Below, in pieces: positions 1-64,000 of a stretch of 64,000 nucleotides of DNA. The stretch covers positions 9,348 through 73,347 of the forward strand of contig JBIOWP010000107.1 of NCBI GenBank assembly GCA_044868695.1, read 5' to 3'. The position numbers and the translations under genes are program-made. The notes beneath the pieces are model-generated. The model saw only the letters and a list, made by a program, of their open reading frames with translations, did no database searches and had not been told where the DNA came from. How positions within the stretch are numbered: position 1 is the first letter of the stretch; each line of letters begins with the position of its first letter. Source of the DNA: a bacterium (lineage in GTDB: Bacteria; Sysuimicrobiota; Sysuimicrobiia; Sysuimicrobiales; Kaftiobacteriaceae).

Positions 1-633
1 GTCCGCGAGCAGCTCTTCTACCACCTGCAGTTCACGATCACCGAGGCGCTGGTCGGCTATCTCATCGGTGCGGGCGCAGGCCTGATCCTCGGGTTCTCGC
101 TGGGGCGGGCGGACCTCGTGTACCGGATCGTCGAGCCGTTCCTCGTGGCATTCTACGGCATCCCGCGGATCGCCCTGGCGCCGCTGTTCATCCTGTGGTT
201 TGGGATTGGGATCACCTCGAAGATCGCGGTGGCCGCGGTGATGGTCTTCTTCATCGTGTTCATCAACACGATCGCCGGCATCCGGGCCGCGCCGCCCCAG
301 TTGCTGCAGGTGGCGCGGGTCATGGGGGCCACCGAATGGGATCTGACGCGCAAGGTCGTGTTTCCCGCGGCCACCCCCTTTATCGTGGCGGCGCTGCAGA
401 TCACCGTGCCTCAGGCGATGATCGGCGCGATCGTCGGCGAGTTCATCTCCAGCAACCGCGGCGTCGGCCATCTGATCAGCCGCGCGGCGGGGTGGCTGGA
501 TACGCCCGGGTTGTTCGCCGGGATCGTGGCGCTGCTGGTCGTGGTGCTGGTGATGAACCTGGGGATCACAGCGCTGGGACGGTACTTGATGCGGTGGAAT
601 CCGCGGCAGACGAATCTGCGTGACGTGCCGTAG
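1..633 (+). CDS. ABC transporter permease, SsuC/TauC-like (5' truncated by window edge)
   Basis: Frame open from position 1; hydrophobic helices; IPRIALAPLFILWFGIG and EAA-like loop VARVMGAT; upstream of a substrate-binding protein. Confidence 0.9.
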   Translation, partial: VREQLFYHLQFTITEALVGYLIGAGAGLILGFSLGRADLVYRIVEPFLVAFYGIPRIALAPLFILWFGIGITSKIAVAAVMVFFIVFINTIAGIRAAPPQLLQVARVMGATEWDLTRKVVFPAATPFIVAALQITVPQAMIGAIVGEFISSNRGVGHLISRAAGWLDTPGLFAGIVALLVVVLVMNLGITALGRYLMRWNPRQTNLRDVP

Positions 634-652
634 GCACGGGGGGAGGGGGACG

Positions 653-1672
653 ATGAAGGAGCGATGGGTTGTGCGGGTCGTGCTGATCGCCGGCGCGTTG
701 ATGGTGGCCGCCGCTGGAGTGGCGGCGCAGGCGCCCCGGGTCAAGATCCGGGAAGCTCACACCGGCACTCTGTTCATGGCGCCGGTCTATATCGCCGAGG
801 CCGCCGGTTACATGGGGGAGGAAGCGATCGACCTCGAGCTCATCGAGGTCGAGAGCGGCGCCCTTGGGATTGCCGCGCTAGTGTCCGGGCAGGTGCAGTT
901 CTTCGACGCCGACCCGTTCCAGGCGGTGGAGCTGCGCCGGCAGGGGCGGCAGATTCTGTTCATCTACAACCTGACCAAGCGGGTCACGCTCGACATGGTC
1001 ATGCATCCCGAGGTGGCGCGCGCGAAGACTCTCAGCCGCACCACGCCCATTGGGCAGCGCTTCGCCGCGCTGCGGGGGATGAAGCTCGGCATCACCCGGC
1101 CGGGCGCGGCCACGGACGTCTACATGCGGTACTACCTCAAGCGCGCGGGCCTGAACCCCGACCGCGATGCGCAGCTCGTCGCCATCGGCGGCGGCGGTCC
1201 TCTCCTGGCCGCGCTGCGGACACGGCAGATCGATGCCTTCCACCTGTCCGCCCCCACGCCCTATCTGGCGGAGAAGGACGGCTACGGCGTCGTGGTGATC
1301 AAGGCCTCGGCCGGCGACGTCCCCGAGCTCGACAACTTCATGTACACCGGGATCTCCGTCTACAACGTCTACGCCAACCAGAATCCCGACCTGCTGCGCC
1401 GCTGGGTCCGGGCGGTCAACCGCGCGAACCAGCTGATGCGCAGCGACCTGGCCGCGGCGGTGGGGCACCTGCGGAAGTACTTCCCGCGCACCGACCCGGA
1501 GGTGCTGACACTCGCCTTGCGCGAGATCATCCCGGCGCTGTCCGAAAACGGCACCATCAGCGAGCAGATGATGGACAAGCATCTGCAGTTCATGCTCGAC
1601 GACGGCCAGATCCCGTTCAAGCCGTCGGCGAAGGAAGGGATTCTCTGGACGAACCGCTTTATCGGACGGTAG
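653..1672 (+). CDS. ABC transporter substrate-binding protein, SsuA/NMT1-like
   Basis: Signal peptide; LRGMKLGITRPGAATD, GLNPDRD motifs; purine-rich RBS before ATG 653. Confidence 0.85.
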   Translation: MKERWVVRVVLIAGALMVAAAGVAAQAPRVKIREAHTGTLFMAPVYIAEAAGYMGEEAIDLELIEVESGALGIAALVSGQVQFFDADPFQAVELRRQGRQILFIYNLTKRVTLDMVMHPEVARAKTLSRTTPIGQRFAALRGMKLGITRPGAATDVYMRYYLKRAGLNPDRDAQLVAIGGGGPLLAALRTRQIDAFHLSAPTPYLAEKDGYGVVVIKASAGDVPELDNFMYTGISVYNVYANQNPDLLRRWVRAVNRANQLMRSDLAAAVGHLRKYFPRTDPEVLTLALREIIPALSENGTISEQMMDKHLQFMLDDGQIPFKPSAKEGILWTNRFIGR

Positions 1673-2261
1673 CGGTGCGCGCTCGGAGGAGCTCCGTCCG
1701 GCGGAAGCAGCCGACGGTGTGGTCGTTGACGAGTCCCACGGCCTGCATGAACGCGTAGCAGATTGTGGGGCCGACGAAGCGGAATCCCCGCCGGCGGAGC
1801 TCCTTGCTCATCGCGACGGAGATCGCGGTCTGCGCCGGGATCTCGCCCAGCGTGCGGGGCCGGTTCGCCAGCGGCCGGCCGTCCACGAAGCGCCAGATGA
1901 ACCGGTCAAACGACCCGAACTCCCGCTGGACGTCGAGGAATCGTCGCGCGTTCGCGATCGCCGCGAGGATCTTGGCGCGGTTGCGGATGATGCCCGCGTC
2001 CGCCATCAACCGCGTCACGCGTCGCGCGTCGTAGCGCGCCACGAGCCGGGGGTCGAATCGGGAGAAGGCGCGGCGAAAGTTCCGCCGCTTGCGCAGGATC
2101 GTGTCCCAGCTCAGCCCTGCCTGCATGCCCTCCAGGATGAGGAACTCGAAGAGGGTCCGGTCGCTGTGCTCCGGCTTCCCCCACTCTCGGTCGTGATACG
2201 CGCGCATCAACGGACTGCCGTCCGCCCACGCGCACCGCTTCTGTTGCTTTGGACGCCTCAC
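1659..2261 (-). CDS. tag: DNA-3-methyladenine glycosylase I
   Basis: RCAWA...YHDREWG, LEGMQAGLSW, IIRNRAKI, FVGPTICYAFMQAVGLVNDH; GTG start chosen. Confidence 0.95.
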   Translation of the reverse strand: MRRPKQQKRCAWADGSPLMRAYHDREWGKPEHSDRTLFEFLILEGMQAGLSWDTILRKRRNFRRAFSRFDPRLVARYDARRVTRLMADAGIIRNRAKILAAIANARRFLDVQREFGSFDRFIWRFVDGRPLANRPRTLGEIPAQTAISVAMSKELRRRGFRFVGPTICYAFMQAVGLVNDHTVGCFRRTELLRARTATVR

Positions 2262-2301
2262 GTATCCTCGGCTCCCTAATCCCTGCTCCCTGATCCCGTC
2301 C

Positions 2302-3192
2302 TCAGGGTTTGGGCGCCGCCACATGGTTGCGCAGCACGCCGATCCCCTCCACCTCGGCCTCCACGATGTCCCCGACATGCAGCCACCTGGGCGGGTCGAA
2401 CCCCATCCCCACGCCCTCCGGCGTGCCCGTGGCCATGATGTCGCCGGGCTCGATGGTCATCCCGGCTGAGAGGGTTTCGATCAGCCGCGCCACGCTGAAG
2501 ATCATGTTGGCGGTGGTGGAGTTCTGGCGCACCTCACCGTTGACGCGCATCCCCAGGCGCAGGCGCTGGGGATCGGGGATGGCCGATCGGGAGACGATCC
2601 ACGGCCCCAGGGGAGCGAAGGTGTCCAGCGACTTGCCTTTGAACCACTGCTGGTGCCGGCGCTGGAGGTCGCGGGCGGTGACGTCGTTCATGATCGTGTA
2701 CCCGAAGACGTAGTCCAACGCCTTGGCGGCGGGAATATCCCGGCCCCGCCGCCCGAACACCACCGCCAGCTCCACTTCGTAGTCCAGCGACTGGGTGGCC
2801 CGGTGGTAGGTCACGGGCGCGTTCGGTCCGATCACCGTGGTGGGCGGCTTGGTGAAGAAGACCGGCACGTCGGGCGGTGCCACGCCGCCCTCCCGGGCAT
2901 GCTCCGCATAGTTGCGGCCCATGCACATGATGTTCTTGCGGGGCCGCTGGATCGGGGCCAGCAGTCTGGCCCGGGCGAGCGGGATCGACGCGCGCTTGGC
3001 TTTCACCCAGGCCTCCGCCTCGGCCGCCAGCGCGCGCAGCGACGCCGCCGGCACCTCCGCGATCAGGCCGATCATGTCGCCCGGCACCCTAACTTTCTTT
3101 CGCCTGGCGACCGACTCCAGATCTACAACCCTGTCCTCCACGACAAACGCCAGGCGTGGCTCCCGTCCCGCCTGATAGGTGGCAACGCGCAC
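2302..3192 (-). CDS. Fumarylacetoacetate hydrolase family protein
   Basis: CMGRNYAEH, FFTKPPT, DYEVEL, NDVTARD, GKSLDTF, TGTPEGVG; GGAGGAGG RBS before GTG 3192. Confidence 0.92.
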   Translation of the reverse strand: MRVATYQAGREPRLAFVVEDRVVDLESVARRKKVRVPGDMIGLIAEVPAASLRALAAEAEAWVKAKRASIPLARARLLAPIQRPRKNIMCMGRNYAEHAREGGVAPPDVPVFFTKPPTTVIGPNAPVTYHRATQSLDYEVELAVVFGRRGRDIPAAKALDYVFGYTIMNDVTARDLQRRHQQWFKGKSLDTFAPLGPWIVSRSAIPDPQRLRLGMRVNGEVRQNSTTANMIFSVARLIETLSAGMTIEPGDIMATGTPEGVGMGFDPPRWLHVGDIVEAEVEGIGVLRNHVAAPKP

Positions 3193-3303
3193 GTCTGCGA
3201 CCTCCTCCATCCAGTCGGTGGTTCGTGTTCGGCAGGGTGTGCTTCTGCGCATCACGAACGCTACCCTCTGGTTCCCCAGAACCGCGTTTTCAGGAGGCGA
3301 GGT

Positions 3304-4425
3304 ATGCCCAGGGTCCTGGTATTCGCCGGCACAACTGGTGGATTGTTTGTGTTCGAGAGCGACGCCAAGCGCGCGAAGTGGAAGAAACGCGGTCCGGTGC
3401 TCAAGGGCGTTTCGGTCAACCACTTTGCCTGGGATCCGAAGGCGAAGACGCTGTACGCGACGACGGCGACCGACGGGGTGCTCGCCAGCCGGTCCTTCGG
3501 CCGGACGTGGACGCCGCTCAACGACGGCCTGCCGATCCGCAAAGTGTGGTCGGTGGCCGTCAACCCCAAAGACTCAGACGAGCTGTGGGCCGGGACGCAC
3601 TTCAGCTATCTGTTCCACAGCACCGACCGCGGCCGGACGTGGACGCTGCACCCCGGGTATCTTGAGGCCCCGGGGAAAGACAAGCGGTGGGGCGACTGGG
3701 CGTTCGGGACGATCGGCAACTCCCTGCATGGGATTCATATCGATCCGAAGGACCCCAGACGGATGGTCATCGTCAGCAGCACCGATCACGGCGCCGTGCG
3801 GACCCAGGACGGCGGGCAGACCTGGGAGTATGCGCGAGCTGGCGTCTATGAATCGTGTCCAATCGCGGGCACGTCGGACCACTCGAAACCGGTGAGCGAC
3901 GACGAGCGGCAGAAGAGTGTCGAGCAGCACCTCTCCTCGGTCCATTCCTGCACACACCGCGTCGGCGTCTCGCCGGTGGACGCGAACGTGCTCTACCGGC
4001 AGCAGCACTGCGGCGTGTATCGCAGCGACGACTTCGGCGCGACCTGGCGCGATATCTCCGCCGGTCTGCCGGACCGCCACGGGTTTCCGCTGGCGGTGCA
4101 CCCGAAGGACGTCAACACGGCGTATGTCGTGCCGGCCTACCAGGGGAAGTGCCGGAAGCACAACTCCTGCATCCAGGGAGCGCTGGACGTGTACCGCACC
4201 CGTAACGGCGGGCGGTCGTGGCAGAAGCTCAGCGACGGCCTCCCGCAGAAGGTGCATACCGTCGTCCTGCGGCATGGCATGCATGCCGATCCGCTGCAGC
4301 CCTCCGGCGTGTACTTCGGGACGACGGCGGGCGACGTGTACGCCAGTGCGAACGAGGGCGATACCTGGGTGCGGCTGGCCAAAGGATTGCCGCGCGTCCA
4401 GGGTGTGGTGGCTGCGGTCGTCTAG
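3304..4425 (+). CDS. BNR/Asp-box repeat beta-propeller protein
   Basis: Repeated SxDxGxTW boxes (STDRGRTW, SDDFGATW, TRNGGRSW, SANEGDTW); GGAGG RBS; no signal peptide. Confidence 0.8.
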   Translation: MPRVLVFAGTTGGLFVFESDAKRAKWKKRGPVLKGVSVNHFAWDPKAKTLYATTATDGVLASRSFGRTWTPLNDGLPIRKVWSVAVNPKDSDELWAGTHFSYLFHSTDRGRTWTLHPGYLEAPGKDKRWGDWAFGTIGNSLHGIHIDPKDPRRMVIVSSTDHGAVRTQDGGQTWEYARAGVYESCPIAGTSDHSKPVSDDERQKSVEQHLSSVHSCTHRVGVSPVDANVLYRQQHCGVYRSDDFGATWRDISAGLPDRHGFPLAVHPKDVNTAYVVPAYQGKCRKHNSCIQGALDVYRTRNGGRSWQKLSDGLPQKVHTVVLRHGMHADPLQPSGVYFGTTAGDVYASANEGDTWVRLAKGLPRVQGVVAAVV

Positions 4426-5222
4426 GGGGTCGCGGGTTCGGGAGAGAGCAGCGACGGATCGCGCTCGAGCACCTGCACCGTGTCGCCCGTGGCCTGTGCG
4501 ACGGTCTTGACCCGGAAGTCGCGGTACAACGCCGGCGCCAGAGGTTGGGCGACCTGCGTGAAGACCGTCACGGCCACTTCGCGCATCTCCGCGTCCACGT
4601 GGAGTTCCCCGCGCTTCTCGAAGAACTCCCGCCAGGCGCGGTGGTTGCCCGTGATCACGATGTGGGTCTCGGTCATGTTGGGCAGCACGCAGCGGGCCGC
4701 CTCGCGCGCGCGCTTGCGCCGCAGCGTCTTGTCTTCCAGGCCCTTCAGCTTGCCGGCGCCGATCTCCGTCAGCGTCTGGTAAGCTTCTTGAATCTTCACG
4801 TAGAGATCCTCGAAGACCGCTATTGCCGCCGGATCCGCGCGGAACAGCGGGGGAATCACAAACGGCGCGTCGTCTTCGCTGACGAACCGCTGGCTGAGCT
4901 GAGAGTAGCTGAAGTGGCGGTGGCGTACCATCTCGTGGGTGAACGAACGCGTCACGCCGGTGAGCATGACCGTGAACCCGGCGTGCTCGATGACGCTGTA
5001 GTGCTTCATCTCCAGGATGTGCGAGAGATAGCCTTCGTTCGTGGCCGTCGCGGGGTTGGGTTTCCGCCAGGACTGGTAGCACGCGCGACCGGCAAACTCC
5101 ACGAGCTTCCCGGCGTCGGATTCCGAATCGGTGGTCCATACCGCCCAGGGCGTGCCCTCGGACTCCTCCAGGGAGAACCGCGTCTCGGCGACTTTGACGA
5201 CTTTCAACTGGGCGGTACGCAC
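4422..5222 (-). CDS. thyX: FAD-dependent thymidylate synthase
   Basis: EFAGRACYQS, HYSVIEH, ThyX motif RHRHFSYSQLSQR, REAARCVLPN; GTG start with GAGGT RBS. Confidence 0.95.
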   Translation of the reverse strand: MRTAQLKVVKVAETRFSLEESEGTPWAVWTTDSESDAGKLVEFAGRACYQSWRKPNPATATNEGYLSHILEMKHYSVIEHAGFTVMLTGVTRSFTHEMVRHRHFSYSQLSQRFVSEDDAPFVIPPLFRADPAAIAVFEDLYVKIQEAYQTLTEIGAGKLKGLEDKTLRRKRAREAARCVLPNMTETHIVITGNHRAWREFFEKRGELHVDAEMREVAVTVFTQVAQPLAPALYRDFRVKTVAQATGDTVQVLERDPSLLSPEPATP

Positions 5223-5372
5223 CAGACCGACCTCGGTGAAACGATTTTGACCCCAGGGAGGAGGTGCGGGCGAAGGAGGAGTGGTGTCCGTCTGTTGCTT
5301 CGTGGGGAGCCTGTCGTGGAGGCGTCCAAGATCAGACTCGTAGGCTCCTCCCCCCTGCGGGTCTTTGATGGT

Positions 5373-5399
5373 ATTCAGCGCCGGGAGCAGGATTCCTGC
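5373..5399 (-). promoter_or_regulatory. Candidate Spo0H-type sigma promoter GCAGGAAT-N15-GAAT upstream of thyX
   Basis: Same spacing recurs upstream of trpB2 (36293-36319). Confidence 0.45.
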
Positions 5400-5405
5400 C
5401 TCAGA

Positions 5406-5425
5406 TATCAACATGTTGTGGATAA
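5406..5425. promoter_or_regulatory. Perfect DnaA box overlapping an NrdR-box-like palindrome upstream of thyX
   Basis: TGTGGATAA at 5417-5425 (TTATCCACA on minus); TATCAACATGTTGTGG at 5406-5421 with core palindrome CAACATGTTG. Confidence 0.5.
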
Positions 5426-5477
5426 GTTGGGGGTGGAGCCCCAGGGCCTGCGCCGAGCGGCCGTTCGCATCATCAAT

Positions 5478-5512
5478 GGGGTCAGACCCCTTTGACGAAC
5501 GGGGTCAGACCC
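5478..5512. repeat. Pair of GGGGTCAGACCC(C) REP-like palindromes
   Basis: Copies at 5478-5490 and 5501-5512, intergenic. Confidence 0.6.
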
Positions 5513-5564
5513 GTCCTCGGCTGGCGGCCGGAGGATGGCCCGGCGGGGTGTCAAACTCAGCGTC

Positions 5565-6143
5565 ATGACTGAGCTGGCCGATCTCATCCGCCGCCGGCTG
5601 GCCGGCAGGACCCGCCGCATGATCCGGGATCCGGCGTCGCGGCCGGCCGCCGTCCTCATTCCATTGCACGCCGACCGCGGAGAACCCGCCGTCCTGTTCA
5701 CCAGGCGCACGGAAACCGTCGAGCACCACAAAGGTCAGATCTCTTTTCCCGGCGGCGCAGTGGACGACGCGGACCTCGACGCGCCGTCCACCGCGCTGCG
5801 GGAGACGGAAGAAGAGTTGGGAATCTCGCGGGACCGAGTCGAGATCCTGGGGCTGCTTGACGACGTTCTGGCCTCGGTCAGCGGATTTGTGATCACACCG
5901 GTCGTGGGGCTCATTCCCTCCTCCGCGCCGCTGCGCGTGAACGCGGCGGAGATTGCCGAAGTGCTCACGGTGCCGCTGCGCGTGTTTCGCGATCCGTCCG
6001 CCATGCGGATTGAACGCCGGGAGCGCGATGGCCGCGCGTATGACGTGTACTTCTACACCCACGGCCCCTATGAGATCTGGGGAGTGACGGGGTACATCAT
6101 GAAAGCCTTTATTGATGCGGTGTTTGGGGAGATGCGTGCATGA
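5565..6143 (+). CDS. Nudix CoA pyrophosphatase (PCD1/NudL-like)
   Basis: AAVLIPL, LFTRR, HKGQISFPGG, ALRETEEELG, IWGVTG. Confidence 0.92.
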   Translation: MTELADLIRRRLAGRTRRMIRDPASRPAAVLIPLHADRGEPAVLFTRRTETVEHHKGQISFPGGAVDDADLDAPSTALRETEEELGISRDRVEILGLLDDVLASVSGFVITPVVGLIPSSAPLRVNAAEIAEVLTVPLRVFRDPSAMRIERRERDGRAYDVYFYTHGPYEIWGVTGYIMKAFIDAVFGEMRA

Positions 6144-6826
6144 TCGCGGTGCTCGCTGACATCCACGGCAACCTATGGGCGCTGCAGGCCGTCCTGCAGG
6201 ATCTGGACCGGCTGGGGCCCTCGCGGGTGATCGTGGCCGGTGACCTGGCGCTGGGCGGCCCGAGTCCCGCGGATTGTGTCGCGTTGATCCGCCGCCGCGG
6301 CTTTCCTGCGATTCGCGGCAACACCGATGAGTGGTTGACCAGGAAGCCGGGCGCGATCGCCGACGGGATCACATGGGCAGCGGCGCAGCTGTCCGACGCG
6401 GACCGGGCGTATCTCGCCGGGCTGCCGTTTCTGTGGCGGCTGTCCGATCCGGCGGGCGACCTCGTGGTCGTGCACGCAACGCCGTGGAGCATCGCCGATG
6501 TCGTGGCGCCCGACGCCCCCGCGCCGCTGGTCGACCGCGTGTTTACTGAAGCGGCGGCGTCAGCCGTCGTCTATGGGCACATCCACATCGCCTACATCCG
6601 CCAGGACGGTCGGCGACTGCTGGTCAATACCGGCAGCGTCGGGCTGCCCTTTGACGGAGACCGGCGGGCGTCGTATGCGATCCTGACGACGGAGTCCGGA
6701 GCCTGGCGGGCAACCCTGCGCCGGGTGGACTATGACCTGTCCGAGGTGCTGCAGGCTTCACGGGGAATCGGCAACCCCGAGGGGGACCGGTTCGCAAAGC
6801 GCCTGGAAACCGCCTCATTTCGGTGA
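6140..6826 (+). CDS. Metallophosphoesterase (YfcE-like)
   Basis: DIHGN, GD, RGNTD, GHIH, NTGSVG motifs. Confidence 0.9.
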   Translation: MIAVLADIHGNLWALQAVLQDLDRLGPSRVIVAGDLALGGPSPADCVALIRRRGFPAIRGNTDEWLTRKPGAIADGITWAAAQLSDADRAYLAGLPFLWRLSDPAGDLVVVHATPWSIADVVAPDAPAPLVDRVFTEAAASAVVYGHIHIAYIRQDGRRLLVNTGSVGLPFDGDRRASYAILTTESGAWRATLRRVDYDLSEVLQASRGIGNPEGDRFAKRLETASFR

Positions 6827-7005
6827 ATTTCGAAGAGATACCTGGATTTGGGCAAAAATTGGCAAAATTTGAGGCTCACCTCACCATTTCTCTAAAAATC
6901 GCCGTATTATTCGCGATTCCATGACTATGCGCTCCTCCGTTTGGCTGTTCCGGATGGGGGTGCCCCCTTGCTATACTGGGCATGACTCCCTCTGGAGGCT
7001 CCCAC

Positions 7006-7353
7006 ATGAAGCAGCAGGTCACCCCCAACCCGAACCCCAACCCCGTCTTCACCGTCAGCGTCGCCAGCAGCCTTGTGGGTGTCTCGCCCCAAACCCTGCG
7101 CAGGTGGGAGCGGTATGGCCTCGTGTGCCCCGTTCGGGAAGGTCGGTCGCGCCGGAGGCTCTACTCGTGGCCTGAGATCGAGCGGGCGCAGGAAATCCGC
7201 TACCTGGTGATCCGCAAGCGCGTGCCGCTCCGCGCCGTAAAGTTGCAGCTGCGTCCGGCGGTCGCGCGTAAAGCGACTGGGCTTCCCGCCAAGAGCGACG
7301 GCCGCACGGGCGCCCCGCTGATTCCCCGCCTCGCCCTGGGCATTCCGCGCTAG
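7006..7353 (+). CDS. MerR-family HTH regulator (HspR-like)
   Basis: PVFTVSVASSLVGVSPQTLRRWERYGLV...RRLYS; GGAGG RBS; TGCTATACT extended -10 upstream. Confidence 0.8.
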   Translation: MKQQVTPNPNPNPVFTVSVASSLVGVSPQTLRRWERYGLVCPVREGRSRRRLYSWPEIERAQEIRYLVIRKRVPLRAVKLQLRPAVARKATGLPAKSDGRTGAPLIPRLALGIPR

Positions 7354-7486
7354 TACCCGGTCAACTGCGTAAATCGTGAATCGCGAATCGTGAATCGCGA
7401 CTGCATCTCCACTTTTGGCTTGACCGTAGTATTCTAAGAGTAGTACCGAATATCGATTCACGATTCACATCTCCTGACGCACCGCG

Positions 7487-8656
7487 ATGAGTGCAGATCG
7501 CCGCATCTACCTGGACCACGGTGCCACCACGCCCACCGATCCGCGGGTGGTGGAGGCGATGCTGCCGTTCTTTGCCGAGAAGTTCGGGAACGCCGGCAGC
7601 GTCCACGCGTTCGGGCAGGAGGCACGCGAGGCGGTGGACCGTGCGCGAGCGCTCGTCGCCACCGCCGTCGGCGCGAGTCCGCAGGAGATCGTCTTCACCA
7701 GCGGCGCCACTGAAGCGGACAACTTCGCCATACTCGGCGCGGCGTGGGCCAACGAGTCGCGCGGACGGCACATCATCACCTCCGCGGTCGAGCATCACGC
7801 CGTGCTTGAGCCCTGCCGGTTCCTTGAGTCGCGGGGGTGGGAAGTGAGTTACCTTTGTGTGGACGGCGACGGGCGCGTGGATCCGGACGATGTGCGCCGC
7901 GCCATCCGCGGCGACACGACCTTGATCTCAGTGATGCACGCCAACAACGAAATCGGAACCCTGGAACCGGTCGCGGAAGTCGGACGGATCGCCCGCGAAC
8001 GCGGCATCCTGATGCACAGCGACGCCACGCAGTCGGTGGGCATCCTCCCGGTCAACGTGGACGCGCTGTCTGTGGATCTGCTGTCGATGTCCGCGCACAA
8101 GCGCTATGGCCCGAAGGGCGTCGGCGCACTGTACATCCGGAAGGGATCGAAGCTGGCGCGGGTGCAGCACGGCGGTTCGCATGAGCGCAACCGCCGGGCC
8201 GGGACGGAGAACGTGCCGGCGATCGTGGGGTTCGGAACTGCACTGGCCATCGCGCTCCCCGGCATGGATGGTGAGGCCGCCCGGCTGCGCCGCCTGCGCG
8301 ACCGTCTCATCGACGGGCTCACCAGCCATCCCGGCGCTCGCCTCAATGGCCACCGCAGCGACCGGCTGCCGGGAAACGTGAACGTCTCATTCGAAGGGAC
8401 CGACAGCGAGTCCATCCTGCTGGCGCTCGACCTGCGGGGCGTGGCGGCGAGCAGCGGGTCGGCCTGTACGTCGGGCAGCCTCGAGCCCTCGCACGTGCTC
8501 AGCGCCATCGGCCTGCCGCCCGAGGCCGCCGCCGGCACGGTCCGCCTGACGCTGGGACGCTGGAACACCGACCAGGAGGTCGACGACCTGCTGGCCATGG
8601 TTCCTGAGATTCTTCGCAGTCTCCGCGGAGTGCGTGCGGGCGCCCGTCCCAGCTGA
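7487..8656 (+). CDS. iscS: Cysteine desulfurase (IscS/NifS group I)
   Basis: YLDHGATTP, FTSGATEADN, SAHKRYGPKG, SSGSACTS catalytic Cys loop. Confidence 0.95.
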   Translation: MSADRRIYLDHGATTPTDPRVVEAMLPFFAEKFGNAGSVHAFGQEAREAVDRARALVATAVGASPQEIVFTSGATEADNFAILGAAWANESRGRHIITSAVEHHAVLEPCRFLESRGWEVSYLCVDGDGRVDPDDVRRAIRGDTTLISVMHANNEIGTLEPVAEVGRIARERGILMHSDATQSVGILPVNVDALSVDLLSMSAHKRYGPKGVGALYIRKGSKLARVQHGGSHERNRRAGTENVPAIVGFGTALAIALPGMDGEAARLRRLRDRLIDGLTSHPGARLNGHRSDRLPGNVNVSFEGTDSESILLALDLRGVAASSGSACTSGSLEPSHVLSAIGLPPEAAAGTVRLTLGRWNTDQEVDDLLAMVPEILRSLRGVRAGARPS

Positions 8657-8725
8657 GCCTGCGCGCTCCGGTGCCGGGCGCGGTCTGCGGTAGCACGGGA
8701 GTTCCGAATCGCGCGGCGAAAGCAG

Positions 8726-9088
8726 ATGGTCGTGACCGATTACCTCCCGATTTTCGTGCACTTCGCCCTGGCCGTCCTGCTGACAGGCGGACTCCTGGCG
8801 GCGCATGCGGTCCTGGGCGCCCGGCGCTCTCCGCTGCCGGGTAAGGTCGAGCCTTATGAATCGGGCGTCTGGCCGATCGGGTCGGCGCGCGAGCGCGTGC
8901 CCATCCGCTACTACCTCATTGCGATGCTGTTCCTGCTGTTTGACGTCGAGGCGGTGTTCCTCTACCCGTGGGCAGTGGTCGCCCGCGAGCTGAAGGTGCT
9001 CGGGTTGATTGAGATGCTGGCGTTTGTGGGCGTGCTCGGCCTGGGGTTCCTCTACGCGTGGAAACGGGGGGCGCTGGAGTGGCAGTAA
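8726..9088 (+). CDS. nuoA: NADH-quinone oxidoreductase subunit A
   Basis: [25 protein letters not shown]. Confidence 0.96.
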
Positions 9089-9621
9089 GAGAACCCCGCG
9101 GCACGCTCGTCTCCCGCGCGAAGTCGCCCGCCGAGGCAACGGAGGCCGATGTCCGCGCGCTGGAAGGCAGCCTCCTCACGACGACCGTGGAGCGCGTGGT
9201 GGGATGGGCGCGGAAGTCCTCGGTGTGGCCCACCCAGTTCGGGCTGGCCTGCTGCGCGATCGAGATGATGTCCACCGCCGCTGCGCGGTTCGACATCGCC
9301 CGCTTCGGCAGCGAGCTGTTCCGCGCGTCGCCGCGTCAGGCCGACCTGATGATCGTCTCAGGCCGCGTCTCGCAGAAGATGGCGCCCGTCATCAAGCACA
9401 TCTACGAGCAGATGCTGGAGCCGAAGTGGGTCATCGCGATGGGGGACTGCGCGAGCTGCGGCGGCGTGTTCAACAACTACGCGCTGGTGCAGGGCGTGGA
9501 CAAGCTCATTCCCGTCGATGTCTACGTGGCCGGGTGCCCGCCGCGCCCGGAGGCGCTGCTGTACGGGTTCCTCAAACTGCAGGAGCTCATCGCCGCCTCG
9601 TCACGGCGGAGGGCGCGATGA
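9079..9621 (+). CDS. nuoB: NADH-quinone oxidoreductase subunit B
   Basis: [34 protein letters not shown]; start uncertain. Confidence 0.96.
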
Positions 9622-10130
9622 TGCATCCCGCAGAGGACCTGGTCCAACGGCTCGGCGAGGCCGTACTCGAGCGGGTGGCATTCCGTGACGAGCTCACCCT
9701 CGTGGTCGCGCGCGACCGCATCCTCCGTTCGCTTGAGGCCGCCCGGGATGCGGGCTTCCGCATGCTCACGGACCTAACGGCCGTCGACCGCCACCCCGCA
9801 GTCCCGCGGTTCGAGGTCGTGTACCTGCTGACATCGCTCGAACCGCGTGGCCGGGTGCGCCTGAAGGTGCAGGTCGCCGCCGACGACACGGTGGTTCCGT
9901 CGGCGACGGCGCTGTGGCCCGCCGCGAACTGGCTGGAGCGGGAAGTGTTCGACCTGTTCGGCATCCGCTTTGAGGGCCACCCAGACCTGCGGCGGATCCT
10001 GCTGCCGGATGAGTGGGAAGGGTATCCGCTGCGCAAAGATGCTCCGCTGGTCGAAGAACCCGTGGAATTTGTCGGCCACACGCCGAAGGTCCCCAGCCAG
10101 ATCATCCCGAAGTCGCCGCCCCGCTCGTAG
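9618..10130 (+). CDS. nuoC: NADH-quinone oxidoreductase subunit C
   Basis: [26 protein letters not shown]...GYPLRKD. Confidence 0.96.
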
Positions 10131-10142
10131 GCGAAGCCGCAG

Positions 10143-11321
10143 ATGAGCGAACCCGTCCGCGAGACCCTCGTGCTCAACATGGGACCGCAGCACCCCGCGA
10201 CCCACGGAGTGCTGCGGCTCCTGCTCGAGCTGGAAGGCGAAGTCATCCTCGGGACCGAGCCCGTCATCGGCTACCTGCACACCGGGTTCGAGAAAGAGAT
10301 GGAGACCCGGACGTATCATCAGAATATCGTCTTCCCGCCCCGCATCGAGTACCTCGCGACCTTCATCGAGGAACAGGCCTACGTCCTGGCGGTGGAAAAG
10401 TTGCTCGGGATCACCGCGCCCAAGCGCGCCGAGGGGATCCGGCTCATCCTCGCCGAGCTCTCGCGGATCGCCAGCCACCTCGTGTACCTGGGGACCGCGG
10501 CCATCGACCTCAACGTCAGCAGCGTCTTTATGTACTGTTTCCGCGACCGCGAGCAGCTGCTAGACATCTTTGAGATGGTGTCGGGCCAGCGGATGATGCA
10601 CGGCTACTTCCGCATCGGCGGGCTGCAGTGGGATCTTCCCGAGGGCTTTGAGGCGCGGGTCCGCGCATTTCTGGACGAGCTGCCCGCGCATCTCGACGAA
10701 TACGAGACGCTGCTCACCGATAACCTCATCTGGCGGAAACGGACCGAGGGGGTCGGGGTGCTAAGCGCCGAGGACGCGGTGCGCTACGGCTGCACGGGAC
10801 CGGTGCTGCGCGGCTCGGGCGTGGCCTACGACGTCCGCAAAGCCTTTCCGTACGGCGGGTACGACGAAGTCGAGTTCGATGTGCCGCTCGGGACGAACGG
10901 CGACGCGTTCGACCGGTACCGGGTCCGCATGGACGAGATGCGGCAGAGCCGGCGCATCATTCTGCAGGTGCTCGACCGCCTGCCCGGCGGCCCGGTGCTC
11001 GTGGAGGACCGTAAGGTCGCCCTGCCCCCGCGGCGGGAACTGGTCCGCAGCATGGAGGCGGTCATTCACCAGTTCAAACTGGTGAGCGAAGGGATTCACC
11101 CGCCCGTTGGCGAGGTCTACGCCGCGGTGGAGTCCCCCCGCGGCGAGAAAGGGTACTACCTGGTCAGCGACGGGAGCAATCGCCCGCTTCGGGCGCGCGT
11201 GCGGTCTGCCTCGTTTAATAACTTGCAGGCGCTGCCAGTCATGCTCTCCCGCGGCACGATTGCCGACGTCGTGGTGGCCATCGCGTCCATCGACATCGTG
11301 CTGGGGGACGTGGACCGATGA
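10143..11321 (+). CDS. nuoD: NADH-quinone oxidoreductase subunit D
   Basis: LNMGPQHPATHGVLRL, ESPRGE, DIVLGDVDR. Confidence 0.97.
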   Translation: MSEPVRETLVLNMGPQHPATHGVLRLLLELEGEVILGTEPVIGYLHTGFEKEMETRTYHQNIVFPPRIEYLATFIEEQAYVLAVEKLLGITAPKRAEGIRLILAELSRIASHLVYLGTAAIDLNVSSVFMYCFRDREQLLDIFEMVSGQRMMHGYFRIGGLQWDLPEGFEARVRAFLDELPAHLDEYETLLTDNLIWRKRTEGVGVLSAEDAVRYGCTGPVLRGSGVAYDVRKAFPYGGYDEVEFDVPLGTNGDAFDRYRVRMDEMRQSRRIILQVLDRLPGGPVLVEDRKVALPPRRELVRSMEAVIHQFKLVSEGIHPPVGEVYAAVESPRGEKGYYLVSDGSNRPLRARVRSASFNNLQALPVMLSRGTIADVVVAIASIDIVLGDVDR

Positions 11322-13132
11322 CGAACGGGCTGTCAGAGAGCGCCAAAACGGAGATCCGGCGTCTAGTGGCGCAGTTCCCGCAGGCGCAGTCGGCCCTGCT
11401 GGGCGCGCTGTTTGTGGCACAGCAGGAGGCCGGCTACCTGACGCCCGGCGCGCTCGCCGACGTAGCAGCGGTCATGGAGCTTCCGGTGAGCGAGGTCACC
11501 TCCGTCGCCTCGTTCTACCACCTCCTCCGGTTCACACCCGGCGGCCGGCACGTCGTCCAGGTCTGCACGAACGTTCCCTGCCTGCTCGCCGGATGCGGAC
11601 GGATACTCGACCATCTGCGGAACACCCTCGGCGTCGACGTCGGGGAGACCACGCCCGACGGCGTGTTCACGCTGCGGACGGCGGAGTGCCTGGCCGCCTG
11701 CGATGCCGCCCCGATGATGATGGTCGGTGCTGAGCGGTTTGGCCCGTTGACCCCGGCACGAGTAGATGACGTCCTGAATGGCTACCGGCACGGTGCGGGG
11801 GGTCAGGTGTCAGGGGCCCCTCGCCCGACCCCCGAGCTCAGTTCCCCGGCCCCGCCGGCCGCAAGAGAGCCCTTCCTCCTCAAATACGTTCGCGAACCCG
11901 ACCAGGCCGAGCTGGATGCCTACCGCGGGCGCGGCGGCTATGAAGGGCTGCGCCGCGCGCTCACGCTGAGCGCCGACGCGGTGACCGAGGAGGTGGACAA
12001 GTCCGGACTCCGCGGGCGGGGAGGCGCCGGCTTTGCGACGGGCAGGAAGTGGAAGTTCATCCCCAAGGATCCGGCAATCACCCGGTATGTGGTCATCAAC
12101 GCCGACGAGGGCGAACCGGGAACGTTCAAGGACCGGACGCTACTGGAGGGCGATCCACACCGGATGATCGAGGGCATCGCGATCGCCAGTTACGCCGTCG
12201 GCGCCCACTATGCGTTCATCTATCTCCGCAGGGAGTTCGATCAGGCGCGCGCGAAGCTGGAGCGCGCCCTGGCACAGGCGTATGCGGCGGGACTGCTGGG
12301 CCGGAATGTCCAGGGCAGCGGGTTCGACCTCGAGGTCGTGCTGGCCACCGGCGCCGGTGCCTACATCGCCGGTGAGGAGACCGCGCTGCTGGAATCGCTG
12401 GAGGGCCGGCGCGCGATGCCGCGGCTCAAGCCGCCGTATTATCCGGCCGTGAAGGGGCTGTACATGCAGCCGACCGTGGTCAACAACGTGGAGACCCTGT
12501 GCCACGTCGCGTGGATTCTCGCCAAGGGAGCCGAGTGGTACCGGCAGCAGGGGCCGCCGATCCTCATCTCGGTCAGCGGGCACGTGGCCCGCCCCGGCGT
12601 CTACGAAGTGCCGCTGGGCACGACCGTCCGGCAGGTGATCGACCGCGCCGGGGGCGTGCGGGATGGGCATCAGTTCAAAGCGTGCTTCCCCGGCGGCTCG
12701 TCGTCGGCCATCCTGCCGGCCGCATACCTGGACACGCCCATGGACTACGACGCGCTGGCCAAGCTCGACGTCTACGGCTCGATGCTGGGTTCGGGTGCGC
12801 TCATCGTGATGGACGACACGACCTGCATGGTAGAGGTCGTCGCCCGCACTGTGGAGTTCTACCGCGACGAGTCCTGCGGGAAGTGCACTCCCTGCCGCGA
12901 GGGGACGATGTGGCTGGGCCAGGCGCTGCGGCGTCTGCTCGCCGGAGGGGGCCGGCCGGAAGATCTGCAGCTGCTGGAGAGCATTGCACGCGGCATGACC
13001 GGAACGTGCTTCTGCCCGCTGGGCGAGAGCGTGCCGCCGGCCATTTACTCGACGCTGCGGTTCTTCCGCCACGAGTACGAGCATCACGTGAAGACGGGAC
13101 GGTGCGACGTGGGCGAGGCCATCCATGCCTAA
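11318..13132 (+). CDS. nuoEF: Fused NADH-quinone oxidoreductase subunits E and F
   Basis: NuoE CTNVPC...CLAAC, Pro-rich linker, then NuoF SGLRGRGGAGF, NADEGEPG, GAGAYIAGEETAL, ESCGKCTPCREG. Confidence 0.93.
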   Translation: MTNGLSESAKTEIRRLVAQFPQAQSALLGALFVAQQEAGYLTPGALADVAAVMELPVSEVTSVASFYHLLRFTPGGRHVVQVCTNVPCLLAGCGRILDHLRNTLGVDVGETTPDGVFTLRTAECLAACDAAPMMMVGAERFGPLTPARVDDVLNGYRHGAGGQVSGAPRPTPELSSPAPPAAREPFLLKYVREPDQAELDAYRGRGGYEGLRRALTLSADAVTEEVDKSGLRGRGGAGFATGRKWKFIPKDPAITRYVVINADEGEPGTFKDRTLLEGDPHRMIEGIAIASYAVGAHYAFIYLRREFDQARAKLERALAQAYAAGLLGRNVQGSGFDLEVVLATGAGAYIAGEETALLESLEGRRAMPRLKPPYYPAVKGLYMQPTVVNNVETLCHVAWILAKGAEWYRQQGPPILISVSGHVARPGVYEVPLGTTVRQVIDRAGGVRDGHQFKACFPGGSSSAILPAAYLDTPMDYDALAKLDVYGSMLGSGALIVMDDTTCMVEVVARTVEFYRDESCGKCTPCREGTMWLGQALRRLLAGGGRPEDLQLLESIARGMTGTCFCPLGESVPPAIYSTLRFFRHEYEHHVKTGRCDVGEAIHA

Positions 13133-15617
13133 TCCGCCTCCGTCCGTCATGCTGACGATCGACGGCACGGCGGTCACCGTCCCCAAGGGAACGACCGTCT
13201 ACCAGGCCGCGAAGCGGGCCGGGGTCGAGATCCCCATCTTCTGCTACCACGACCGCATGCCGCCGCTGGGCGCGTGTCGCATGTGCCTGGTGAAGGTGGA
13301 GAAGATGGGGAAGCTGCAGACCTCCTGCACGCTGGAGGCAGCCGAGGGCATGGTCGTATCTACCACCACCCCCGAGGTCAAGGCCGGGCAGGAGGCCATT
13401 CTCGAGTTCCTGCTCATCAACCACCCGCTGGACTGTCCCATCTGCGACAAAGGCGGGGAGTGCCCGCTGCAGGATCAGACGTACAAGTATGGGCCGGGCC
13501 GCAGCCGCTTTGTCGAGATGAAGCGCGACTTTGCCAAGCCGGTGTCGCTGGGCCGGGTGCTGGTGCTGGACCGCGAGCGCTGCATCCTCTGCTGGCGGTG
13601 TGTGCGCTTCGGGGAGATCATCGCCGGCGACAATGCACTGAAGGGGTTCGAGCGCGGGTTCAGCAGCGAAATCAACACGCCGTTCACGCTGCCGGTGGAA
13701 TCGAAGTTCATCGGGAACACCATCGCCATCTGTCCGGTGGGGGCGCTGACGGCGAAGACCTACCGGTTCGTCGCCCGGCCGTGGGACAATCAGTCTGTCC
13801 CCAGCGTCTGCACGCTGTGCGGGGTGGGCTGCGCCGTGGAGTTCGACGTCCGCGGCGGGGCGATCGCCCGGACCCGCGCCCGCGAGCAGCCGGCGATCAA
13901 TGACATCTGGCTGTGCGACCTGGGTTTCTTCGGCCATGGGTACGTGGCCCATCCTGACCGGCTGCGCACGCCGCTGGTGCGCCGCGACGGGCGGCTGGTC
14001 GAGGCGACGTGGGACGAGGCGCTCGACCTGGTGGCGCGGCGCCTGCGGGCCGCCCCGCCGCCACGCGTGGCCATGCTGGGTGGCGCGCGGCTGACTAATG
14101 AGGACGCATACGTGGCCGGCCGTTTCTTCCGCGGCATCGTGGGGACCAACCACCTGGACCACCGTGCCGATGCGTGGCCGGGGAGCGCGAGTCTGCTGGT
14201 CCCCTGGGGCATGACGGCGTCCATCGCCGATGTGGATGGAGCCGACGTCATCCTGCTGGCCGGCTGCGACATCACGGAAGAGTACCCCGTCCTCTGGCTT
14301 CGAATGAAGCGGGCCGCCGACCGCGGGGCGAAGATCGTGGTCGTCACGCCAAAGGCGCTGGAGATCGGCCGCGCCGTGGCGCACCACCTCGTGCACCGCT
14401 ATGGGGAAGGCGCCGCGGTCATCCGGGCTCTCGCCCAACAGCGAACGGCTCAGGACGGCGCCGGCGGTGTGTCAGGGGAGGCCATCGCCGCCTCCGGGGC
14501 CGTGCTTGAGCATGCGGCGCGCCCGGTCGTCATGATCGGCCGCCTGGCTCTGGATGCCCCCGACGGCGCTGAGACCTACGCCGCGGTGCGCGACATCGCC
14601 GCGACATTGGGGTCGTCTGTCAATGTCCTGCGCGGCAAGAGCAACGCCTTCGGGGCATCGCTCGCGGGACTGCTGCCGTCGACGGGTCCCGGCGGGCGCC
14701 CGATCGCGGAGATGGCGCAGGACCTCCACGCGCTGTGGGGGAGGGCGGTTCCCGGCGACGCCGGGATGAGTGCGCCTGAGATCATCGAGGCCGCGGGAGG
14801 GGGCAGGCTTGATGTGCTGTACGTGGTGGCCTCCGATCCGGCCACGGACGTGCCCGACCGCGCGCGCTGGACTGAGGCCCGCGCGCGCCTCCCGTTCCTC
14901 GTGGTGCAGGACGCCTTTCTCTCGCAGACTGCCCAGGCGGCGGACGTGGTGCTGCCGGCGCTCGTCGCGCCGGAAAAAGACGGCACCGTCAGTAATCTCG
15001 AAGGACGCATCCAGCGGCTGCATGCCGCCGTGGCCGGCCCCGGGGAGGCGTGGGCCGACACCGCGATCTTCACTGCGCTGGCCGCCCGCCTGGGCCGCGC
15101 GGCGGTGGCCTACAGCGGGTGGGACGAAATTTTTGACGAGATGCGCAGCCTCATTCCTGGGCTCGCCATTGACGAACGCATCCAACTGCCGGGCCCCACC
15201 GGAGCCCGGAGCCCGGAGCCCGAAGCCCGTCCCGCCGGCGCTGCCGACGCCGACTACCCATTCATCCTCATCACGGGTGACGTGCTGTTCGACCGCGGGG
15301 CGATGACCTCACGCAGCAAAGCGATTGCCGACCTGGCCGGCGAGCCGTCGGCGCTGATCCATCCCGACGACGCGGTGCGCGCGCACGTCGCCGACGGCGA
15401 CCCGGTGGTCCTTCGGTCGCGGCGCGGAGCTGTGGCGGTCCGGGCCAGGCTGTCGTCTGCGCTCCTCCCGGGCCAGGTGTTCGTCCCCCGCGGGTACGAC
15501 GCCGCGCCGGCGAATGCGCTGGTTGACCTGGCAGAGCCGTTCACCCGGGTGCGCGTAAGCACGCTGGTGCCGGTCGCGGGGGGCTCCACGTCCCCCGGAG
15601 AAGGCGGCGCGCCGTGA
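13125..15617 (+). CDS. nuoG: NADH-quinone oxidoreductase subunit G
   Basis: FCYH...GACRMC, HPLDCPICDKGGECPLQ, CILCWRC, CTLCGVGC. Confidence 0.95.
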   Translation: MPNPPPSVMLTIDGTAVTVPKGTTVYQAAKRAGVEIPIFCYHDRMPPLGACRMCLVKVEKMGKLQTSCTLEAAEGMVVSTTTPEVKAGQEAILEFLLINHPLDCPICDKGGECPLQDQTYKYGPGRSRFVEMKRDFAKPVSLGRVLVLDRERCILCWRCVRFGEIIAGDNALKGFERGFSSEINTPFTLPVESKFIGNTIAICPVGALTAKTYRFVARPWDNQSVPSVCTLCGVGCAVEFDVRGGAIARTRAREQPAINDIWLCDLGFFGHGYVAHPDRLRTPLVRRDGRLVEATWDEALDLVARRLRAAPPPRVAMLGGARLTNEDAYVAGRFFRGIVGTNHLDHRADAWPGSASLLVPWGMTASIADVDGADVILLAGCDITEEYPVLWLRMKRAADRGAKIVVVTPKALEIGRAVAHHLVHRYGEGAAVIRALAQQRTAQDGAGGVSGEAIAASGAVLEHAARPVVMIGRLALDAPDGAETYAAVRDIAATLGSSVNVLRGKSNAFGASLAGLLPSTGPGGRPIAEMAQDLHALWGRAVPGDAGMSAPEIIEAAGGGRLDVLYVVASDPATDVPDRARWTEARARLPFLVVQDAFLSQTAQAADVVLPALVAPEKDGTVSNLEGRIQRLHAAVAGPGEAWADTAIFTALAARLGRAAVAYSGWDEIFDEMRSLIPGLAIDERIQLPGPTGARSPEPEARPAGAADADYPFILITGDVLFDRGAMTSRSKAIADLAGEPSALIHPDDAVRAHVADGDPVVLRSRRGAVAVRARLSSALLPGQVFVPRGYDAAPANALVDLAEPFTRVRVSTLVPVAGGSTSPGEGGAP

Positions 15618-16597
15618 CCGAGCTCGCCATCGCCGCCGTGAAGAGCGCCATCCTCTTATTCATCCTGCTGACGGCGTGTGCGTACATGACGCTGCTGGAA
15701 CGGCGGCTGCTGGGCAAGTTTCAAGTCCGTTACGGCCCGAACCGCGTCGGTCCGTTCGGCCTGCTGCAGCCGCTGGCGGATGGGCTGAAACTCATCTTTA
15801 AGGAAAGTTTCATGCCCTCCGGAGTGGATGTCGTCGTCTACTGGCTGGCCCCCGCGCTCTCGATGATCACCGCGCTCTTTGTGTACTCGGTGATCCCGTT
15901 TGGTCCGGAGGTGACACTGTTCGGGACGCAAGTGCCGCTGCGGCTGGCCGATGTCAACGTGGGGATCCTGCTGATCCTCGCGACGTCGTCCATCGGCGTG
16001 TACGGTATCATCCTGGGCGGATGGTCATCGAATAACAAGTACTCGCTGTTGGGCAGCCTGCGCAGCAGCGCGCAGCTGATCAGTTACGAACTCGCCCTGG
16101 GGCTGGCGGTCATCTCGGTGGTGCTGACCGCCGGGTCGATGAGCCTGGTCGACATCGTACTCTCACAGCGCCGGATCTGGTTCGCCGCGGTGCAGCCGCT
16201 GGGGTTCGTCATCTTCATGATCGCGGCGGTGGCGGAGACCAACCGCGCGCCGTTCGACCTGCCGGAGGCCGAGCAGGAGCTGATCGCCGGCTACCAGACC
16301 GAGTACGGAGGGTTCAAGTTCGCCATGTTCTACATCGGCGAATACATCGCCATCGTCACGATGAGCGCGCTGGCCACCACGCTCTTCTGGGGCGGGTGGC
16401 TGGGGCCGGTGCTGCCCGGTGTGGTGTGGTTTGCGCTGAAGACGTTCGTCTTCATCTTCATCTTCATCTGGCTGCGGGCCACGCTACCCCGGGTGAGGCA
16501 CGACCAGCTGATGGCCCTGGGCTGGAAGGTCCTCATCCCCCTCGGCCTGCTCAACGTTGTCGCCACATCGGTCATTGTGATCGTGGGGCAGATCTGA
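15614..16597 (+). CDS. nuoH: NADH-quinone oxidoreductase subunit H
   Basis: GPNRVGPFGLLQPLADGLKL, AETNRAPFDLPEAEQEL. Confidence 0.97.
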   Translation: MTELAIAAVKSAILLFILLTACAYMTLLERRLLGKFQVRYGPNRVGPFGLLQPLADGLKLIFKESFMPSGVDVVVYWLAPALSMITALFVYSVIPFGPEVTLFGTQVPLRLADVNVGILLILATSSIGVYGIILGGWSSNNKYSLLGSLRSSAQLISYELALGLAVISVVLTAGSMSLVDIVLSQRRIWFAAVQPLGFVIFMIAAVAETNRAPFDLPEAEQELIAGYQTEYGGFKFAMFYIGEYIAIVTMSALATTLFWGGWLGPVLPGVVWFALKTFVFIFIFIWLRATLPRVRHDQLMALGWKVLIPLGLLNVVATSVIVIVGQI

Positions 16598-17082
16598 TGG
16601 CGACGCTTGGACGGCAGGTCCGGCAAGGGCTGGCCATGCTGCGGGGCATGGCCATCACGTTCCGGTACTTGTTCCGCCCGCCGATCACCGTGCGCTATCC
16701 GGAGGAGAAGCGCGCCGCCGTCCAGCCGCGCTTCAAGGGCCGGCACTGGCTCACGCTGTACCAGGACGGCATGGAGCGGTGCGTGGGGTGCGAGCTGTGC
16801 GTGATCGTCTGCCCCTCGCAGGCCATCTACGTTCGCGCCGCGGAGAACACGCCGGAACACCAGGTCAGCAAGGGCGAACGCTACGCTGCCGACTTCCAGA
16901 TCAACGAGCTGCGCTGCATCTTCTGCGGGTTCTGTGAGGAGGCGTGTCCCACCGGCGCCATCGTGCTGGGGCGGGAGTACGAGCTGGCCAGCTACACCCG
17001 TCGGGAGATGGTCTACACCAAGCCGACCCTCACGGAACCCTATCCGGGGGCGTCGGGGCGCGATCCGGCTCGAGAAGTCTGA
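16597..17082 (+). CDS. nuoI: NADH-quinone oxidoreductase subunit I
   Basis: [12 protein letters not shown] and [12 protein letters not shown]. Confidence 0.96.
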
Positions 17083-17597
17083 TGGAAGTCATCGTCTTCG
17101 TCGTTGCGGCCATCGGCGCGCTCGCCGGCGGGCTCGGGGTCATCGGCAACCGCCTGCCGGTGCGCAGCGCCCTGTCGCTCCTGCTGGTGCTGGGCAGCCT
17201 GGCGGTGATGTATCTCCTGCTGGCCGCGCAGTTCATCGCCGTACTGCAGGTCATCGTGTATGCCGGCGCCATCGTCGTGCTGTTTCTCTTCGTCATCATG
17301 CTCCTGCACGGACAACTGGGGAAGCGATCGCCCGACAAGCTGCGCTGGCAGCTGCCGGCCGGGATTGTGCTGGCCGCCGTCTTCCTGTCCATCCTGCTGT
17401 TCACCATCCGGTACGGCACCGGCCCGGCCGCGGCGCCCCTCCCTCCGGAGTTCGGGACCGCCCAGTCGGTGGGCCGCACCTTGTTCACATCGTTCCTGCT
17501 CCCGTTCGAAGCGGCGTCCGTGATTCTCATCGTGGGGATCATCGCCGCCGTCGTCATCGGCCGTCCCGTGGCGTCCTCGCAGGCGGACCGGCGATGA
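17082..17597 (+). CDS. nuoJ: NADH-quinone oxidoreductase subunit J
   Basis: [26 protein letters not shown]. Confidence 0.95.
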
Positions 17598-17899
17598 CCG
17601 TGCCCATCTCAGCATATCTCGCCCTGAGCGCGCTGCTGTTCACGCTGGGCACCGCCGGCGTGCTGCTGCGCCGGAATGCGCTCGTGGTGTTCATGTCCAT
17701 CGAGCTGATGCTCAACGCGGTCAACCTCACGTTCGTCGCCTTCGCCCGCCAGCTCGCCGCCATGGGCGGCCAGGTTGCGGTGTTCTTCGTGGTCGTCGTG
17801 GCGGCCGTAGAAGTGGTCGTGGGGCTGGCGATCATCATCGCCATCTTCCGGACGCGCGACACCGTCGACGTCGACAACGTGGACCTTCTGCGCGGATAG
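17594..17899 (+). CDS. nuoK: NADH-quinone oxidoreductase subunit K
   Basis: [31 protein letters not shown]. Confidence 0.95.
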
Positions 17900-17907
17900 G
17901 AGGGCCG

Positions 17908-19755
17908 GTGGAACTCGCGCTGATCATCACATTCCCGCTCGCCGGCTGGCTGATCAACGGGCTGGTTGGCGGCCGTCTCCCCCGGTGGCTGGTGAGCACA
18001 GTCGCCAGCGGGACGGTGGCCCTGGCCTTTGCGGCCACCGTGGTCGCGGCGCGCGACCCGCGCGTCGCCGGCGACGGGCTCCGCGTGACGCTGGTGAACT
18101 GGATGGCGGCGGGGGACTTTGCCGTGACCGCCGGATTGCTCCTGGACCGGCTGTCCGCCATGATGGCGCTGGTCGTCACCGGCGTGGGATTCGTGATCCA
18201 CGTCTATTCCACCGGGTACATGGCGGGCGACCCCGCCTACGCGCGCTACTTTGCATACCTGAACCTCTTCATTGCGTCGATGCTGCTCCTCGTGCTGGGC
18301 AGCAACCTCCTGGTGTTGTTCGTCGGATGGGAACTGGTCGGATTGTGCTCGTTTCTGCTGATCGGGTTCTGGTTCGACCGGGAGCGCGCCGCGAATGCCG
18401 GCCGCAAAGCGTTCGTCGTCAATCGGATCGGCGATGCGGGGTTCCTGCTGGGCATCCTGCTGCTTGCGACCACCGCGGGCACACTGGAGTTTTCCGCCCT
18501 CGCGCAGGCCGCGGGCGGGCTGGCCCCGCCCGTGCTCACCGGGGCCACGCTGCTCCTGTTTGTCGGGGCCACCGGCAAATCGGCGCAGCTGCCGCTGTAC
18601 GTGTGGCTGCCGGACGCCATGGAAGGGCCGACGCCTGTGTCGGCGCTGATCCACGCCGCCACCATGGTCACCGCGGGCGTCTACATGATCGCCCGCCTTC
18701 ACCCGCTGTTTCTCCGTGCCGACCTGACGCTGTCCGTGGTGGCGGCCGTCGGCGCCGCGACCGCGGTCTTTGCCGCGACCGCGGCGCTGGTGGAGTGGGA
18801 TCTGAAGCGTGTGCTGGCCTACTCTACCATCAGTCAGCTGGGCTACATGTTCCTGGCGATGGGCGTCGGGGCGATGCCCGCCGGCCTGTTCCACCTGACG
18901 ACCCACGCCTTCTTCAAGGCCCTGCTGTTCCTCGCGGCCGGCAGCGTCATGCATGCGATGCACGGGGTCGTCGACCTGCGCGCGCTGGGCGGGCTGGCCG
19001 GGCCGATGCGCTGGACGGCGCTGGGGTTCATCGTGGGTGCGCTCGCGCTGGCAGGGATCCCGCCGTTCGCCGGCTTCTTCAGCAAGGACCTGATCCTTGA
19101 ACACGTCTTTGCCGCCGCGCAGCACGGCGGGGCGCCAGTGCTCTGGCTGGTCGGTCTGGCCACCGCGTATGTCACCGCGGTGTACATCACGCGCGCCGTG
19201 GTGCTGGCGTTCCTGCCGCCGGCGGCGCACCACGGTCAGCCCCACGAGGCTCCGCTGTCTATGGGCTGGCCGATGGCGGTGCTCGCCGCCCTCTCGGTCG
19301 CCGGGGGCGCCCTGGGCGGCCGGTTCGCCGGCGCACCGCTGCTCGGCAGCCTCGACGCGTTTTTTGGGATCGGGCCCGCGGGGGAATCTGTGCCCGCCCC
19401 GCTGCTGACTGGGCTTTCGGTCGCCGCCGGTGCGCTGGGCGTCGTCACCGGACTGTTCCTGTACCGCGGACGGCGCGGCGTGACCCTCGGTGCCGCCGGC
19501 CGCCTCCTCGAGCGACGGTGGTACGTCGAGGCGTTCTACGACGCCGCGATCGTCGCACCGGCGACCTCCCTGGCGCGCGCGCTCGCCGATGTCGTGGAAA
19601 CCCGTGGCATCGATGGCGCGGTGAATGGGGTGGCCGCGCTGGTGGGCCGCGCAGGCCTCGCGCTGCGCCGGGCGCAGACGGGCTACGTGAGGAATTACGC
19701 GGCCGCCATTCTGGCGGGGACGATTCTCATGCTCGGGTACTGGCTGCTCAGGTGA
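17908..19755 (+). CDS. nuoL: NADH-quinone oxidoreductase subunit L
   Basis: GWELVGLCSFLLIGFW, GKSAQLPLYVWLPDAMEGPTPVSALIHAATMV. Confidence 0.97.
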   Translation: MELALIITFPLAGWLINGLVGGRLPRWLVSTVASGTVALAFAATVVAARDPRVAGDGLRVTLVNWMAAGDFAVTAGLLLDRLSAMMALVVTGVGFVIHVYSTGYMAGDPAYARYFAYLNLFIASMLLLVLGSNLLVLFVGWELVGLCSFLLIGFWFDRERAANAGRKAFVVNRIGDAGFLLGILLLATTAGTLEFSALAQAAGGLAPPVLTGATLLLFVGATGKSAQLPLYVWLPDAMEGPTPVSALIHAATMVTAGVYMIARLHPLFLRADLTLSVVAAVGAATAVFAATAALVEWDLKRVLAYSTISQLGYMFLAMGVGAMPAGLFHLTTHAFFKALLFLAAGSVMHAMHGVVDLRALGGLAGPMRWTALGFIVGALALAGIPPFAGFFSKDLILEHVFAAAQHGGAPVLWLVGLATAYVTAVYITRAVVLAFLPPAAHHGQPHEAPLSMGWPMAVLAALSVAGGALGGRFAGAPLLGSLDAFFGIGPAGESVPAPLLTGLSVAAGALGVVTGLFLYRGRRGVTLGAAGRLLERRWYVEAFYDAAIVAPATSLARALADVVETRGIDGAVNGVAALVGRAGLALRRAQTGYVRNYAAAILAGTILMLGYWLLR

Positions 19756-19783
19756 TGCGGGAACCCGCAGGCGCGATCTTTAT

Positions 19784-19861
19784 GTCATTGCGAGGAGCGA
19801 AGCGACGAAGCAATCTCCTCGTACGAGGGGATCGCCACGGCCCTACGGGCCTCGCGATGAC
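19784..19861. repeat. Palindromic miniature element (GTCATTGCGAGGAGCGAAGCGACGAAGCAATC type) between nuoL and nuoM
   Basis: Terminal IR GTCATTGCGAGG/CCTCGCGATGAC with internal hairpins ATCTCCTC-GTAC-GAGGGGAT and GGCCC-TAC-GGGCC. Confidence 0.8.
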
Positions 19862-19873
19862 TGCCGGTGATCC

Positions 19874-21385
19874 ATGGTAGGCGTGCCGTTGCTCACGATC
19901 CTGATATTTCTACCGCTGGCGGTGGCCGGCATCGTGGCATTGCTGGATCGGCGGCACACTCACGCGCTGTACGGCGTGGGCATGGCCGGCATGGCCGGCG
20001 CGTTCGCGGTTTCGGCCGTCCTGTTCGCGCGCTTTGATCCCGCGTCCGCGGCGCTGCAGTTTGTGGAGCGCTCCGCGTGGATTCCCTCCGCGGGGATCAG
20101 CTATCAGGTCGGCATCGACGGCATCTCGCTGCCGCTGGTGATGCTCACGACCGTCATCCTGCCGCTCGCGCTGCTGTCGGCGTGGGGATCGATCACCGAC
20201 CGGGTCAAGGAGTTCGTCGTGAGCATGCTGGTGCTGGAGACGGCGCTGCTGGGGACCTTTCTCGCCGCGGACCTGGTGCTGTTCTACGTCTTCTGGGAGG
20301 CCGTCCTCATCCCGATGTACTTCATCATCGGGGTGTGGGGCGGCCCGCGGCGCTCCTACGCCGCGATCAAGTTCATTCTCTATACCATGGCCGGCAGCGC
20401 GCTCATGCTGGTGGCGATCCTGGTCCTCTACCTGCACAGCGGGCCGGCCGGGGAGCGGACATTTGACCTGGCCGTCCTGCGCGCGGTCCGGGTCGCGATG
20501 CCCCTGCAGGCGTGGTTGTTCGGCGCGTTCGCGCTGGCGTTCGCGATCAAGGTGCCGGTCTGGCCGCTGCACACCTGGCTCCCCGACGCGCACGTGGAGG
20601 CGCCCACCGCCGGCAGTGTGGTGCTCGCGGCGGTGCTGCTGAAGATGGGGACGTACGGATTCCTGCGCTTCCTCCTGCCGCTGTTCCCGCAGGCCTCTCA
20701 TCAGTTTGCGCCGCTGCTCTCGACCCTGGCGATCATCGGCATCGTGTACGGCGGGATCGTCTCGTGGGCGCAGCGCGACGTGAAGCGGTTGGTTGCGATG
20801 AGCAGCGTGAGCCACCTCGGGCTGGTGACGCTGGGCGTGTTTGCGTTCACCGTCGAGGCCGTGCAGGGCAGCCTGCTGCAGATGGTCAATCACGGGCTCA
20901 GCACCGGCGGATTATTCTTGATCGTCGGCGTGCTGTACGATCGCACGCATTCTCGGCTCCTGGACGACTACGGCGGCGTAGCGGCGTTGATGCCGCGCTT
21001 CATGCCGCTGGCGCTGATCGTGACGCTGTCGTCGATGGCGCTGCCGGGGACCAACGGGTTCGTCGGTGAGTTCCTCGTCCTGCTGGGAACGTTTACGGTG
21101 CGCCCCGCCTATGCCGCTGCGGCGGTGACCGGCGTGATCCTGTCGGCGATCTACCTGCTGTGGATGTACCAGCGCGTGATGCAGGGCCCGGTCGCGGTCC
21201 GGGACCCCGCGCGCATGGTGGACGTCTCCCGGCGCGAGCAGTGGCTGTTCATCCCGCTCGTCGCCCTGATCTTCTGGATCGGTCTGCACCCGGCCCCGCT
21301 GCTGTCGCGCAGCGAAGCGACGGTGAGAGCGTTGGTTGAAGACCTGCGGGAACGCGAGAGCGCGGGCGCGGTCACGGTACGATGA
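19874..21385 (+). CDS. nuoM: NADH-quinone oxidoreductase subunit M
   Basis: FYVFWEAVLIPMYF, PLHTWLPDAHVEAPT, LPGTNGFVGEF. Confidence 0.97.
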   Translation: MVGVPLLTILIFLPLAVAGIVALLDRRHTHALYGVGMAGMAGAFAVSAVLFARFDPASAALQFVERSAWIPSAGISYQVGIDGISLPLVMLTTVILPLALLSAWGSITDRVKEFVVSMLVLETALLGTFLAADLVLFYVFWEAVLIPMYFIIGVWGGPRRSYAAIKFILYTMAGSALMLVAILVLYLHSGPAGERTFDLAVLRAVRVAMPLQAWLFGAFALAFAIKVPVWPLHTWLPDAHVEAPTAGSVVLAAVLLKMGTYGFLRFLLPLFPQASHQFAPLLSTLAIIGIVYGGIVSWAQRDVKRLVAMSSVSHLGLVTLGVFAFTVEAVQGSLLQMVNHGLSTGGLFLIVGVLYDRTHSRLLDDYGGVAALMPRFMPLALIVTLSSMALPGTNGFVGEFLVLLGTFTVRPAYAAAAVTGVILSAIYLLWMYQRVMQGPVAVRDPARMVDVSRREQWLFIPLVALIFWIGLHPAPLLSRSEATVRALVEDLRERESAGAVTVR

Positions 21386-22812
21386 CCCTCCCCACCGTCG
21401 ATCTTGCCCTGATCGCCCCCGAGCTGATCGTGACGGCCACGGCGCTGATGCTGATGGCGCTGGCGGCGGTCCTGCCCGCCGGTCACCGGAACGCGCTGCG
21501 CTGGCTGGCCGTCGCCGGGACCGGGGCGGCACTGGGAGCGGTGCTCGCGCTCGGTCCCGCGCGCGCGGACGCATTCGCCGGGATGTACACGCGCGATGCG
21601 CTGACCGAGGTGCTCCAGGTCACGGCACTGGTGACGGTGCTGCTCGCCGTGTGCCTGTCGGGGGAGTACGTCGAGCGCACGCAGTTCGCCGGCGAGTACT
21701 ACGCGCTCGTCCTGGCAGCCGCGCTCGGCGCGATGCTGATGGCCGCCAGTGCGGACCTCCTCATGCTGTTCCTGGGGCTGGAGACGTTATCGATTCCCCT
21801 GTACGTGCTGGCGGCGTTCGCCCGCACGGATCGCCGCTCGCAGGAGGCCGGTCTCAAGTACTTCCTCCTGGGCGCGTTCAGCACGTCGTTCTTCCTGTAC
21901 GGTATCGCGCTGCTCTTCGGCGCCTCCGGGTCGACCCAGCTGAGCACGCTGGCGGAGCACGCGCGGGCGCCCAAGATGATCTTTCAGGCCGGCGTGGCGC
22001 TGCTGACGATCGGCCTGGCGTTCAAAGCCGCGGTGGTCCCGTTTCACTCCTGGGCTCCGGATGTCTACGAAGGGGCGCCGCTGCCGGTGACGGCGTACAT
22101 GGCCGTCATCGCCAAGGTCGGAGCGTTTGCCGCGCTGCTGCGCGTGTTCGTGGCCGCGCTAGCCCCCCAGGCGGCGCAGTGGACTCCGGTGCTGGCCGCC
22201 GTGAGCGTGCTGACGATGATCGTGGGCAACGTGGCCGCCCTGCGACAGACCAGCATCAAGCGGATGCTCGCCTACTCGAGCATCGCACACGCCGGCTTCA
22301 TCCTGACCGGCATCGTCGCCCGCACCGGAGCCGGCGCCGCCGCCGTGGCGTTCTATCTGCTGGCCTACGCGTTCATGACGCTCGGGGCGTTCGGGGTCGT
22401 GCTGATGCTGCAGCGGCGGGGGGAAGAGGCGGACCAGATTGCGCACCTGTCCGGAGTCGCGCAGCGCTCGCCGGCGCTGGGCGCGGCAATGGCGTTGTTC
22501 ATGACGTCCCTGGCCGGACTGCCTCCGACCGCCGGATTTCTGGCGAAATTCTACGTGTTCACGGCCGTGCTGGACGCCGGGCAGGTCGGCGTGGCGATCG
22601 CCGGCGTGCTGGCCAGTGTCGTGTCCGCGTATTACTACTTCCGGGTGGTGTACACGATGTTTACCGGGGAGCCCGACGCCGAGGTCGGGGCCGCGGGCGG
22701 GCGGTGGGTGGCGGCGGCTGTGGCCGTCACGGCGGCCGGCGTGGTCGCGCTGGGTATCGTGCCCGCGCGGGTCACCGCGTTCGTTCAACAGGTAGCGCAG
22801 GCCCTTAAGTGA
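21382..22812 (+). CDS. nuoN: NADH-quinone oxidoreductase subunit N
   Basis: EAGLKYFLLG, FKAAVVPFHSWAPDVYEGAP, KRMLAYSSIAHAG. Confidence 0.97.
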   Translation: MTLPTVDLALIAPELIVTATALMLMALAAVLPAGHRNALRWLAVAGTGAALGAVLALGPARADAFAGMYTRDALTEVLQVTALVTVLLAVCLSGEYVERTQFAGEYYALVLAAALGAMLMAASADLLMLFLGLETLSIPLYVLAAFARTDRRSQEAGLKYFLLGAFSTSFFLYGIALLFGASGSTQLSTLAEHARAPKMIFQAGVALLTIGLAFKAAVVPFHSWAPDVYEGAPLPVTAYMAVIAKVGAFAALLRVFVAALAPQAAQWTPVLAAVSVLTMIVGNVAALRQTSIKRMLAYSSIAHAGFILTGIVARTGAGAAAVAFYLLAYAFMTLGAFGVVLMLQRRGEEADQIAHLSGVAQRSPALGAAMALFMTSLAGLPPTAGFLAKFYVFTAVLDAGQVGVAIAGVLASVVSAYYYFRVVYTMFTGEPDAEVGAAGGRWVAAAVAVTAAGVVALGIVPARVTAFVQQVAQALK

Positions 22813-22813
22813 C

Positions 22814-22936
22814 GGGACCAGGGACCTGGGACCGGGGACCGGAATCAAAGATCAATATGACTCCGCGGTTCAGTTTCTGTCGGTAGGTTCGACGTGAGCA
22901 TCCACATCTGGTCCCTGGTCCCCGGTCCCCGGTCCC
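22814..22936. repeat. Inverted pair of heptamer tandem arrays (GGGACCN)4 ... (NGGTCCC)4
   Basis: 22814-22841 and 22909-22936, immediately after the nuoN stop. Confidence 0.85.
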
Positions 22937-22967
22937 GAAGTGTCGAAGCGCGGGGTACTCTCTCTCG

Positions 22968-24266
22968 ATGAGCACGGAGAGGTTCGACGCGATCGTCGTC
23001 GGGGCAGGGCCGGCCGGCAGCGCCGCGGCGTACACGATGGCCAAGGCTGGGCTCAGCGTGGTGCTGATCGAGCGCGGCGAATATCCCGGCGCGAAAAACG
23101 TGATGGGCGGCGTGATGTACGGCCGCATGCTCGCCGACCTGATCCCCACCTTTGCGTCTGAAGCTCCGGTCGAACGGGTCGTAGTCGAAGAGCGGCTCTG
23201 GATCACCACCGATACCTCCGCGGTTTCCATCGGGCACAAGACTGCCTCCACCGGCGGTCTCCCGAACGCGTTCACCGTCCTCCGCGCGAAGTTCGATCGA
23301 TGGTTTGCGTCCAAGGCCGAGGAAGCCGGCGCGTTCCTGGTGCCCGCCACCGTTGTCGACGACGTCCTTGTGGAGGACGGCAAGATCACAGGGGTGCGCA
23401 CCGGCCGGGAAGACGGCGACCTGCACGCCGACGTCGTGGTGCTGTGCGACGGGGTGCACTCCTTCCTGGCAAAGAAGGCCGGCCTACTGACCCGCGAGAT
23501 CGCACCGCACGAGGTGGCGCTGGCGGTGAAGGAAATCATCGCCCTCCCTCCCGAGGTCATCCAGGAGCGGTTCAACGTAGGCGAAGGGGAGGGCGTCACC
23601 ATCGAGCTGTACGGGGCCGTGACGCGGGGGATGGGCGGCTATGGGTTCATCTACACCAACCGGGATAGCCTCTCGGTCGGCATCGGGGCGCTGATGGCCC
23701 ACTTCATGCGCACGAAGATCACGCCCCATGCACTGCTGGAGGGCCTCAAGCAGCATCCGCTCGTGCGCCCGCTGCTGGCGGGCGGGCAGGTCGTTGAGTA
23801 CCTGGCCCACGCCATCCCCGAAGGCGGCTACAAGGCGATGCCGAGGCTGTACGGCGACGGCGTGCTGATCGCCGGCGACGCGGCGATGATGGTCAACGGG
23901 CTGCACCGGGAGGGCAGCAACCTGGCCATGACCGCCGGCCGCCTGGCGGCAGAAACGGTCATCGACGCGAGGGCGCGCGGCGATTTCTCCGCCGCCTCGC
24001 TGGCATCCTACCGCCGCCGCCTGGAAGAGAGTTTCGTCCTCAAAGACCTCAGGAAGTACCAGCACCTGCCCGAGTTTGTGGACGCGCATCCCGAGCTCTT
24101 GCAGATCTACCCGGACCTCGTCACCCACGCGGTCCACGAGATGCTGACGGTGGACGGGACGCCGAAGCGGGACAAGCAGCGTAAGATCTGGAAGGATATC
24201 AGAGCGCGGCGCTCGGTGTGGCGGCTCGTGCGGGACGCGTATCAGGCGTGGAAAGCGATCAGGTGA
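22968..24266 (+). CDS. fixC: FixC-family FAD-dependent ETF:quinone oxidoreductase
   Basis: VGAGPAGS, ERGEYPGAKNVMGG, AHAIPEGG, GDAAMMVNGLHREGSNLAM. Confidence 0.9.
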   Translation: MSTERFDAIVVGAGPAGSAAAYTMAKAGLSVVLIERGEYPGAKNVMGGVMYGRMLADLIPTFASEAPVERVVVEERLWITTDTSAVSIGHKTASTGGLPNAFTVLRAKFDRWFASKAEEAGAFLVPATVVDDVLVEDGKITGVRTGREDGDLHADVVVLCDGVHSFLAKKAGLLTREIAPHEVALAVKEIIALPPEVIQERFNVGEGEGVTIELYGAVTRGMGGYGFIYTNRDSLSVGIGALMAHFMRTKITPHALLEGLKQHPLVRPLLAGGQVVEYLAHAIPEGGYKAMPRLYGDGVLIAGDAAMMVNGLHREGSNLAMTAGRLAAETVIDARARGDFSAASLASYRRRLEESFVLKDLRKYQHLPEFVDAHPELLQIYPDLVTHAVHEMLTVDGTPKRDKQRKIWKDIRARRSVWRLVRDAYQAWKAIR

Positions 24267-24270
24267 GCCG

Positions 24271-24579
24271 ATGCCCTCTGGACCGGTCCCCGCTTTGAAG
24301 CTCGAGGAGAAGCTCTTTCTCCTCACCTACAAGCACGACAAGCAGAGCCACATTACCATCCGCGACAACACCGTGTGCGCCGCGACCTGCGGCCCGCAGT
24401 GGAACCGGCCGTGCACGACGTTCTGTCCCGCGAGCGTGTACAACTGGGATGGAGAGAAGATCACGGCCTCCTACGAGAACTGCGTTGAGTGCACATCCTG
24501 CCTCACCGGCTGCCCGTACCGCAACATCGATTGGCGCCTCCCCCGCGGCGGCTACGGGGTCCAGTATCGAAACGGGTAG
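24271..24579 (+). CDS. fixX: FixX ferredoxin
   Basis: SHI...C...C...CTTFCPA, YENCVECTSC...CP, WRLPRGGYGVQYRNG. Confidence 0.9.
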   Translation: MPSGPVPALKLEEKLFLLTYKHDKQSHITIRDNTVCAATCGPQWNRPCTTFCPASVYNWDGEKITASYENCVECTSCLTGCPYRNIDWRLPRGGYGVQYRNG

Positions 24580-24596
24580 CCGGTAACGGGAAACCG

Positions 24597-25325
24597 TCAC
24601 ACGTTGTCATTGCGGCGGAGAAGAAACCATGCCCCGAGGAAGAGGAGGAGCGTCGCGGGAATCTGCCCCATGGTGACCACCCAGAAGATGCGGTCCTCGC
24701 TGCGGAGCAGATCGAGGGCGATCCGGCCAGCGGACGTCAGCACGACCACCGTCCAGAACAGCTCTCCGGGGAACCGCCGCCGGCGCACGAGCGGGACGGT
24801 GACGGCGAGGATGCAGGCGGCGAAGATCATCTCGTAGATCTGGAGCGGGTGCCGCGGGCCGGGCACGCCGGGAAACGTGACCGCCCACGGCAGCGACGTC
24901 ACGTCGCCATACAGTTCCCCGTTCATGAAGTTGCCAAAACGCACGAGGATGTTGCCCAGCGGCACGCTCCACACTGTCGCATCGGCCAGGCTCCACAGCG
25001 GCAACCCGCGGCGCTGCGACGCCCACCACATCGCCGCGAATCCCCCGAGAATCGCTCCGTGCGAGGTCAGCCCGCCGTGGTCGATGCGCAGCGCCTCGAC
25101 CAGTGAGCTGAACTGCGCGGGATGGGACAGGACGTAGCCGAGTCGCGCCCCGACGAACGCCATGATCACAAACGGGAGCGCCAGCCGGTCGATCTCCTCT
25201 GGCGGCACACCCACCTTTGGGGCGACCCGCATCGCGGCGACCGCCCCGCTGATGATCGTGGCGGCCATCATCACCCCGTACCACCGGATGGTCAGCGGGC
25301 CCAGTTCAAACAAGACGGGATCCAT
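24597..25325 (-). CDS. lgt: Prolipoprotein diacylglyceryl transferase
   Basis: IRWYGVM, VGARLGYV, GGLTSHG, RFGNFMNGELYG, RHPLQIYE. Confidence 0.95.
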   Translation of the reverse strand: MDPVLFELGPLTIRWYGVMMAATIISGAVAAMRVAPKVGVPPEEIDRLALPFVIMAFVGARLGYVLSHPAQFSSLVEALRIDHGGLTSHGAILGGFAAMWWASQRRGLPLWSLADATVWSVPLGNILVRFGNFMNGELYGDVTSLPWAVTFPGVPGPRHPLQIYEMIFAACILAVTVPLVRRRRFPGELFWTVVVLTSAGRIALDLLRSEDRIFWVVTMGQIPATLLLFLGAWFLLRRNDNV

Positions 25326-25351
25326 GGCGGCCCGTAGTATACCATCTTCGA

Positions 25352-25408
25352 AAAGAAGGAGGGGACTGTCCCCTCCTGTCAATAGCTCACATGGGTCATC
25401 TTCGGGTG
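25352..25408. repeat. 57-bp dispersed repeat copy 1 with GGAGGGGACTGTCCCCTCC palindrome
   Basis: 48/57 identical to 39004-39060 by manual alignment. Confidence 0.85.
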
Positions 25409-25455
25409 GCTCAAGCGAGTCGAACGGGCTGTGGGGCACGCGTTCTGTTGCGCAC

Positions 25456-25974
25456 ATGAAAATTGCTATTGGGTCCACCACCAGTGGGTCAAAGATCCGC
25501 GCCACCGAAACGGTGTGCGCGCGGGCGTACCCTGACGCCGTCGTCGTCGCGGTGCCGGTGACCTCGACCGTGCCCGCTCAGCCCACAAGCGACGAAGAAA
25601 CCATCCGCGGTGCTCTCCACCGGGCGCAGGAGGCGCGACGACTGGCCGATGCCGACCTCGGGATTGGTATCGAGGGCGGCGTGCATCGCGATCAGTGGGG
25701 GGTCTGGATGTGCGCCTGGGTGGCCGCAGTGGATCGGAACGGGCGCGAGGGCCTCAGCTGCGGCGTGCGCTTCCGGCTGCCGGACTGGATGGCGTCCCGG
25801 GCCCTGGCCGGAGAAGAGTTGGGCGCCATGGTCGACACGATGCTTGGGCACGGGGGCGCGCACGAGGAGCTGGGTGCGATCGGCCTGCTGACCCGGGGCC
25901 TCGTGGACCGGCAGGCGGCTCTCGAGCAGGCCGTCGCGGCGGCTTTGATCCCCTTTCTCCCGGGCGAGACGTGA
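25456..25974 (+). CDS. yjjX: Inosine/xanthosine triphosphatase (DUF84)
   Basis: KIAIGST, QPTSDEETIRGALHRA, GIGIEGG, GEELG, GAIGLLT. Confidence 0.88.
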   Translation: MKIAIGSTTSGSKIRATETVCARAYPDAVVVAVPVTSTVPAQPTSDEETIRGALHRAQEARRLADADLGIGIEGGVHRDQWGVWMCAWVAAVDRNGREGLSCGVRFRLPDWMASRALAGEELGAMVDTMLGHGGAHEELGAIGLLTRGLVDRQAALEQAVAAALIPFLPGET

Positions 25975-27149
25975 CCGAGCGCCTCTATCGCGACGATAGC
26001 TACCGCACGGAGTTCGAGGCCGGGACCGTAGAAGTGCGCCCCCGCGGTGACTCGTTCGGCATCATCTTGGACCGCACGGCCTTCTATCCCACCTCCGGCG
26101 GGCAGCCGCACGACACAGGAACCCTCAACGGCGTCCGGGTGGTCGACGTGATTGAAGACGACGAGGATCAAATCCTCCACATCGTCGATCAGCGAGTCGA
26201 GGGCAAGGTGACCGGGACCATCGATTGGCCCAGGCGGTTTGATCACATGCAGCAGCACACCGGCCAGCACATCCTCTCCCAGGCGTTCCTTGCGGATCAC
26301 GCGGGGCAAACGCGCGCCGTGCACCTCGGCGCCGATGTCTCGACCCTCGATCTGGACCTCATCGAGCTGAGCGCGGACGCTGCGGGACGCGCGGAGGATC
26401 TGGCCAACCGCGTGGTCCTCGAAGACCGGCCGGTGATCATCCGGGAGGTGGATGAGTCCGACCTCACCGGGCTGGGCCTGCGCCGTCCCGCCAAGAAGCG
26501 CGGCCGCATCCGCGTCGTCGAGGTGGAGGGATTCGACCGTTCGGCCTGCGGAGGGACGCACGTGCGGCGCACAGGGGAGATCGGCCTGATTACGATCCGC
26601 CGCTGGGAGCGGTTCAAAGGCGGGGTGCGCGTCGAGTTCCTCTGCGGCTGGCGCGCCCTGCGGGACTACCGTTGGAAGAACGCCCTCGTGCGCGATCTGG
26701 CGGGCTGGTTCTCGGTGAAAGACCAGGAGGTTCTCGAGGCGGTCGAGCGGCAGGGGGCGCAGCTGCGCGATCGGGACCGGCAGATCACGGAGCTGCGCGA
26801 CCGCGTGATCGAGTTCGAGGCGCACCGGAGGCTGACGGAGGCGCGGGGCGGCACGCCGCATGTTGTGGCGGAAGTGGTCGCAGGGTGGACGTCCGAGATG
26901 GTCTCGGCGCTCGCCGGCCGGCTCGTTGCCACCTCATCCACCGTGGCCGTGCTGGGGACTGATGACGGCCGGCTGGTCATCGCCCGGTCGGCCGATCTCG
27001 ATCTCGACGCCGCGAAGGTGCTTCGCCGCGTCGTCGAACGGCTGGGCGGCCGCGGCGGAGGGCGCCCGGCCTACGCGCAGGGCGCGGTGCCCCCCGGACA
27101 GGTCGCCGCCGCCGTCGACGCGGCGCGTGCCGAGGTCGGGGATGCCTGA
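25971..27149 (+). CDS. AlaX-type aminoacyl-tRNA editing protein with C-terminal DHHA1 domain
   Basis: FYPTSGGQPHDTG, HMQQHTGQH, ACGGTHV, GGRGGG...AQG. Confidence 0.92.
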   Translation: MTERLYRDDSYRTEFEAGTVEVRPRGDSFGIILDRTAFYPTSGGQPHDTGTLNGVRVVDVIEDDEDQILHIVDQRVEGKVTGTIDWPRRFDHMQQHTGQHILSQAFLADHAGQTRAVHLGADVSTLDLDLIELSADAAGRAEDLANRVVLEDRPVIIREVDESDLTGLGLRRPAKKRGRIRVVEVEGFDRSACGGTHVRRTGEIGLITIRRWERFKGGVRVEFLCGWRALRDYRWKNALVRDLAGWFSVKDQEVLEAVERQGAQLRDRDRQITELRDRVIEFEAHRRLTEARGGTPHVVAEVVAGWTSEMVSALAGRLVATSSTVAVLGTDDGRLVIARSADLDLDAAKVLRRVVERLGGRGGGRPAYAQGAVPPGQVAAAVDAARAEVGDA

Positions 27150-28023
27150 ATTGCCGTTCATTCAAGTGCTGGTCGAAAACCTCGCCCGCGAGGTCGAAGG
27201 GCGCACGATCGTCTCGCTGCGCGTCAGCAGCCCCGCCATCGTCAAAACATTCGATCCCCCACTCACCGCGGTCGCCGGCCGCCGCATCGAGCGGATCCGG
27301 CGGACGGGCAAATTGATCGTCTGTGACCTCTCAGGAGACCTGCTCTTGACCATCCACCTGATGAGGGACGGCCGGCTGCAGCTGGGATCGCCGCGGCCCC
27401 GCGCTCCCGGCGGCCGCAGGGGGCCGGCGCCCAAGCCGATGGCACTCGGGCTGACGCTGGACGACGGACGCGAACTGCGTCTCAATGAGGCCGGCCCGAA
27501 GAAGCGCGCAGGCGTCTACGTGCTGCGGGCCCAGCACGCGGCATCCGCCGAGCCGCTGGCCGGCCTCGGGCCTGATCCGCTTGGAGAGGAGTTCACCATC
27601 GAGGTTCTGGCGAAGGCCCTGGTGGGCCAGAGCCTCCAGGTGAAGCGCGCGATCACCCAGCAGCGCATCGTGGCCGGCATCGGCAACGCGTTCGGAGACG
27701 AAATCCTCTGGGAGGCCAGGCTGTCTCCGTTTGCCGCGGCGGGACGCCTCTCGCGGGGCGAGGTCGAGCGGCTGCACGGCGCAATCCGCAGCGTCTTCGC
27801 CGGGGCGCTGGAGCAGCACCGGCGTCATTTCGGGACTGGCCTGCCCACGCGCGAACCGGTCGACCTGCTCCGGGTGCACCGGCACGGGGGCGAGCCGTGC
27901 CCCCGCTGCGGGACCCGGATCGAGACAGTCTACTATGCGGAAAAGGAAACCTACTACTGCCCGGCCTGCCAGACTGGGGGAAAGGTCTATGCGGACCGCA
28001 GACTTTCCCGGCTGCTGAAGTGA
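27142..28023 (+). CDS. Fpg/Nei-family DNA glycosylase
   Basis: N-terminal MPELP, RTGK, H2TH GIGNAFGDEIL, Zn finger CPRC...CPACQ. Confidence 0.9.
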   Translation: MPELPFIQVLVENLAREVEGRTIVSLRVSSPAIVKTFDPPLTAVAGRRIERIRRTGKLIVCDLSGDLLLTIHLMRDGRLQLGSPRPRAPGGRRGPAPKPMALGLTLDDGRELRLNEAGPKKRAGVYVLRAQHAASAEPLAGLGPDPLGEEFTIEVLAKALVGQSLQVKRAITQQRIVAGIGNAFGDEILWEARLSPFAAAGRLSRGEVERLHGAIRSVFAGALEQHRRHFGTGLPTREPVDLLRVHRHGGEPCPRCGTRIETVYYAEKETYYCPACQTGGKVYADRRLSRLLK

Positions 28024-28033
28024 GAACGTACGC

Positions 28034-28816
28034 ATGATCACGCTGCTCAGCGATTTCGGAAGTGCGAGTCCATACCCCGCGCAGATGAAGGCGGTGCTGG
28101 CCTCCTCCTGCAACGCCGTCATCATTGACATCACGCATGACGTCCCGCGCCACGACGTCCGCGCCGGTGCGTACCTGCTGTCTGCTGTCGTCCGCACGGC
28201 GCCGGCGGGAACGGTGCACCTCGCGGTCGTCGACCCCGGCGTGGGCACGGCGCGGAAGCCGCTCATCATTTCCTCAGGCGGCCAGTGGTTCGTGGGGCCG
28301 GACAACGGGCTCCTGTTACCGGCGGCAAAGCGCCTGGGCGCTCCACGGGTCTACGAGATAACCGCGGATGCTCCGGATGCGGTGTCCCCCACATTTCACG
28401 GCCGCGATCTCTTCGCGCCGGCGGCGGCGGCTCTGGCGCGCGGGGCCCCCGCGGACGCGCTCGGCCGCCCGCTCGCGCAGTTCGTTCATCTGGATCTGGG
28501 GACCGGGCGCCGAGAGGGCGGTGCGCTGGTCGGCGAAGTGATTTATGTGGATGCGTTCGGCAACCTCATCACGAACATCCCGGCGGGGGCGCTGGATGCC
28601 GGCGGCGGGACGCTCACGCTGGTTGCGGGCCGCCGCCGTGTCAGAGCGGCCGTGGCCCGGACGTATGGCGATGTCGCTCCCGGCCGTTTCGCCGTCGTGG
28701 CGGGCAGCGACGGCCTGCTGGAGGTGGCGGTGCGGAACGGCAGCGCGGCGGACCATCTTGCTGCCGGAAGCGGCGTGACGCTTCGAATTATCCCGAGCAT
28801 TCCGCGCAGACGGTAG
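28034..28816 (+). CDS. SAM hydroxide adenosyltransferase (DUF62 SAM hydrolase)
   Basis: ITLLSDFG, VVDPGVGTAR, GPDNG, TFHGRD, DAFGNLITN. Confidence 0.9.
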   Translation: MITLLSDFGSASPYPAQMKAVLASSCNAVIIDITHDVPRHDVRAGAYLLSAVVRTAPAGTVHLAVVDPGVGTARKPLIISSGGQWFVGPDNGLLLPAAKRLGAPRVYEITADAPDAVSPTFHGRDLFAPAAAALARGAPADALGRPLAQFVHLDLGTGRREGGALVGEVIYVDAFGNLITNIPAGALDAGGGTLTLVAGRRRVRAAVARTYGDVAPGRFAVVAGSDGLLEVAVRNGSAADHLAAGSGVTLRIIPSIPRRR

Positions 28817-28841
28817 GAACATCTCCGACCCCGAACACGTT
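28816..28841 (+). promoter_or_regulatory. SigH/SigR-type ECF promoter GGAAC-N18-GTT upstream of ccdA
   Basis: GGAAC 28816-28820, GTT 28839-28841. Confidence 0.6.
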
Positions 28842-28901
28842 ATCGCTAGTGTAAACTGTCTGACGGCGGGAATAGAGCAGGAGGAAGGACGAGGAGTCGC
28901 G

Positions 28902-29630
28902 ATGCCTGAGGTCAATGTCCCGCTCGCATTCGCCGCCGGTTTGTTGGGCTTTCTCTCTCCCTGCATCGTCCCGCTGATTCCCGGCTACCTCTCCTTCGTG
29001 TCCGGGGTGTCGCTGTCTGGGATGGCCGGCACCACGCGAGGCGAGCACCGCGCACGGGTGCTGAGCTCGACGCTCAGCTTCGTGCTCGGATTCGCGGCGA
29101 TTTTTGCGGCGCTGGGAGCGTCGGCGAGCTACCTAGGGAGTTTCATCCTTGTGAACCGGATCTGGCTGGGGCGGGCGGGCGGGATCATCGTCGTCCTGCT
29201 CGGGCTGTCTGTGCTGGGGATCCTCAAGATTCCCTGGCTCTCACGCGAACGGCGGCTGCACCTTCCCCAGGGACGCGGCGGCGTGCTGGGGGCGTTCCCG
29301 GTCGGGATGGCGTTCGCCTTCGCATGGACGCCCTGCATCGGCCCGGTGCTGGCGGCAATCCTGACGCTGGCGGCGACGACGCAGCGGACGCTGGACGGAG
29401 CCGTGCTGCTGCTCGCCTACGCGCTGGGTCTGGGAATCCCGTTTCTCATCACGGCAGTGCTGATGACCGGCGCCGTCGACGCCCTGGGCTGGGTCCGCGC
29501 ACACGGCCGTGCGATCGAAGTCAGCAGCGGCGTGTTCCTGGTCGCCATGGGGGCCGCTTTGGCATTGGACTTGATCTTTCGTTTCAATACCTGGATCCTC
29601 CGGCTGTTTCCGTTCCGGCCGGTGATCTGA
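28902..29630 (+). CDS. ccdA: CcdA/DsbD-type transmembrane electron transporter
   Basis: FLSPCIVPLIP and WTPCIGPVL redox cysteines. Confidence 0.93.
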   Translation: MPEVNVPLAFAAGLLGFLSPCIVPLIPGYLSFVSGVSLSGMAGTTRGEHRARVLSSTLSFVLGFAAIFAALGASASYLGSFILVNRIWLGRAGGIIVVLLGLSVLGILKIPWLSRERRLHLPQGRGGVLGAFPVGMAFAFAWTPCIGPVLAAILTLAATTQRTLDGAVLLLAYALGLGIPFLITAVLMTGAVDALGWVRAHGRAIEVSSGVFLVAMGAALALDLIFRFNTWILRLFPFRPVI

Positions 29631-29645
29631 CCACTGGAGCGTGAC

Positions 29646-30968
29646 ATGCGAGCCATTCTGACGGCGATTCTGCTTCTCGCGCTGGCGGTTGCACCCGCGG
29701 CGAGCCCGGCCCAGTCGACCGACTCCTCGCTGGTGCTTGAGGCTCTGCAGGCCCTGGAGTCGCATTACGTCGATGCGGTCGACACCATCAAGACGCTGAA
29801 CGCCGCGATCGTCGGGCTGCGCGCGGAGCTCTCCGCGGTGGGGATCCCGGCGGACCTGCCGGCGATTCCCTCCTACGCCACCGATACTGACGCGCGCCGC
29901 CAGTTCGGCGAACGGTTCACCGCCGCCGTGGCGGCCGCCGCCGGCCAGCGAACCCGGACCCAGCTGGCCTACGCGGCGATCCGCGGCATGACGGATGCGT
30001 TCAGCGATTCGCACACCGGCTTTTTGACGCCCGACCAGAACCTCGAGCGCCGGCAGCGCCAGCGCGGCCAGGCCGGATTTACCGGTGTCGGCGTCGTGCT
30101 GATGCCCAAGGACGACAAGTTCTTCGTGTGGACCCTCATCCCGGGAGGGCCGGCCGAAGCCGCCGGCGTGCACGAGTTTGACCGCATTCAGCGGATCAAC
30201 GATATTTCCACCGGCGGAATGAGCGTGGATCAGGTCTCCGGGATGATCAGAGGCCCGGCCGGAACGCCCGTGACGCTGACCCTGCAGCGCGCGGGGGTCG
30301 CGGAGCCGCTGGTCGTCACCATTGTGCGCGCCCCCATCCTGGTGCCGTCCATTTTCAAGACCGAGCTCCTCGACGGCGGGGTCGGCTACATCCGCCTGTA
30401 TCAGTTCGTAGAGCGCACCGGCCGCGACATGCGCGCGGCCCTGACCGGGCTGCAGGCCCAGGGCATGCGGGCGCTGGTCCTCGACCTGCGCGGCAACAGC
30501 GGGGGCTACCTCCATGAACTTAACACGGTGCTCAACACGCTGCTCCCGTTTGGGGTGCCGGTGTACACGGAGATGCGGCAGGGCGGGTCGGTGCGGGTCG
30601 TGCGCACGGTGCAGACCCCCCTGGTGTCGCCTACCCTTCCGGTGGTCGTGCTGGTTGACGAAGGCAGCGCGTCGGCCGCTGAGCTGCTGGCCGCGGCGAT
30701 CAAGGAGAACCACCGCGGCTCGCTGGTCGGCGTAAAGACGTCCGGCGCCGTCGAGGCGAGCGTGATGATCGATCTGTCCGACGGATCGTCGTTGAGCATC
30801 ACCACCTTCCGCCTGGCCACCGGACGCGGCGTGCGGCTAGAAGGGGCGGGGGTGGAACCCGATGTGGCGGCCGCGCTCACGACGGCCGACCTCGAGGGCG
30901 GCACGGACCGCCAGCTGCTGGCGGCGGTCCGACTGGCGCGGCAGGTGATCGCAGAACCGGCGCAGTGA
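29646..30968 (+). CDS. S41-family peptidase with PDZ domain
   Basis: Signal peptide; DSHT, GYIRL, LDLRGNSGG, SASAAE, GVEPD. Confidence 0.88.
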   Translation: MRAILTAILLLALAVAPAASPAQSTDSSLVLEALQALESHYVDAVDTIKTLNAAIVGLRAELSAVGIPADLPAIPSYATDTDARRQFGERFTAAVAAAAGQRTRTQLAYAAIRGMTDAFSDSHTGFLTPDQNLERRQRQRGQAGFTGVGVVLMPKDDKFFVWTLIPGGPAEAAGVHEFDRIQRINDISTGGMSVDQVSGMIRGPAGTPVTLTLQRAGVAEPLVVTIVRAPILVPSIFKTELLDGGVGYIRLYQFVERTGRDMRAALTGLQAQGMRALVLDLRGNSGGYLHELNTVLNTLLPFGVPVYTEMRQGGSVRVVRTVQTPLVSPTLPVVVLVDEGSASAAELLAAAIKENHRGSLVGVKTSGAVEASVMIDLSDGSSLSITTFRLATGRGVRLEGAGVEPDVAAALTTADLEGGTDRQLLAAVRLARQVIAEPAQ

Positions 30969-31049
30969 CGCAGGGAAACGGAAAATACGACCGCGAAGAA
31001 GGAAGAGGGTAAGGGGCAGGTCCTCCTATCCTCTTCCTTCGTTGTTCTT

Positions 31050-32225
31050 ATGGACACCGTGGCGTCCCAGATTGAACACCGGCGCGCGACCATCGTCGGC
31101 ATGCTGGCGAGCCTCGTGCGTGCACCCAGCCCCAATCCGCCCGGCGACACCCGCCAGGTGGCGGAGTTGATCGCCGCGCGGCTGCGAGAGGCCGCGGTCG
31201 ATTTCCAGGTCCTGGCCGATGAGCCGCGCAAGCCCAATGTCATCGCGCGGATCGGGCGGGGGCGGCCCGAGCTGCTTTTCACGTCTCACATGGACACGGT
31301 GCCGCCGGGCGACCGCCGCGCCTGGCGCTACGACCCGCACGGGGCGGAGATCGTGGGGACGCGCATGTACGGCCGCGGGGCGGCGGACGCGAAGGCATCG
31401 CTGGTCGCTATGCTGGCGGCCGTGGAAGCAATGGTCGACGTGGTGCCGATGCGCGGGACGCTGGTGTTCACCGCCGTCAGCGACGAAGAAGTCGGCGGCG
31501 TGAAAGGAACCGAATTCCTAGTGGACCGGGGTCTGCTCCATCCCGACCAGGTCGTCGTCGGCGAGATCACCTGCAACCGGCTGGCCGTGGCTGAGAAAGG
31601 GCTGCTGTGGGTGCGGATCGTCACCCACGGCCGGGCGGCGCACGCCAGCACCCCCTGGGAAGGCAGCAGCGCCATCGACCATATGCTGCGAGTGCTCCTG
31701 GCCATCGAGGAGCGCGTCGGCGCGCGGCTGCGCGCGCTGGACCACCCGCTGGTCCCGCCGCCGTCGCTGAGCATCGGGACGATCCGGGGCGGGGTGGCAA
31801 CCAATATCGTCCCGGACTGGTGTGAGGCGACCATCGACCGGCGGACCCTGCCGAACGAGAACATCCAGGCGGCCCTGGCGGAGATCGAACACGTGGTGGC
31901 AGACCTGCGCGAGGGAGAGCCGGCGCTGCAGGCGGACGTTGAAATGATCCAGTCCGGCGCGCCCATTGAGACGCCCGCGGACGCGCCGATCGTCCGGGTC
32001 GCCCAGGACGTGGCGCGCGCGCTGAAGCTGCCGGCGGATCCCGTCGGGTATCAGCAGTCCAGCGATGGCCGGTTCTTCGCAGAGCGGGGCACGCCCACGA
32101 TCATCTTCGGACCCGGGGATCCCGGAATCGCGCACACCCCCAACGAGTCGATCGATCTCGACGACGTGATGACGGCGGCGAAGTTCTACACGCTGCTGGG
32201 ACAGCAGCTGCTGACGAGTCCGTAA
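31050..32225 (+). CDS. M20 metallopeptidase (ArgE/DapE-like)
   Basis: SHMDTVP, GRGAADAK, DEE, HGRAAHAS, AHTPNE. Confidence 0.92.
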   Translation: MDTVASQIEHRRATIVGMLASLVRAPSPNPPGDTRQVAELIAARLREAAVDFQVLADEPRKPNVIARIGRGRPELLFTSHMDTVPPGDRRAWRYDPHGAEIVGTRMYGRGAADAKASLVAMLAAVEAMVDVVPMRGTLVFTAVSDEEVGGVKGTEFLVDRGLLHPDQVVVGEITCNRLAVAEKGLLWVRIVTHGRAAHASTPWEGSSAIDHMLRVLLAIEERVGARLRALDHPLVPPPSLSIGTIRGGVATNIVPDWCEATIDRRTLPNENIQAALAEIEHVVADLREGEPALQADVEMIQSGAPIETPADAPIVRVAQDVARALKLPADPVGYQQSSDGRFFAERGTPTIIFGPGDPGIAHTPNESIDLDDVMTAAKFYTLLGQQLLTSP

Positions 32226-32251
32226 CCGGTTCGTCCCGGAAAGGGCAGGCG

Positions 32252-33460
32252 ATGGAGTTCGACCTGGCAGATCACCAGATCGCCGCGCAGCGTCTCGTGC
32301 GCGAGTTTGCGCACGGCGAGGTTGCCCCGCGGATCCGCGAGCTCGACCGCGCGCAGCAGTTCGACCGCTCGATCCTTCGCACGATGGGCGACCTGGGCAT
32401 CCTCGGCCTGTGCGTCCCTGAGCGGTACGGCGGGGCAGGGATGGACTACGTGAGCCTCGGGCTGGCGTGCGAAGAGCTGGAATACGTCGATACCTCCCTG
32501 CGCGTGATCATGTCGGTGCACCTGGGGCTCAACAGCCTCAGCCTGCTATCGTGGGGGACGGAGGAGCAGCGGCGGCGGTTCCTCGTCCCGCAGGCGCGCG
32601 GGGAGAAGATTGCCGCCTATGGGCTGACTGAGCCCGCGGCCGGCAGCGATGCCGTGGGGATTCAGGCGACGGCCGTGCGCGACGGCCGCCAGTACGTGCT
32701 CAACGGCGAGAAGACCTGGATGTCCCTGGCCGACATCGCCGATCACTTCCTGGTCTTCGCCTGGACCGACCCCGTCAAGCAGAAGCAGCGGGACCACGCC
32801 GGGCTCTCGGCGTTCGTCGTCACCCGCGACCTGAAAGGCGTCACCACCTCCACGCTTCACGGCAAGTTGGGCATCCGCGCCGGCAACACCGGATCCATCG
32901 TGATGGACGGCGTCCGCGTGAGCGAAGACCACCGCCTCGGTCAGGAGGGAGAAGGGTTCCGCATCGCCATGTTCGCGCTGGACCAGGGCCGGTACACGGT
33001 GGCGTCGGGCGCCGCGGGATTGATCCGCGCCTGCCTGGACAGCAGCGTCCGCTACGCGCGGGACCGGCGTACGTTCGGGAAGCCGATCGGAGAGCACCAG
33101 CTGGTCAAGGAGATGATCGCCCGGATGACCCGGGACTATGAGGTCAGCCGCCTGCTGTACCTGCGCGCCGGGTGGATGAAGAACCGGGGTCTGCGCAACA
33201 CGCGTGAGACGTCACTGGCCAAGTGGTACGCGACGGTAGCGTCGGAGCAGGCGGCCGGGGACGCGGTGGAAGTCCACGGTGCGTATGGCTATTCGGACGA
33301 ATACCCGGTCGAACGGTTCTACCGCAATGCGAAGGGCGCGGTCATTTATGAGGGCACTCGCGAAATCCACACCCTGCTGCAGGCCGACTACGCGCTGGGA
33401 CTCCGGGAGGACCGGTCCACCCGCGTGACGCTGCCCGCATGGCCGTTTGAATCCAAATGA
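32252..33460 (+). CDS. Acyl-CoA dehydrogenase
   Basis: [30 protein letters not shown]. Confidence 0.94.
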   Translation: MEFDLADHQIAAQRLVREFAHGEVAPRIRELDRAQQFDRSILRTMGDLGILGLCVPERYGGAGMDYVSLGLACEELEYVDTSLRVIMSVHLGLNSLSLLSWGTEEQRRRFLVPQARGEKIAAYGLTEPAAGSDAVGIQATAVRDGRQYVLNGEKTWMSLADIADHFLVFAWTDPVKQKQRDHAGLSAFVVTRDLKGVTTSTLHGKLGIRAGNTGSIVMDGVRVSEDHRLGQEGEGFRIAMFALDQGRYTVASGAAGLIRACLDSSVRYARDRRTFGKPIGEHQLVKEMIARMTRDYEVSRLLYLRAGWMKNRGLRNTRETSLAKWYATVASEQAAGDAVEVHGAYGYSDEYPVERFYRNAKGAVIYEGTREIHTLLQADYALGLREDRSTRVTLPAWPFESK

Positions 33461-34500
33461 CGGCGCCCTTCGAATGCGAAGTCCGGTTTCTCATCGACGA
33501 CATTCACGCGTTTCGCCAGCGCATCGCCGCACTCGGCGGCCGCGCGCGTTTTGAGTACGCGTTCACCGATCACTACTTCCGCGCCGGCGGCGGCGCGTCC
33601 GATCCCCGAGCGCGGGCCCTGCGCATCCGGGAACACCACCGGCCGGCCCAGCCGTGCGAGATCCTGCTCACCTGGATCGACCTCGTGCAGGTCAGCGGGA
33701 TGTCGTTCAAGCGCTCGAGATTTCCGGAGGGGAAGGTCCGCCTGTACACCGGTACGCTAGAGGAATGCCGGGCCGTGATGGGCGGGCTGGGCTACGAATC
33801 CTGGCTGGTGGTGCACAAGACCGCGGGTGCGCTCTATGAGATCCCAGGTCTCGGCGAGCTGGTGGCCGAGCAGGTGGACGGCGTGGGCTGGATGTGCGAG
33901 GTCGAAGTCGCGGGGGAGGACCCGGCGGCTGCCGCCCGGGCGATCCGGCGGAAGCTGGAGGCACTGGCGGTGCCCCCGGAAACGGTCATGTCCGAACCGC
34001 TGGCCGCGGTCGTGGCCGCGCGCGCCCGGCCGGCGGCGCAGCGGGTGTACTTCTGCGGGGCAATCCGCGGCGGCCGGTCGCTGCAGCCCCTCTACGCCTC
34101 GCTTGTCGGTGCCCTCCAGCGGTGGGGCTACCTGGTATTGACCACGCACGTGGCCGCGCCCGATGTGCTCGAGCAGGAGTGGCGCCCGGATGTGCGCGCG
34201 TCGGATATCTATGAACGCGACATGCAGTGGCTGTCGGAGTGCGACTTCGTCGTCGCGGAAGTCTCCGTCCCGTCGCTGGGGGTCGGCGTCGAGATCGCCA
34301 CCGCGCAGCAGTTGGGGAAGCCGGTCTTCTGTCTGTGCCGGACCGATGTGGCCCTGTCGGCGCTGATCGAGGGCAACACTGCGCTGCGGGTGATCCGCTA
34401 TGGAGATGAAGCAGAGTTGATGGATCTTCTCGAGAGGGAACTCCGGGACCGGGGACCGGGGACCGGGGACCAGAACTTGGCACGGAGATCGGCGCGCTGA
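33457..34500 (+). CDS. CYTH (triphosphate tunnel) domain fused to DNPH1/Rcl-like deoxynucleoside 5'-monophosphate N-glycosidase
   Basis: N-half ECEVR, DHYF, LRIR, EVE; C-half YFCGAIRGGR, THV, ERD, VAEVSVPSLGVGVE. Confidence 0.8.
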   Translation: MTAPFECEVRFLIDDIHAFRQRIAALGGRARFEYAFTDHYFRAGGGASDPRARALRIREHHRPAQPCEILLTWIDLVQVSGMSFKRSRFPEGKVRLYTGTLEECRAVMGGLGYESWLVVHKTAGALYEIPGLGELVAEQVDGVGWMCEVEVAGEDPAAAARAIRRKLEALAVPPETVMSEPLAAVVAARARPAAQRVYFCGAIRGGRSLQPLYASLVGALQRWGYLVLTTHVAAPDVLEQEWRPDVRASDIYERDMQWLSECDFVVAEVSVPSLGVGVEIATAQQLGKPVFCLCRTDVALSALIEGNTALRVIRYGDEAELMDLLERELRDRGPGTGDQNLARRSAR

Positions 34501-34549
34501 GGGGAAAATCGATGCACTCACGGGTCCCTGGTCCCTGGTCCCAGGTCCC
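34445..34549. repeat. Inverted pair of GGGACCN heptamer arrays spanning a stop codon
   Basis: 34445-34472 (in CDS tail) and 34522-34549. Confidence 0.85.
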
Positions 34550-34560
34550 GTAGCTGGAGG

Positions 34561-36273
34561 TTGTGCGTGCTGCCGTGGGAGCGTCTGCGCGACAAGCTCC
34601 TCGCCCTGGAGGGCAAACCATTTCAGGCGTACCAGGGACTCGAGGGCGCCTACCGCTTCGACCGTTTCACACTGCACCTGGAACGCATCACCGTTGAGCC
34701 CCCGGGTGTCCCGTCGCCGCTGCGCGTGCGCGTCGATCAGGCTGAAGCGCGGTTCCCGCCCTCGATGTGGGCGACGCCGGCGGGGAAGATCGCCTTGGAA
34801 GATTTCGCGGCCCGGCGGTGGCTGGATGCCATCCGCAAAGTTGCCCGCGCCCGCGGCGGCCGGCCGGGGTTCACCATCGATGTCGGCGGCCAGCAGATTC
34901 TGGAGCGCACGGCGTGCCGGATCGGCGAGGAGTACGTGGAGATCCGCGGCGCGCTGTTCCTTCCCTCTGAGGGCCGCAAGGTCGCGGCGAAAGCCGCGCA
35001 GACGGTCTTCTTCGAAGACCTCCCCCAGCTGGTCGATGCCGCGCTGATCTTCCCGAACCTCAACCCCGCGGCTGCGCAGCGCCAGCAGGAAGTGGCCGAA
35101 GATGCCGACGCCCTGCGCGTCGCCCTGACCTCCCGGTCTCTGGTGACCTTCCTCGCCGATGGGGCCGTGCTGCCGCGCGAGGGCGGTTCTGACCGGCCGG
35201 TGCTGTCCCGGTTGGTGCCGCTGCAGGCGCCGCCCGAGCTGAAGGTGACGGTGGACCTCCCTCACCGCGGGGCCGTGGCCGGCATGGGGATTCCCCGCGG
35301 GGTCACGGTCATCATCGGGAACACGTTTTCCGGGCGCAGCACCCTGCTGCGCGCGATCGCGTCCTCCGTCTACATGCACGTCCCCGGCGATGGGCGCGAA
35401 TTCTGCGCGACGGTCCCGGATGCGGTCCTGGTACGGGTCGAGGAAGGCCGGCGTGTGGAAGCGGTAAATCTCGCCCCGTTCCTCCACGAACTGCCCGGCG
35501 GGGAAGATCCCGCCCGCTGCAGGCAGGAGCATGCCGGCGACGTCGTGTCGCAGGCCGCCGGCATCATTGAGGCGCTGGAGGCGGGGTGCTCGCTCCTGCT
35601 GATTGACGAAGACACGTCGGCCCCAGGGCTGCTCGCCCGCGATCCGCTATGGCGGCAGCTTGCTCCGGAGGCGCGCCAGCCTGTGACCTCCCTCGCCGAG
35701 GCGGTGCGGCCGTTGTACGAGGAGCACGGCGTGTCGACCATCCTGGTGTCCAGCCGCGGCGCGGAGTATGTGCCCGTCGCCGACACGGTCATCGCCCTGG
35801 AGTCCTTCCGGCCCCGCGTCGCCACCGCTGAGGCCCGCCACGCGGTGGCACCGCACGCGGGCGTGCGCGCGGATGGGAAAGGCCGGTTCGGCGGAGTGCA
35901 CCACCGCGTCCCGCTGCCGGAGAGCCTAGCGTCGTTGAGGGGCCGCAAGATGCGCAGTGAGCCGCACGGCGGTCACACCCCGCGCGGCATGATCCTTGGA
36001 CGTGACGGCGTGGACCTGTCGGCCGCTGAACAGCTGATTGATCCCGCGCAGGCTCGGGCGATTGCCGCGGCGCTGGTCTTTGCCGCCGACCGCGGGCTCG
36101 CGGACGGGATGCGCACCCTCCGGGAGATCCTCGGGTCAATCGAGTTGGACATCGCCCAGCACGGCCTCGAGGTCCTGGTGCCCGACGCCGTGCCCGGCGA
36201 CCTGGCCCTGCCTCGCCGGCAGGAACTCGCGGCGGCGTTCAACCGGCTGCGCACCTTGCACGTGAAAACCTAA
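34561..36273 (+). CDS. Predicted ABC-class ATPase (COG3044-like), degenerate Walker A
   Basis: [52 protein letters not shown]. Confidence 0.82.
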
Positions 36274-36358
36274 GTCCCGTCGTGTACCGCAGGCAGGAAT
36301 TGCGTTGCTCGGCGCGAATCGCGCGAGAACCCAGCGAAGCTCGTGGAGGCGACAGACC

Positions 36359-37717
36359 ATGGAGAGCGTGAAGTACCTGCTTGACGAATCGCAGATTCCC
36401 AAATCCTGGTACAACATCTGCTCGGATCTGCCCGTGCCGCTTCCGCCGGTGCTGCATCCGGGCACCAAGCAGCCGGTGGGCCCGGACGATCTCGCGCCGC
36501 TGTTCCCGATGGACCTGATCCTGCAGGAGGTCAGCACTGAGCGCGAGATCCCCATCCCCGAGCCGGTGCGCGAGGTGTACAAGTTGTGGCGGCCCACGCC
36601 GCTGCATCGCGCACGGCGGCTCGAACGGGCGCTCGACACCCCGGCGCACATCTACTACAAGTACGAAGGCACCAGCCCGGCCGGTAGTCATAAGCCGAAC
36701 ACCGCGGTCGCGCAGGCGTTCTACAACAAACAGGCGGGCGTGCGGCGGCTGAGCACGGAGACCGGAGCCGGACAGTGGGGCAGCGCGCTGGCGCTGGCCT
36801 GCCGGATGTTCGGGCTCGAGTGCACCGTGTACATGGTCAAGGTGAGCTACGACCAGAAGCCGTACCGCAAGACCATGATGCAGACCTGGGGCGCTGAAGT
36901 CATCCCCAGCCCGAGTTCCCGTACCAACGCCGGCCGCGCCATCGCGGCCAAAGACCCGCGCTCGCCGGGCAGCCTGGGCATCGCCATCAGCGAGGCCGTC
37001 GAGGACGCCGCGACGCACGATGACACGAAGTACTCTCTGGGCAGTGTCCTCAACCACGTCCTCCTACACCAGACCGTCATCGGGGTGGAAGCCCGCAAGC
37101 AGATGGAGATGGCCGGCGAGTATCCCGATGTTGTCATCGGGTGCATCGGGGGCGGGAGCAACATGTCGGGGCTCACGTTCCCGTTCCTGGCCGACAAGTT
37201 CAAGGGCAAGAAAGTGCGGATCGTGGCGGTGGAGCCCGAGGCGTGCCCGTCGCTGACCCGCGGCCGGTACCTCTATGACTTTGGGGACACTGCGGCAACC
37301 ACGCCACTCATCAAGATGTACACGCTCGGCCACAGTTTTGTGCCGCCGGCGATCCACGCGGGTGGGCTGCGCTACCACGGCGATGCGCCCCTCGCCTGCC
37401 TGCTGTATCATCACAAGTACATCGAGGCCGCCGCCTACTCGCAGCGGTCCGTCTTTGAAGCCGCGGTGCAGTTCGCGCAGACCGAGGGGATCATTCCGGC
37501 GCCGGAATCCGCGCACGCGATCCGCAAGGCCGTCGATGAGGCGCTCCAGTGCAAGCGCGACGGCACGGCCCGGGTGATCCTGTTCAATCTCAGCGGACAC
37601 GGGCACTTTGACCTGAAGGCCTACGAGGATTTCCTGGCCGGCAGGCTGGAGGACTTCGTCTACCCGCAGCAGCAGGTGGAGCAGGCGATGAAGGAACTGG
37701 CGGCGATTCAGCCCTAG
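36359..37717 (+). CDS. trpB2: Tryptophan synthase beta chain, TrpB2 type (stand-alone)
   Basis: [54 protein letters not shown]. Confidence 0.95.
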
Positions 37718-37728
37718 CCGAATTCTTA

Positions 37729-37757
37729 TTGACGGAGGTCAAGAATTACGGTAGCCT
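37729..37757 (+). promoter_or_regulatory. Sigma70-type promoter TTGACG-N17-TAGCCT with overlapping TTGAC-N4-GTCAA palindrome, upstream of FTR1
   Basis: -35 at 37729-37734, -10 at 37752-37757; palindrome 37729-37742. Confidence 0.6.
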
Positions 37758-37798
37758 AGGGCGCGGGTTTCACTCCGCAACACCTTGGGGAGGGGCGC

Positions 37799-38629
37799 AT
37801 GGCGGCATCGTTGTTGATCACCCTGCGAGAGGGGCTCGAAGCCGCTCTCATCGTGGGGATCATTCTCGCGTATCTGGCAAAGACCGGGAACCGGGACAAG
37901 TCAAGGATGGTCTGGCTCGGCACCGGCCTCGCCGTCGTCATGAGCATCGTCGCCGGGGCCGGCATCTTCTTCAGTGCCGGTGGGCTCGCGGGCCGGGCGG
38001 AGGCGATGTTCGAGGGTACGGCGATGCTGACCGCCGCCGGGGTCCTGACCTACATGATCTTCTGGATGCGCCGGCAGGCGATCAACATCCGCGCCCACCT
38101 GCAGTCGCAGGTCAACATGGCGCTGGAGACTGGATCGCTCGGGGCGCTGGCGTTCCTGGCGTTCGTGGCGGTGGGGCGCGAAGGCATCGAGACGGCGCTG
38201 TTCATGTTCGCGGCCGTCCGGACCGCAACCCCGATGGCGGCCACAGTCGGTGGGCTGTTGGGTTTGTTGGCGGCGTTTGTGTTGGGATATCTCCTCTATC
38301 GAGGCACATACCGCCTCAACCTGCGCGCGTTCTTCAACGTCACCAGCATCCTGCTGCTGCTGTTCGCGGCGGGTCTGCTGGCCCACGGCACCCATGAGTT
38401 CCACGAGGCGGCTGTCATTCCGCCGATCATCGAGCACGTGTGGGACACGAACTCGGTACTCCACGAAGCCTCACCGCTCGGGAGCCTGCTGAAGGCCGTC
38501 TTCGGCTACAACGGCAACCCCTCGCTGGTGGAGGTTCTGGTCTACGCGGCCTACCTGGTCCTCGTCGGCTGGGCATACTTCCGGCCGCCCACCCCAAAGG
38601 AGCTGGCTCCGGAACGCGCGAAAGCCTGA
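37799..38629 (+). CDS. FTR1/EfeU-family iron permease
   Basis: Two REGxE motifs (REGLE, REGIE); multiple TM helices. Confidence 0.94.
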   Translation: MAASLLITLREGLEAALIVGIILAYLAKTGNRDKSRMVWLGTGLAVVMSIVAGAGIFFSAGGLAGRAEAMFEGTAMLTAAGVLTYMIFWMRRQAINIRAHLQSQVNMALETGSLGALAFLAFVAVGREGIETALFMFAAVRTATPMAATVGGLLGLLAAFVLGYLLYRGTYRLNLRAFFNVTSILLLLFAAGLLAHGTHEFHEAAVIPPIIEHVWDTNSVLHEASPLGSLLKAVFGYNGNPSLVEVLVYAAYLVLVGWAYFRPPTPKELAPERAKA

Positions 38630-38635
38630 CACGGC

Positions 38636-38926
38636 ATGCGTACAGCTCACGGACTGGACTTGAGGTCGCTCGCGCTCAGCCTCGTCGCCTCCTGGTGATG
38701 ACTGGTCGCCCCCGTGGTGAGCCTCCTCGGGTTAGGAGGCGCGACGCTGCAGGTTTTCTTTGAGTCGGCCAGGCCGTATCTGCTGGTCCTGACCGGATTC
38801 TCGCTGGCCTATTCGTTCTACCTCGTGTATCGCCGGCCGTTTCGCCCCCGACCCGCCGTCGCGCGACTGTGGATCACGACTGTAGTATCCGTCATCCTCG
38901 TGTCCATTCCGTTCTTCCGGGACTGA
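38636..38926 (+). CDS. MerT-like membrane protein with tandem in-frame TGA-TGA at the Cys-Cys position (candidate Sec-Sec selenoprotein)
   Basis: MRTAHGLDLRSLALSLVASW-(TGA)(TGA)-LVAPVVSLLGLGGATLQVFFESARPYLLVLTGFSLAYSFYLVYRR...LWITTVVSVILVSIPFFRD; TGAs at 38696-38701; SECIS-like hairpin follows. Confidence 0.8.
38705..38745 (+). promoter_or_regulatory. Candidate bacterial SECIS element
   Basis: Lower stem GTCGC/GCGAC, upper stem GCCTCCT/AGGAGGC, apical loop CGGGTT starting 26 nt after the second TGA. Confidence 0.65.
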
Positions 38927-39003
38927 CCCGCGGTCCACCCCTTCACAGTTTTCGCGGTTTCCACCAATGGCGTAAGACGAGCCTGACATAGGAGAGTACT
39001 GCC

Positions 39004-39060
39004 AAAGAAGGAGGGGACTGTCCCCTCCTTGCAATAGCCCATATTGGTCATTGATGGGTG
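39004..39060. repeat. 57-bp dispersed repeat copy 2
   Basis: Matches 25352-25408. Confidence 0.85.
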
Positions 39061-39077
39061 ATTTGTTTGGGTCATCT

Positions 39078-39904
39078 GTGACGACTGAAGAGATCATGTC
39101 GCTCGCGCTGGAGATGTCCGGGTTTCTCCGGATTCCGGAGGATTCCGCCATTTTCGTCCCAGGCAAGGGCATCCAGAAGGTGCTCTTCGGTGTGGACGTC
39201 GGGGCGGCGGAGCTGCAGATGGCGAAAGCGCTGGGTGTCGACCTGGTGATCGCCCACCACCCGCCCGCCACGGGCACCGACACCTGGAAGATCTTCCTGC
39301 GGCACGTCGAGTTTATGACCGCTGCCGGGGTGCCCGAGGACGCGGCGCTGGCGGCCGTGGCGGAGAAAATCGAAGGGCTGAAGCTTCGCGGGCAGGTCGC
39401 CAACTACGACCACGTGCCCTCGGCCGCGAAATTGATTGGCATCCCGTTCATGAACATCCACGCGCCGCTCGATGAACTGGGCCGGCGGCGCCTGCGCGAG
39501 CAGGTGGACGGCGTGCTGGCCCGGGGCCGGGCCACGGCCGGAGATCTGGTGGACGCGCTCGCCGCGCTTCCCGAGATGCGCGCCGCGCCGACCACCGTCC
39601 AGGCGGTCCTCGGCGACGCGGCCGACCCCGTGCGCCGCGTCGTCGTGGGCCACGGCGCCTATACGAACGGCGGCTATCCGGTCGCCCGGGCGTGCTTCGC
39701 GCACGGGGTAGACGCCGTCGTGTACATACACATCGACTTCGCGGAACTCCAGCACCTCCGGGCCGAGCGCCGCGGTAACCTCATCGTTGCGGCCATCTGG
39801 CCGGCGATTCGCTGGGTTTTACCCCCTTTCTTCGCGAGCTCCGGAAGCGCGGACTGGACGTGATGACCTTCAGCGGCGTGATTGAACCAGTCCCCAGTCC
39901 CTAG
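39078..39904 (+). pseudogene. NIF3-like metal-binding protein with apparent 1-nt frameshift near 39790 (pseudogene or sequence error)
   Basis: GVDVG, IAHHP, NIHAPLDE; conserved-looking GHLAGDSLG tail continues only in the shifted frame from 39791 to TAG 39902-39904. Confidence 0.7.
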
Positions 39905-39971
39905 TCCCAAGTCCCTGCCTGATGGTCCCGTCACTAGGCACTAGTTGCCCGTCACTGCTAGAATCGTTGTA

Positions 39972-40682
39972 ATGCCTCCCACAGGCTGGCTTCTCGACCT
40001 CCGCGACGGCCCCACGCCGTATCCGGACGCCTGGGCGCTGCAGAAGGCGCTGGTGACCGCGCGCCAGCTCGGACAAATCACCGACGGCCTTGTGCTCCTG
40101 GAGCACGAACCCGTGTTTACCGCTGGCCGCTCCGCGCGGGCCGAACACCTCCTGTTCCCCAGGGAGGCGCTGGCCGCGCGGGGTTTCGGGGTGTACGACA
40201 TCGAACGCGGCGGCAGCGTCACCTACCACGGGCCGGGCCAGCTGGTCGGGTATCCCATCCTCGATCTGCGCGCCTACAGCGATGACGTCGTACAGTACGT
40301 GCGGTCATTGGAAGACACGGTCATCCGGACCCTCGCGGGCTTCGGCATTGCCGCGCAGCGTGTCCGAGGGTACCCGGGAGTCTGGGTGGGCGATGAGAAG
40401 ATCGGCGCGGTGGGCGTGGCCGTCAAGCGCAAGGTGACGATGCACGGGTTTGCGCTGAATGTAGATCCGGACCTGCAGCACTTTGCCTACATCAATCCCT
40501 GCGGCCTCGGGCGGCCGGTGACGTCGCTGGCGCGTGTCCTCGGGCGCCCGGTCACGGTGGACGAGGTGCGGGAGGTCTACACGTGCCGGTTCACCGACGT
40601 CTTCGGTCTGTCCCTCGCCCCCATTTCCCGCGGCGAGCTCGAGCGGTCCCTGGCAATCTCCGCTGTTCCCGTGCGCGCGTGA
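39972..40682 (+). CDS. lipB: Octanoyltransferase
   Basis: LEHEPVFTAG, ERGGSVTYHGPGQLVGYPI, KIGAVG, HGFALNV, INPCG. Confidence 0.96.
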   Translation: MPPTGWLLDLRDGPTPYPDAWALQKALVTARQLGQITDGLVLLEHEPVFTAGRSARAEHLLFPREALAARGFGVYDIERGGSVTYHGPGQLVGYPILDLRAYSDDVVQYVRSLEDTVIRTLAGFGIAAQRVRGYPGVWVGDEKIGAVGVAVKRKVTMHGFALNVDPDLQHFAYINPCGLGRPVTSLARVLGRPVTVDEVREVYTCRFTDVFGLSLAPISRGELERSLAISAVPVRA

Positions 40683-40684
40683 CC

Positions 40685-41830
40685 ATGAGCCGCCGGCGGT
40701 TCGAGACCCGCGCGATCCATGAGGGGCAGCCGCCGGATCCCGCGACCGGCGCGGTCATGACGCCGATCTATCAGACCGCGACATACGCGCAGTCCGAGCC
40801 CGCGGTCCACAAGGGATACGACTACAGCCGCACCGCGAATCCGACCCGCACCGCGCTGGAAACATGCCTGGCGTCGCTGGAAGAGGGGGCGCACGGGCTC
40901 GCGTTTGCCTCGGGGATGGCGGCGATCACCACAGCGTCATATCTGCTCAACCCCGGCGACCGGGTGCTGGCCCCGGACGACGTGTACGGCGGAACCTACC
41001 GGTTGTTCGTCCGCGTCCTCCAGCGCTACGGCATCGCGCCGTCGTTCGTGGACATGACCGACCTGACGCGGGTCGAGGCGGCGCTGGGCACCCACCCGCG
41101 CCTGGTGCTGGTCGAGACGCCGACCAACCCGTACCTCAAGATCCTCGACATTGCGCGCATCGCCGAGCTCGCGCATACCCACGACGCGCTCGTGCTCGTG
41201 GACAATACGTTTGCGTCTCCCTATTTCCAGCGGCCGCTGACCCTGAGTGCGGATATCGTCGTCCACTCGACAACCAAGTACCTGGGCGGGCACAGCGACG
41301 TGATCGGCGGCGCCGCGGTGACCAACAGCAGGGAGATCGCTGAAACGCTGCGGTTCCACCAGAATGCCGCCGGCGCGGTGCCGGGACCGTTCGACTCCTG
41401 GCTCGTCCTGCGCGGGATCAAGACGCTGGCGGTGCGGATGGAACGCCACGCCGCCAACGCGATGCAGGTGGCGCAGTTCCTAAACGGCCATCCCGCCGTG
41501 GCCCGGACGTTCTACCCCGGTCTCCCCGGCCACCCCGGCTACGACCTCGCCCGGCGGCAGATGACGGGATTCGGCGGGATGGTGTCGTTCGTTCTGAAGG
41601 GGGGAGGCCGCGCGGCCAGGGCCGTGGCTTCCTCGACGCGGGTCTTCCTCCTGGCGGAGAGCCTGGGCGGCGTGGAATCGCTTCTCGACCATCCGGCCAG
41701 CATGACGCACGCCTCGCTCGCCGGCTCCCCGATGCAGGTTGACGAAGGGCTGATCCGCCTCTCGGTGGGGATTGAGCACATCGACGACCTCATTGACGAT
41801 TTGAAGCAGGCGCTCGACAACGCGAGATGA
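40685..41830 (+). CDS. Cystathionine gamma-lyase/synthase family PLP enzyme
   Basis: YSRTANPTR, ETPTNP, VDNTF, HSTTKYLGGHSD, AESLGGVESL. Confidence 0.94.
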   Translation: MSRRRFETRAIHEGQPPDPATGAVMTPIYQTATYAQSEPAVHKGYDYSRTANPTRTALETCLASLEEGAHGLAFASGMAAITTASYLLNPGDRVLAPDDVYGGTYRLFVRVLQRYGIAPSFVDMTDLTRVEAALGTHPRLVLVETPTNPYLKILDIARIAELAHTHDALVLVDNTFASPYFQRPLTLSADIVVHSTTKYLGGHSDVIGGAAVTNSREIAETLRFHQNAAGAVPGPFDSWLVLRGIKTLAVRMERHAANAMQVAQFLNGHPAVARTFYPGLPGHPGYDLARRQMTGFGGMVSFVLKGGGRAARAVASSTRVFLLAESLGGVESLLDHPASMTHASLAGSPMQVDEGLIRLSVGIEHIDDLIDDLKQALDNAR

Positions 41831-42102
41831 CGACCGTCTACGTCCCAACTCCGCTCCGCCGCACGACGGGCGGCCAGGGCAAGGTCCAGCTTGCCGGCCG
41901 CACCGTGCGGGAGTTGCTTGACGCGCTGGAGCGCCGCCATCCCGGCATCCGGCAGCAGGTGTTCGATGAGCGCGGCGAGGTACGCAGCTTCATCAATGTC
42001 TTCGTCAACGGCACCGAGATCCGGCAACTGCAGGGGCTGGCGACGCCCGTGAAAGAGACGGACGAGGTGTCGATCATCCCCGCGATGGCGGGCGGGTTGT
42101 GA
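41827..42102 (+). CDS. cysO: Ubiquitin-like sulfur carrier (CysO/MoaD family) ending GG-L
   Basis: VPTPLRR, FINVFVNG, SIIPAMAGGL; context with cysM and mec. Confidence 0.85.
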   Translation: MTTVYVPTPLRRTTGGQGKVQLAGRTVRELLDALERRHPGIRQQVFDERGEVRSFINVFVNGTEIRQLQGLATPVKETDEVSIIPAMAGGL

Positions 42103-43535
42103 AGCGCACGGCGGGCAAGGTCAGGCCACGGCCCCGCCGCGCGGCGCCAACCGCCGCCAGGGACGAAATCTTCGACAGTGTCCTCGATGTGGTCGGCAAG
42201 ACCTCGCTCGTGCGCCTGCACAAGGTCACCCGCGGCCTGCGCGCCGATGTCGTGGCGAAGCTCGAGTACCTCAATCCCGGCGGTTCGGTCAAAGACCGGA
42301 TCGGCCCGACGATCCTCGATGATGCGGAGCAGCGCGGGCTACTGCGGCCCGGCGGAACGATCGTGGAAGCCACCTCCGGGAATACCGGCGTCGGCCTGGC
42401 CATCGCCGCGGCGGTCCGCGGGTACCGGACCATCTTCGTCATGCCGGACAAGATGTCGGAGGAGAAGATCCGGCTGCTGCGCGCGTTCGGCGCCCGCGTC
42501 GTCATTACGCCGACCGCGGTGGCGCCCGACGATCCACGAAGCTACTACAGCGTGAGCCGGCGCATCGCCGAGGAGACCCCGAACAGCTTCTACGCCAACC
42601 AGTACGCCAATCCGGCGAACCCGCAGGCGCACTATCGCACGACCGGTCCGGAGATCTGGCGCCAGACCGGCGGCCGGCTCGACCTCTTCATTGCCACGAT
42701 GGGGACCGGCGGGACAATTTCCGGCGCCGGCAAGTTTCTCAAGGAGCGGCGCTCGGCGCTGCGCGTCATCGGGGTCGATCCGCTGGGGTCGGTCTTTTAC
42801 GAATACTTCAAGACCGGAAAGCTCCCCGAGCCGCGGACATATAAGGTGGAGGGGATCGGTGAAGACTTTCTCCCCGAGACGATGGATTTCTCCGTCGTGG
42901 ACGAGGTCGTGCAGATCTCCGACCGCGAGGCGTTCATGATGACGCGGCGGCTGGTGCGCGAAGAAGGACTGTTCTGCGGCGGCAGCAGCGGCGCGGCGGT
43001 GGCGGGCGCGATCAAGTATCTGCGCACTCTGCCCGACGGCGGCGCGGGCCTGCGGGCGGTCGTGGTGCTCCCCGATTCCGGATCGCGCTACCTCTCCAAG
43101 ATCTTCTCCGACGACTGGATGCGGGAGCATGGATTCTTGGAGATCGAACTAGGCACCGTCGGGGAGCTGGTGCAGACCAAGTCCATCCCGCTGGTGTCGG
43201 CCAGCCGCACCGATGCGGTCAGCGACGTCGTCGCCAAGATGAAGCAGTACGACGTGTCGCAGCTGCCGGTGCTGGAAGACGAGCGCCTGGTCGGTATGAT
43301 CAGCGAAGTGGACCTGCTCACGCACCTGCTGGATGGCTCTCACCGCCCCTCGGATCCAATCCAGCCCATCATTGATCCCGCGCCCCCGGTGGTGGCCCCC
43401 GACAGCCCGATCGACGTCCTGGCCGACGTCTTCCTCTCCGCCAACGCGGCGGTCGTTGTGGATCACGGCGCGGTGGTGGGGATCGTCACCAAGATCGACG
43501 TCATCGACCACCTGGCCAAACGCCTGGGCCGCTGA
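42099..43535 (+). CDS. cbs: Cystathionine beta-synthase with C-terminal CBS pair
   Basis: NPGGSVKDR, TSGNTG, GTGGTISG, YKVEGIGEDF, RYLSKIFSDDWM, two CBS domains. Confidence 0.93.
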   Translation: MKRTAGKVRPRPRRAAPTAARDEIFDSVLDVVGKTSLVRLHKVTRGLRADVVAKLEYLNPGGSVKDRIGPTILDDAEQRGLLRPGGTIVEATSGNTGVGLAIAAAVRGYRTIFVMPDKMSEEKIRLLRAFGARVVITPTAVAPDDPRSYYSVSRRIAEETPNSFYANQYANPANPQAHYRTTGPEIWRQTGGRLDLFIATMGTGGTISGAGKFLKERRSALRVIGVDPLGSVFYEYFKTGKLPEPRTYKVEGIGEDFLPETMDFSVVDEVVQISDREAFMMTRRLVREEGLFCGGSSGAAVAGAIKYLRTLPDGGAGLRAVVVLPDSGSRYLSKIFSDDWMREHGFLEIELGTVGELVQTKSIPLVSASRTDAVSDVVAKMKQYDVSQLPVLEDERLVGMISEVDLLTHLLDGSHRPSDPIQPIIDPAPPVVAPDSPIDVLADVFLSANAAVVVDHGAVVGIVTKIDVIDHLAKRLGR

Positions 43536-43540
43536 CCGGG

Positions 43541-44395
43541 ATGAGAGACAACACGCGCGCCGGCGGGGCGCTGCGGCTTTCAACCGGGCAGTCGTTGCCC
43601 GATTTGCGGATCGTCCCCCGCGCCGAGGTCCATTTGCACGAGGAGACCGATCCGGCCCGCGTGCAGCGGCTGGTCGCGCGCATGCGAGCGGACGGCATCC
43701 TGCGCAATCCGCCGATTGCCGCGCCGCTGCCGGAAGGCGGGTACGTCGTTCTCGACGGAGCCAACCGCAGCACTGCCCTGATGGCGTTTGAGGCGCCGCT
43801 GCTGCTCGTCCAGGTTGTCGACTATCATGATCCCGCGGTCAGGCTCGATGTCTGGCATCACCTGCTGACCGAGCCGGTGGACCTCGGGGCCCTGCTGCGG
43901 TCCAAGGGACTGATCTTGAAGGACATGAGTGTGTCTGAAGCGGCGCAGGCACTGGCCCAGCGCGCGATCGCATGCTACCTGCTGGGTCCTGCCGGAGCCC
44001 GGTCAGTGGCCGCCGCACCGGCCCAGCCGTCCGCGGCGGTTCTCTCGGCGGTTGTGGACGCCTACAAGGCGACAACCCGCATTTACCGCGTGATGGACAC
44101 AGACTTGGATACGCTCGCCCGCGCGTATGGGTCCGTCTCGGCGGTGGTGGTCTTCCCGACCTTCACCAAACGCGACATTCTTGAGATTGCGCGGTCGCCA
44201 GTCAAGCTGCCCGCCGGCATTACGCGGCATCTCATCCCCGGGCGCGCGCTGCGCGTGAATCTGCCGCTCGAGGTCCTGACCTCGCCGGGCGACGCCGAGC
44301 AAAAGAACCGCTGGCTGGTCGAGGAGATTCACCAGCGGCTGCTCGAGAACCGCGTCCGGTACTACCCGGAAGACTCCTTCCTGTTTGATGAGTGA
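43541..44395 (+). CDS. SbnI/SerK-like free L-serine kinase (ParB/Srx fold)
   Basis: LHEETDPAR, LRNP, VLDGANR, VQ...WHH, LPAGITRH..PGRALRVNLPL, VRYYPE, matching motifs I recall from S. aureus SbnI over the full length. Confidence 0.8.
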   Translation: MRDNTRAGGALRLSTGQSLPDLRIVPRAEVHLHEETDPARVQRLVARMRADGILRNPPIAAPLPEGGYVVLDGANRSTALMAFEAPLLLVQVVDYHDPAVRLDVWHHLLTEPVDLGALLRSKGLILKDMSVSEAAQALAQRAIACYLLGPAGARSVAAAPAQPSAAVLSAVVDAYKATTRIYRVMDTDLDTLARAYGSVSAVVVFPTFTKRDILEIARSPVKLPAGITRHLIPGRALRVNLPLEVLTSPGDAEQKNRWLVEEIHQRLLENRVRYYPEDSFLFDE

Positions 44396-45284
44396 GCTGC
44401 TCAACGCCATCGGCAATACGCCGCTGCTGCGCCTAACCCGCGTCACGCGGGATCTGCCGCTGGCGGTTGAAGTGCACGTCAAAGCCGAGTGGTTCAACCC
44501 CGGGGGATCGGTGAAGGACCGTCCGGTGCGCCGGATCATCCTCGACGCGGAGCGCGACGGCCGCCTGTCGCGCGACCGGACCATCCTCGATTCGTCATCC
44601 GGAAACGCCGGCATCGCCTACGCCATGATCGGAGCGGCCCGGGGCTATCGCGTGCGTCTGGTCGTGCCAGGCAACGTCAGCGAGGAACGCAAGCACATCC
44701 TGCGCGCGTACGGCGCGGAGGTGGAATACTCCGATCCGCTAGAAGGGTCGGACGGCGCGATCGTCGTCGCCCGCCGCCTGCACGAGGAGGGCCGCGGCCA
44801 GTTCTTCTACGGCGACCAGTACAGCAATCCCAGCAATCCCCGCGCGCACTACGAGACGACCGGTCCTGAGGTGTTCGCGCAAACCGAGTCGCGCATCACC
44901 CATTTTGTGGCCGCGCTGGGCACCAGCGGGACGATCGTCGGGGCCGGGCGCCGGCTGCGGGAACTGCAGCCGGGCGTGCAGATTGTGGCGGTCGAGCCGG
45001 ACACGGCCCTGCACGGCATCGAGGGATTGAAGCACATGGCCAGCGCGATCGTTCCGGGAATCTATGACCGCTCCGTCCACCACCGCACGATTCCGATGAG
45101 CACGGAGGCCGCCTACGAGATGGCCAGGCGCCTGGCGCGCGAGGAGGGGCTCCTGGTCGGCCAGTCATCCGGCGCCGCGGTGGCGGGCGCTCTGCAGGTG
45201 GCCCGTGAGCTTGAGGAGGGTGTAATCGTCGCGGTCTGCCCTGACGGCGGCGACCGCTACTTGTCGACCGCCCTCTGGAGATAA
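44388..45284 (+). CDS. cysM: Cysteine synthase, CysM type (probably CysO-thiocarboxylate/O-phosphoserine dependent)
   Basis: IGNTPL, NPGGSVKDR, SSGNAG, LGTSGT, IEGLKHM, DGGDRYLST. Confidence 0.9.
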   Translation: MSELLNAIGNTPLLRLTRVTRDLPLAVEVHVKAEWFNPGGSVKDRPVRRIILDAERDGRLSRDRTILDSSSGNAGIAYAMIGAARGYRVRLVVPGNVSEERKHILRAYGAEVEYSDPLEGSDGAIVVARRLHEEGRGQFFYGDQYSNPSNPRAHYETTGPEVFAQTESRITHFVAALGTSGTIVGAGRRLRELQPGVQIVAVEPDTALHGIEGLKHMASAIVPGIYDRSVHHRTIPMSTEAAYEMARRLAREEGLLVGQSSGAAVAGALQVARELEEGVIVAVCPDGGDRYLSTALWR

Positions 45285-45320
45285 AATCGAGCGTTTTCTG
45301 TCGTATAATGGGGGACAACG

Positions 45321-45719
45321 GTGCTGGAACTGAGTCGGGACCAGGCTGCGGCGCTTGTTGCGCACGCCAACGAGGAGTTTCCCAACGAGTGCTGCGGTCT
45401 GCTGGCCGGGCGCAACGGCCGGGTGGAGCGGGTCTACCGGGGCACTAACGTCGATTACAGCCCCTATACGTACCTGATGGATCCCAAAGAGCAACTGGCC
45501 GCGTTCAAGGACATGGAAGCGGCCGGGCTGGACCTGGTAGGGATCTATCACTCGCACACCCACACGGCTGCGTACCCGTCCAAGACCGACGTGGCGAAGG
45601 CGTTCTACCCAGATGTACTCTACATGATCGTATCGCTGGCGAGGCGGGAGACTCCAGAGATCCGGGCATTCCGGTTCTTGGACGCAGAGATCGTCGAAGA
45701 GGACGTGATCATTCGATGA
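45321..45719 (+). CDS. mec: JAB/M67 metallopeptidase (CysO-Cys peptidase Mec-like)
   Basis: PNECCGLL, YHSHTHTAAYPSKTD JAMM motif. Confidence 0.9.
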   Translation: MLELSRDQAAALVAHANEEFPNECCGLLAGRNGRVERVYRGTNVDYSPYTYLMDPKEQLAAFKDMEAAGLDLVGIYHSHTHTAAYPSKTDVAKAFYPDVLYMIVSLARRETPEIRAFRFLDAEIVEEDVIIR

Positions 45720-46141
45720 AAGTGTCCACCCGCGCGGAGTACGGACTGCGGGCGTTGATCGACCTCGCCAGCCACTACGGCGAAGGTCCGGTGCAGACGC
45801 ATCAGATTGCGGCCCGCCAGGGGCTGCCGGAACCCTACCTCAATCAGCTGATGAGTTCCCTCCGGCGCGCAGGCCTGGTGGCCAGCAAGCGCGGACCCGC
45901 GGGCGGGCACGTGCTGGCGCGCGCCCCCGAGGCCATCACCCTCCGCGAGGCCTTCGACGTCCTGGAGGGGTCGACGGCGCCGTGGTGGTGCGTCGAGTCC
46001 GATGATCCCGACTGCGTGTATGCCCACGGCTGCGGGCTGCGGCCGGTGTGGCAGGCGATCAACCAGGCGGTGGAGCGCGTCCTGGGCGAGATGTCGCTCG
46101 CGGATATCTCACGCGTGAGGCAGCCTGCCGGACGCACCTGA
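45716..46141 (+). CDS. Rrf2-family regulator (IscR/CymR-like) with three Cys
   Basis: MKVSTRAEYGLRAL, SKRGPAGG, CVESDDPDCVYAHGC. Confidence 0.93.
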   Translation: MKVSTRAEYGLRALIDLASHYGEGPVQTHQIAARQGLPEPYLNQLMSSLRRAGLVASKRGPAGGHVLARAPEAITLREAFDVLEGSTAPWWCVESDDPDCVYAHGCGLRPVWQAINQAVERVLGEMSLADISRVRQPAGRT

Positions 46142-46162
46142 CCTCGGCAGGCTGCACAGGGG

Positions 46163-46197
46163 CAGGCCAGGGGGCGCCCCTGGCCTGTGTTGTTTTT
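46163..46197 (+). terminator. Rho-independent terminator after Rrf2 gene
   Basis: CAGGCCAGGGG-GCG-CCCCTGGCCTG followed by TGTTGTTTTT. Confidence 0.75.
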
Positions 46198-46213
46198 GGG
46201 CGGGTGGTTCAGG

Positions 46214-46240
46214 GGAATGCGGGCACGGCCCGGGAGCGTT
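46214..46240 (+). promoter_or_regulatory. Autoregulatory SigH/SigR-type promoter GGAAT-N19-GTT
   Basis: GGAAT 46214-46218, GTT 46238-46240, 8 nt before the sigma GTG. Confidence 0.65.
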
Positions 46241-46248
46241 AAGTCGGG

Positions 46249-46896
46249 GTGTCCGCGATGGGAGCAACGACCGTGGTGCCTCTTGAGGCCTCTGTGGCCG
46301 CCGACGACCGGGAACGGTTCCAGGCGCTGGCCGAACAGCACCTCGATGGGCTGTTCAGGGCCGCCCTGCGCCTGACCCGCAACCGCACGAAGGCGGAAGA
46401 TCTCCTGCAGGAAACCTTCCTCCGCGCGTGGCGCTCGTTCCACACCTTCAAACCCGGCACCAACGCGCGCGCCTGGCTCTACAGAATTCTGATGAACGCG
46501 TACATCGATGGGTACCGGAAGACGACTCGCGAGCCGGAAGTCGTCGACCAGGAAGGCGTCGACGAGTTTTACCTGTACACGAAAGTGCAGGAGAGCGATG
46601 ACTTCCGGCGCGCCGGGAATCCCGAGGAAGTGCTCTTGTCCCGGCTCATGGACGCGGACGTCAAGGGTGCGCTCGACAACCTCCCCGACGCCTTCCGCGA
46701 GGTCGTCATCCTGGCCGACATCGAAGGCTTCTCCTACAAGGAAATCGCCGAGATGCTCGCGATTCCCATCGGCACCGTGATGTCGAGGCTGCATCGTGGC
46801 CGGCGGCAGCTGCAGGTCAAACTCTGGGACTACGCCAAGCGGGCGCACTATGTCGGTGCCGACCAGGCGCCTCCGGCGGGGGGTGCCGGCCGATGA
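46249..46896 (+). CDS. ECF sigma factor, SigH/SigR-like
   Basis: AEDLLQETFLRAW, GTNARAWLYRILMN, EGFSYKEIAEML..PIGTVMSRLHRGR. Confidence 0.92.
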   Translation: MSAMGATTVVPLEASVAADDRERFQALAEQHLDGLFRAALRLTRNRTKAEDLLQETFLRAWRSFHTFKPGTNARAWLYRILMNAYIDGYRKTTREPEVVDQEGVDEFYLYTKVQESDDFRRAGNPEEVLLSRLMDADVKGALDNLPDAFREVVILADIEGFSYKEIAEMLAIPIGTVMSRLHRGRRQLQVKLWDYAKRAHYVGADQAPPAGGAGR

Positions 46897-47123
46897 CGGA
46901 CATCGATTGCGAGCAGGTCCTCCAGATGGTCTGGCAGTTCCTCGACGGAGAGATCGACGAGGCCCACTATGTGGAAATCGAAGCCCACATCGCGGGCTGC
47001 TCGCAGTGCGGGCCGCGCTATGAGTTCCAGCGCCGGCTGATGGTGCTGATCGAGCGCAAGTGCAGCGAGGGCCCGGTGCCTGTGGAGCTCAAACGCCGGC
47101 TGTTTCGGCTGCTCGAGGAATAG
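46893..47123 (+). CDS. Zinc-binding anti-sigma factor (RshA/RsrA-like)
   Basis: DCEQV...FLDGE...HIAGCSQC (HxxxCxxC). Confidence 0.92.
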   Translation: MTDIDCEQVLQMVWQFLDGEIDEAHYVEIEAHIAGCSQCGPRYEFQRRLMVLIERKCSEGPVPVELKRRLFRLLEE

Positions 47124-47161
47124 ATCAGCATCGCTAGGGTTGCGGAGGGCAGGAGGTCTCA

Positions 47162-47806
47162 ATGTCTGCCCTCCGCATCTTGCTCGTTGACGACCACCGC
47201 GTCGTGGCCGCCGCGCTGGTCCGCCTTCTGCACGACATCCCTGATGTCGAGGTCGTCGGCGTCGCCGCCACCGGTCCCGACGCGATCGCCCTCACCCGCA
47301 CCCTCCACCCCTCCCTCGTGCTGATGGACATCGGGCTGCCCGGTATGGACGGGGTCGAAGCGACGTGGACCATCCGTCGCCAGTTCCCGGACGTGCAGGT
47401 CCTGATCCTCACAATGTTCGACCAGGACGCCTTCGCCATCGAGGCGCTGCGCGCCGGCGCCGCGGGCTACCTGCTGAAGACTGTGGCGCCGGAAGACCTG
47501 GCCCGCGCGATCCACACGGTCTGCAGCGGCGAGGGGCTGATCTACTCCGGCGGGCCCGCCGCCGGGCTGGGCCGGGCCGTTTCCGCCCGAGGCCGGCTGG
47601 GCGACCCCTACGCGCTGTCCCGCCGAGAACTGCAGATCCTGCAGCTCGTGGCGGCAGGATTTGATGCCGCGGATATTGCCCGCCAGCTGCTCCTCAGCCC
47701 CCACACCGTCCGGAACCACCTGAAATCCACCTATCGGAAGCTGGGCGTCCGCGGCCGCGTCGAGGCGGCCGCCTATGCCGTCAGGCGGGGCCTCATTAAG
47801 ACGTAA
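47162..47806 (+). CDS. NarL/LuxR-family response regulator
   Basis: VDDH, LMDIGLP, GYLLK, LSRRELQIL...HTVRNH. Confidence 0.94.
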   Translation: MSALRILLVDDHRVVAAALVRLLHDIPDVEVVGVAATGPDAIALTRTLHPSLVLMDIGLPGMDGVEATWTIRRQFPDVQVLILTMFDQDAFAIEALRAGAAGYLLKTVAPEDLARAIHTVCSGEGLIYSGGPAAGLGRAVSARGRLGDPYALSRRELQILQLVAAGFDAADIARQLLLSPHTVRNHLKSTYRKLGVRGRVEAAAYAVRRGLIKT

Positions 47807-47906
47807 CTGCGGAACGTAGGATTGACTCGACTGAGTCATCCATGGCTAGCCCATTCGGGTCTGGGCGAGTTTCCGGTGGATGGTCCATTCTCTAAAACGA
47901 GGCATC

Positions 47907-48296
47907 ATGCCTGAGGACCTGACGTTGATCACCGGAGTGGCCGAGCCGATCGCGGGTTCAGAGCCCGCCCTGGACCGCCTGCCGGTCCGCCTGGACGGGG
48001 AAATCCGCCTGCTGCCGGTAGGGAACGTCCTCTACTGCTACGCCGACGGCGACCGGACGATGCTGGTCACCCGGGCCGGGGAACTGCGCAGCCACCTCTG
48101 CCTGACCCGGCTGGCGGAGCGGCTGGAGCCCTTTCGCTTCTTCCGCTGCCACCGGGCGTACCTTGTAAACCTCGACCACGTCTGCAGCGTCATCCCCTGG
48201 ACCCGCAACGCCTTCAGCCTAACCCTGGAAGGTGGGAAGGAGATTCCGCTCAGCAAACACCGCCTTCCGGCTCTGAAAGAACTTCTTGGCTGGTAG
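47907..48296 (+). CDS. Stand-alone LytTR DNA-binding domain protein
   Basis: FFRCHRAYLVNL, EIPLSKHR. Confidence 0.88.
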   Translation: MPEDLTLITGVAEPIAGSEPALDRLPVRLDGEIRLLPVGNVLYCYADGDRTMLVTRAGELRSHLCLTRLAERLEPFRFFRCHRAYLVNLDHVCSVIPWTRNAFSLTLEGGKEIPLSKHRLPALKELLGW

Positions 48297-48331
48297 ACTC
48301 GACAGACTCGACAGATCCGATAGACAGTCAG

Positions 48332-49351
48332 TTAGTGTGCCTTGGCTGCCGCCTTTTCTTTGTGTTCCATAATCGAGGAGGAGTGGCCGGGGAAGGCTGA
48401 GGCGCTGGGGTTGATGTAGGTGACCGCGTTGTTCACGGCGGTGGCGGCCTCGCCGAACCCTGTCACGATGAGCTTGAGCTTGCCGGGGTAGGTCGCGATG
48501 TCGCCCGCCGCGTACACGCCGGGGACGTTGGCCTCCATCTTGCTGTTGACCACGATCGAGTCGTCCTTGATCTCCAGGCCCCACTCGCGGATCGGACCCA
48601 GGTTGCTGACCAGCCCCAGGAAGGCCAGGACGGCGTCGACGGGCAGCACCTCGTCGCCCTGGGTCTTGTTGTTGAAGACTACCGCCTCGCGGACCTGCGT
48701 GTCCCCGCGGATGCCGCGTAGCTCGTAAAACACCTTGACCTTGATCGGCGAGGCAAACAGCTTCTTCACGCTGTCCTCGTGGGCACGAAAGCCATCGCGG
48801 CGGTGAATCAAGGTGATCTGCTTCGCGTAGTCCACCAGGCCGAGCGCCCAGTCCAGCGCGGAGTCTCCGCCGCCGATGACCAGCAGCCGCTTCCCCCGGA
48901 AATCTTCCTTCTGGCGCACAGCGAAGTACAATCCCTTGCCGATCCACTGATCGAGTTCCGCCCGCTTGAACGTCTTGGGGGTAAAGGCGCCGATCCCGGC
49001 GGTGATGAGGGTCACCCGTGTTCGATGCTCGCCCAGGTCCGTGCCCAGCCGGATCGTTCCGTCGGGCAGACGGTCGAGCGTGTGGACGTTCTCGTTCAAC
49101 TGCACCGTTGGATGGTAGGTCATCCCCTGCTCGACCAGATTTGTCACGAGGTCCTTCCCCAGGATCTTGGGGAAGCCGGCGACGTCGTAGATGAACTTGT
49201 CGGGGTACAGAGCGGTTACCTGACCGCCCAGGTCCGGCTGGCTGTCGATCAGCTTGGTGCGCAGCCCCCGAAACCCCGCATAATACGCGGCGAACAGCCC
49301 GGTCGGTCCGGCGCCGATGATGGTGACGTCGTACAGATCTGCCTGTGTCAT
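48332..49351 (-). CDS. Ferredoxin-NADP+ reductase, TrxB-like (YumC type)
   Basis: IGAGPTG, GGQVTALYPDKFIYDVAGF, GGGDSALDW, YPGKLKLI, PGHSS; no CxxC. Confidence 0.92.
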   Translation of the reverse strand: MTQADLYDVTIIGAGPTGLFAAYYAGFRGLRTKLIDSQPDLGGQVTALYPDKFIYDVAGFPKILGKDLVTNLVEQGMTYHPTVQLNENVHTLDRLPDGTIRLGTDLGEHRTRVTLITAGIGAFTPKTFKRAELDQWIGKGLYFAVRQKEDFRGKRLLVIGGGDSALDWALGLVDYAKQITLIHRRDGFRAHEDSVKKLFASPIKVKVFYELRGIRGDTQVREAVVFNNKTQGDEVLPVDAVLAFLGLVSNLGPIREWGLEIKDDSIVVNSKMEANVPGVYAAGDIATYPGKLKLIVTGFGEAATAVNNAVTYINPSASAFPGHSSSIMEHKEKAAAKAH

Positions 49352-49487
49352 CGCTCGGATTATATCATTCCCAAAATTCGGCCGGGCAGGGCGCCGGCGG
49401 TCTGGCGCGAAGATACCCCCGCTTCCGAGCGCATGGTAAAATCGAATCTGTAGTCTACAAGTCAAGAATCGTGCGCAGGAGGCAGGC

Positions 49488-50681
49488 ATGACTCTGACAG
49501 CCCGCCCGGGCCCGCTTCTGGCCAAGGATCAGATCGAGCGGTACTCCCGCCAGACGATCCTTGAAGAGATCGGCGTCGCGGGGCAGCGCAAACTCTTGGA
49601 CAGCAGGGTGCTGATCGTCGGCGCCGGAGGACTGGGCAGCCCGTCGGCCATCTACCTCGCCGCGGCCGGGATCGGCACGCTGGGTATCGTGGACGGCGAC
49701 CGCGTCGATCTCTCCAACCTCCACCGCCAGGTGATGCACTTCACGCACGACATCGGCAGGCCGAAGACCCAGTCCGCGCGGCGGACGCTGGAGGACATCA
49801 ATCCCGACGTCACCGTCGTCCCGCACCAGACGGTCCTGACCAGCGAGAACGCGATGGACATCATTTCAGACTATGACCTCGTCATCAACGGCAGCGACAA
49901 CTTCCCGACGCGCTATCTGGTCAACGACGCGACCGTCATGTTGCGCAAGCCGCTCGTCGACGCCAGCATTCTGAAGTGGGAGGGGCAGGCCACCGTCTTC
50001 CTGCCGGGCCACGGCTGCTACCGCTGCCTGTTTCCCACGCCGCCGCCTCCGGGGACGGTGCCCAGCTGCGCCGAGGGCGGAATCGTCGGCGCGCTCGCGG
50101 GCTTCATGGGAACGCTGCAGGCGGTGGAGGCCATCAAGATCCTCGTCGGCAAGGGTGAGACGCTGGCCAACCGCCTGTTCATCTACGACGCGCTGATCGG
50201 CGAGATCCGCACGCTGCGCTGGAACCGGAATCCGGATTGCCCGGTGTGCGGCGACCACCCGACGGTCACCCAGCTCATCGATTACGAGGCCTTCTGCGGC
50301 GTGCCCGGTCGCGAGCCGTCGCATGCGCCCGCGGTCGCCGTGGCGCGCACGCCGGAGGTGTCCGTGGCCGAGGCGAAGGCGATGCTGGACCGCGGCGAGG
50401 CCCAACTGGTTGATGTGCGGGAAGTCTGGGAGTGGGTGACCGCCCGCATTCCCGGCGCCGCGCTGATTCCGATGGGCGAGCTGGCCCAGCGCATCTCGGA
50501 AATCCCCAAGGATCGCACCGTGATCATTCACTGCGCCACCGGGCAGCGCAGCGCTACTGTGACGGATGCGCTGCGCGACGCCGGATATGCCCAGACGTTC
50601 AACCTGGCCGGTGGGATCGTGGCGTGGATGAACGAACAACTACCGGTGGAAGCGGGGCCGCCCGAGAAACACCAACCGTGA
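49488..50681 (+). CDS. moeZ: MoeB/MoeZ sulfur-carrier adenylyltransferase with C-terminal rhodanese
   Basis: ERYSRQ, GAGGLGSP, SNLHRQ, CYRC, CPVC, HCATGQRS. Confidence 0.93.
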   Translation: MTLTARPGPLLAKDQIERYSRQTILEEIGVAGQRKLLDSRVLIVGAGGLGSPSAIYLAAAGIGTLGIVDGDRVDLSNLHRQVMHFTHDIGRPKTQSARRTLEDINPDVTVVPHQTVLTSENAMDIISDYDLVINGSDNFPTRYLVNDATVMLRKPLVDASILKWEGQATVFLPGHGCYRCLFPTPPPPGTVPSCAEGGIVGALAGFMGTLQAVEAIKILVGKGETLANRLFIYDALIGEIRTLRWNRNPDCPVCGDHPTVTQLIDYEAFCGVPGREPSHAPAVAVARTPEVSVAEAKAMLDRGEAQLVDVREVWEWVTARIPGAALIPMGELAQRISEIPKDRTVIIHCATGQRSATVTDALRDAGYAQTFNLAGGIVAWMNEQLPVEAGPPEKHQP

Positions 50682-50832
50682 CCAGGGACCGGGCACCAGG
50701 GACCAGAAACCAGCCTCATACATTTCTCATGCGCGGCGAAGGAGTCGGCTCGTGACGTCTGACGGGCAAAGCGCCCAAACGACAGCTGTTTCCACCAGGT
50801 CTCGGGTCCCTGGTCCCCGGTCCCAGTCAGTT

Positions 50833-51870
50833 ATGCGTCAGGCGATCCTGCGCGAGCCGCGGCAAATTGAGCTCATCACCCGTCCCGTTCCCATGCCGGG
50901 GCCGGGGGAAGTGCTGCTGCGCGTGCGCGCCGCGCTCACCTGCGGGACCGATCTGAAGACCTACCGCCGCGGGCATCCGAAGGTGCCGTTCGGCCCATTC
51001 GGCCATGAGTGCGCCGGCGACGTTGCCGCGGTGGGCCGCGGGGTCCATCACATCCGTGAGGGCGACGCGGTGGCGCCGACGCCCACGGCACCCTGCGGCG
51101 TCTGCTCGTCCTGCCGGCGCGGCCGCGAGAACCTCTGCGAAAGCCAGTTTGAAGGCATCGTGCTCGGCGCGTACGCGGACTACCTCCTGGTGTCCGCGAG
51201 GGTCGCGGCCAGACACCTGCTCCGCAAGCCTGAGGGCCTGTCGTACATTGAGGCCGCGTTCCTGGAGCCGCTCTCGTGTGTCATCCACGCGTGGGAGCGC
51301 CTGCGCCCCCGTCCGGTCGAGCAGGTCGCCGTGGCCGGGCTGGGTGCAATCGGACTGCTGCACATCAAAATGGCGAAAGCCGCGGGAGCGCGCGTCATTG
51401 CGGTCGGCCGCCGCCAGGAGCGCCTCGACCTCGCGGCGCGGCTGGGCGCCGACGCGGTCGTGGACACGCAGCAGCCGGGGGTCGCCGAGCAAGTCCACGA
51501 GCTTACCGGCGGTCTCGGGCCCGATCTGGTCATCGAGTGCACGGGGAGCCCCGCGCTGTGGGTGGAGTCCCCGCGGTGGGCCGCTCCGGGCGGCCGCGTC
51601 GTCTTGTTCGCCGGCCTGGCGGCCGGCACGCAGGTCGCGTTCGACGCGACCCGGCTGCACTATGAGGAAGTGGATATCATCAACACGTTCCACTACAGGC
51701 CGCGTGACGTGGACGAGGCCCACCACCTGCTCGCGACCGGCGGCGTGGATGTGCGGCCGCTGGTGAGCGGGGTCAAGGAACTCACCAACATCATCGACGT
51801 GTTCGCTTCGCTCGACCGCGGCAACGGAGTGAAGTACGCTATTCTTCCCGAGGCGACGGCGTGGGCGTAG
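50833..51870 (+). CDS. Zn-dependent medium-chain dehydrogenase (NADP(H)-type signature)
   Basis: CGTD, GHE, CGVCSSC...C, GLGAIG, VGRR instead of acidic residue after beta-B. Confidence 0.9.
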   Translation: MRQAILREPRQIELITRPVPMPGPGEVLLRVRAALTCGTDLKTYRRGHPKVPFGPFGHECAGDVAAVGRGVHHIREGDAVAPTPTAPCGVCSSCRRGRENLCESQFEGIVLGAYADYLLVSARVAARHLLRKPEGLSYIEAAFLEPLSCVIHAWERLRPRPVEQVAVAGLGAIGLLHIKMAKAAGARVIAVGRRQERLDLAARLGADAVVDTQQPGVAEQVHELTGGLGPDLVIECTGSPALWVESPRWAAPGGRVVLFAGLAAGTQVAFDATRLHYEEVDIINTFHYRPRDVDEAHHLLATGGVDVRPLVSGVKELTNIIDVFASLDRGNGVKYAILPEATAWA

Positions 51871-52919
51871 AAAGTCTGCGCGCGGCCGCGGCCACCAGCA
51901 CCCGCGCCGTTGTCTATCACACCTCCGACGACCTCCGCCTGGAAGATGTGCCCCTGCCCGGCATCAAGGCAGGCGAGCTCCTTGTACGCATCCGGGCCTG
52001 CGGCCTGTGCCCCGGCGAGGCAATGGGCTGGTACATGGCGCGCAAGGCGCCGCTGGTTCCCGGCCACGAGCCGGTGGCCGAAGTCGTACAGGCCGGCGCG
52101 CAGGTGACCGGGTTTGCGCCCGGCGACCGTATCTTCGTCCATCACCACGCGCCCTGCCTGACCTGCCGGTCCTGCCGGCGCGGGGACTACGTGCACTGTC
52201 CCACTTTTCGCCGGACGAAGCTCGTGCCGGGCGGCCTGTCGGAGTTTGCAATCGTCCCGGAAGAGATCGTGCGCGGCGACGTGCTGCGAATTCCCGACGG
52301 GCTGTCCGATGAGGCCGCGACGTTTGTCGAGCCCCTGGCATGTGTGGTGAAGGCAGTCCGCCGCGCGGGCATGGCTCCCGGCGACCGGGTGCTGGTCATC
52401 GGTCTGGGCGTCATGGGGATGCTGCACGTGATGTTGGCCCGCAGGCTGGGAGTGGACCTCCTCATCGGCGCCGACCGCGTGCCGTCTAGGCTGGCCCGTG
52501 CCGCAGGCAGCGGCGCGCACGCCGTCGTTGATGTAACACGCGAGTCGCTGGACGAAGCGGTGCGGGCCCGCACCGATGGGCAGGGCGCCGACGTTGTCAT
52601 CGTCGGACCGGGAACGGTCGAGGCGATGGACCTCGGATTTCGCTGCGTCGCCCCCGGAGGCACGCTGGTGCTGTTTACGCCTACGCCGCCCGGCGTGGTC
52701 TGGCCGTTCAACGCTCACGATGCGTACTTCCGTGAAATCCAGATCGTGCCGAGCTACTCTGCGGGTCCGCCGCAGACGGAGGAAGCGCTGCAGTGGCTGG
52801 CGGACGGCCTGCCGGTAGAGACGCTTGTCACGCACCGGTACTCTCTGGATGGCGCCGCAGAGGGGTATCGCCTGGTGCGCGAAGCTACTGAGGCTCTGAA
52901 AGTCGTGGTCAGGCCGTGA
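51861..52919 (+). CDS. Zn-dependent medium-chain dehydrogenase (NAD(H)-type signature)
   Basis: CPGE, GHE, CLTCRSC...C, GLGVMG, GADR. Confidence 0.9.
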   Translation: MGVESLRAAAATSTRAVVYHTSDDLRLEDVPLPGIKAGELLVRIRACGLCPGEAMGWYMARKAPLVPGHEPVAEVVQAGAQVTGFAPGDRIFVHHHAPCLTCRSCRRGDYVHCPTFRRTKLVPGGLSEFAIVPEEIVRGDVLRIPDGLSDEAATFVEPLACVVKAVRRAGMAPGDRVLVIGLGVMGMLHVMLARRLGVDLLIGADRVPSRLARAAGSGAHAVVDVTRESLDEAVRARTDGQGADVVIVGPGTVEAMDLGFRCVAPGGTLVLFTPTPPGVVWPFNAHDAYFREIQIVPSYSAGPPQTEEALQWLADGLPVETLVTHRYSLDGAAEGYRLVREATEALKVVVRP

Positions 52920-53530
52920 ACGAGCACCCCGAGGACAGCAGCTGCGAATTGCCCGGCGCCGCGCCGCAGGACGGGCGTCGGCACCGGCGGTTCGACGGAG
53001 CGGCGTGGGACGGCGTCACGCCCCAGGTGTACAAGCTCGGCGGAGCCGCGGCCCCGGGGGCCGGCTGGCGGGACGTCATTCGCCACACGCTGCTCGGCGG
53101 TGCGGGCGAGCCCGCGGCGTTTCAGCTGCGCTACTTCGAGATCGCGCCCGGCGGATACTCGAGTCTGGAAAAGCATAGGCACGTGCACTCGATTGTCGTA
53201 CTGCGCGGTGCCGGCACCGTGATCGTCGGCCGCGACGTGTTCGACGTGGGGCCGCTCGACCTGGTGTACGTTCCCCCGGAGGCACCCCACCAGTTCGTGA
53301 ACGCGGGATCCGAGCCGTTCGGGTTCCTGTGCCCGGTGGACGCCGACCGCGACCCGCCGCAACCCCTCACCGCAGAGGAACTGCGCGCCTTGCTGGACGA
53401 TCCCAAGGTCCGCCAGGCCGTGCGGATTGGAGAAACTACGGGACCAGGGACCAGGGACCTGGGACCTGAGGCGGTTGCTGAGAAGAGTCGTTACTGGTCC
53501 CCGGTCCCGGGTCCCCGGTCCCGCATTTGA
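52916..53530 (+). CDS. Cupin resembling methylthioxylulose-5-phosphate methylsulfurylase (Rru_A2000 type)
   Basis: WDGV...YK, LRYFEIAPGGYSSLEKHRHVH, HQF, GFLCPVDADRDPPQP; C-tail formed by heptamer repeats. Confidence 0.75.
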   Translation: MNEHPEDSSCELPGAAPQDGRRHRRFDGAAWDGVTPQVYKLGGAAAPGAGWRDVIRHTLLGGAGEPAAFQLRYFEIAPGGYSSLEKHRHVHSIVVLRGAGTVIVGRDVFDVGPLDLVYVPPEAPHQFVNAGSEPFGFLCPVDADRDPPQPLTAEELRALLDDPKVRQAVRIGETTGPGTRDLGPEAVAEKSRYWSPVPGPRSRI

Positions 53531-53537
53531 GGCGTGT

Positions 53538-53566
53538 TTGACTTGGCGTCTCACGGCGCGTAGAAT
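53538..53566 (+). promoter_or_regulatory. Sigma70-type promoter TTGACT-N17-TAGAAT
   Basis: Near-consensus hexamers, 17-nt spacer, upstream of iscA. Confidence 0.75.
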
Positions 53567-53587
53567 GTGCGTGGAGGTCTTCTCTCG

Positions 53588-53977
53588 ATGATCACCATCA
53601 CCGATCAGGCCGCGACGAAACTCAAGGAGCTCCTGCTGACACAGGAGCAGCCCGACCTCTACCTCCGGCTGTTCATCCAGCCCGGCGGGTGCGAGGGGTT
53701 TTCGTACGGCATGGGGTTCGATGCCGAGCGTCGCGATGACGACCAGATCTTTGAGCGCGGCGGGGTGAAGGTGCTGGTGGACGCCACCAGCCTTCAGTAC
53801 CTGAGCGGCGCGCAGATCGATTACGCGAAGTCGACCTTCGGCGAAGGCTTCACTGTCCGCAACCCCAACGCGGTGTCCACGTGCGGGTGCGGGCACTCGT
53901 TCAAGACGCGCCATGCCGAGGGCCGGCCCGAGCCGTGCGACGACGCGACGGCGCAAACACAGACGACTCAAGCTTAG
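53588..53977 (+). CDS. iscA: A-type Fe-S carrier (IscA/HesB)
   Basis: ITITDQA, GGCEGFSY, NPNAVSTCGCGHSF. Confidence 0.93.
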   Translation: MITITDQAATKLKELLLTQEQPDLYLRLFIQPGGCEGFSYGMGFDAERRDDDQIFERGGVKVLVDATSLQYLSGAQIDYAKSTFGEGFTVRNPNAVSTCGCGHSFKTRHAEGRPEPCDDATAQTQTTQA

Positions 53978-53987
53978 GAGCGCAGCG

Positions 53988-54245
53988 ATGGCACAGCAGG
54001 TGCAGACCCAAGAGGGCGGTCTTCGGGAGCGGGTGGAGCAGGTGCTGGATTCCATCCGGCCCTACATCCAGGGCGACGGCGGCGACATTGAGCTCCTCGA
54101 CGTTACCGACGGGGTCGTCCAGATTCGCCTGGCCGGGGCCTGCGTCGGGTGCATGCACTCGATGATGACCCTCCAGGTCGGCGTCGAGCGCATGCTCAAG
54201 GAAGCCCTGCCCGAGATCAAGGCCGTCGAAGCGATGCCCTTCTAA
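53988..54245 (+). CDS. Nfu-type Fe-S carrier (NifU C-terminal domain)
   Basis: IRPYIQGDGGDIEL, GACVGC. Confidence 0.93.
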   Translation: MAQQVQTQEGGLRERVEQVLDSIRPYIQGDGGDIELLDVTDGVVQIRLAGACVGCMHSMMTLQVGVERMLKEALPEIKAVEAMPF

Positions 54246-54305
54246 CACGAAACAACGGGACCTGGGACCTGGGACCAGGCAAGATCGAGAACCGACAGAA
54301 GATGG

Positions 54306-54339
54306 AGGCTTCCGCCGCACGGGCGGGAGCCTTTTGTTA
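54306..54339 (+). terminator. Rho-independent terminator after nfu
   Basis: AGGCTTCCGCC-GCACG-GGCGGGAGCCT-TTTGTTA. Confidence 0.75.
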
Positions 54340-54431
54340 TCCTTGAAGACACAGGCGTGAGGCTGGGCGGAGGCTGTTAGTGCTGTTCCGGTCCCCGGTC
54401 CCGGGTCCCCGGTCCCGCGGTTGAGCGTGCG

Positions 54432-55892
54432 ATGTCCGTCTCCTGGTCACATATCCTAAGGAAGGTCGACGACTACCGGTGGGAGATCCCGACCTCCTAC
54501 AAGCCCGGTATGCGCGTGCCGGGGCTCGTGTTCGCAGACGAGCGCATGCTGCGGCAGATCGCCGGAGAGCAGGCCCTCGACCAGGTCGCAAACGTCGCCA
54601 TGCTGCCGGGCATCGTCGGACACTCGCTCGCGATGCCGGATATTCACTGGGGCTACGGATTTCCGGTTGGTGGTGTGGCGGCATTTCGCGCTGATGATGG
54701 CATCATCAGCCCTGGCGGGATCGGTTTTGACGTAAATTGTGGGGTCCGTCTCATTCGCACGAATCTCACTGAGTCCGATGTGAAGCCGAAACTCCAGCCC
54801 CTGGTCGATGCGCTGTTCGTGAACGTCCCCTCCGGCGTCGGGTCCACCGGCCGCGTGAAAGTCGGCATGGGCGAGATCGACGACGTGCTCAAGGGCGGCG
54901 CGCGGTGGGCGGTGCAGAAGAGTTTCGGCTGGCCCGAGGATCTCGAGGTGATCGAGTCCCACGGCAGCCTGCCACAGGCCGATCCACACACGGTCAGCGA
55001 CTCGGCCAAACAGCGCGGCCGCGGTCAGATCGGAACGCTGGGGTCCGGCAACCACTTCCTGGAAGTGCAGATTGTGGACGAGGTCTTCGATCGTACGGCG
55101 GCGCGTGCGATGGGGATCGAGGAGGAAGGGCAGGTCGTGATCCTCATTCACGTGGGTTCGCGCGGGCTGGGCCACCAGGTGTGCACCGACTACCTGCGCA
55201 CGGCCGAGCGCGCGGCCCGCGAGCATGGGATCGACCTGGCCGACCGGCAGCTCGCGTGCATGCCCTTCCAGTCGCCGGAAGGGCAGAGCTATTTCGGCGC
55301 CATGAGCGCCGCGGCAAACTTCGCCTGGGCGAATCGCCAGATGATCACCCACTGGGTGCGGGAGTCGTTCAGCCGGGTGCTCGGCCAGAGCGCCGAGCGG
55401 ATGGGCATGGCGCTCGTGTACGATGTCGCCCACAACATCGGGAAGATCGAGGAGTACTCTGTCGATGGGGAGACGCAGCGCCTCATCGTCCACCGGAAAG
55501 GCGCCACGCGCGCCTTCCCGCCCGGTCATCCCGACGTCCCGGAGAAATACCGCGCCGTCGGCCAGCCGGTGCTCGTGCCCGGCGACATGGGCCGCTATTC
55601 CTTCATCGCCGTCGGGACAGGGGAGGCGATGCGGATTTCCTTCGGCTCCACCTGTCACGGCGCCGGCCGGGTGATGGGACGCAAACAGGCCGTCCGGGCC
55701 TTGGCGGGCGTGGACATCGCCGAGCAGCTGCGCAGGCAGGGGATCCTGGTGCGCGCCCAGGACCGAGGGCTGCTCGCCGAGGAGGCCCCCGCCGCATACA
55801 AAGATGTGGCTGACGTCGTCGGCATCTGCCATGCAGTCGGCATCAGCCGCCGCGTTGCGCGCACGAGACCGCTTGGCGTGGTGAAGGGCTGA
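54432..55892 (+). CDS. rtcB: RNA 2',3'-cyclic phosphate ligase RtcB (long, archaeal/eukaryote-like form)
   Basis: MPDIHWGYGFPVGG, DVNCG, GTLGSGNHFLE, YDVAHN, HRKGATR, PGDMG, HGAGR, EEAPAAYK. Confidence 0.97.
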   Translation: MSVSWSHILRKVDDYRWEIPTSYKPGMRVPGLVFADERMLRQIAGEQALDQVANVAMLPGIVGHSLAMPDIHWGYGFPVGGVAAFRADDGIISPGGIGFDVNCGVRLIRTNLTESDVKPKLQPLVDALFVNVPSGVGSTGRVKVGMGEIDDVLKGGARWAVQKSFGWPEDLEVIESHGSLPQADPHTVSDSAKQRGRGQIGTLGSGNHFLEVQIVDEVFDRTAARAMGIEEEGQVVILIHVGSRGLGHQVCTDYLRTAERAAREHGIDLADRQLACMPFQSPEGQSYFGAMSAAANFAWANRQMITHWVRESFSRVLGQSAERMGMALVYDVAHNIGKIEEYSVDGETQRLIVHRKGATRAFPPGHPDVPEKYRAVGQPVLVPGDMGRYSFIAVGTGEAMRISFGSTCHGAGRVMGRKQAVRALAGVDIAEQLRRQGILVRAQDRGLLAEEAPAAYKDVADVVGICHAVGISRRVARTRPLGVVKG

Positions 55893-55894
55893 CC

Positions 55895-56815
55895 ATGGAG
55901 GATTTTCCCCTGAAAGGGGTATGGTTCTACGATCGCTATACGGCGGCTGAGGTTCATGCGCACCGCTGCGGGCCGATCATCGCACGCGCCCGCACGCAGT
56001 ATCAGGACGTCGTGATCCAGGAATTCGACCACCTCGGCCGTTGTCTGGTGGTCGACGGCAAAATCCAATCCGCCGAAATCGACGAGTACATCTATCATGA
56101 GCTCCTCGTCCATCCGGCGATGATCGCCCACCCGAACCCCCGCCGGGTGCTGGTCTGCGGGGGCGGCGAGGGCGCACCGCTGCGGGAGATCCTCCGGCAT
56201 CTGACGGTGGAGTCCGTCGTCATGATGGACATCGACCGGGAGCTCGTGGCGCTGTGCCGGGAACACCTGTCGTCCTGGCACGCCGGCGCCTTCGATGACC
56301 CCCGCGTGCAGGTGCGCCACGGGGACGCCCGGGCGTACGTGGAACAGAGTCGCGACCGCTTCGATGTTGTGATCAACGACATCACCGATCCCATCGAAGG
56401 CGGCCCCAGCAAGATGCTGTTCACCCGGCAGTTCTACGCTGCCGTCGCCAAGGTCCTCAATCCCGACGGCATCTTTGTCACGCAGGCCATCGGCGTCCAC
56501 TACGACGCGGTCGACCGGCTGCACGCCGCCATCCACCGGACGGTCCGCGAGGTCTTCCCGCATGCGCGCTCCTACTGCGACTACGTCATGTCATTCGACT
56601 ACCCGTGGGCCTTCGTGGCGGGATCGCGTCAGACGGTGTGGGACCGCCTGAGCGCGCCGGAGGTGGACCGCCGCCTCCACGCGCGGAGTATCACCCTGCG
56701 CTTTTACGACGGCGAGACGCACATGCGCGTGATGAACCTGCCCAAGCCCCTGCGGAAACTCATCGCGGACGAAAAGACAATCATTACCGACGAAGAACCA
56801 CTCATCGTCGAGTGA
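55895..56815 (+). CDS. speE: Polyamine aminopropyltransferase (GGGEG type, Thermus SpeE-like)
   Basis: [30 protein letters not shown]. Confidence 0.93.
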
Positions 56816-57969
56816 CAGTGCGGATAGAATTCACTGAGGACCAACGCATACTGCACCGCACGGTGCGCGATTTCGCTGCCGCGGAACTTAAGCCCGGCGC
56901 GGCGGCCCGGGACCGCGACGGGAAGTTCCCCCTGCCGCTGGTGCCGAAGCTCGCGTCACTCGGCCTGCTGGGCCTGGTGGTCCCCCAGGAGTTCGGCGGG
57001 GCCGGGCTCGACCTGGTCGGCGCGATGCTGGCCATTGAGGCGGTCTCCTGGGGCGACGCGTCCGTCGGCCTTACCGTCGCCTCCCACAACTCCCTCTGCA
57101 CCGGCCATCTCCTGCAATTTGGCAGCGCCGAGCAGAAACAGCGTTATCTCCCTCGCCTCGCGCGGGGCGAAGCGCTGGGCGCCTGGTGTCTCACCGAGCC
57201 GGCCGCGGGCAGCGACGCCGGGGCGATCCAGACGCGGGCCGTCCGCACGGGCCAGGGCTGGGTGCTGAACGGTTCAAAGGTATTCGTCACGCAGGGCAGC
57301 GTGGCCGGGGTATATGTTGTGTTGGCCGTGACCGACCCCCAGACCGCTCCGCACCGCATTTCGGCGTTCGTCGTCGAGCGGGACAACCGCGGGCTTCGCG
57401 TCGGCAAGAAAGAAGACAAGCTCGGGCTTCGCGCCAGCGACACCGCAGAGGTCGTGTTCGAGGACTGTGCGGTTCCCGCTGCCGCCCTGATCGGGGCCGA
57501 CGGGGAAGGATTCGCCCAGGCGATGCGCGTGCTCGAGCGCGGACGCATCGGCATCGGCGCCATGGCGGTCGGGATCGGGCGCGCCGCGCTGGACGACAGC
57601 GTCGCTTACGGCACGCAGCGAAAGACCTTCGGGAAGGCGGTCACCGACCACCAGGCGATCCAGTTCATGCTGGCCGACATGGCCATGGAGCTCGACGCCG
57701 CGTGGCTGCTGGTGCTGCGGGCCGCGCAGCTGGTCGACCTCGGACAGCCGTTTCGCCGCGAAGCCTCGATGGCCAAGCTCTACGCGTCGGAGGCGGCCGC
57801 GCGTGCCACGGCCAAAGCCGTCCAGATCCACGGTGGGTATGGTTTCATCAAGGACTATCCGGTCGAGCGCTACTATCGCGATGTGAAGCTGACGGAGATC
57901 GGCGAGGGAACATCTGAGATTCAACGAATCATCATTGCCAAATCCTTGCTAGAGGAACAGCGGGACTAG
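56812..57969 (+). CDS. Acyl-CoA dehydrogenase
   Basis: [34 protein letters not shown]. Confidence 0.94.
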
Positions 57970-57973
57970 GGAC

Positions 57974-59854
57974 TTGGGACTCGGGACTGGTAAGAAATCT
58001 CACCCATTCCTCGCGCGTCTCGATGGCGGCGTGTTGCTCGCCGACGGCGCGATGGGCACGCTGCTGTATGCCCGCGGCGTGGCGTTCGACCAGTGCTTTG
58101 ACGAGCTAAACCTCAGCCGTCCCGACGTGGTCCGCCAGATCCACCTGGACTACATCGACAGCGGGGCCGGCCTGATCGAAACCAACACCTTCGGCGCCAA
58201 CCGGTTCAAGCTCGCCCAGCACAACCTGGCGCACCGCCTGGCCGAGATTAACCGCGCCGGCGCGGCCCTCGCCCGCGAGGCGGTCGGAAACCGCGAGGTG
58301 TTCGTGGCCGGGTCGATGGGCCCGATCGGCCGGCCCATGGCGCCCCTCGGCACCGTCGCCGCGGAGGAAGTGCGCGACGCGTACGCGGAGCAGGCGGCCG
58401 CGCTGGTCGAGGGCGGGGCGGACGTGCTGATTTTGGAAACGTTCACCGATCTTAGTGAACTGTTGGAGGCTGTTCGCGGAGTACGGTCCGCGGCCACCGT
58501 GCCGGTCATAGCGCAGATGACCTTTACACAGGAAGGCAAGACACTGCTGGGCCACGCGCCGGCTGAGATCGTACGGGCCCTGGAGCGGCTCAAGGTGGAA
58601 GTCGTCGGCGCGAACTGCAGCGTGGGCTCCCAGGGCATCCTGGAGGTCATGCAGCAGATGGCGGATGCGGCGACGTCCGCGAAGCTCTCTGCGATGCCCA
58701 ACGCCGGCTTCCCCGCGTTCGTCGGCGGCCGCTACATCTACTTCTCGACCCCGCCGTACATGGCAGGCTATTCTAGACAACTGGCCGCGCTGGGCGTGCG
58801 CGTCATCGGCGGATGCTGCGGGACAACCCCCGAGCACATTGCGGCCATGCGCGAGGCGCTGGCAAGGCCGGCGGCCGGGCCGGGCCTGTCAATTCCTGGG
58901 GACCTGCGCCCATCGCGCCCGGCACCTGAGCCGGAGACCGCTCCGGCGCCTGCCGTCCGGCCTCAAGCACCGACCACGCTGGCCCAGAAGCTCGGCAAGG
59001 CGTTTGTGATTTCCGTCGAGATCGATCCGCCCCGGGGCGTGCACGATCGCCGGGAGCTGGACGGGTGCCGCCGCTTGAAGGAAAGCGGCGTGGATGTCAT
59101 CGACGTCGCCGACAACCCGATGGCGAGGCTGCGGATGAGCCCGTGGGCGATGTGCTCACGCATCCAGTCCGAGGTCGGCATCGAGACGGTGCTGCACTTT
59201 ACGACGCGCGATCGCAACCTGGTCCGGCTGCAGTCCGACCTCCTGGCTGTACACGCCCTGGGCGTGCGCAACGTGCTCGTCCTGCGCGGGGATCCCCCAC
59301 AGATGGGCGACTACCCGAATGCGACCGCGGTGTCCGATGTCAAACCTTCAGGGCTCGTCCGGCTGATAAAGGACTTCAACCAGGGCCGCGATGTAGCGGG
59401 TAACGCCATCGGGACGCCGACTGCGTTCACCGTCGGCGTCGCGCTCAACCTGGCCGCCCCCGATCTGAGCAAGGAAGCGAAGGCTCTGGAACGCAAGGTG
59501 GAGGCCGGGGCCGACTTCATCTGCACGATGCCTATCTACGAGCCCGAGGCGCTGGATCGGTTCGCCCGCCTGACGAGGCTGCCGGTGCCGGCGCTGGTGG
59601 GGGTACTGCCCCTGGTCAGCCACCGCCACGCGGAGTTCCTGCACAACGAACTGCCTGGATTTTCCGTCCCGGCCTGGGTCCGGGAACGCATGCGCTTGGC
59701 GCACGACGCGCGCGAGGAAGGGATTCGCATCGCCCTAGAACTGGTAGAAGCCATCCGTCCCCTCGTCGGCGGCGTGTACCTGATCCCGTCGTTCGGCCGG
59801 TACGACGCCGTACTGGAACTCGTCCGCCTTGCGCGCCAACCCGCGAAAACCTAA
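57974..59854 (+). CDS. Bifunctional homocysteine S-methyltransferase / methylenetetrahydrofolate reductase (YitJ-like)
   Basis: DGAMGT, TNTFGAN, GANC, GGCCGTTPEH; C-half EIDPP, HFTTRDRN, LHNELPG; start uncertain (inside a repeat). Confidence 0.92.
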   Translation: MGLGTGKKSHPFLARLDGGVLLADGAMGTLLYARGVAFDQCFDELNLSRPDVVRQIHLDYIDSGAGLIETNTFGANRFKLAQHNLAHRLAEINRAGAALAREAVGNREVFVAGSMGPIGRPMAPLGTVAAEEVRDAYAEQAAALVEGGADVLILETFTDLSELLEAVRGVRSAATVPVIAQMTFTQEGKTLLGHAPAEIVRALERLKVEVVGANCSVGSQGILEVMQQMADAATSAKLSAMPNAGFPAFVGGRYIYFSTPPYMAGYSRQLAALGVRVIGGCCGTTPEHIAAMREALARPAAGPGLSIPGDLRPSRPAPEPETAPAPAVRPQAPTTLAQKLGKAFVISVEIDPPRGVHDRRELDGCRRLKESGVDVIDVADNPMARLRMSPWAMCSRIQSEVGIETVLHFTTRDRNLVRLQSDLLAVHALGVRNVLVLRGDPPQMGDYPNATAVSDVKPSGLVRLIKDFNQGRDVAGNAIGTPTAFTVGVALNLAAPDLSKEAKALERKVEAGADFICTMPIYEPEALDRFARLTRLPVPALVGVLPLVSHRHAEFLHNELPGFSVPAWVRERMRLAHDAREEGIRIALELVEAIRPLVGGVYLIPSFGRYDAVLELVRLARQPAKT

Positions 59855-59866
59855 ACTACGAAAGGC

Positions 59867-59959
59867 GGGATCAGGGAACAGGGATTAGGGATTAGGGATT
59901 AGACGACGACTGGTGACGTGTGCGAAGTATCTGCTCCCTAATCCCTACTCCCTAATCCC
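59867..59959. repeat. Inverted pair of GGGATTA-type heptamer arrays
   Basis: GGGATCA GGGAACA GGGATTA x3 ... CCCTAAT CCCTACT CCCTAAT. Confidence 0.8.
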
Positions 59960-59983
59960 GCAGTTGTACCTAGGAGGGCTCGC

Positions 59984-60970
59984 TTGATCACAACGGTCAT
60001 CGGCAACTATCCCAAAATCCCTGATCTGCCAGCGCCGGGCAAGTGGCGCAGCGCGGTCGAGAAACTGCAGAAGGGTCAGATCACGGAGGCCGACCTGCGG
60101 AAGGTGGAAGACGAGGTCACGCTGGAGGCGATCCGGGACCAGGTGGACGCCGGCGTGGACCTCATCACCGACGGGCAGATCCGCTGGGAAGACGCCCCGA
60201 CCTACTTTGCCCGCCGGCTCCGCGGGCTTTCGGTCAACGGGCTGCAGCGCTACTTCGACACCAACATCTACTTCCGCGAACCGCTGGCCGAGGGGGAGGT
60301 GAAGTGGGTCGAACCGATCTCAGTGCGCGACTTCGAGTTTGCTAGAGCCAACAGTCCCAAGCCGGTCAAACCCGTCATCACGGGTCCCTTCACGCTGGCG
60401 AAGCTCAGCCGGAACACCTTCTACCGGTCGCCCCGCGAGTTCACGCTCGCGCTGGCCCGCGCGCTCAACGCCGAGCTGCGTGCCCTGCAAGCGGCAGGGG
60501 CCGAGATTATCCAGGTGGACGAGCCGGCGCTCTGCGGCCACAAGCAGGACTACCCGCTGTTCGCCGAGGCGATGACCATTCTCACGGATGGGGTCAAGGC
60601 GACGAAGGTCCTCGCCACCTACTTTGGCGACGTCGGCAGCATCTACCCGCAGATCCTCGAGCTCCCCTTTGAGGTGATCGGATTGGACTTCGTGGCCGGC
60701 TACCGCAACTGGGACGCGGTGAAGCGCACCCCGTTCACCAAGTCCTTGATGTTCGGCATTCTCGACGCCCGCAACACGCGGCTGGAGACCGTGCATGAAC
60801 TCGTGCAGGCCATCCGCCGCGCGACGGACGTCGTCCCCGCGGACCGCCTCATGGTCGCTCCCAGTGCCGGGCTGGAGTTCCTGCCCCACGGGGTCGCACG
60901 GAAGAAACTGCAGCGGCTCGTCGAGGGAACACGGGCTGCTGGCCAGGCGTTGAAGGGAGCACGCGCATGA
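59984..60970 (+). CDS. Split MetE, non-catalytic half
   Basis: ITDGQIRW, RYFDTNIYFR, QVDEP, ATYFG (no HxC), PSAGLEFLP (no Cys). Confidence 0.85.
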   Translation: MITTVIGNYPKIPDLPAPGKWRSAVEKLQKGQITEADLRKVEDEVTLEAIRDQVDAGVDLITDGQIRWEDAPTYFARRLRGLSVNGLQRYFDTNIYFREPLAEGEVKWVEPISVRDFEFARANSPKPVKPVITGPFTLAKLSRNTFYRSPREFTLALARALNAELRALQAAGAEIIQVDEPALCGHKQDYPLFAEAMTILTDGVKATKVLATYFGDVGSIYPQILELPFEVIGLDFVAGYRNWDAVKRTPFTKSLMFGILDARNTRLETVHELVQAIRRATDVVPADRLMVAPSAGLEFLPHGVARKKLQRLVEGTRAAGQALKGARA

Positions 60971-61956
60971 ATCTGCCCCTGCTGCCTACGACCGCGGTCG
61001 GCAGTTACCCCAAGCCCGGCTATCTGCTGGAGGCCCGACGGAAAGCGCTGCGCCGGCAGATCTCCAAAGACGAACTCACCGAACTGGAGCGCCGCGCGAC
61101 GCGCGAATGGATGTCGACACAGGAAGAGCTGGACATGGACCTGCTCGTGGACGGGGAGCAGTATCGCGGCGACATGGTCGCCTACTTTGCCGATGAGATG
61201 GAAGGCTTCGCGATCGCGGGGCTCGTACGCTCGTATGGGAACCGGTACTATCCGAAGCCCGTGGTCGTGGGTCCTGTCGGCCGGCGCCGGCCGGTGACGG
61301 TTGAATGGTACAAGTTTGCTCAATCTCTGACCACGAAACCCGTCAAGGGCATGCTGACCGGCCCATACACGATCGCGGAATGGTCGTTCAACGAGCACTA
61401 TCCGACCCGCCGCGAGTTGGTTCTGGAGTTGGCCCGGGCGATCCACGAGGAGGTCCGCGACCTTGAGCGGGCGGGCGCGCGGTACATTCAAATCGATGAG
61501 CCGGCGATCCATACGCGGCCGGAGGAAGACTTCGACCTGGCGCGCGAGGCGATGGAAATCGTCACCAGCGGGGTCGGCGCCTACACGGTCAGCCACATCT
61601 GCTACGGCGACGTGCCCAAGATCTACCCGGCGATGCTGGCACTGGCGGTGAACCAGCTCGACCTGGCGTTGAAGAACGAGGAATTTGCCCTGCTGGAGAC
61701 GTTCAAGAACCCGAAGTTCACCAAAGACATCGGCCTGGGCGTGGTCGATGCCCATTCGCACCGCGTGGAGACGGTGGACGAGATCGCCGATGGGATTCGA
61801 AGGACCCTCCAGGTCATCCCGGCCAGGCAGGTGCACATCTCCCCCGACTGCGGCCTCAAGACCCGCACCGTCGAAGAGACGGTCGGCAAGCTGCGCAACA
61901 TGGTGGAGGCCACCAAACTGGTCCGGGCCGAGCTCACAGAAACACGGGCCCGATGA
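60967..61956 (+). CDS. metE: Split MetE, catalytic zinc-binding half
   Basis: TTAVGSYPKP, DGEQYRGDMV, VKGMLTGPYTI, QIDEPA, HICYG, SPDCGLKTR. Confidence 0.9.
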   Translation: MNLPLLPTTAVGSYPKPGYLLEARRKALRRQISKDELTELERRATREWMSTQEELDMDLLVDGEQYRGDMVAYFADEMEGFAIAGLVRSYGNRYYPKPVVVGPVGRRRPVTVEWYKFAQSLTTKPVKGMLTGPYTIAEWSFNEHYPTRRELVLELARAIHEEVRDLERAGARYIQIDEPAIHTRPEEDFDLAREAMEIVTSGVGAYTVSHICYGDVPKIYPAMLALAVNQLDLALKNEEFALLETFKNPKFTKDIGLGVVDAHSHRVETVDEIADGIRRTLQVIPARQVHISPDCGLKTRTVEETVGKLRNMVEATKLVRAELTETRAR

Positions 61957-61971
61957 AGTGAGCTGTCCCTG

Positions 61972-62661
61972 ATGGTTAAGGTTGAGGGCCGCCGCATCGT
62001 CCGCGCCCCGGTGCAAAAGGTGTTCCAGCTCATCAGCCGTGTGGACTCCCAGCCCCGCGTCACCGGCCTGTGGATGGCAGCTGATCTGCTCGAACGCAAG
62101 CCCAACCTGCTCACCGTTCACTATCGCGGCTACTTCGGCGGGATGCCGATTGAGTCGATCCAGCGCGCGACGCTGTACCCGCCCCAGCGCGTGGAGTTCC
62201 GGCAGACGCGGGGCGCGCTGAAAATGCTGCGCGGCGAGTACGTCCTCAAGCCGGTGGACGGGGACACCGAGGTGGCGATGACGGTCGAAGCCGAGGTCGG
62301 CATCCCGCTGATATCAGAGGCATCGGCGCGCCTCATCCTCCATTCGTTCGTCGAGCGGAGCCTCGAGAAATTTAAGTTCACCGCCGAACGCGATCTCCCG
62401 CGGGTCGTACGTCGCCCGCAGGAAGCCGCCGCTCAGGCGGCGAGCACCGCTGAGCCCGGAATAGCACCGGCGCCGGAGGCGGCACCGCCTCCCGTGTCCC
62501 CGCCCCCGCCGCCCAGGCCGCCGCAGCAACAGCGACAGCAGCAGCCTCCTTCCCAGCAGGCGGCCGCCGTACCCGGTACAGGTGCGGGACCCGGCCGCCG
62601 CCGCAGACGGCGACGCAGGCGCAGGCGCCGCGGTAGAGGCAGCGGCCAGGGGACCGGATGA
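61972..62661 (+). CDS. SRPBCC/START-fold protein with Pro/Gln-rich linker and poly-Arg tail
   Basis: VRAPVQKVFQLI, RVEFRQTRG...LRGEY; 12 consecutive Arg near the C-terminus. Confidence 0.7.
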   Translation: MVKVEGRRIVRAPVQKVFQLISRVDSQPRVTGLWMAADLLERKPNLLTVHYRGYFGGMPIESIQRATLYPPQRVEFRQTRGALKMLRGEYVLKPVDGDTEVAMTVEAEVGIPLISEASARLILHSFVERSLEKFKFTAERDLPRVVRRPQEAAAQAASTAEPGIAPAPEAAPPPVSPPPPPRPPQQQRQQQPPSQQAAAVPGTGAGPGRRRRRRRRRRRRGRGSGQGTG

Positions 62662-62990
62662 GCCCCAAGATGCCGACTCCCGTGGAGATCGGCAGCGTCA
62701 CGGACAAGACCCTCGCCATTACCTGGTCCGACGGCCACCGCTCCACGTACTCCTGGGTCTCGCTGCGGATCAACTGCCCCTGCGCGCGCTGCAAAGGCGA
62801 ACCCGGCTTCCAACCGCGCCGGCTGACTGAAAAGGACGTGCCGCCGACCATCCGCGCGATAAGCATGGGCCGTATCGGCGCCTACGCCCTGCGCTTCGTC
62901 TGGTCCGACGGCCACGATACCGGCATCTACCCTTTTAACCTCCTCCGATTTGAGCTCTGCGAATGTGACGAGCACCGAAAACCCTCATAG
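62658..62990 (+). CDS. DUF971/GBBH-N-like Fe-S-associated protein
   Basis: ITWSDGH, LRINCPCARC, GAYALRFVWSDGHDTGIY. Confidence 0.88.
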   Translation: MSPKMPTPVEIGSVTDKTLAITWSDGHRSTYSWVSLRINCPCARCKGEPGFQPRRLTEKDVPPTIRAISMGRIGAYALRFVWSDGHDTGIYPFNLLRFELCECDEHRKPS

Positions 62991-63022
62991 ATTCAATAGA
63001 ATTCTTCTGCTACCATGGGAGA

Positions 63023-64000
63023 GTGACCCCACAGTTGTTAGTTACCAGAGATCAGGTTCTCGCGGCTTTACGCGACGTTCAGGATCCCGAACTGCACAAG
63101 AGCATCGTCGAGCTCGACATGGTCCGCGACGTGGTCATCAGCGACGGCCGCGTGACTGTGGACGCGCTGCTGACCATCGGCGCCTGTCCCCTCCGCGAGA
63201 CAATCATTGACTCCATCAAGGCCAAGGTCCGTGCCCTCCCCGGTGTCGGCGAGGTGCAGGTGAACCTGGGCGTCATGAACCAGGAGCAGCGCCAGACGCT
63301 GATCCAAAAGCTGCACGGCGGAGCGGCGAGCCCGAAAGGGCGCTCCTCCTTCCTGGGTCCCGAGTCGGCGACCCGCGTCATTGCCGTGGCCAGCGGGAAG
63401 GGCGGTGTCGGCAAGTCCACCGTAACGGTCAACCTCGCTGCGGCGCTCGGACAGATGGGGCACAAAGTTGGCGTCATTGACGCCGACGTCTACGGTTTCA
63501 GCATCCCCAAGATGCTCGGGGTGTCCGGCCACCCGACCCTGATTGATCAGATGATCATCCCCCTGGAACGCGACGGCGTCCGCGTCATGTCCATCGGGTT
63601 CATGCTGCCCAGCGACGAAGAGGCCGTGATCTGGCGCGGCCCGCTGCTCCATAAGACCCTCACGACGTTCATCAACGAAGTGCACTGGGGTGACGACCTC
63701 GAGTATCTGCTGATGGACCTGCCGCCCGGGACCGGCGACGTCTCTCTCACGATCGCTCAGACGCTGCCGCAAAGCTACATGCTGCTTGTGACGACTCCGC
63801 AGGAGGCCGCGGTGAAGGTCGCGCTGCGGGCGGCCAAGATGGCAGAGAAGGTCAACATGGAAGTCGTCGGTGTGATCGAGAACATGTCGTACTATCAGCC
63901 GGCCCCCGGCGCTCCGCCGGCCTACATCTTCGGCCGCGGAGGCGGTGAGGCGCTCGCGAAACAGCTGGGCGTTCCATTGATGGGCGAGATCCCGCTGGAT
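63023..64000 (+). CDS. mrp: Mrp/NBP35 (ApbC) Fe-S carrier ATPase with N-terminal DUF59 (3' truncated; absent from ORF track)
   Basis: VQDPELHKSIVELDMV, ACPL, ASGKGGVGKST, DADVYG, IWRGP, DLPPGTGD, VTTPQ, IENMS. Confidence 0.95.
   Translation, partial: MTPQLLVTRDQVLAALRDVQDPELHKSIVELDMVRDVVISDGRVTVDALLTIGACPLRETIIDSIKAKVRALPGVGEVQVNLGVMNQEQRQTLIQKLHGGAASPKGRSSFLGPESATRVIAVASGKGGVGKSTVTVNLAAALGQMGHKVGVIDADVYGFSIPKMLGVSGHPTLIDQMIIPLERDGVRVMSIGFMLPSDEEAVIWRGPLLHKTLTTFINEVHWGDDLEYLLMDLPPGTGDVSLTIAQTLPQSYMLLVTTPQEAAVKVALRAAKMAEKVNMEVVGVIENMSYYQPAPGAPPAYIFGRGGGEALAKQLGVPLMGEIPLD

Follow-up and report, generated by a model that had tools for sequence, protein, structure and literature searches.

The window analysed here, a stretch of 64,000 nucleotides, comes from a soil bacterium of an uncultivated phylum. 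Positions 33457..34500 of its forward strand hold a gene whose ATG-initiated open reading frame translates into a protein of 347 amino acids, in which a CYTH domain, a short linker, a DNPH1-like domain and an unconserved tail follow one another. The N-terminal half (residues 1-190; 33457..34026, forward strand) is a CYTH or triphosphate tunnel metalloenzyme (TTM) domain that carries the ExExR variant of the hallmark motif; a linker rich in Ala, Arg and Pro (approximately residues 191-196; 34027..34044, same strand) joins it to the C-terminal half (residues 197-330; 34045..34446, same strand), which sequence profiles and Foldseek assign to the DNPH1/Rcl-like 2'-deoxynucleoside 5'-phosphate N-glycosidases. 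An ATGA tetranucleotide (33457..33460, forward strand, in the sequence aaATGAcg) combines the start codon of the fusion gene with the stop codon of the acyl-CoA dehydrogenase gene before it (32252-33460), and the same start/stop abutment with the upstream gene recurs in the relatives L007, L008 and L010. The GC3 of the fusion reading frame is 0.85, with neighbouring genes at 0.86-0.88, and the gene is present in a single copy in the 2.59-Mb genome.

The fusion lies in a housekeeping neighbourhood comprising an M20 peptidase, the acyl-CoA dehydrogenase, an ABC-class ATPase, TrpB2, an iron permease and similar genes, in an order that relatives share. Of 18 genome loci, 14 have the ATPase (PF09818) after the fusion, although it is missing beside the L015 and L018 fusions and beside all CYTH-only genes examined, so that we read it as a neighbour by descent and not as a functional partner. 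The protein ends in approximately 17 residues (331-347) that are unconserved and modelled with a pLDDT below 55. Their codons belong to the left arm of a palindromic, dispersed repeat element made up of GGGACCN heptamers (34445..34549, assigned to neither strand), the stop codon falling within its loop. The palindrome folds as RNA at -73.4 kcal/mol (z -4.2), and the repeat pattern occurs 29 times at five sites in the window against 1.1 expected, and with 54+59 matches genome-wide against 2+0 for the control.

The N-terminal CYTH domain

The first-pass annotation had recognised a CYTH triphosphatase by motifs that are all present in the protein, namely E6-C-E8-V-R10, D38-H-Y40-F41, L55-R56-I57-R58 and E148-V-E150. 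The Pfam CYTH model PF01928 covers residues 6-173 from end to end (profile positions 3-170 of 179), with a score of 18.0 bits that lies under the cut-off of 23.2; a precomputed match to this family is found in 13 of the 75 homologous clusters, and the cut-off is passed by 5 of the 13 stand-alone members of the CYTH subfamily that were scanned. In spite of the score below the cut-off, the N-half can be placed as a divergent member of the CYTH superfamily because of the evidence from fold and profiles. Searched against the PDB, the profile of its subfamily matches 1yem (4.5e-10), PH1819 (2een; 2.2e-8) and SaTTM (7ns8; 5e-4), as well as the class IV adenylyl cyclase CyaB of Yersinia pestis (3n0y) at 1.2e-8, a similarity comparable to that of the TTMs. 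Foldseek aligns the N-half with CYTH/TTM structures at TMt values of 0.70-0.81 (1yem 0.81, 2dc4 0.79, 7ns9 0.78, 2een 0.76, 2fjt 0.74), and the AlphaFold2 model, in which residues 6-152 form strands and three helices complemented by a C-terminal plug helix (182-190) at a pLDDT mostly above 90, displays the eight-stranded beta-barrel tunnel of the superfamily.

The tunnel retains both its basic wall (xRxR plus further Lys and Arg residues) and its C-terminal acidic ExE. Among 27 aligned fusions, R10, R56, R58, K85, K121, E138, E148 and E150 are kept throughout and K93 in 26, while E6 and E8 are likewise kept in 26, the sole miss being an N-terminally truncated row. With a tunnel fold in place and all charged tunnel residues kept, the concern that this half might be inactive, or not a tunnel fold at all, does not hold. 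The hallmark itself departs from the usual form by a conservative change that may still affect function: Arg replaces the Lys of ExExK in all 27 fusions, as it does in 90% or more of the 36 members of the subfamily.

The substrates of CYTH enzymes are notoriously difficult to identify. Motif rules published by Vogt et al. in 2021 separate classes among these enzymes: TTM phosphohydrolases are described as having a small residue before RxR, both Arg residues and both Glu residues of ExE, class IV adenylyl cyclases as having HFxxxxExExK, a small residue in place of the first Arg of xRxR and Ala in place of the second Glu of ExE, and thiamine triphosphatases as having an aromatic residue in W/YxRxR (PMC8233210). 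All three cyclase signatures fail here, since the protein starts with MTAPFE and lacks HF, and both R56 and E150 are invariant in the 27 fusions; the thiamine triphosphatase signature fails as well, the position in question being Ala54 (A-L-R-I-R) and A, S, T or G in the aligned rows. By these rules the N-half is predicted to be a gamma-phosphate triphosphatase and not an adenylyl cyclase. It shares the tunnel fold, and the pattern of a small residue before RxR with both Arg and both ExE Glu residues, with SaTTM (Saci_0718) and related archaeal and bacterial TTMs (7ns8-7nsf; 1yem, 2een, 2dc4), from which it differs in having ExExR for ExExK, in a conserved extra segment FKRS..P.GK that characterises its subfamily and is gapped in 1yem, and in being fused to a nucleotide glycosidase. 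With CyaB (2fjt/3n0y) it shares the CYTH fold but, unlike CyaB, it has no HF motif and retains the gate-keeper Arg and the second ExE Glu.

The C-terminal DNPH1-like domain

The C-half resembles DNPH1 in sequence and in fold. The motifs previously cited for it are present, i.e. V197-YFCGAIRGGR, which begins at nucleotide 34045 as had been claimed, H231, D255 and P272-SLGVGVE279. Pfam PF05014 matches residues 197-297 above its cut-off (E 1.2e-11), a profile match to the C-half reaches 8.5e-40, phmmer against the PDB returns rat Rcl (1.4e-25) and human DNPH1 (approximately 1e-21), and Foldseek aligns the domain with DNPH1 over approximately 140 columns at a TMt of 0.79-0.89 and 38-44% identity. 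Taken together, sequence profiles, the AlphaFold model and Foldseek uphold both domain assignments of the first-pass annotation, with N-half resembling CYTH/TTM structures, C-half resembling DNPH1 and active-site residues intact.

Pairwise alignments equate Y198/D255/E279, H231, S273 and S301 with human Y24/D80/E104, H56, S98 and S128, respectively, and these six residues, including the Tyr/Asp/Glu triad, are kept in 27 of 27 fusions. The pocket for the 5'-phosphate is likewise present in G201-A-I-R-G-G-R207, S273 and S301 (the latter in an LSA motif), with G205, G206 and R207 retained as uniformly as the two serines. As described for the human enzyme, Y24/D80/E104 form the triad, H56 stabilises the leaving group, and S98 together with S128 of the partner subunit holds the phosphate; at the first position of the triad, Tyr (DNPH1 Y24) is associated with deoxyribose substrates and Phe (MilB F17) with ribose ones (PMC10603095). 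By homology, the C-half is expected to form a homodimer in which each active site is completed by the partner subunit. It would cut the N-glycosidic bond of a 2'-deoxynucleoside 5'-monophosphate, presumably through a covalent deoxyribose-5-phosphate-Glu279 intermediate that resolves into free base and deoxyribose 5-phosphate.

The C-half has in common with DNPH1/Rcl (rat 2khz/4fyh, human 4p5e/8qhq) the fold, the triad, the His and the two phosphate serines, but unlike these enzymes it sits behind a CYTH domain and diverges at two positions. The first is that of human E55, which is reported to activate the water that releases the covalent intermediate, E55 mutants trapping that intermediate (PMC10603095); none of the 27 fusions has Glu here (A in 11, T in 7, P in 6, S in 2, R in 1), and the window protein has Thr230. 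Its absence from all fusions means that hydrolytic turnover may be slow. Of 35 further DNPH1-like proteins from bacteria that were aligned, 22 have such a Glu and 13 do not, and therefore it is not a universal or strict requirement of the family. The second is that of Asp73, the partner of Arg30 in base recognition by the human enzyme; its equivalent is variable among the 27 fusions (A in 14, P in 6, S in 4, D in 2, G in 1), and we find no sign of the specificity for 5-hydroxymethyl-dU or other modified bases that had been suggested at first.

Distribution and descent of the fusion

The combination of CYTH and DNPH1-like domains is a real, conserved gene. The fusion is found in conserved synteny in 18 species genomes; 94 genomes of the phylum yield 17 intact and 4 fragmentary copies, and the fusion is retained down to 43-44% identity. 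The caveat that it might be an artefact of assembly absent from relatives can be set aside, since the protein is full length (at least 90% coverage of the fusion) in 63 of 75 homologous protein clusters, both halves are present in 18 of the 80 genome loci retained for analysis and the fusion has a single origin. The C-halves of the fusions form one clade (SH-aLRT 97), and the sequences indicate that the fusion arose once and was kept across several families of the phylum.

Within the phylum, the CYTH half occurs alone in 13 genomes and the DNPH1-like half alone in 2, partly at the fusion locus itself, where the C-half has disappeared on two or more occasions and the N-half on one. Relatives that carry either half alone imply that the two activities are separable. 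As a stand-alone protein of approximately 195 amino acids, the CYTH subfamily has a wide distribution. Among 73 metagenome loci, 20 display CSP1-3 synteny and the other 53 are stand-alone CYTH genes; the DNPH1-like half is present in 18 of the former 20 and absent from L181 and from L190, a locus that ends soon after the CYTH match, and tblastn with 14 queries found no DNPH1-like gene within 5 kb of the 53 stand-alone loci. The genes beside the latter offer no functional clue (lectin-like proteins, FMN reductase and GFO-type oxidoreductases, each at no more than 14 of the 53). Similarly, weak CYTH matches occur in 9 of 401 Patescibacteria genomes, and no DNPH1-like gene lies closer than 1.5 kb to any of them; 2 Patescibacteria genomes that do bear a DNPH1-like gene have no member of the CYTH subfamily. 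As no CYTH gene was seen beside a DNPH1-like gene elsewhere in these loci and genomes, a functional link between the halves is one without split-gene support.

Proposed function and competing readings

The fusion protein probably breaks down DNA building blocks, although its first chemical step is still a guess. We tentatively favour, at slightly less than even confidence, a bifunctional deoxynucleotide-degrading enzyme whose CYTH domain dephosphorylates a (d)NTP and whose DNPH1-like domain cleaves the dNMP, thereby draining dNTPs. As a two-metal phosphohydrolase, the CYTH half would release the terminal phosphate of a substrate with a triphosphate group, a (d)NTP being the likeliest, and both domains together would convert dNTPs into base and sugar phosphate, whether to control or sanitise the pool or for salvage, as part of housekeeping. 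Our data show the two folds, the catalytic residues of each half, the conservation of the fusion and its housekeeping neighbourhood; we infer the deoxynucleotide nature of the CYTH substrate, the passage of its product (or of the product of a further hydrolysis) to the C-half, and the physiological role. The genome has three DeoC-family matches above the cut-off and could use the deoxyribose 5-phosphate.

A route from dNTP to base plus sugar phosphate on one chain had already been proposed from the sequence, and it stands only in part. It is plausible, and phage Wayne provides a precedent: the NDT-Dut-like fusion of this Arthrobacter phage is reported to turn dATP into adenine in vitro (PMC12884076, 2026). 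Against it, characterised TTM-type CYTH enzymes are described as cutting the gamma-phosphate, SaTTM converting ATP to ADP + Pi (PMC8233210), and the expected product of a TTM-type N-half acting on a dNTP is hence dNDP + Pi and not dNMP; given that DNPH1-type enzymes take 5'-monophosphates, one step is missing. The Wayne protein, considered here together with the phage DmtZ-DutZ pair, likewise unites a DNPH1-like domain and a dNTP phosphohydrolase on one polypeptide; its phosphohydrolase, however, is described as a C-terminal pyrophosphatase of dUTPase fold that yields dNMP directly, whereas the window protein has an unrelated, N-terminal CYTH tunnel domain predicted to remove one phosphate. 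DmtZ is in turn described as having Asn for the triad Asp and as belonging to Z-genome phages, whereas the window gene is cellular. A similar arrangement is seen in bacterial fusions known from sequence (P0125, P0153 and P0181) in which a NUDIX phosphohydrolase also precedes a DNPH1-like domain, albeit with another hydrolase fold and with the Glu55 equivalent, or Gln, retained (VLTEHV/VLTQHV).

The most serious competitor, which we consider unlikely yet worth weighing, holds that two independent housekeeping enzymes share a chain for co-expression only and without any flow of substrate, the N-half being a phosphatase for inorganic triphosphate, short polyphosphate or another non-nucleotide triphosphate and the C-half a dNMP N-glycosidase. 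The motifs of the N-half follow the pattern of SaTTM and NeuTTM, TTMs whose best substrate is described as inorganic triphosphate (PMC8233210); its subfamily is widespread alone, lacking DNPH1-like neighbours, and either half persists by itself at the fusion locus in related genera. The same reading draws on the linker, which varies in length and sequence (in the alignment of 27 fusions, P181 and Y198, both invariant, are separated by 13-28 residues) and at which the pLDDT dips to 82-88, within an AlphaFold2 model of the 347-residue fusion whose mean pLDDT is 90.4 and whose pTM is 0.60; such a short variable linker and such a pTM indicate no fixed interdomain interface. On the other hand, the fusion has been retained since a single origin across several families, at approximately 44% identity, and DNPH1-like domains have repeatedly been joined to nucleotide phosphohydrolases or kinases elsewhere, both in the phage system (PMC12884076) and in our domain scan, where 3 of 9 other multidomain DNPH1-like representatives carry NUDIX and 1 of 9 a thymidylate-kinase domain. 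MsrA, MsrB and MutT-like NUDIX domains are among the fusion partners of other DNPH1-like domains. These repeated fusions to nucleotide enzymes, and the long retention of this one, make a nucleotide link the more economical reading.

Decidedly less probable is that the C-half is chiefly a deoxyribose-5-phosphate transferase exchanging the bases of dNMPs, in the manner of phage DmtZ and in the service of salvage or base-swapping. DmtZ is described as a DNPH1-like enzyme that can move deoxyribose 5-phosphate to another base and that shares Pro57 with transferases (PMC12884076), and the absence of the water-activating Glu from every fusion would suit such an activity; but that Glu is missing from over a third of the other bacterial DNPH1-like proteins too (13 of 35), and the neighbourhood reveals no evident acceptor base or partner pathway.

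The first-pass annotation had also considered the depletion of phage nucleotides, of which we find no sign. NDT/TIR-like domains do occur in defence systems, JGI labels relatives as 'adenylate cyclase class IV' and a Yersinia class IV cyclase is among the sequence-closest PDB matches, but a signalling or anti-phage module in which a CYTH cyclase makes a second messenger and the DNPH1-like domain senses it or depletes (modified) nucleotides as an effector is highly improbable, its cyclase part being rejected by the three motif rules and its defensive part facing housekeeping neighbours in the order of relatives, PADLOC models without a match to the fusion (the adjacent ATPase gives only a 16.6-bit P-loop match to mad8) and a tblastn search of 50,697 phage records without a homologue of it. 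The PHROGs match is only a generic NDT one (phrog_355, 6.5e-5).

Returning to the degradation of deoxynucleotides, a bolder version would supply the missing step within the chain. The CYTH half might be a deoxynucleotide-specific tunnel phosphohydrolase taking dNTP to dNMP, after which the same chain would remove or exchange the base; we regard this as an improbable but instructive conjecture. The protein would then amount to a dNTP destructor or base-swapper on one chain and of cellular origin, comparable to the phage NDT-Dut although unrelated to it in its first half, and the loss of the water-activating Glu from every fusion might reflect a covalent deoxyribose-5-phosphate intermediate that is deliberately kept long-lived and passed to an acceptor base. 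If true, the CYTH superfamily would gain deoxynucleotides as a new class of substrate.

A literature search that covered sources other than subscription journals and supplements found nothing relevant on CYTH fusions or links to DNPH1, deoxyribosyltransferases or N-glycosidases. In human cancer, DNPH1 serves as a drug target; on its relatives in bacteria there is, to our knowledge, hardly any work. The occurrence of the fusion, of CYTH alone and of the DNPH1-like half alone at one locus in relatives provides natural controls that make a clean comparative biochemistry possible. Should the halves prove functionally unrelated, the case would be one of ordinary lineage-specific fusion. As it stands, the fusion suggests that a direct connection between a dNTP phosphohydrolase and an enzyme that removes bases exists in cells as well as in Z-genome phages, and its conservation in nature offers a concrete, testable hint at deoxynucleotides as substrates of some tunnel enzymes.

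The fused gene and its two halves

The open reading frame singled out by the first-pass annotation is present at 33457..34500 on the forward strand, an ATG-initiated frame of 347 aa (ORF list, translation), and all the motifs quoted for it are found in the translation, including the C-half VYFCGAIRGGR, which begins at nt 34045 as reported. The acyl-CoA dehydrogenase gene upstream ends in a TGA that overlaps this ATG (aaATGAcg), third-position GC is 0.85 versus 0.86-0.88 in the flanking genes, and the genome carries a single copy of the fusion gene. In Pfam, Nuc_deoxyrib_tr (PF05014) matches residues 197-297 above cut-off (E 1.2e-11), and CYTH aligns end to end with residues 6-173 at 18.0 bits, under its cut-off of 23.2; no NCBIfam model matches the protein.

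The proposal that the N-half is a CYTH domain is upheld by an AlphaFold2 model of the whole fusion, built on the alignment of 27 fusion proteins (mean pLDDT 90.4, pTM 0.60): the objection that it is not a tunnel fold fails because Foldseek places it among CYTH and triphosphate tunnel metalloenzyme (TTM) structures (TMt 0.70-0.81). In an all-against-all representative search, residues 1-188 also align, at 24-48% identity, with many stand-alone proteins some 190-200 aa long; those with a source name are annotated 'CYTH domain-containing protein' and come from candidate-phylum bacteria and DPANN archaea, and the Pfam CYTH cut-off is passed by 5 of the 13 scanned. Searched against PDB structures, a profile of 36 sequences from this subfamily retrieves 1yem (4.5e-10), Yersinia class IV cyclase (1.2e-8), PH1819 (2.2e-8) and Sulfolobus TTM (SaTTM; 5e-4).

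According to excerpts from Vogt et al. 2021 (PMC8233210), class IV cyclases have HF before ExExK, a small residue for the first Arg of xRxR and Ala for the second Glu of ExE, thiamine triphosphatases have an aromatic residue preceding RxR, and all remaining motif patterns denote TTM phosphohydrolases. Since the window protein begins MTAPFE, without HF, and reads A54-L-R56-I-R58 and E148-V-E150, with R56, R58, E148 and E150 kept in 27/27 fusions, these motif rules class its N-half as a predicted TTM-type phosphohydrolase. In place of the hallmark Lys, all 27 fusions and at least 90% of the CYTH subfamily have Arg (ExExR). The stand-alone subfamily itself (~195 aa; proteins P0079-P0198, loci L118-L163) is recognised by ExExR in place of ExExK, by a conserved Trp48 and by an FKRS..P.GK segment, and is widespread, with members among candidate-phylum bacteria and DPANN archaea as well as on many metagenome contigs; no conserved gene partner was found among the loci examined.

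The best PDB sequence matches of the C-half (phmmer) are rat Rcl (1.4e-25) and human DNPH1 (~1e-21), DNPH1/Rcl making up 12 of 15 matches and MilB-type CMP hydrolases the others (E ~0.3-0.45); a profile from the 27 fusions strengthens the DNPH1/Rcl match to 8.5e-40, and the AlphaFold2 C-half resembles DNPH1 at TMt 0.79-0.89 (Foldseek). Residue roles given in excerpts of a study on how human DNPH1 works (PMC10603095), transferred via HMMER pairwise alignments, place the catalytic triad Y24/D80/E104 at Y198/D255/E279, the leaving-group H56 at H231 and the phosphate serines S98/S128 at S273/S301, all six being invariant in 27/27 aligned fusions. The same excerpts associate Tyr at the first triad position (Phe in MilB) with deoxyribose rather than ribose substrates. 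From these residues the C-half can, with fair confidence, be read as a putative dNMP N-glycosidase acting via a Glu279-linked intermediate.

Origin and distribution of the fusion

The fusion is present in relatives, is no assembly artefact and is confined to one lineage: in a word-indexed search, 63 of 75 clusters, the window's own protein included, span at least 90% of the query, at identities down to 44%, under generic source labels ('nucleoside 2-deoxyribosyltransferase' or 'adenylate cyclase class IV'). Among the 80 loci kept from one-genome-per-species contigs, both halves occur in 18, of which 16 are whole and 2 truncated at a contig end, and 62, from many phyla, have the DNPH1-like gene alone. 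Within Sysuimicrobiota, equated with CSP1-3 in excerpts from PMC11604079, the fusion query finds matches in 36 of 94 genomes: the fusion is intact in 17 and fragmentary or frameshifted in 4; 13 carry just the CYTH half and 2 just the DNPH1-like half. In the ESM Atlas the family is an automatically named 84-member cluster.

In quick ML trees all fusion C-halves form one clade (SH-aLRT 97), with a C-only gene of genome G080 nested beside fusions of a neighbouring genus, and the phylum's N-halves form another (92), in which a fused sequence is basal and three CYTH-only groups are nested; three label changes are required on the N-half tree, and well-supported branches force at least two of these. 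The simplest history on these quick trees, whose support is moderate, is that the two halves joined once and that one or the other was then lost repeatedly. Split or interrupted copies (adjacent pieces matching 1-240 and 238-330 in G055:C50, locus L089; an in-frame TAG in the G066 copy and a TGA in that of G072; two C-half pieces in G035) could result from frameshifts, gene decay or errors in sequencing.

Possible coupling of the two activities

A TTM-type N-half would remove the terminal phosphate of a triphosphate, and the C-half would release the base from a dNMP. That the fusion is a coupled dNTP/dNDP-to-base enzyme is a reading to which we give slightly less than an even chance. The first-pass annotation had proposed a full pipeline from a modified dNTP to base plus sugar phosphate on one polypeptide, and this idea gains from the persistence of the fusion across divergent relatives and from a phage protein: in excerpts from PMC12884076, phage Wayne has an NDT-Dut-like protein of 307 aa that converts dATP mainly to adenine, and the Dut-like half on its own makes dAMP, by analogy a direct precedent for coupling of the halves. 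However, whereas the Dut-like domain yields dAMP, a TTM-type N-half is expected to remove the gamma-phosphate only, so that dNDP would remain, which counts against coupling; SaTTM forms ADP + Pi and not cAMP (excerpts from PMC8233210).

Two independent activities on one chain would be the next candidate, a possible but less favored one. Each half survives alone in relatives (13 CYTH-only and 2 DNPH1-like-only genomes), P181 and Y198 are separated by a short, variable linker (13-28 residues), the pTM of 0.60 gives no confident interdomain interface, and no DNPH1-like neighbor was found within 5 kb in 53 loci of stand-alone CYTH relatives or within 1.5 kb in 9 Patescibacteria CYTH loci; against this stands the same persistence of the fusion.

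It is rather improbable that the C-half acts as a transferase rather than as a hydrolase. In favor of this reading, human DNPH1 and the window fusion, which have the triad, His and phosphate serines in common, differ at human E55, the Glu that activates water and frees the covalent intermediate (excerpts from PMC10603095), to which Thr230 corresponds; Glu occupies this position in 0/27 fusions (A 11, T 7, P 6, S 2, R 1), unlike in 22 of 35 other DNPH1-like proteins. A signalling or defence module is very improbable, as PADLOC returned no match for the fusion protein and the phage records searched held no homologue. A small remainder of probability goes to no named reading.

Partners in nine other scanned multidomain DNPH1-like representatives (P0125, P0153, P0181, P0180, P0162, P0191, P0156, P0217, P0086) are NUDIX (3) and thymidylate kinase, MsrA, MsrB, GNAT and DUF1801 (1 each), besides one tandem duplicate, a set that also speaks for a link between the two halves of the fusion; the MsrA/MsrB and MutT-like NUDIX partners hint, by analogy, at a role of DNPH1-like domains with oxidised nucleotides. 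Full-text searches of open-access PMC and bioRxiv found no literature that links CYTH to DNPH1, to deoxyribosyltransferase or to N-glycosidase. DNPH1-like domains fused to a nucleotide phosphohydrolase are already known, and the CYTH tunnel domain as the fused partner is new here.

Genomic neighborhood and domain states

A dispersed palindromic element, consisting of tandem GGGACCN heptamers and their reverse complement, lies at gene 3' ends (pattern search: 22814-22936, 34445-34549, 50678-50824, 53440-53522, 54257-54416), with 29 matches in the window versus 1.1 expected and 54+59 genome-wide versus 2+0 in the control. For the copy at 34445-34549 the predicted fold has an energy of -73 kcal/mol (z -4.2), and the final ~17 codons of the fusion gene come from the left arm of this copy.

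The gene order M20 peptidase, acyl-CoA dehydrogenase, fusion, ABC-class ATPase (PF09818/MRB1590-like), TrpB2 is kept in close relatives. Of 18 genome loci, 14 have the ATPase gene (in the window 34561-36273, +; 570 aa; ABC_N, PF09818 and MRB1590_C domains; no NCBIfam model) directly 3' of the fusion, and two others (L015, L018) have TrpB2 there, without the ATPase between. In the window the TrpB2-type (TrpB-like PLP) gene, two genes downstream of the fusion, occupies 36305-37717 (+); TrpB2 enzymes are reported to use O-phosphoserine. The rest of the window is housekeeping (Lgt, AlaX-like protein, S41 protease, FTR1, lipoate ligase, cysteine/methionine genes).

In one family of the phylum (L098-L104, L107, L108), the slot preceding trpB2 is occupied by the fusion in two genomes, by a lone CYTH gene in six and by a lone DNPH1-like gene in one, and genus g29 contains both fused and CYTH-only states there. 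The fusion, CYTH-only and DNPH1-like-only states of this slot constitute a natural set of domain-deletion variants.

Follow-up and report, generated by a model that had tools for sequence, protein, structure and literature searches.

Selenocysteine (Sec, U) insertion in bacteria is usually described as one UGA codon plus one hairpin at a fixed distance from it. In the minimal SECIS of E. coli fdhF, as the main text of PMC8659212 gives it, the hairpin starts 11 nt after the UGA and carries a bulged U17 and the loop bases G23-U24. MerT-family selenoproteins with a Cys-Sec (CU) motif, for example WP_250634603.1, are described in the main text of 10.1101/2022.07.06.499078, and a "putative mercuric transport protein" selenoprotein is found in the main-text tables of PMC9312934 (as ABB16073.1) and of PMC2398784 (as a family), so that the mention of reported single-Sec MerT homologues in the first-pass annotation of the present DNA agrees with the literature. 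Additionally, UxxU sequences belonging to the Prx-like 2 family of the GOS metagenome appear in the main text of PMC2398784. A natural bacterial UGA-UGA read as Sec-Sec was not found to be reported in the main texts of open-access papers and bioRxiv preprints; as far as these texts go, the Sec-Sec (UU) form of MerT-like selenoproteins is new, and only the Cys-Sec form is in print.

The gene considered here, referred to below as the UU gene, can be set against each of these systems, the published ones being taken as their main texts describe them. Like the CU MerT selenoproteins, it encodes a small MerT-like membrane protein with UGA in the vicinal Cys pair, and gene callers truncate it likewise; the CU proteins, however, have one Sec beside a Cys, whereas both positions are UGA in every member of the UU family found. 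With the UxxU Prx-like 2 sequences it shares two close Sec codons in one prokaryotic gene, but there the codons are two residues apart in a soluble thioredoxin-fold protein, and here they are adjacent in a predicted membrane helix. Its hairpin, like that of fdhF, lies in the coding region just downstream of UGA and has a G in the apical loop, but it is located 8-11 nt further from the UGA, lacks a bulge, has the loop CGGGYU and would have two codons to serve. MerT itself (PF02411; NF010314, NF033560) has the same three helices (predicted in the case of the UU protein), with the vicinal pair in helix 1 followed by LGxGG and RPY motifs, and nearly the same length (97 positions in the MerT RC607 model versus 96 aa). 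At the same time, MerT differs in its cytoplasmic Cys pair and in its merR/merP/merA neighbours, neither of which the UU gene has, and the UU protein scores below the cut-offs of the MerT models. The curated selenoprotein model NF045683, which includes a MerT-like domain, is a weak match to the UU protein, but its 235 positions also include a CopZ domain.

The UU gene is located in the window, that is, the whole 64,000-nt stretch of soil-bacterial DNA that was analysed, and has the following layout.

37799..38629, forward strand: upstream neighbour, EfeU/FTR1 iron permease (context only)
38636..38926, forward strand: full read-through ORF, 96 codons plus TGA stop; MerT-like, with candidate U21-U22
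38636..38695, forward strand: N-terminal 20 codons, predicted first half of TM1, missing from database gene models
38696..38701, forward strand: TGA-TGA, candidate Sec-Sec codons 21-22, invariant in 14/14 distinct sequences
38924..38926, forward strand: terminal stop TGA (TAG at the same place in the orthologue in G005)

The first TGA (38696-38698) and the second (38699-38701) are separated from the ATG at 38636 by 19 sense codons and from the terminal TGA at 38924-38926 by 74 sense codons, and the ATG itself lies 6 nt past the TGA stop (38627-38629) of the FTR1 gene. With U at both TGAs, the read-through product begins MRTAHGLDLRSLALSLVASWUULVAPVVSLLGLGGATLQ and has 96 residues and zero Cys. 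The ORF layout thus confirmed the 96-codon frame that the first-pass annotation had opened at an ATG 6 nt after the FTR1 stop, and the translation confirmed its description of a protein with neither Cys nor the second, cytoplasmic Cys pair of MerT. The table-11 ORF list contained only 38714-38926 (70 aa, GTG start) for this gene, in agreement with the remark that the ORF track had shown only the part after the TGAs. The identification of the upstream gene as FTR1 also held, 37799-38629 matching Pfam PF03239 (E 8.3e-58) and the NCBIfam EfeU model (274.4 bits against a cut-off of 255). A tRNA scan of the 64-kb window found no tRNA, and a promoter/terminator scan of 37600-39200 yielded nothing informative. 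The spacer that separates the UU gene from the Nif3-like gene contains, at 39009-39033, a perfect 9-bp hairpin, GGAGGGGAC-TGT-CCCCTCC, which lacks a T-run and is not among the calls of the terminator scan.

We consider it quite likely, on the basis of the sequence comparisons given below, that 38636-38926 is an intact MerT-like gene, in which both UGAs would be read as Sec with the help of a conserved hairpin.

TGATGA was found at codons 21-22 in 14/14 distinct DNA sequences, represented by the window and 20 loci from two genome families and several metagenomes, and no TGC or TGT variant occurred among them. When 61 related genomes were searched with the stops read through, three genomes of another genus were seen to carry orthologues (73-76% identity), each with two TGAs inside the match; overall, orthologue identity was 65-77%, with the same two TGAs. 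Among 94 genomes of the phylum, which belong to one order, the UU gene was detected in six, all with two TGAs (G000; G005, G011 and G015; G077 and G078, representing three genera and two families), and was not found with this query in the remaining 88. Note that G077 is an unpublished genome on which the count of six and the locus L030/L050 partly rest; leaving it out reduces the counts to five genomes and 13 distinct sequences. A further 20 UU loci came from scans of genome and metagenome collections, and the same scans gave two Cys-Cys homologues (L048 and L049). Loci L031 and L032 were discarded as short unrelated matches covering only 20-30 residues, and the weak genome matches in G027 (E 0.0016) and G053 (E 0.005) were judged unrelated on inspection. 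The match in G066 covered only residues 65-95 of the query (E 2.4e-5).

At the protein level, 24 hits among 28 candidates were obtained in a collection of 5.8 billion proteins, of which 23 were close clusters (65-99% identity) of 69-74-aa forms that start past the TGAs, and the 24th was a Pfam-MerT protein. Every database model found for the UU family is truncated (23/23 close clusters, by 22-27 residues). No CC, CU or UC version at an identity of at least 65% was present among the relatives found, either as protein clusters or as DNA loci.

The frame is conserved on both sides of the TGA pair. Of the 18 codons that precede the TGAs, 17 showed synonymous differences, with few replacements, which is the protein conservation on the 5' side that the first-pass annotation had made decisive for its proposal; it had likewise looked to TGC or TGT at the site, and neither occurred in the 14 distinct sequences or in the contigs of four other soil runs. 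For these 18 upstream codons, comparison with family-f1-type relatives gave pS values of 0.51-0.66 and pN values of 0.05-0.15 (pN/pS ~0.1-0.2), much like those of the downstream part (pS 0.48-0.55, pN 0.14-0.16), and the N-terminus was more diverged from the family-f5 form (pN 0.31-0.38). The relatives align from the ATG onward, and there is no conservation 5' of it. In 7 of the 14 sequences, the first ATG, GTG or TTG after the TGAs comes no earlier than codon 50-75, and still the UU protein is best conserved over codons 23-50, so the conserved region needs read-through. None of the 14 sequences carries a frameshift or another stop. The codon-usage score of the first 20 codons did not single out their frame, being 0.055 per codon in their own frame versus 0.071 in another. 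Contigs of four other soil metagenome runs from two studies had the site 38696-38701 unchanged, and this agreement between independent runs rules out that the TGAs are sequencing errors or arose by recent nonsense mutation. One intact frame, under purifying selection on both sides, thus extends across the two stops.

Homology searches placed the TGA pair on the Cys pair of MerT-like proteins, as the first-pass annotation had proposed. In the BLASTP alignment with a MerT-annotated hit, U21-U22 fell on the CC of LASACCVGP (38% identity, E 2e-9). When 1.84 billion representatives were searched exhaustively with HMMER, 119 hits were obtained, namely one truncated close family and 118 distant MerT-like proteins; 36 of these 118, taken among the shorter, higher-ranked ones, were aligned together with P0029, and the two TGA columns corresponded to Cys-Cys in all of these 37 homologues. 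The expectation that homologues would have Cys at these columns was thus borne out by every Cys-type relative aligned (37/37). Between four UU proteins of full length and these 37 Cys homologues, hhalign gave a probability of 99.5% (E 2.9e-23) and a single continuous alignment of residues 9-95, running straight through the TGA site. All NCBIfam scores of the UU protein were far below the curated cut-offs: 38.6 bits against 130 for NF033560, merT_RC607 (E 1.1e-9); 16.7 bits against 150 for NF010314; and 20.5 bits against 375 for NF045683, the MerT/CopZ selenoprotein (E 2.6e-4, residues 6-70). No Pfam family matched the UU protein at E up to 0.1, and the Pfam MerT model PF02411 had no match genome-wide. 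The helix 2-3 loop of the UU protein, RRPFRPRPAVAR, contains no Cys, whereas in MerT-type homologues this loop is longer and includes a Cys pair; this cytoplasmic pair is also absent from the Cys-type homologues P0038, P0040 and P0065. Most likely, judging from these alignments, the UU protein is a distant MerT homologue with its candidate Sec codons at the position of the metal-binding Cys pair.

The RNA element proposed to recode the two UGAs is as follows.

38721..38740, forward strand: SECIS-like hairpin, 7-bp stem GCCUCCU/AGGAGGC, 6-nt loop CGGGUU
38717..38745, forward strand: the hairpin with two outer pairs, in which G38717-C38745 and U38718-A38744 close a 2x3 internal loop

In the DNA, GCCTCCT occupies 38721-38727, the loop CGGGTT 38728-38733 and AGGAGGC 38734-38740. 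The stem starts 22 nt past the first UGA and 19 nt past the second, the loop starts 29 and 26 nt past them, respectively, and G is the second loop base. The bSECISearch model takes 16-37 nt from the UGA to the apical loop and a G among the first two loop bases, and the spacing and loop G of this hairpin fall within that window. The hairpin appears both in the RNA minimum-free-energy fold and in the RNAalifold consensus. In folding energy, 38690-38760 did no better than chance (z -0.37; 64 of 200 shuffles folded at least as well), so the case for the hairpin rests on conservation. All seven stem pairs were invariant in 12/12 aligned sequences and only loop position 5 varied (U/C); being invariant, the 7-bp stem offers no covariation. 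The second outer pair was C-G in nine sequences and U-A in three, with both sides changed, probably in a single evolutionary event.

Synonymous variation, counted in 13 full-length sequences, affected 1 of 9 codons over the hairpin versus 67 of 82 elsewhere (p 4e-5); in the longer stretch that begins at the UGAs and takes in the whole hairpin, 3 of 13 sense codons were synonymously variable versus 65 of 78 elsewhere (Fisher p 3e-5). In a 9-codon sliding window, the minimum, 1 of 9, lay exactly on the hairpin. Omitting the unpublished genome does not change this outcome and gives p values of 2e-4. Hairpin 38721-38740 is thus under RNA-level constraint. Of the structure drawn in the first-pass annotation, the inner GCCTCCT-CGGGTT-AGGAGGC hairpin with its spacing and loop G was present, but the outer GTCGC/GCGAC stem was not conserved: it is specific to the window, its 3' side is GCAGC or GCTGC in 9 of 12 aligned relatives, and only the two outer pairs are kept in relatives. 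Against Rfam, with E values up to 10 allowed, 38560-38960 matched nothing but a CRISPR repeat, by chance (E 4.9).

Two genes of the same genome were used for calibration. The strongest hairpin after the UGA had an 8-bp stem and the loop GUG, with its start 21 nt after the UGA, in a peroxiredoxin (Prx) gene, and a 9-bp stem and the loop GUC, with its start 33 nt after the UGA, in selD; the loop distances in the UU gene, 26 and 29 nt, fall between these values. The loop of the UU hairpin has no invariant G-U step.

The genome (2.59 Mb, 95% complete, 66.9% GC) encodes the Sec machinery, on which the first-pass annotation had also made its proposal depend, and further genes with in-frame TGA, located as follows.

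C84:2656-6154, reverse strand: selA, selB and tRNA-Sec cluster, head to tail (loci L001, L008 and L012)
C146:9981-10742: selD (locus L009), in-frame TGA, active-site motif VACAG-U-ASK; runs off the contig end
C84:52869-53252, reverse strand: AhpC/TSA peroxiredoxin (locus L053), TGA at the catalytic Cys (DDTAG-U-TIE)
C16:11223-11612, forward strand: AhpC/TSA peroxiredoxin (locus L057), TGA at the catalytic Cys (SADW-U-PYCKG)

The side-by-side genes on contig C84 scored 575.6 bits (selA), 357.6 bits (selB) and 78.3 bits (tRNA-Sec), and selA, selB, selC and selD, the last of them on C146, were all above the curated cut-offs. The in-frame TGA at its active site makes selD itself a selenoprotein gene. 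Both Prx selenoprotein genes, which came from targeted family searches, have a hairpin after the TGA; a codon-usage scan on both sides of every genomic TGA gave 695 candidates and was too noisy at 67% GC. TGA is not reassigned in this genome: of 1325 long open frames, 696 end in it, more than in any other stop, and so do the FTR1 and UU genes. In the phylum, selA was found in 78 of 94 genomes, including five of the six with the UU gene, and was not found in the UU-bearing genome G005 (93% complete). As a separate observation, the window contains, at about 13806-15530 (C107:23153-24877), an Fdh-alpha-like molybdopterin oxidoreductase gene that scored below the cut-off and has no in-frame TGA, which makes it not a Sec-type FdhA by this search.

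The same locus can be read in other ways. It might be a dead or decaying MerT-like pseudogene that acquired nonsense mutations, or simply an assembly error. Two adjacent stops would indeed be a very effective knockout, and few genomes of the phylum have the gene (88/94 gave no match with this query); nevertheless, relatives at a synonymous divergence of about 0.4-0.7 per site have the same two stops, purifying selection acts on both sides of them, and 14 sequences without frameshifts or other stops, together with independent contigs that agree, make such an origin extremely improbable. It is also conceivable that the locus gives two products, a 20-residue leader ending at the tandem stop and a separate protein of 70-74 residues, whose translation would begin at GTG 38714 or, by re-initiation, at the CTG that immediately follows the stops. 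Precisely this is predicted by the gene callers (23 truncated clusters; ORF 38714-38926), the window has GTG at codons 27-28, and the codon after TGATGA is CTG in 14/14 sequences. CTG starts, however, are very rare in bacteria, and 7 of the 14 sequences lack ATG, GTG or TTG before codon 50-75 despite the conserved codons 23-50. Moreover, the 20 upstream codons are homologous to the residues before CC in MerT-like proteins, with the alignment running through, and the split would cut one transmembrane helix in two, so we regard two separate products as highly unlikely.

Read-through that bypasses Sec, with a near-cognate tRNA (Trp or Cys) or a Cys-charged tRNA-Sec inserting W, C, CU or UC, would retain a single protein, and Cys at these columns would be functional, given that the Cys homologues all have CC; UGA followed by C is, besides, a leaky context. 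Near-cognate decoding of two stops in a row should nevertheless be extremely inefficient, and such decoding leaves two observations unexplained, the preference for TGA-TGA over TGC/TGT in 14/14 sequences and the synonymously constrained hairpin, in a genome whose Sec machinery is present and used by other genes. We judge it very unlikely.

In the preferred reading, that of an intact gene with Sec at both UGAs, we infer Sec insertion at both codons, one SECIS serving both, and a role in transport. Both UGAs would be decoded as selenocysteine by the host SelA, SelB, tRNA-Sec and SelD, with hairpin 38721-38740 as the putative recoding signal. Its stem base lies 22 and 19 nt past the UGAs, so the hairpin would be outside the mRNA entry channel with either UGA in the A site; it might then recruit the SelB-GTP-Sec-tRNA complex twice in succession, the second complex arriving after the first has left. 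Two successive recodings, each in competition with RF2, are expected to give a low yield. A natural Sec-Sec dipeptide, formed by two SelB-dependent insertions under the direction of one hairpin set back 19-22 nt and bearing a vicinal diselenol or diselenide, is in our opinion the probable outcome.

The vicinal Sec-Sec would be located in the middle of the first transmembrane helix, at the invariant Cys-Cys position of MerT-like proteins. An AlphaFold2 model with C in place of U had three helices, with modest confidence (mean pLDDT 69.9, pTM 0.35).

38657..38758, forward strand: predicted helix 1, residues 8-41, containing the UU pair (AlphaFold2)
38771..38917, forward strand: predicted helices 2 and 3, residues 46-66 and 72-94, with a short Arg/Pro-rich loop without Cys

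Foldseek found no match of this model in the PDB, and a profile run against PDB sequences returned nothing beyond weak matches to transmembrane helices, at E 0.02 or worse. Mammalian thioredoxin reductase likewise has two vicinal chalcogens that can close into an eight-membered ring, in its C-terminal Gly-Cys-Sec-Gly; this eukaryotic redox enzyme is soluble and has a single Sec, with its SECIS in the 3'-UTR. Most UU relatives read G-U-U at the site.

As for function, the diselenolate or diselenide could serve as the putative site at which a soft, thiophilic ion of the Hg(II) type, or a selenium or sulfur species, is bound and passed across the membrane. Soft-metal or chalcogen handling at such a site is the likeliest activity, which we propose with low confidence, and the putative substrate is the weakest step of this account; rather than importing mercury, the protein may work as a selenium-based membrane relay of the redox or chalcogen/metal type. 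In family f1, the gene order is TrpB-like, FTR1, UU gene, Nif3-like, LplA/B and Cys/Met-PLP enzyme, and in family f5 the UU gene is preceded by PGK and TIM, with no mer operon near it among the neighbours in either family. FTR1 linkage was rejected as a functional clue, the adjacency being confined to family f1 (gaps of 6 to 138 nt) and not seen in f5. A MerA-type gene is located elsewhere in the genome (C16:7666-9081, reverse strand; NCBIfam 535 bits, above the cut-off), but co-occurrence is not supported, MerA-type genes being present in 2 of 6 UU genomes versus 23 of 94 overall. The missing mer context and the unsupported co-occurrence with MerA are the reasons for naming the protein MerT-like rather than MerT.

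A conserved UGA-UGA served by one hairpin would be a natural test case for the spacing tolerance of SelB, and it would bear on SECIS re-use within one translocation step and on the competition of a second recoding event with RF2. If the proposed reading is true, bacterial SECIS spacing would be tolerant enough for back-to-back recoding, and a vicinal Sec-Sec in a membrane helix would either bind soft metals very strongly or form a diselenide of low potential, chemistry that bears on microbial handling of mercury-like metals and of selenium. Selenoprotein finders that accept one in-frame UGA per gene can be expected to miss the UU family.

Some further observations concern the surroundings of the genes discussed above. 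The MerA-type gene on C16 lies about 2 kb from the gene of the U-P-Y-C peroxiredoxin selenoprotein. At the family f5 loci L029 and L030, a short hydrophobic ORF at about 2665-3000, between pgk/tpiA and the UU gene, could be secG by its position. Upstream in the window, one ORF at 33457-34500 combines CYTH-like and nucleoside 2-deoxyribosyltransferase-like domains, and it is followed at 34561-36273 by a gene for an MRB1590-type ABC-class ATPase (PF09818, PF20446, PF21117).

Follow-up and report, generated by a model that had tools for sequence, protein, structure and literature searches.

Three overlapping genes in the window, the whole 64,000-nucleotide stretch of DNA analysed here, probably encode an MTA-isoprenoid shunt which does without a RuBisCO-like protein (RLP); the probability of this reading is put at roughly 0.7. 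Two zinc-dependent medium-chain dehydrogenases/reductases, MDR1 and MDR2, would together carry out the net conversion, in whichever order, and a cupin of the Rru_A2000 type would complete the trio. Such an isomerisation by a dehydrogenase pair was the core of the original prediction. The gene content, adjacency, co-occurrence, and conserved residues reported below were observed directly and support it, and the enzymatic steps are proposed on this basis.

The Three Genes and Their Products

Inspection of the open reading frames placed the genes for MDR1, MDR2, and the cupin consecutively on the forward strand, overlapping as had been predicted. MDR1 (50752..51870, +) can be read as an ATG-started frame from 50833 to 51870, with an alternative in-frame GTG upstream at 50752. 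As a GAAGGAG motif lies 7 nucleotides ahead of this GTG and the closest relatives have a similar N-terminal extension, the GTG appears to be the likelier start. The start of MDR2 (51861..52919, +) overlaps the end of MDR1 by 10 nucleotides, and the cupin gene (52916..53530, +) shares the letters GTGA with MDR2; the GC3 of the three frames is 0.80–0.87. The translations contain LRYFEIAPGGYSSLEKHRHVH and GFLCPVDADRD in the cupin, VGRR in MDR1, and GADR in MDR2.

The cupin, a Cupin_2 protein, has its best matches of known structure in 3IBM (E 9.5e-31), 3JZV, which is Rru_A2000 (E 2.7e-28), and 3KGZ, the next entry listed being at 1.3e-6. Its likeness to the R. rubrum methylsulfurylase, which had been claimed to include the cysteine of the FLC motif, was thereby confirmed: C139 aligned to the cysteine of GFLC in 3JZV, which we take to be the catalytic C121 of Rru_A2000. 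Residues E85, H87, H91, H125, and C139 proved to be invariant in 28 homologs, and the protein, with metal ligands and active-site cysteine present, is assigned by its sequence to the Rru_A2000 (1-methylthioxylulose-5-P methylsulfurylase) type. Enzymes of this type are described as requiring a xylulose-type substrate for which RLP is the sole known supplier (PMC5893883). Paralogs of the family also stand in unrelated contexts, one of them being a second copy within the same genome, and a cupin gene on a Thiodictyon plasmid has neither RLP nor MDR genes nearby.

Both dehydrogenases combine a GroES-like and a Rossmann domain (Pfam ADH_N and ADH_zinc_N) and have the Cys/His/Glu ligands of the catalytic zinc and the four cysteines of the structural zinc found in the polyol/threonine dehydrogenase branch of Zn-MDRs. 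In MDR1, which forms a clade of its own (29 rows, support 99), the ligands of both zincs are conserved in the alignment, and GRR follows strand beta-B in the present protein. In MDR2 residues C50, H69, E70, E157, W57-Y58, and an HHH motif are invariant among homologs, an acidic residue follows beta-B in those tree rows for which the motif was printed, and the clade is sister to LsrF-linked MDRs (53 rows, support 99; one of the trees used is a quick IQ-TREE calculation and the other a FastTree one). The two motifs after beta-B had been read as NADP-type for MDR1 and NAD-type for MDR2; they are present as described, but MDR1 of Chloroflexota and Actinomycetota is acidic at this position, and a universal NADPH/NAD+ split between the two families was therefore rejected. 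Both proteins score far below every NCBIfam cut-off for the Tdh, IolM, GatD, and IdnD equivalogs (best 163 versus 450 bits), and neither the ESM Atlas, the PDB sequence search, nor the plasmid search yielded a characterised ortholog.

Gene Content of the Host and Gene Neighbourhood

The host genome is 95% complete and Sysuimicrobiota-like. As the original prediction anticipated, it encodes MtnA (TIGR00512, 441.9 against a cut-off of 279) and MtnP (TIGR01694, 298.9 against 274.85), on contigs C89 and C91 and hence not on that of the trio. No RLP was found in it by PF00016 (0 matches) or by tblastn with a cupin-linked RLP, and the acireductone dioxygenase family (MtnD/ARD, PF03079) was found in none of five genomes, the host included. 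Of the downstream MEP steps, Dxr at 444 (cut-off 316) and IspG, above its cut-off, are present. For the usual DXP synthase, Dxs, the best score in the host genome was 133 against a cut-off of 466; HMG-CoA reductase was not found there either. A single-chain transketolase-like protein is encoded in the same genome. When the MetY sequence of a Solirubrobacteraceae locus (L100, see below) was used as query, the best match in the host was the cystathionine-lyase-type gene of the window, at 36%, and the MetX query gave no match.

The upstream neighbour of MDR1 encodes a MoeB/MoeZ-type E1 with a rhodanese domain (49488..50681, +); such a neighbour occurs in 17 of 80 cupin loci, is conserved in Sysuimicrobiota only, and is probably not part of the pathway. 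SpeE, the polyamine aminopropyltransferase that produces MTA (55895..56815, +; NF002010 259.7, cut-off 260), and two MetE-like genes with YitJ at 57974–61956 lie 2.4–8.5 kb from the trio, in agreement with the distance of about 10 kb originally given. As evidence for a pathway this proximity is weak, since speE stands near the cupin gene in 11 of 80 loci, all of close relatives sharing a syntenic block, and MetY and MetX were not found.

Distribution of the Trio

Among 94 Sysuimicrobiota genomes, orthologs of both the cupin and MDR1 occur in 60, the cupin only in 1, MDR1 only in 6, and neither in 27; in 56 of the 60 the two genes lie within 5 kb on the same contig. Dxr is present in 88 of the 94 genomes and Dxs in 2, both of them trio-less, so the usual DXP synthase is almost entirely lost from this phylum. 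Since 22 genomes encode Dxr while lacking both Dxs and the trio, 14 of them at ≥90% completeness and ≤5% contamination and one of these (G080) 100% complete, another source of DXP exists in the phylum, and it may serve the host genome too. RLP of form-IV level also occurs in 10 of the 60 trio genomes; five phylum RLPs examined are 25–30% identical to cupin-linked RLP and seemingly stand in sugar-kinase contexts, the neighbours being labelled from sequence only.

The cupin is also carried by 50 other genomes examined, almost all of them outside the phylum; MDR2 was found in 44, MDR1 in 42, and both in 40. RLP occurred in none of them, the five PF00016 matches scoring 445–451 bits like true RuBisCO, and the anti-correlation with RLP that had been suggested as a check thus appears in other phyla as near-exclusion. 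Dxs is present in 20 of these 50, Kryptonia and Solirubrobacterales among those retaining it, and a strict anti-correlation of trio and Dxs is not seen outside Sysuimicrobiota. In 121 Acidobacteriota genomes, a sample not selected by cupin, 3 of the 5 genomes having the MDR pair contained the cupin, versus 4 of the 116 others; Dxs-less genomes showed no enrichment of MDR2-type genes (13 of 52 versus 10 of 69 in the rest, p = 0.17). As kin do not count as independent, p-values of this sort overstate the significance. An MDR pair without detected cupin was met in G146 and G238, and a cupin without MDR pair or adjacent RLP in G163 and G197.

Linkage to MTA genes, which had also been proposed as a check, was found in other phyla. 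In the Solirubrobacteraceae locus L100 the genes metY-metX-mtnK-mtnA-MDR2-MDR1 are convergent on the cupin gene, and metY, metX, mtnK, and mtnA all score above their NCBIfam cut-offs; this locus reads as the whole shunt with the MDR pair in the place of RLP. Of 15 Thermoleophilia loci chosen for inspection, 12 have the order mtnA-MDR2-MDR1, 7 of them with mtnK; L149–L153 show this order and do not constitute an independent arrangement. Linkage of the MDR pair to mtnA is known from this one lineage. In Thermoflexus MDR1 and MDR2 are separated and each adjoins its own Rru_A2000-type cupin gene. RLP lies directly upstream of the cupin gene on a Terrarubrum plasmid and in G211, and in the latter genome neither MDR1 nor MDR2 was found.

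Proposed Pathway and Alternatives

The substrates, cofactors, direction, and order of the trio reactions are inferred as follows. MtnP and MtnA would convert MTA to 5-X-ribulose-1-P (X = SCH3), and probably 5'-deoxyadenosine likewise (X = H). MDR2 would oxidise C4 with NAD+ to the 3-hydroxy-2,4-dione 5-phosphate, which for X = H would be P-HPD, the substrate of LsrF, and MDR1 would reduce the phosphate-proximal ketone (the old C2) with NAD(P)H to 1-X-xylulose-5-P. The net result of both steps would be a 1,3-carbonyl shift equal to that of RLP. Using a thiol, the cupin would then take off the methylthio group, yielding DXP and methanethiol; it could alternatively work on the dione, which would leave the net result unchanged. 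For X = H the MDR pair alone would lead directly to DXP. Feeding into Dxr and IspG, this would probably be a major or the main isoprenoid entry in the Dxs-less host. The course through the dione, oxidation before reduction, is given somewhat less than an even chance. It keeps the original assignment of MDR2 to C4 and MDR1 to C2 and inverts the original sequence of reduction before oxidation.

This order is favoured because the sister clade of MDR2 pairs with LsrF instead of MDR1. Of the Acidobacteriota loci fetched, 15 of 20 have a member of the clade adjoining LsrF, as do 60 of 80 metagenome loci, the three LsrF partners tested scoring 413–420 bits (cut-off 297), and MDR1 was found in none of 20 genomes of this or a related kind. 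LsrF splits P-HPD to yield DHAP plus acetyl-CoA (PMC6410053), and on chemical grounds P-HPD would be the C4-oxidation product of 5-deoxyribulose-1-P; a dione-forming MDR2 step would share a P-HPD-type intermediate with the LsrF lineages. The clade on which this argument rests is about 37% identical to MDR2. One locus (L249) has the order mtnA-lsrF-x-MDR-x-mtnP, the only one of 80 in which the LsrF type is linked to mtnA and mtnP, and several loci of the type are archaeal-looking, with a prenyltransferase just under its cut-off (NF009523, 266.8 versus 269).

The same pathway in reverse order, in which MDR1 would reduce C2 to 5-X-D-arabitol-1-P and MDR2 would oxidise C4 with NAD+ to 1-X-xylulose-5-P, is rather unlikely. 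All evidence at the level of the pathway applies to it equally, Fischer-projection reasoning gives D-arabitol-1-P the configuration that links D-ribulose-1-P and D-xylulose-5-P, an unstable reductone intermediate would be avoided, and, for MDR1 proteins bearing GRR, the succession of NADPH and NAD+ would drive the shift. E. avium and B. methanolicus have arabitol-1-phosphate dehydrogenases that convert arabitol phosphate to xylulose 5-phosphate and back (PMC6685057). The LsrF-partnered, MDR1-less sister clade needs, however, a C4 dehydrogenase accepting a ketose, MDR1 of Chloroflexota and Actinomycetota looks NAD-type, and the gene order mtnK-mtnA-MDR2-MDR1 hints slightly at oxidation first.

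Unlikelier still is a product other than DXP, with a related SAM-derived sugar phosphate taking a detoxifying or catabolic exit on which the cupin would strip the methylthio group and the carbon would reach central metabolism. MetY not being found in the host would suit this, as would the trio-less relatives which cope without Dxs, the lack of association with Dxs loss in Acidobacteriota, and the Dxs retained in Kryptonia and Solirubrobacterales. It is at odds with the characterised homologs of the cupin, which yield DXP (PMC5893883), and with a host in which LsrF stays below cut-off (best 160 versus 297) and the class II aldolase matches are not near mtnA.

That the MDRs are ordinary polyol or sugar dehydrogenases travelling with a cupin isomerase and unrelated to MTA is improbable. 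In favour of it, the structures closest to them in the PDB are those of sorbitol, xylitol, and threonine dehydrogenases, the trio is surrounded in Sysuimicrobiota by sulfur and Fe-S genes of a housekeeping kind, and mtnA and mtnP lie on other contigs. Against it, these PDB matches reach 160–233 bits versus >420 for most orthologs, the named or larger clusters of neighbours, as read from sequence, show no recurrent sugar transporter, kinase, or regulator, and the operons with mtnK, mtnA, metY, and metX and the near-exclusion with RLP speak for MTA. Least probable is an exchange of sites, the trio still replacing RLP with MDR2 acting phosphate-proximally (between DXP and P-HPD) and MDR1 distally, which implies that LsrF and an MDR2-like enzyme form a de novo DXP synthase (acetyl-CoA and DHAP to P-HPD to DXP) or a DXP-degrading route; this would explain the DXP supply of G061 and G062, which have Dxr, lsrF, and an MDR2-like gene without trio or Dxs, and in G238 the MDR pair has dxs at a distance of about 1 kb, but Dxs also occurs in 8 of 15 Acidobacteriota with lsrF and an MDR2-like gene, the cassette of L249 is flanked by mtnA and mtnP, DXP is unnecessary for isoprenoids in the archaeal-looking loci, and MDR2 has the NAD-type acidic residue in the rows with motif printed.

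Implications and Comparison with Known Systems

One compilation lists 181 species with the MEP pathway and without Dxs, four of which (three Chloracidobacterium and Thermodesulfovibrio yellowstonii) have the cupin and no RLP (PMC10663253). The origin of DXP in such bacteria is a stated question, to which the trio would be a two-enzyme, testable answer for that genotype. In a wider and distinctly tentative view, MDR2-type enzymes might mark a hitherto undescribed, oxidative branch point in the metabolism of SAM waste, the dione being cleaved by LsrF to DHAP and acyl-CoA in some lineages and re-reduced by MDR1 to (methylthio)DXP in others, with the MDR1 branch as first isoprenoid step in most Sysuimicrobiota, probably Blastocatellia (sampled here other than Chloracidobacterium), Fimbriimonadales, and other Dxs-less MEP bacteria. 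Such cells would then build isoprenoids from the ribose of SAM. The trio would also give terpenoid engineering a DXP entry independent of thiamine and pyruvate, represent a biological source of methanethiol that is new, and assign a role to two widespread, so far unassigned MDR families and, beyond quorum sensing, to LsrF genes.

The closest known system is the MTA-isoprenoid shunt of R. rubrum and Rhodopseudomonas palustris, consisting of MtnP (or Pfs with MtnK), MtnA, the DeepYkr RLP Rru_A1998/RPA2169, the cupin Rru_A2000/RPA2170, for which glutathione or another thiol accepts the methylthio group, and O-acetylhomoserine sulfhydrylase, which recaptures the methanethiol. The entry enzymes, the cupin type with its aligned cysteine, and the predicted products DXP and methanethiol are alike, and the MDR pair occupies the position of RLP in RLP-cupin loci. 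In contrast, two Zn-MDRs would perform the 1,3-carbonyl shift by redox chemistry in a host without RLP, and the sulfhydrylase MetY, like MetX, was not found in the host and was met in Solirubrobacteraceae. R. rubrum has Dxs (PMC4334135); as the host has none, the route may be essential there and not a shunt.

E. avium APDH and B. methanolicus AtlD, compared by description only, are D-arabitol-phosphate dehydrogenases, enzymes of the MDR family; converting arabitol phosphate to xylulose 5-phosphate and back, they carry out the kind of reaction required at C4. Each works singly in catabolism downstream of a PTS, and its substrates are pentitol phosphates without a substituent. With LsrG/LsrF of the E. 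coli lsr (AI-2) system the trio would share P-HPD as type of intermediate, and LsrF partners the sister clade of MDR2, whereas the host has no true LsrF and its dione would be made by a dehydrogenase instead of LsrK/LsrG and be re-reduced, not cleaved. Universal methionine salvage, which uses the dehydratase MtnB and the acireductone dioxygenase MtnD, differs by the latter, not found in the host. The DHAP shunt (MtnK/MtnP, MtnA, and the class II aldolase Ald2/DrdA) has the same branch point, 5-X-ribulose-1-P, and likewise uses MTA and 5'-deoxyadenosine; it cleaves between C3 and C4 to DHAP and an aldehyde, whereas the trio would keep all five carbons as DXP.

Gene Content of the Locus and of Its Genome

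Two zinc medium-chain dehydrogenases/reductases and a cupin overlap on the plus strand, in agreement with the original prediction: MDR1 (50752 or 50833–51870), MDR2 (51861–52919), and the cupin (52916–53530). Both MDRs contain ADH_N and ADH_zinc_N domains with catalytic and structural zinc ligands kept, and neither reached the cut-off of any curated equivalog model. The top solved relatives of the cupin are 3IBM, 3JZV (Rru_A2000, E 2.7e-28), and 3KGZ, the remaining cupins scoring 1.3e-6 or weaker. Its C139 was aligned to the cysteine of the GFLC motif in the structure-database sequence match, so that the proposed resemblance to the R. rubrum methylsulfurylase, including this cysteine, was borne out. 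E85, H87, H91, H125, and C139 are invariant across 28 aligned homologs. The nearest named relatives are CSP1-3/Sysuimicrobiota metagenome-assembled genomes, and the host was accordingly assigned to this phylum. The suggested NADP-type motif of MDR1 holds in Sysuimicrobiota, Blastocatellia, and Kryptonia, but is absent from MDR1 of Chloroflexota and Actinomycetota. An acidic residue follows beta-B in the MDR2-type sequences listed for this motif.

A second Rru_A2000-type cupin (55% identical) is encoded outside the window in the same genome (contig C40, 27372–27890) with no MDR nearby; in some relatives (loci L068 and L079) such a paralog precedes the trio by about 8.7 kb, next to genes of ferritin-like and rhodanese-like sequence. 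The sulfur block at 40583–50681 of the window contains cystathionine lyase-like, MoaD/CysO-like carrier, CBS, CysM-like, JAMM/Mec-like, Rrf2, and MoeZ-rhodanese genes, all labels but MoeZ being read from sequence; it appears to resemble sulfur-carrier cysteine synthesis, and its rhodanese may serve the cupin as methylthio acceptor. At 59984–61956, downstream of a YitJ-type fusion, a tandem pair of short MetE-like genes forms a split archaeal-type cobalamin-independent methionine synthase.

In the host genome (95.08% complete) MtnA, MtnP, Dxr, and IspG each scored above cut-off, and no RuBisCO or RuBisCO-like protein (RLP), acireductone dioxygenase, or HMG-CoA reductase was found, as had been expected for mtnA and mtnP without RLP. 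LsrF yielded nothing over cut-off there, MtnK, MetY, and MetX were not found, and the best Dxs score was 133 bits against a cut-off of 466, from a transketolase-like ORF. According to PMC5893883 and PMC4334135, RLP isomerises 5-methylthioribulose-1-phosphate to 1-methylthioxylulose-5-phosphate in the known shunt, and the cupin then forms DXP. As MtnA and MtnP are present, with RLP and acireductone dioxygenase not found, 5-methylthioribulose-1-phosphate would be made without a known use; likewise, with Dxr and IspG but no Dxs found, the genome needs DXP without known DXP synthesis.

Distribution of the Trio

In a sample of 94 genomes of the phylum the cupin was found in 61 and an MDR1 ortholog in 66, counting matches from 260 bits upward and three fragments at contig edges with 52% identity or more; 60 have both, one the cupin only, six MDR1 only, and 27 neither. 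In 56 of the 60 both genes lie on one contig at most 5 kb apart. Dxr occurs in 88 of the 94 genomes and in 54 of 54 good ones; Dxs was above cut-off in two of the 94, neither with the trio, with no more than 11 candidates scored in each genome. A straightforward account is countered by 22 genomes in which Dxr occurs without Dxs or trio; 14 of these are good genomes (at least 90% complete, at most 5% contaminated), G080, G085, and G091 among them. MDR2-type genes and LsrF were absent from those of the 14 that were tested, which points to a further DXP source.

Among cupin loci of GTDB genomes, 41 of the best 80 have an MDR within the fetched flank. From these 80 loci came 50 genomes that neither name nor gene context marked as Sysuimicrobiota (Thermoflexus, Dehalococcoidia, Kryptonia, Fimbriimonadales, Blastocatellia, Thermoleophilia, one Bacillota, and others), a set selected for likeness to the window cupin; one of them (G110) turned out to carry a Sysuimicrobiota-type gene block. 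Profile searches gave MDR2 in 44 of the 50 (at least 325 bits) and MDR1 in 42, divergent matches of 268–285 bits being counted only if adjacent to MDR2; 40 have both MDRs and four neither. Dxs was above cut-off in 20, with fragments in three more. The anticipated anticorrelation with RLP was seen here, with no RLP-level match in the 50 (RuBisCO-level matches of 445–451 bits occur in five); in the phylum, 10 of the 16 genomes with PF00016 (16/94) carry the trio. Five phylum RLPs examined have 25–30% identity to a cupin-linked RLP and apparently lie beside sugar kinases and isomerases, as labelled from sequence. Form-IV-level RLPs of Sysuimicrobiota (loci L122–L128) adjoin genes resembling PfkB kinases and xylose isomerase, and probably belong to a route of sugar catabolism not yet characterised; in the part of PMC11604079 available, form IV RuBisCO is recorded for two families and Dxs is not mentioned. 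The canonical RLP-cupin pair was found on a Terrarubrum plasmid and in an Acidobacteriota genome (G211), the latter with neither MDR1 nor MDR2 found. In Thermoflexus MDR1 adjoins one cupin paralog and MDR2 another.

Of 15 Thermoleophilia loci inspected, all one lineage, 12 show co-occurrence with mtnA in the order mtnA-MDR2-MDR1. A Solirubrobacteraceae locus (L100) has the order metY, small gene, metX, mtnK, mtnA, MDR2, MDR1, convergent on the cupin, with metY, metX, mtnK, and mtnA all above cut-off. That the trio is another exit for SAM waste is an unlikely reading, and ordinary polyol metabolism is quite improbable.

In 121 Acidobacteriota genomes sampled independently of the cupin, MDR2-type genes were found in 23, where misses are likely because only 17 candidates were scored per genome, Dxs in 69, and the cupin in seven. 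These tallies include the unpublished genome G167, positive for MDR2-type and Dxs; without it they are 22/120 and 68/120, and the conclusions do not depend on it. The MDR1-MDR2 pair occurs in five, with the cupin in three of the five versus 4/116 others. MDR2-type genes showed no enrichment in Dxs-less Acidobacteriota (13/52 versus 10/69, p = 0.17). At one locus (L164, G238:C199:3687-8658) some 1 kb separates dxs from a divergent MDR1-MDR2 pair, and a single opposite-strand gene occupies this interval; in the genome G026, dxr is 3.7 kb from MDR1.

MDR2-Like Genes Linked to LsrF

In 15 of 20 fetched Acidobacteriota loci the MDR2-like gene is preceded by one for a class I aldolase fold, and the aldolase-fold gene passed the LsrF model in all three cases tested. 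In a FastTree phylogeny the LsrF-linked MDRs form a clade of 16 rows (support 99) that is sister to MDR2 (joint clade of 53 rows, support 99), MDR1 being a separate clade of 29 rows (support 99). MDR1 was found in none of 20 genomes of the LsrF-linked type or genus g21, two weak matches being the MDR2-like genes themselves. The trio-less phylum genomes G061 and G062 have lsrF and an MDR2-like gene. Eighty metagenome loci with the LsrF-linked type contain lsrF in 60, the cupin in none, and one weak MDR1 match (79 bits). One of the 80 (L249:972-5849, a 34% GC contig) reads mtnA-lsrF-x-MDR2-like-x-mtnP, a candidate oxidative route from 5'-deoxyadenosine to DHAP and acetyl-CoA. Four loci with the MDR2-like gene on 33–36% GC contigs (L210, L216, L221, L233) are probably archaeal; lsrF lies upstream in the first three, and an archaeal-type prenyltransferase directly follows the MDR2-like gene in three of the four.

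Proposed Reaction

The MDR pair performs the net shift from ribulose-1-phosphate to xylulose-5-phosphate with a probability of roughly 70%. MDR2-type enzymes would oxidise C4 of 5-X-ribulose-1-phosphate (X = SCH3 or H) with NAD+, a cofactor suggested by the acidic residue that follows beta-B in the sequences listed, to a dione, which would be either cleaved by LsrF or reduced by MDR1 at the phosphate-proximal carbon to 1-X-xylulose-5-phosphate. LsrF converts P-HPD, a 3-hydroxy-2,4-dione 5-phosphate, and CoA to DHAP and acetyl-CoA (PMC6410053), and C4 oxidation of 5-deoxyribulose-1-phosphate should yield P-HPD. We infer this as the simplest joint reading of the trio and LsrF loci; that oxidation comes first is held tentatively. 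The original prediction had MDR1 reduce C2 before MDR2 oxidises C4; the sites stand, but the LsrF-linked sister clade of MDR2 favours the opposite order. Reduction first, via 5-X-arabitol-1-phosphate and with each enzyme acting on the same carbon, poses no stereochemical problem, and arabitol-phosphate dehydrogenases offer a precedent (PMC6685057); it is unlikely, and a net shift with the two sites exchanged is very improbable. Use of the MDR pair independently of the cupin is plausible because a review mentions a DXP route from 5'-deoxyadenosine (PMC8791446).

Comparison with Known Pathways

Neither a dehydrogenase-based replacement of RLP nor a link of LsrF to the MTA-isoprenoid pathway appeared in the literature searched, which has subscription journals mostly outside its scope and includes accessible parts of PMC5893883, PMC6302742, PMC10663253, PMC4334135, PMC10986504, PMC8791446, PMC13001223, PMC11604079, PMC6685057, PMC6410053, and bioRxiv 2021.05.17.444423; it leaves out Erb 2012, Warlick 2012, Povelainen 2003, and Marques 2014, which could mention such clusters. 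PMC10663253 (File S1, Table S2) reports 181 species in which Dxs alone is missing, four of them with the cupin and without RLP, and does not settle the mechanism; the trio makes this question of the missing Dxs testable with two enzymes. The host genome falls outside strict membership of the MTA-isoprenoid shunt, having neither RLP nor MetY, but the trio would work like it.
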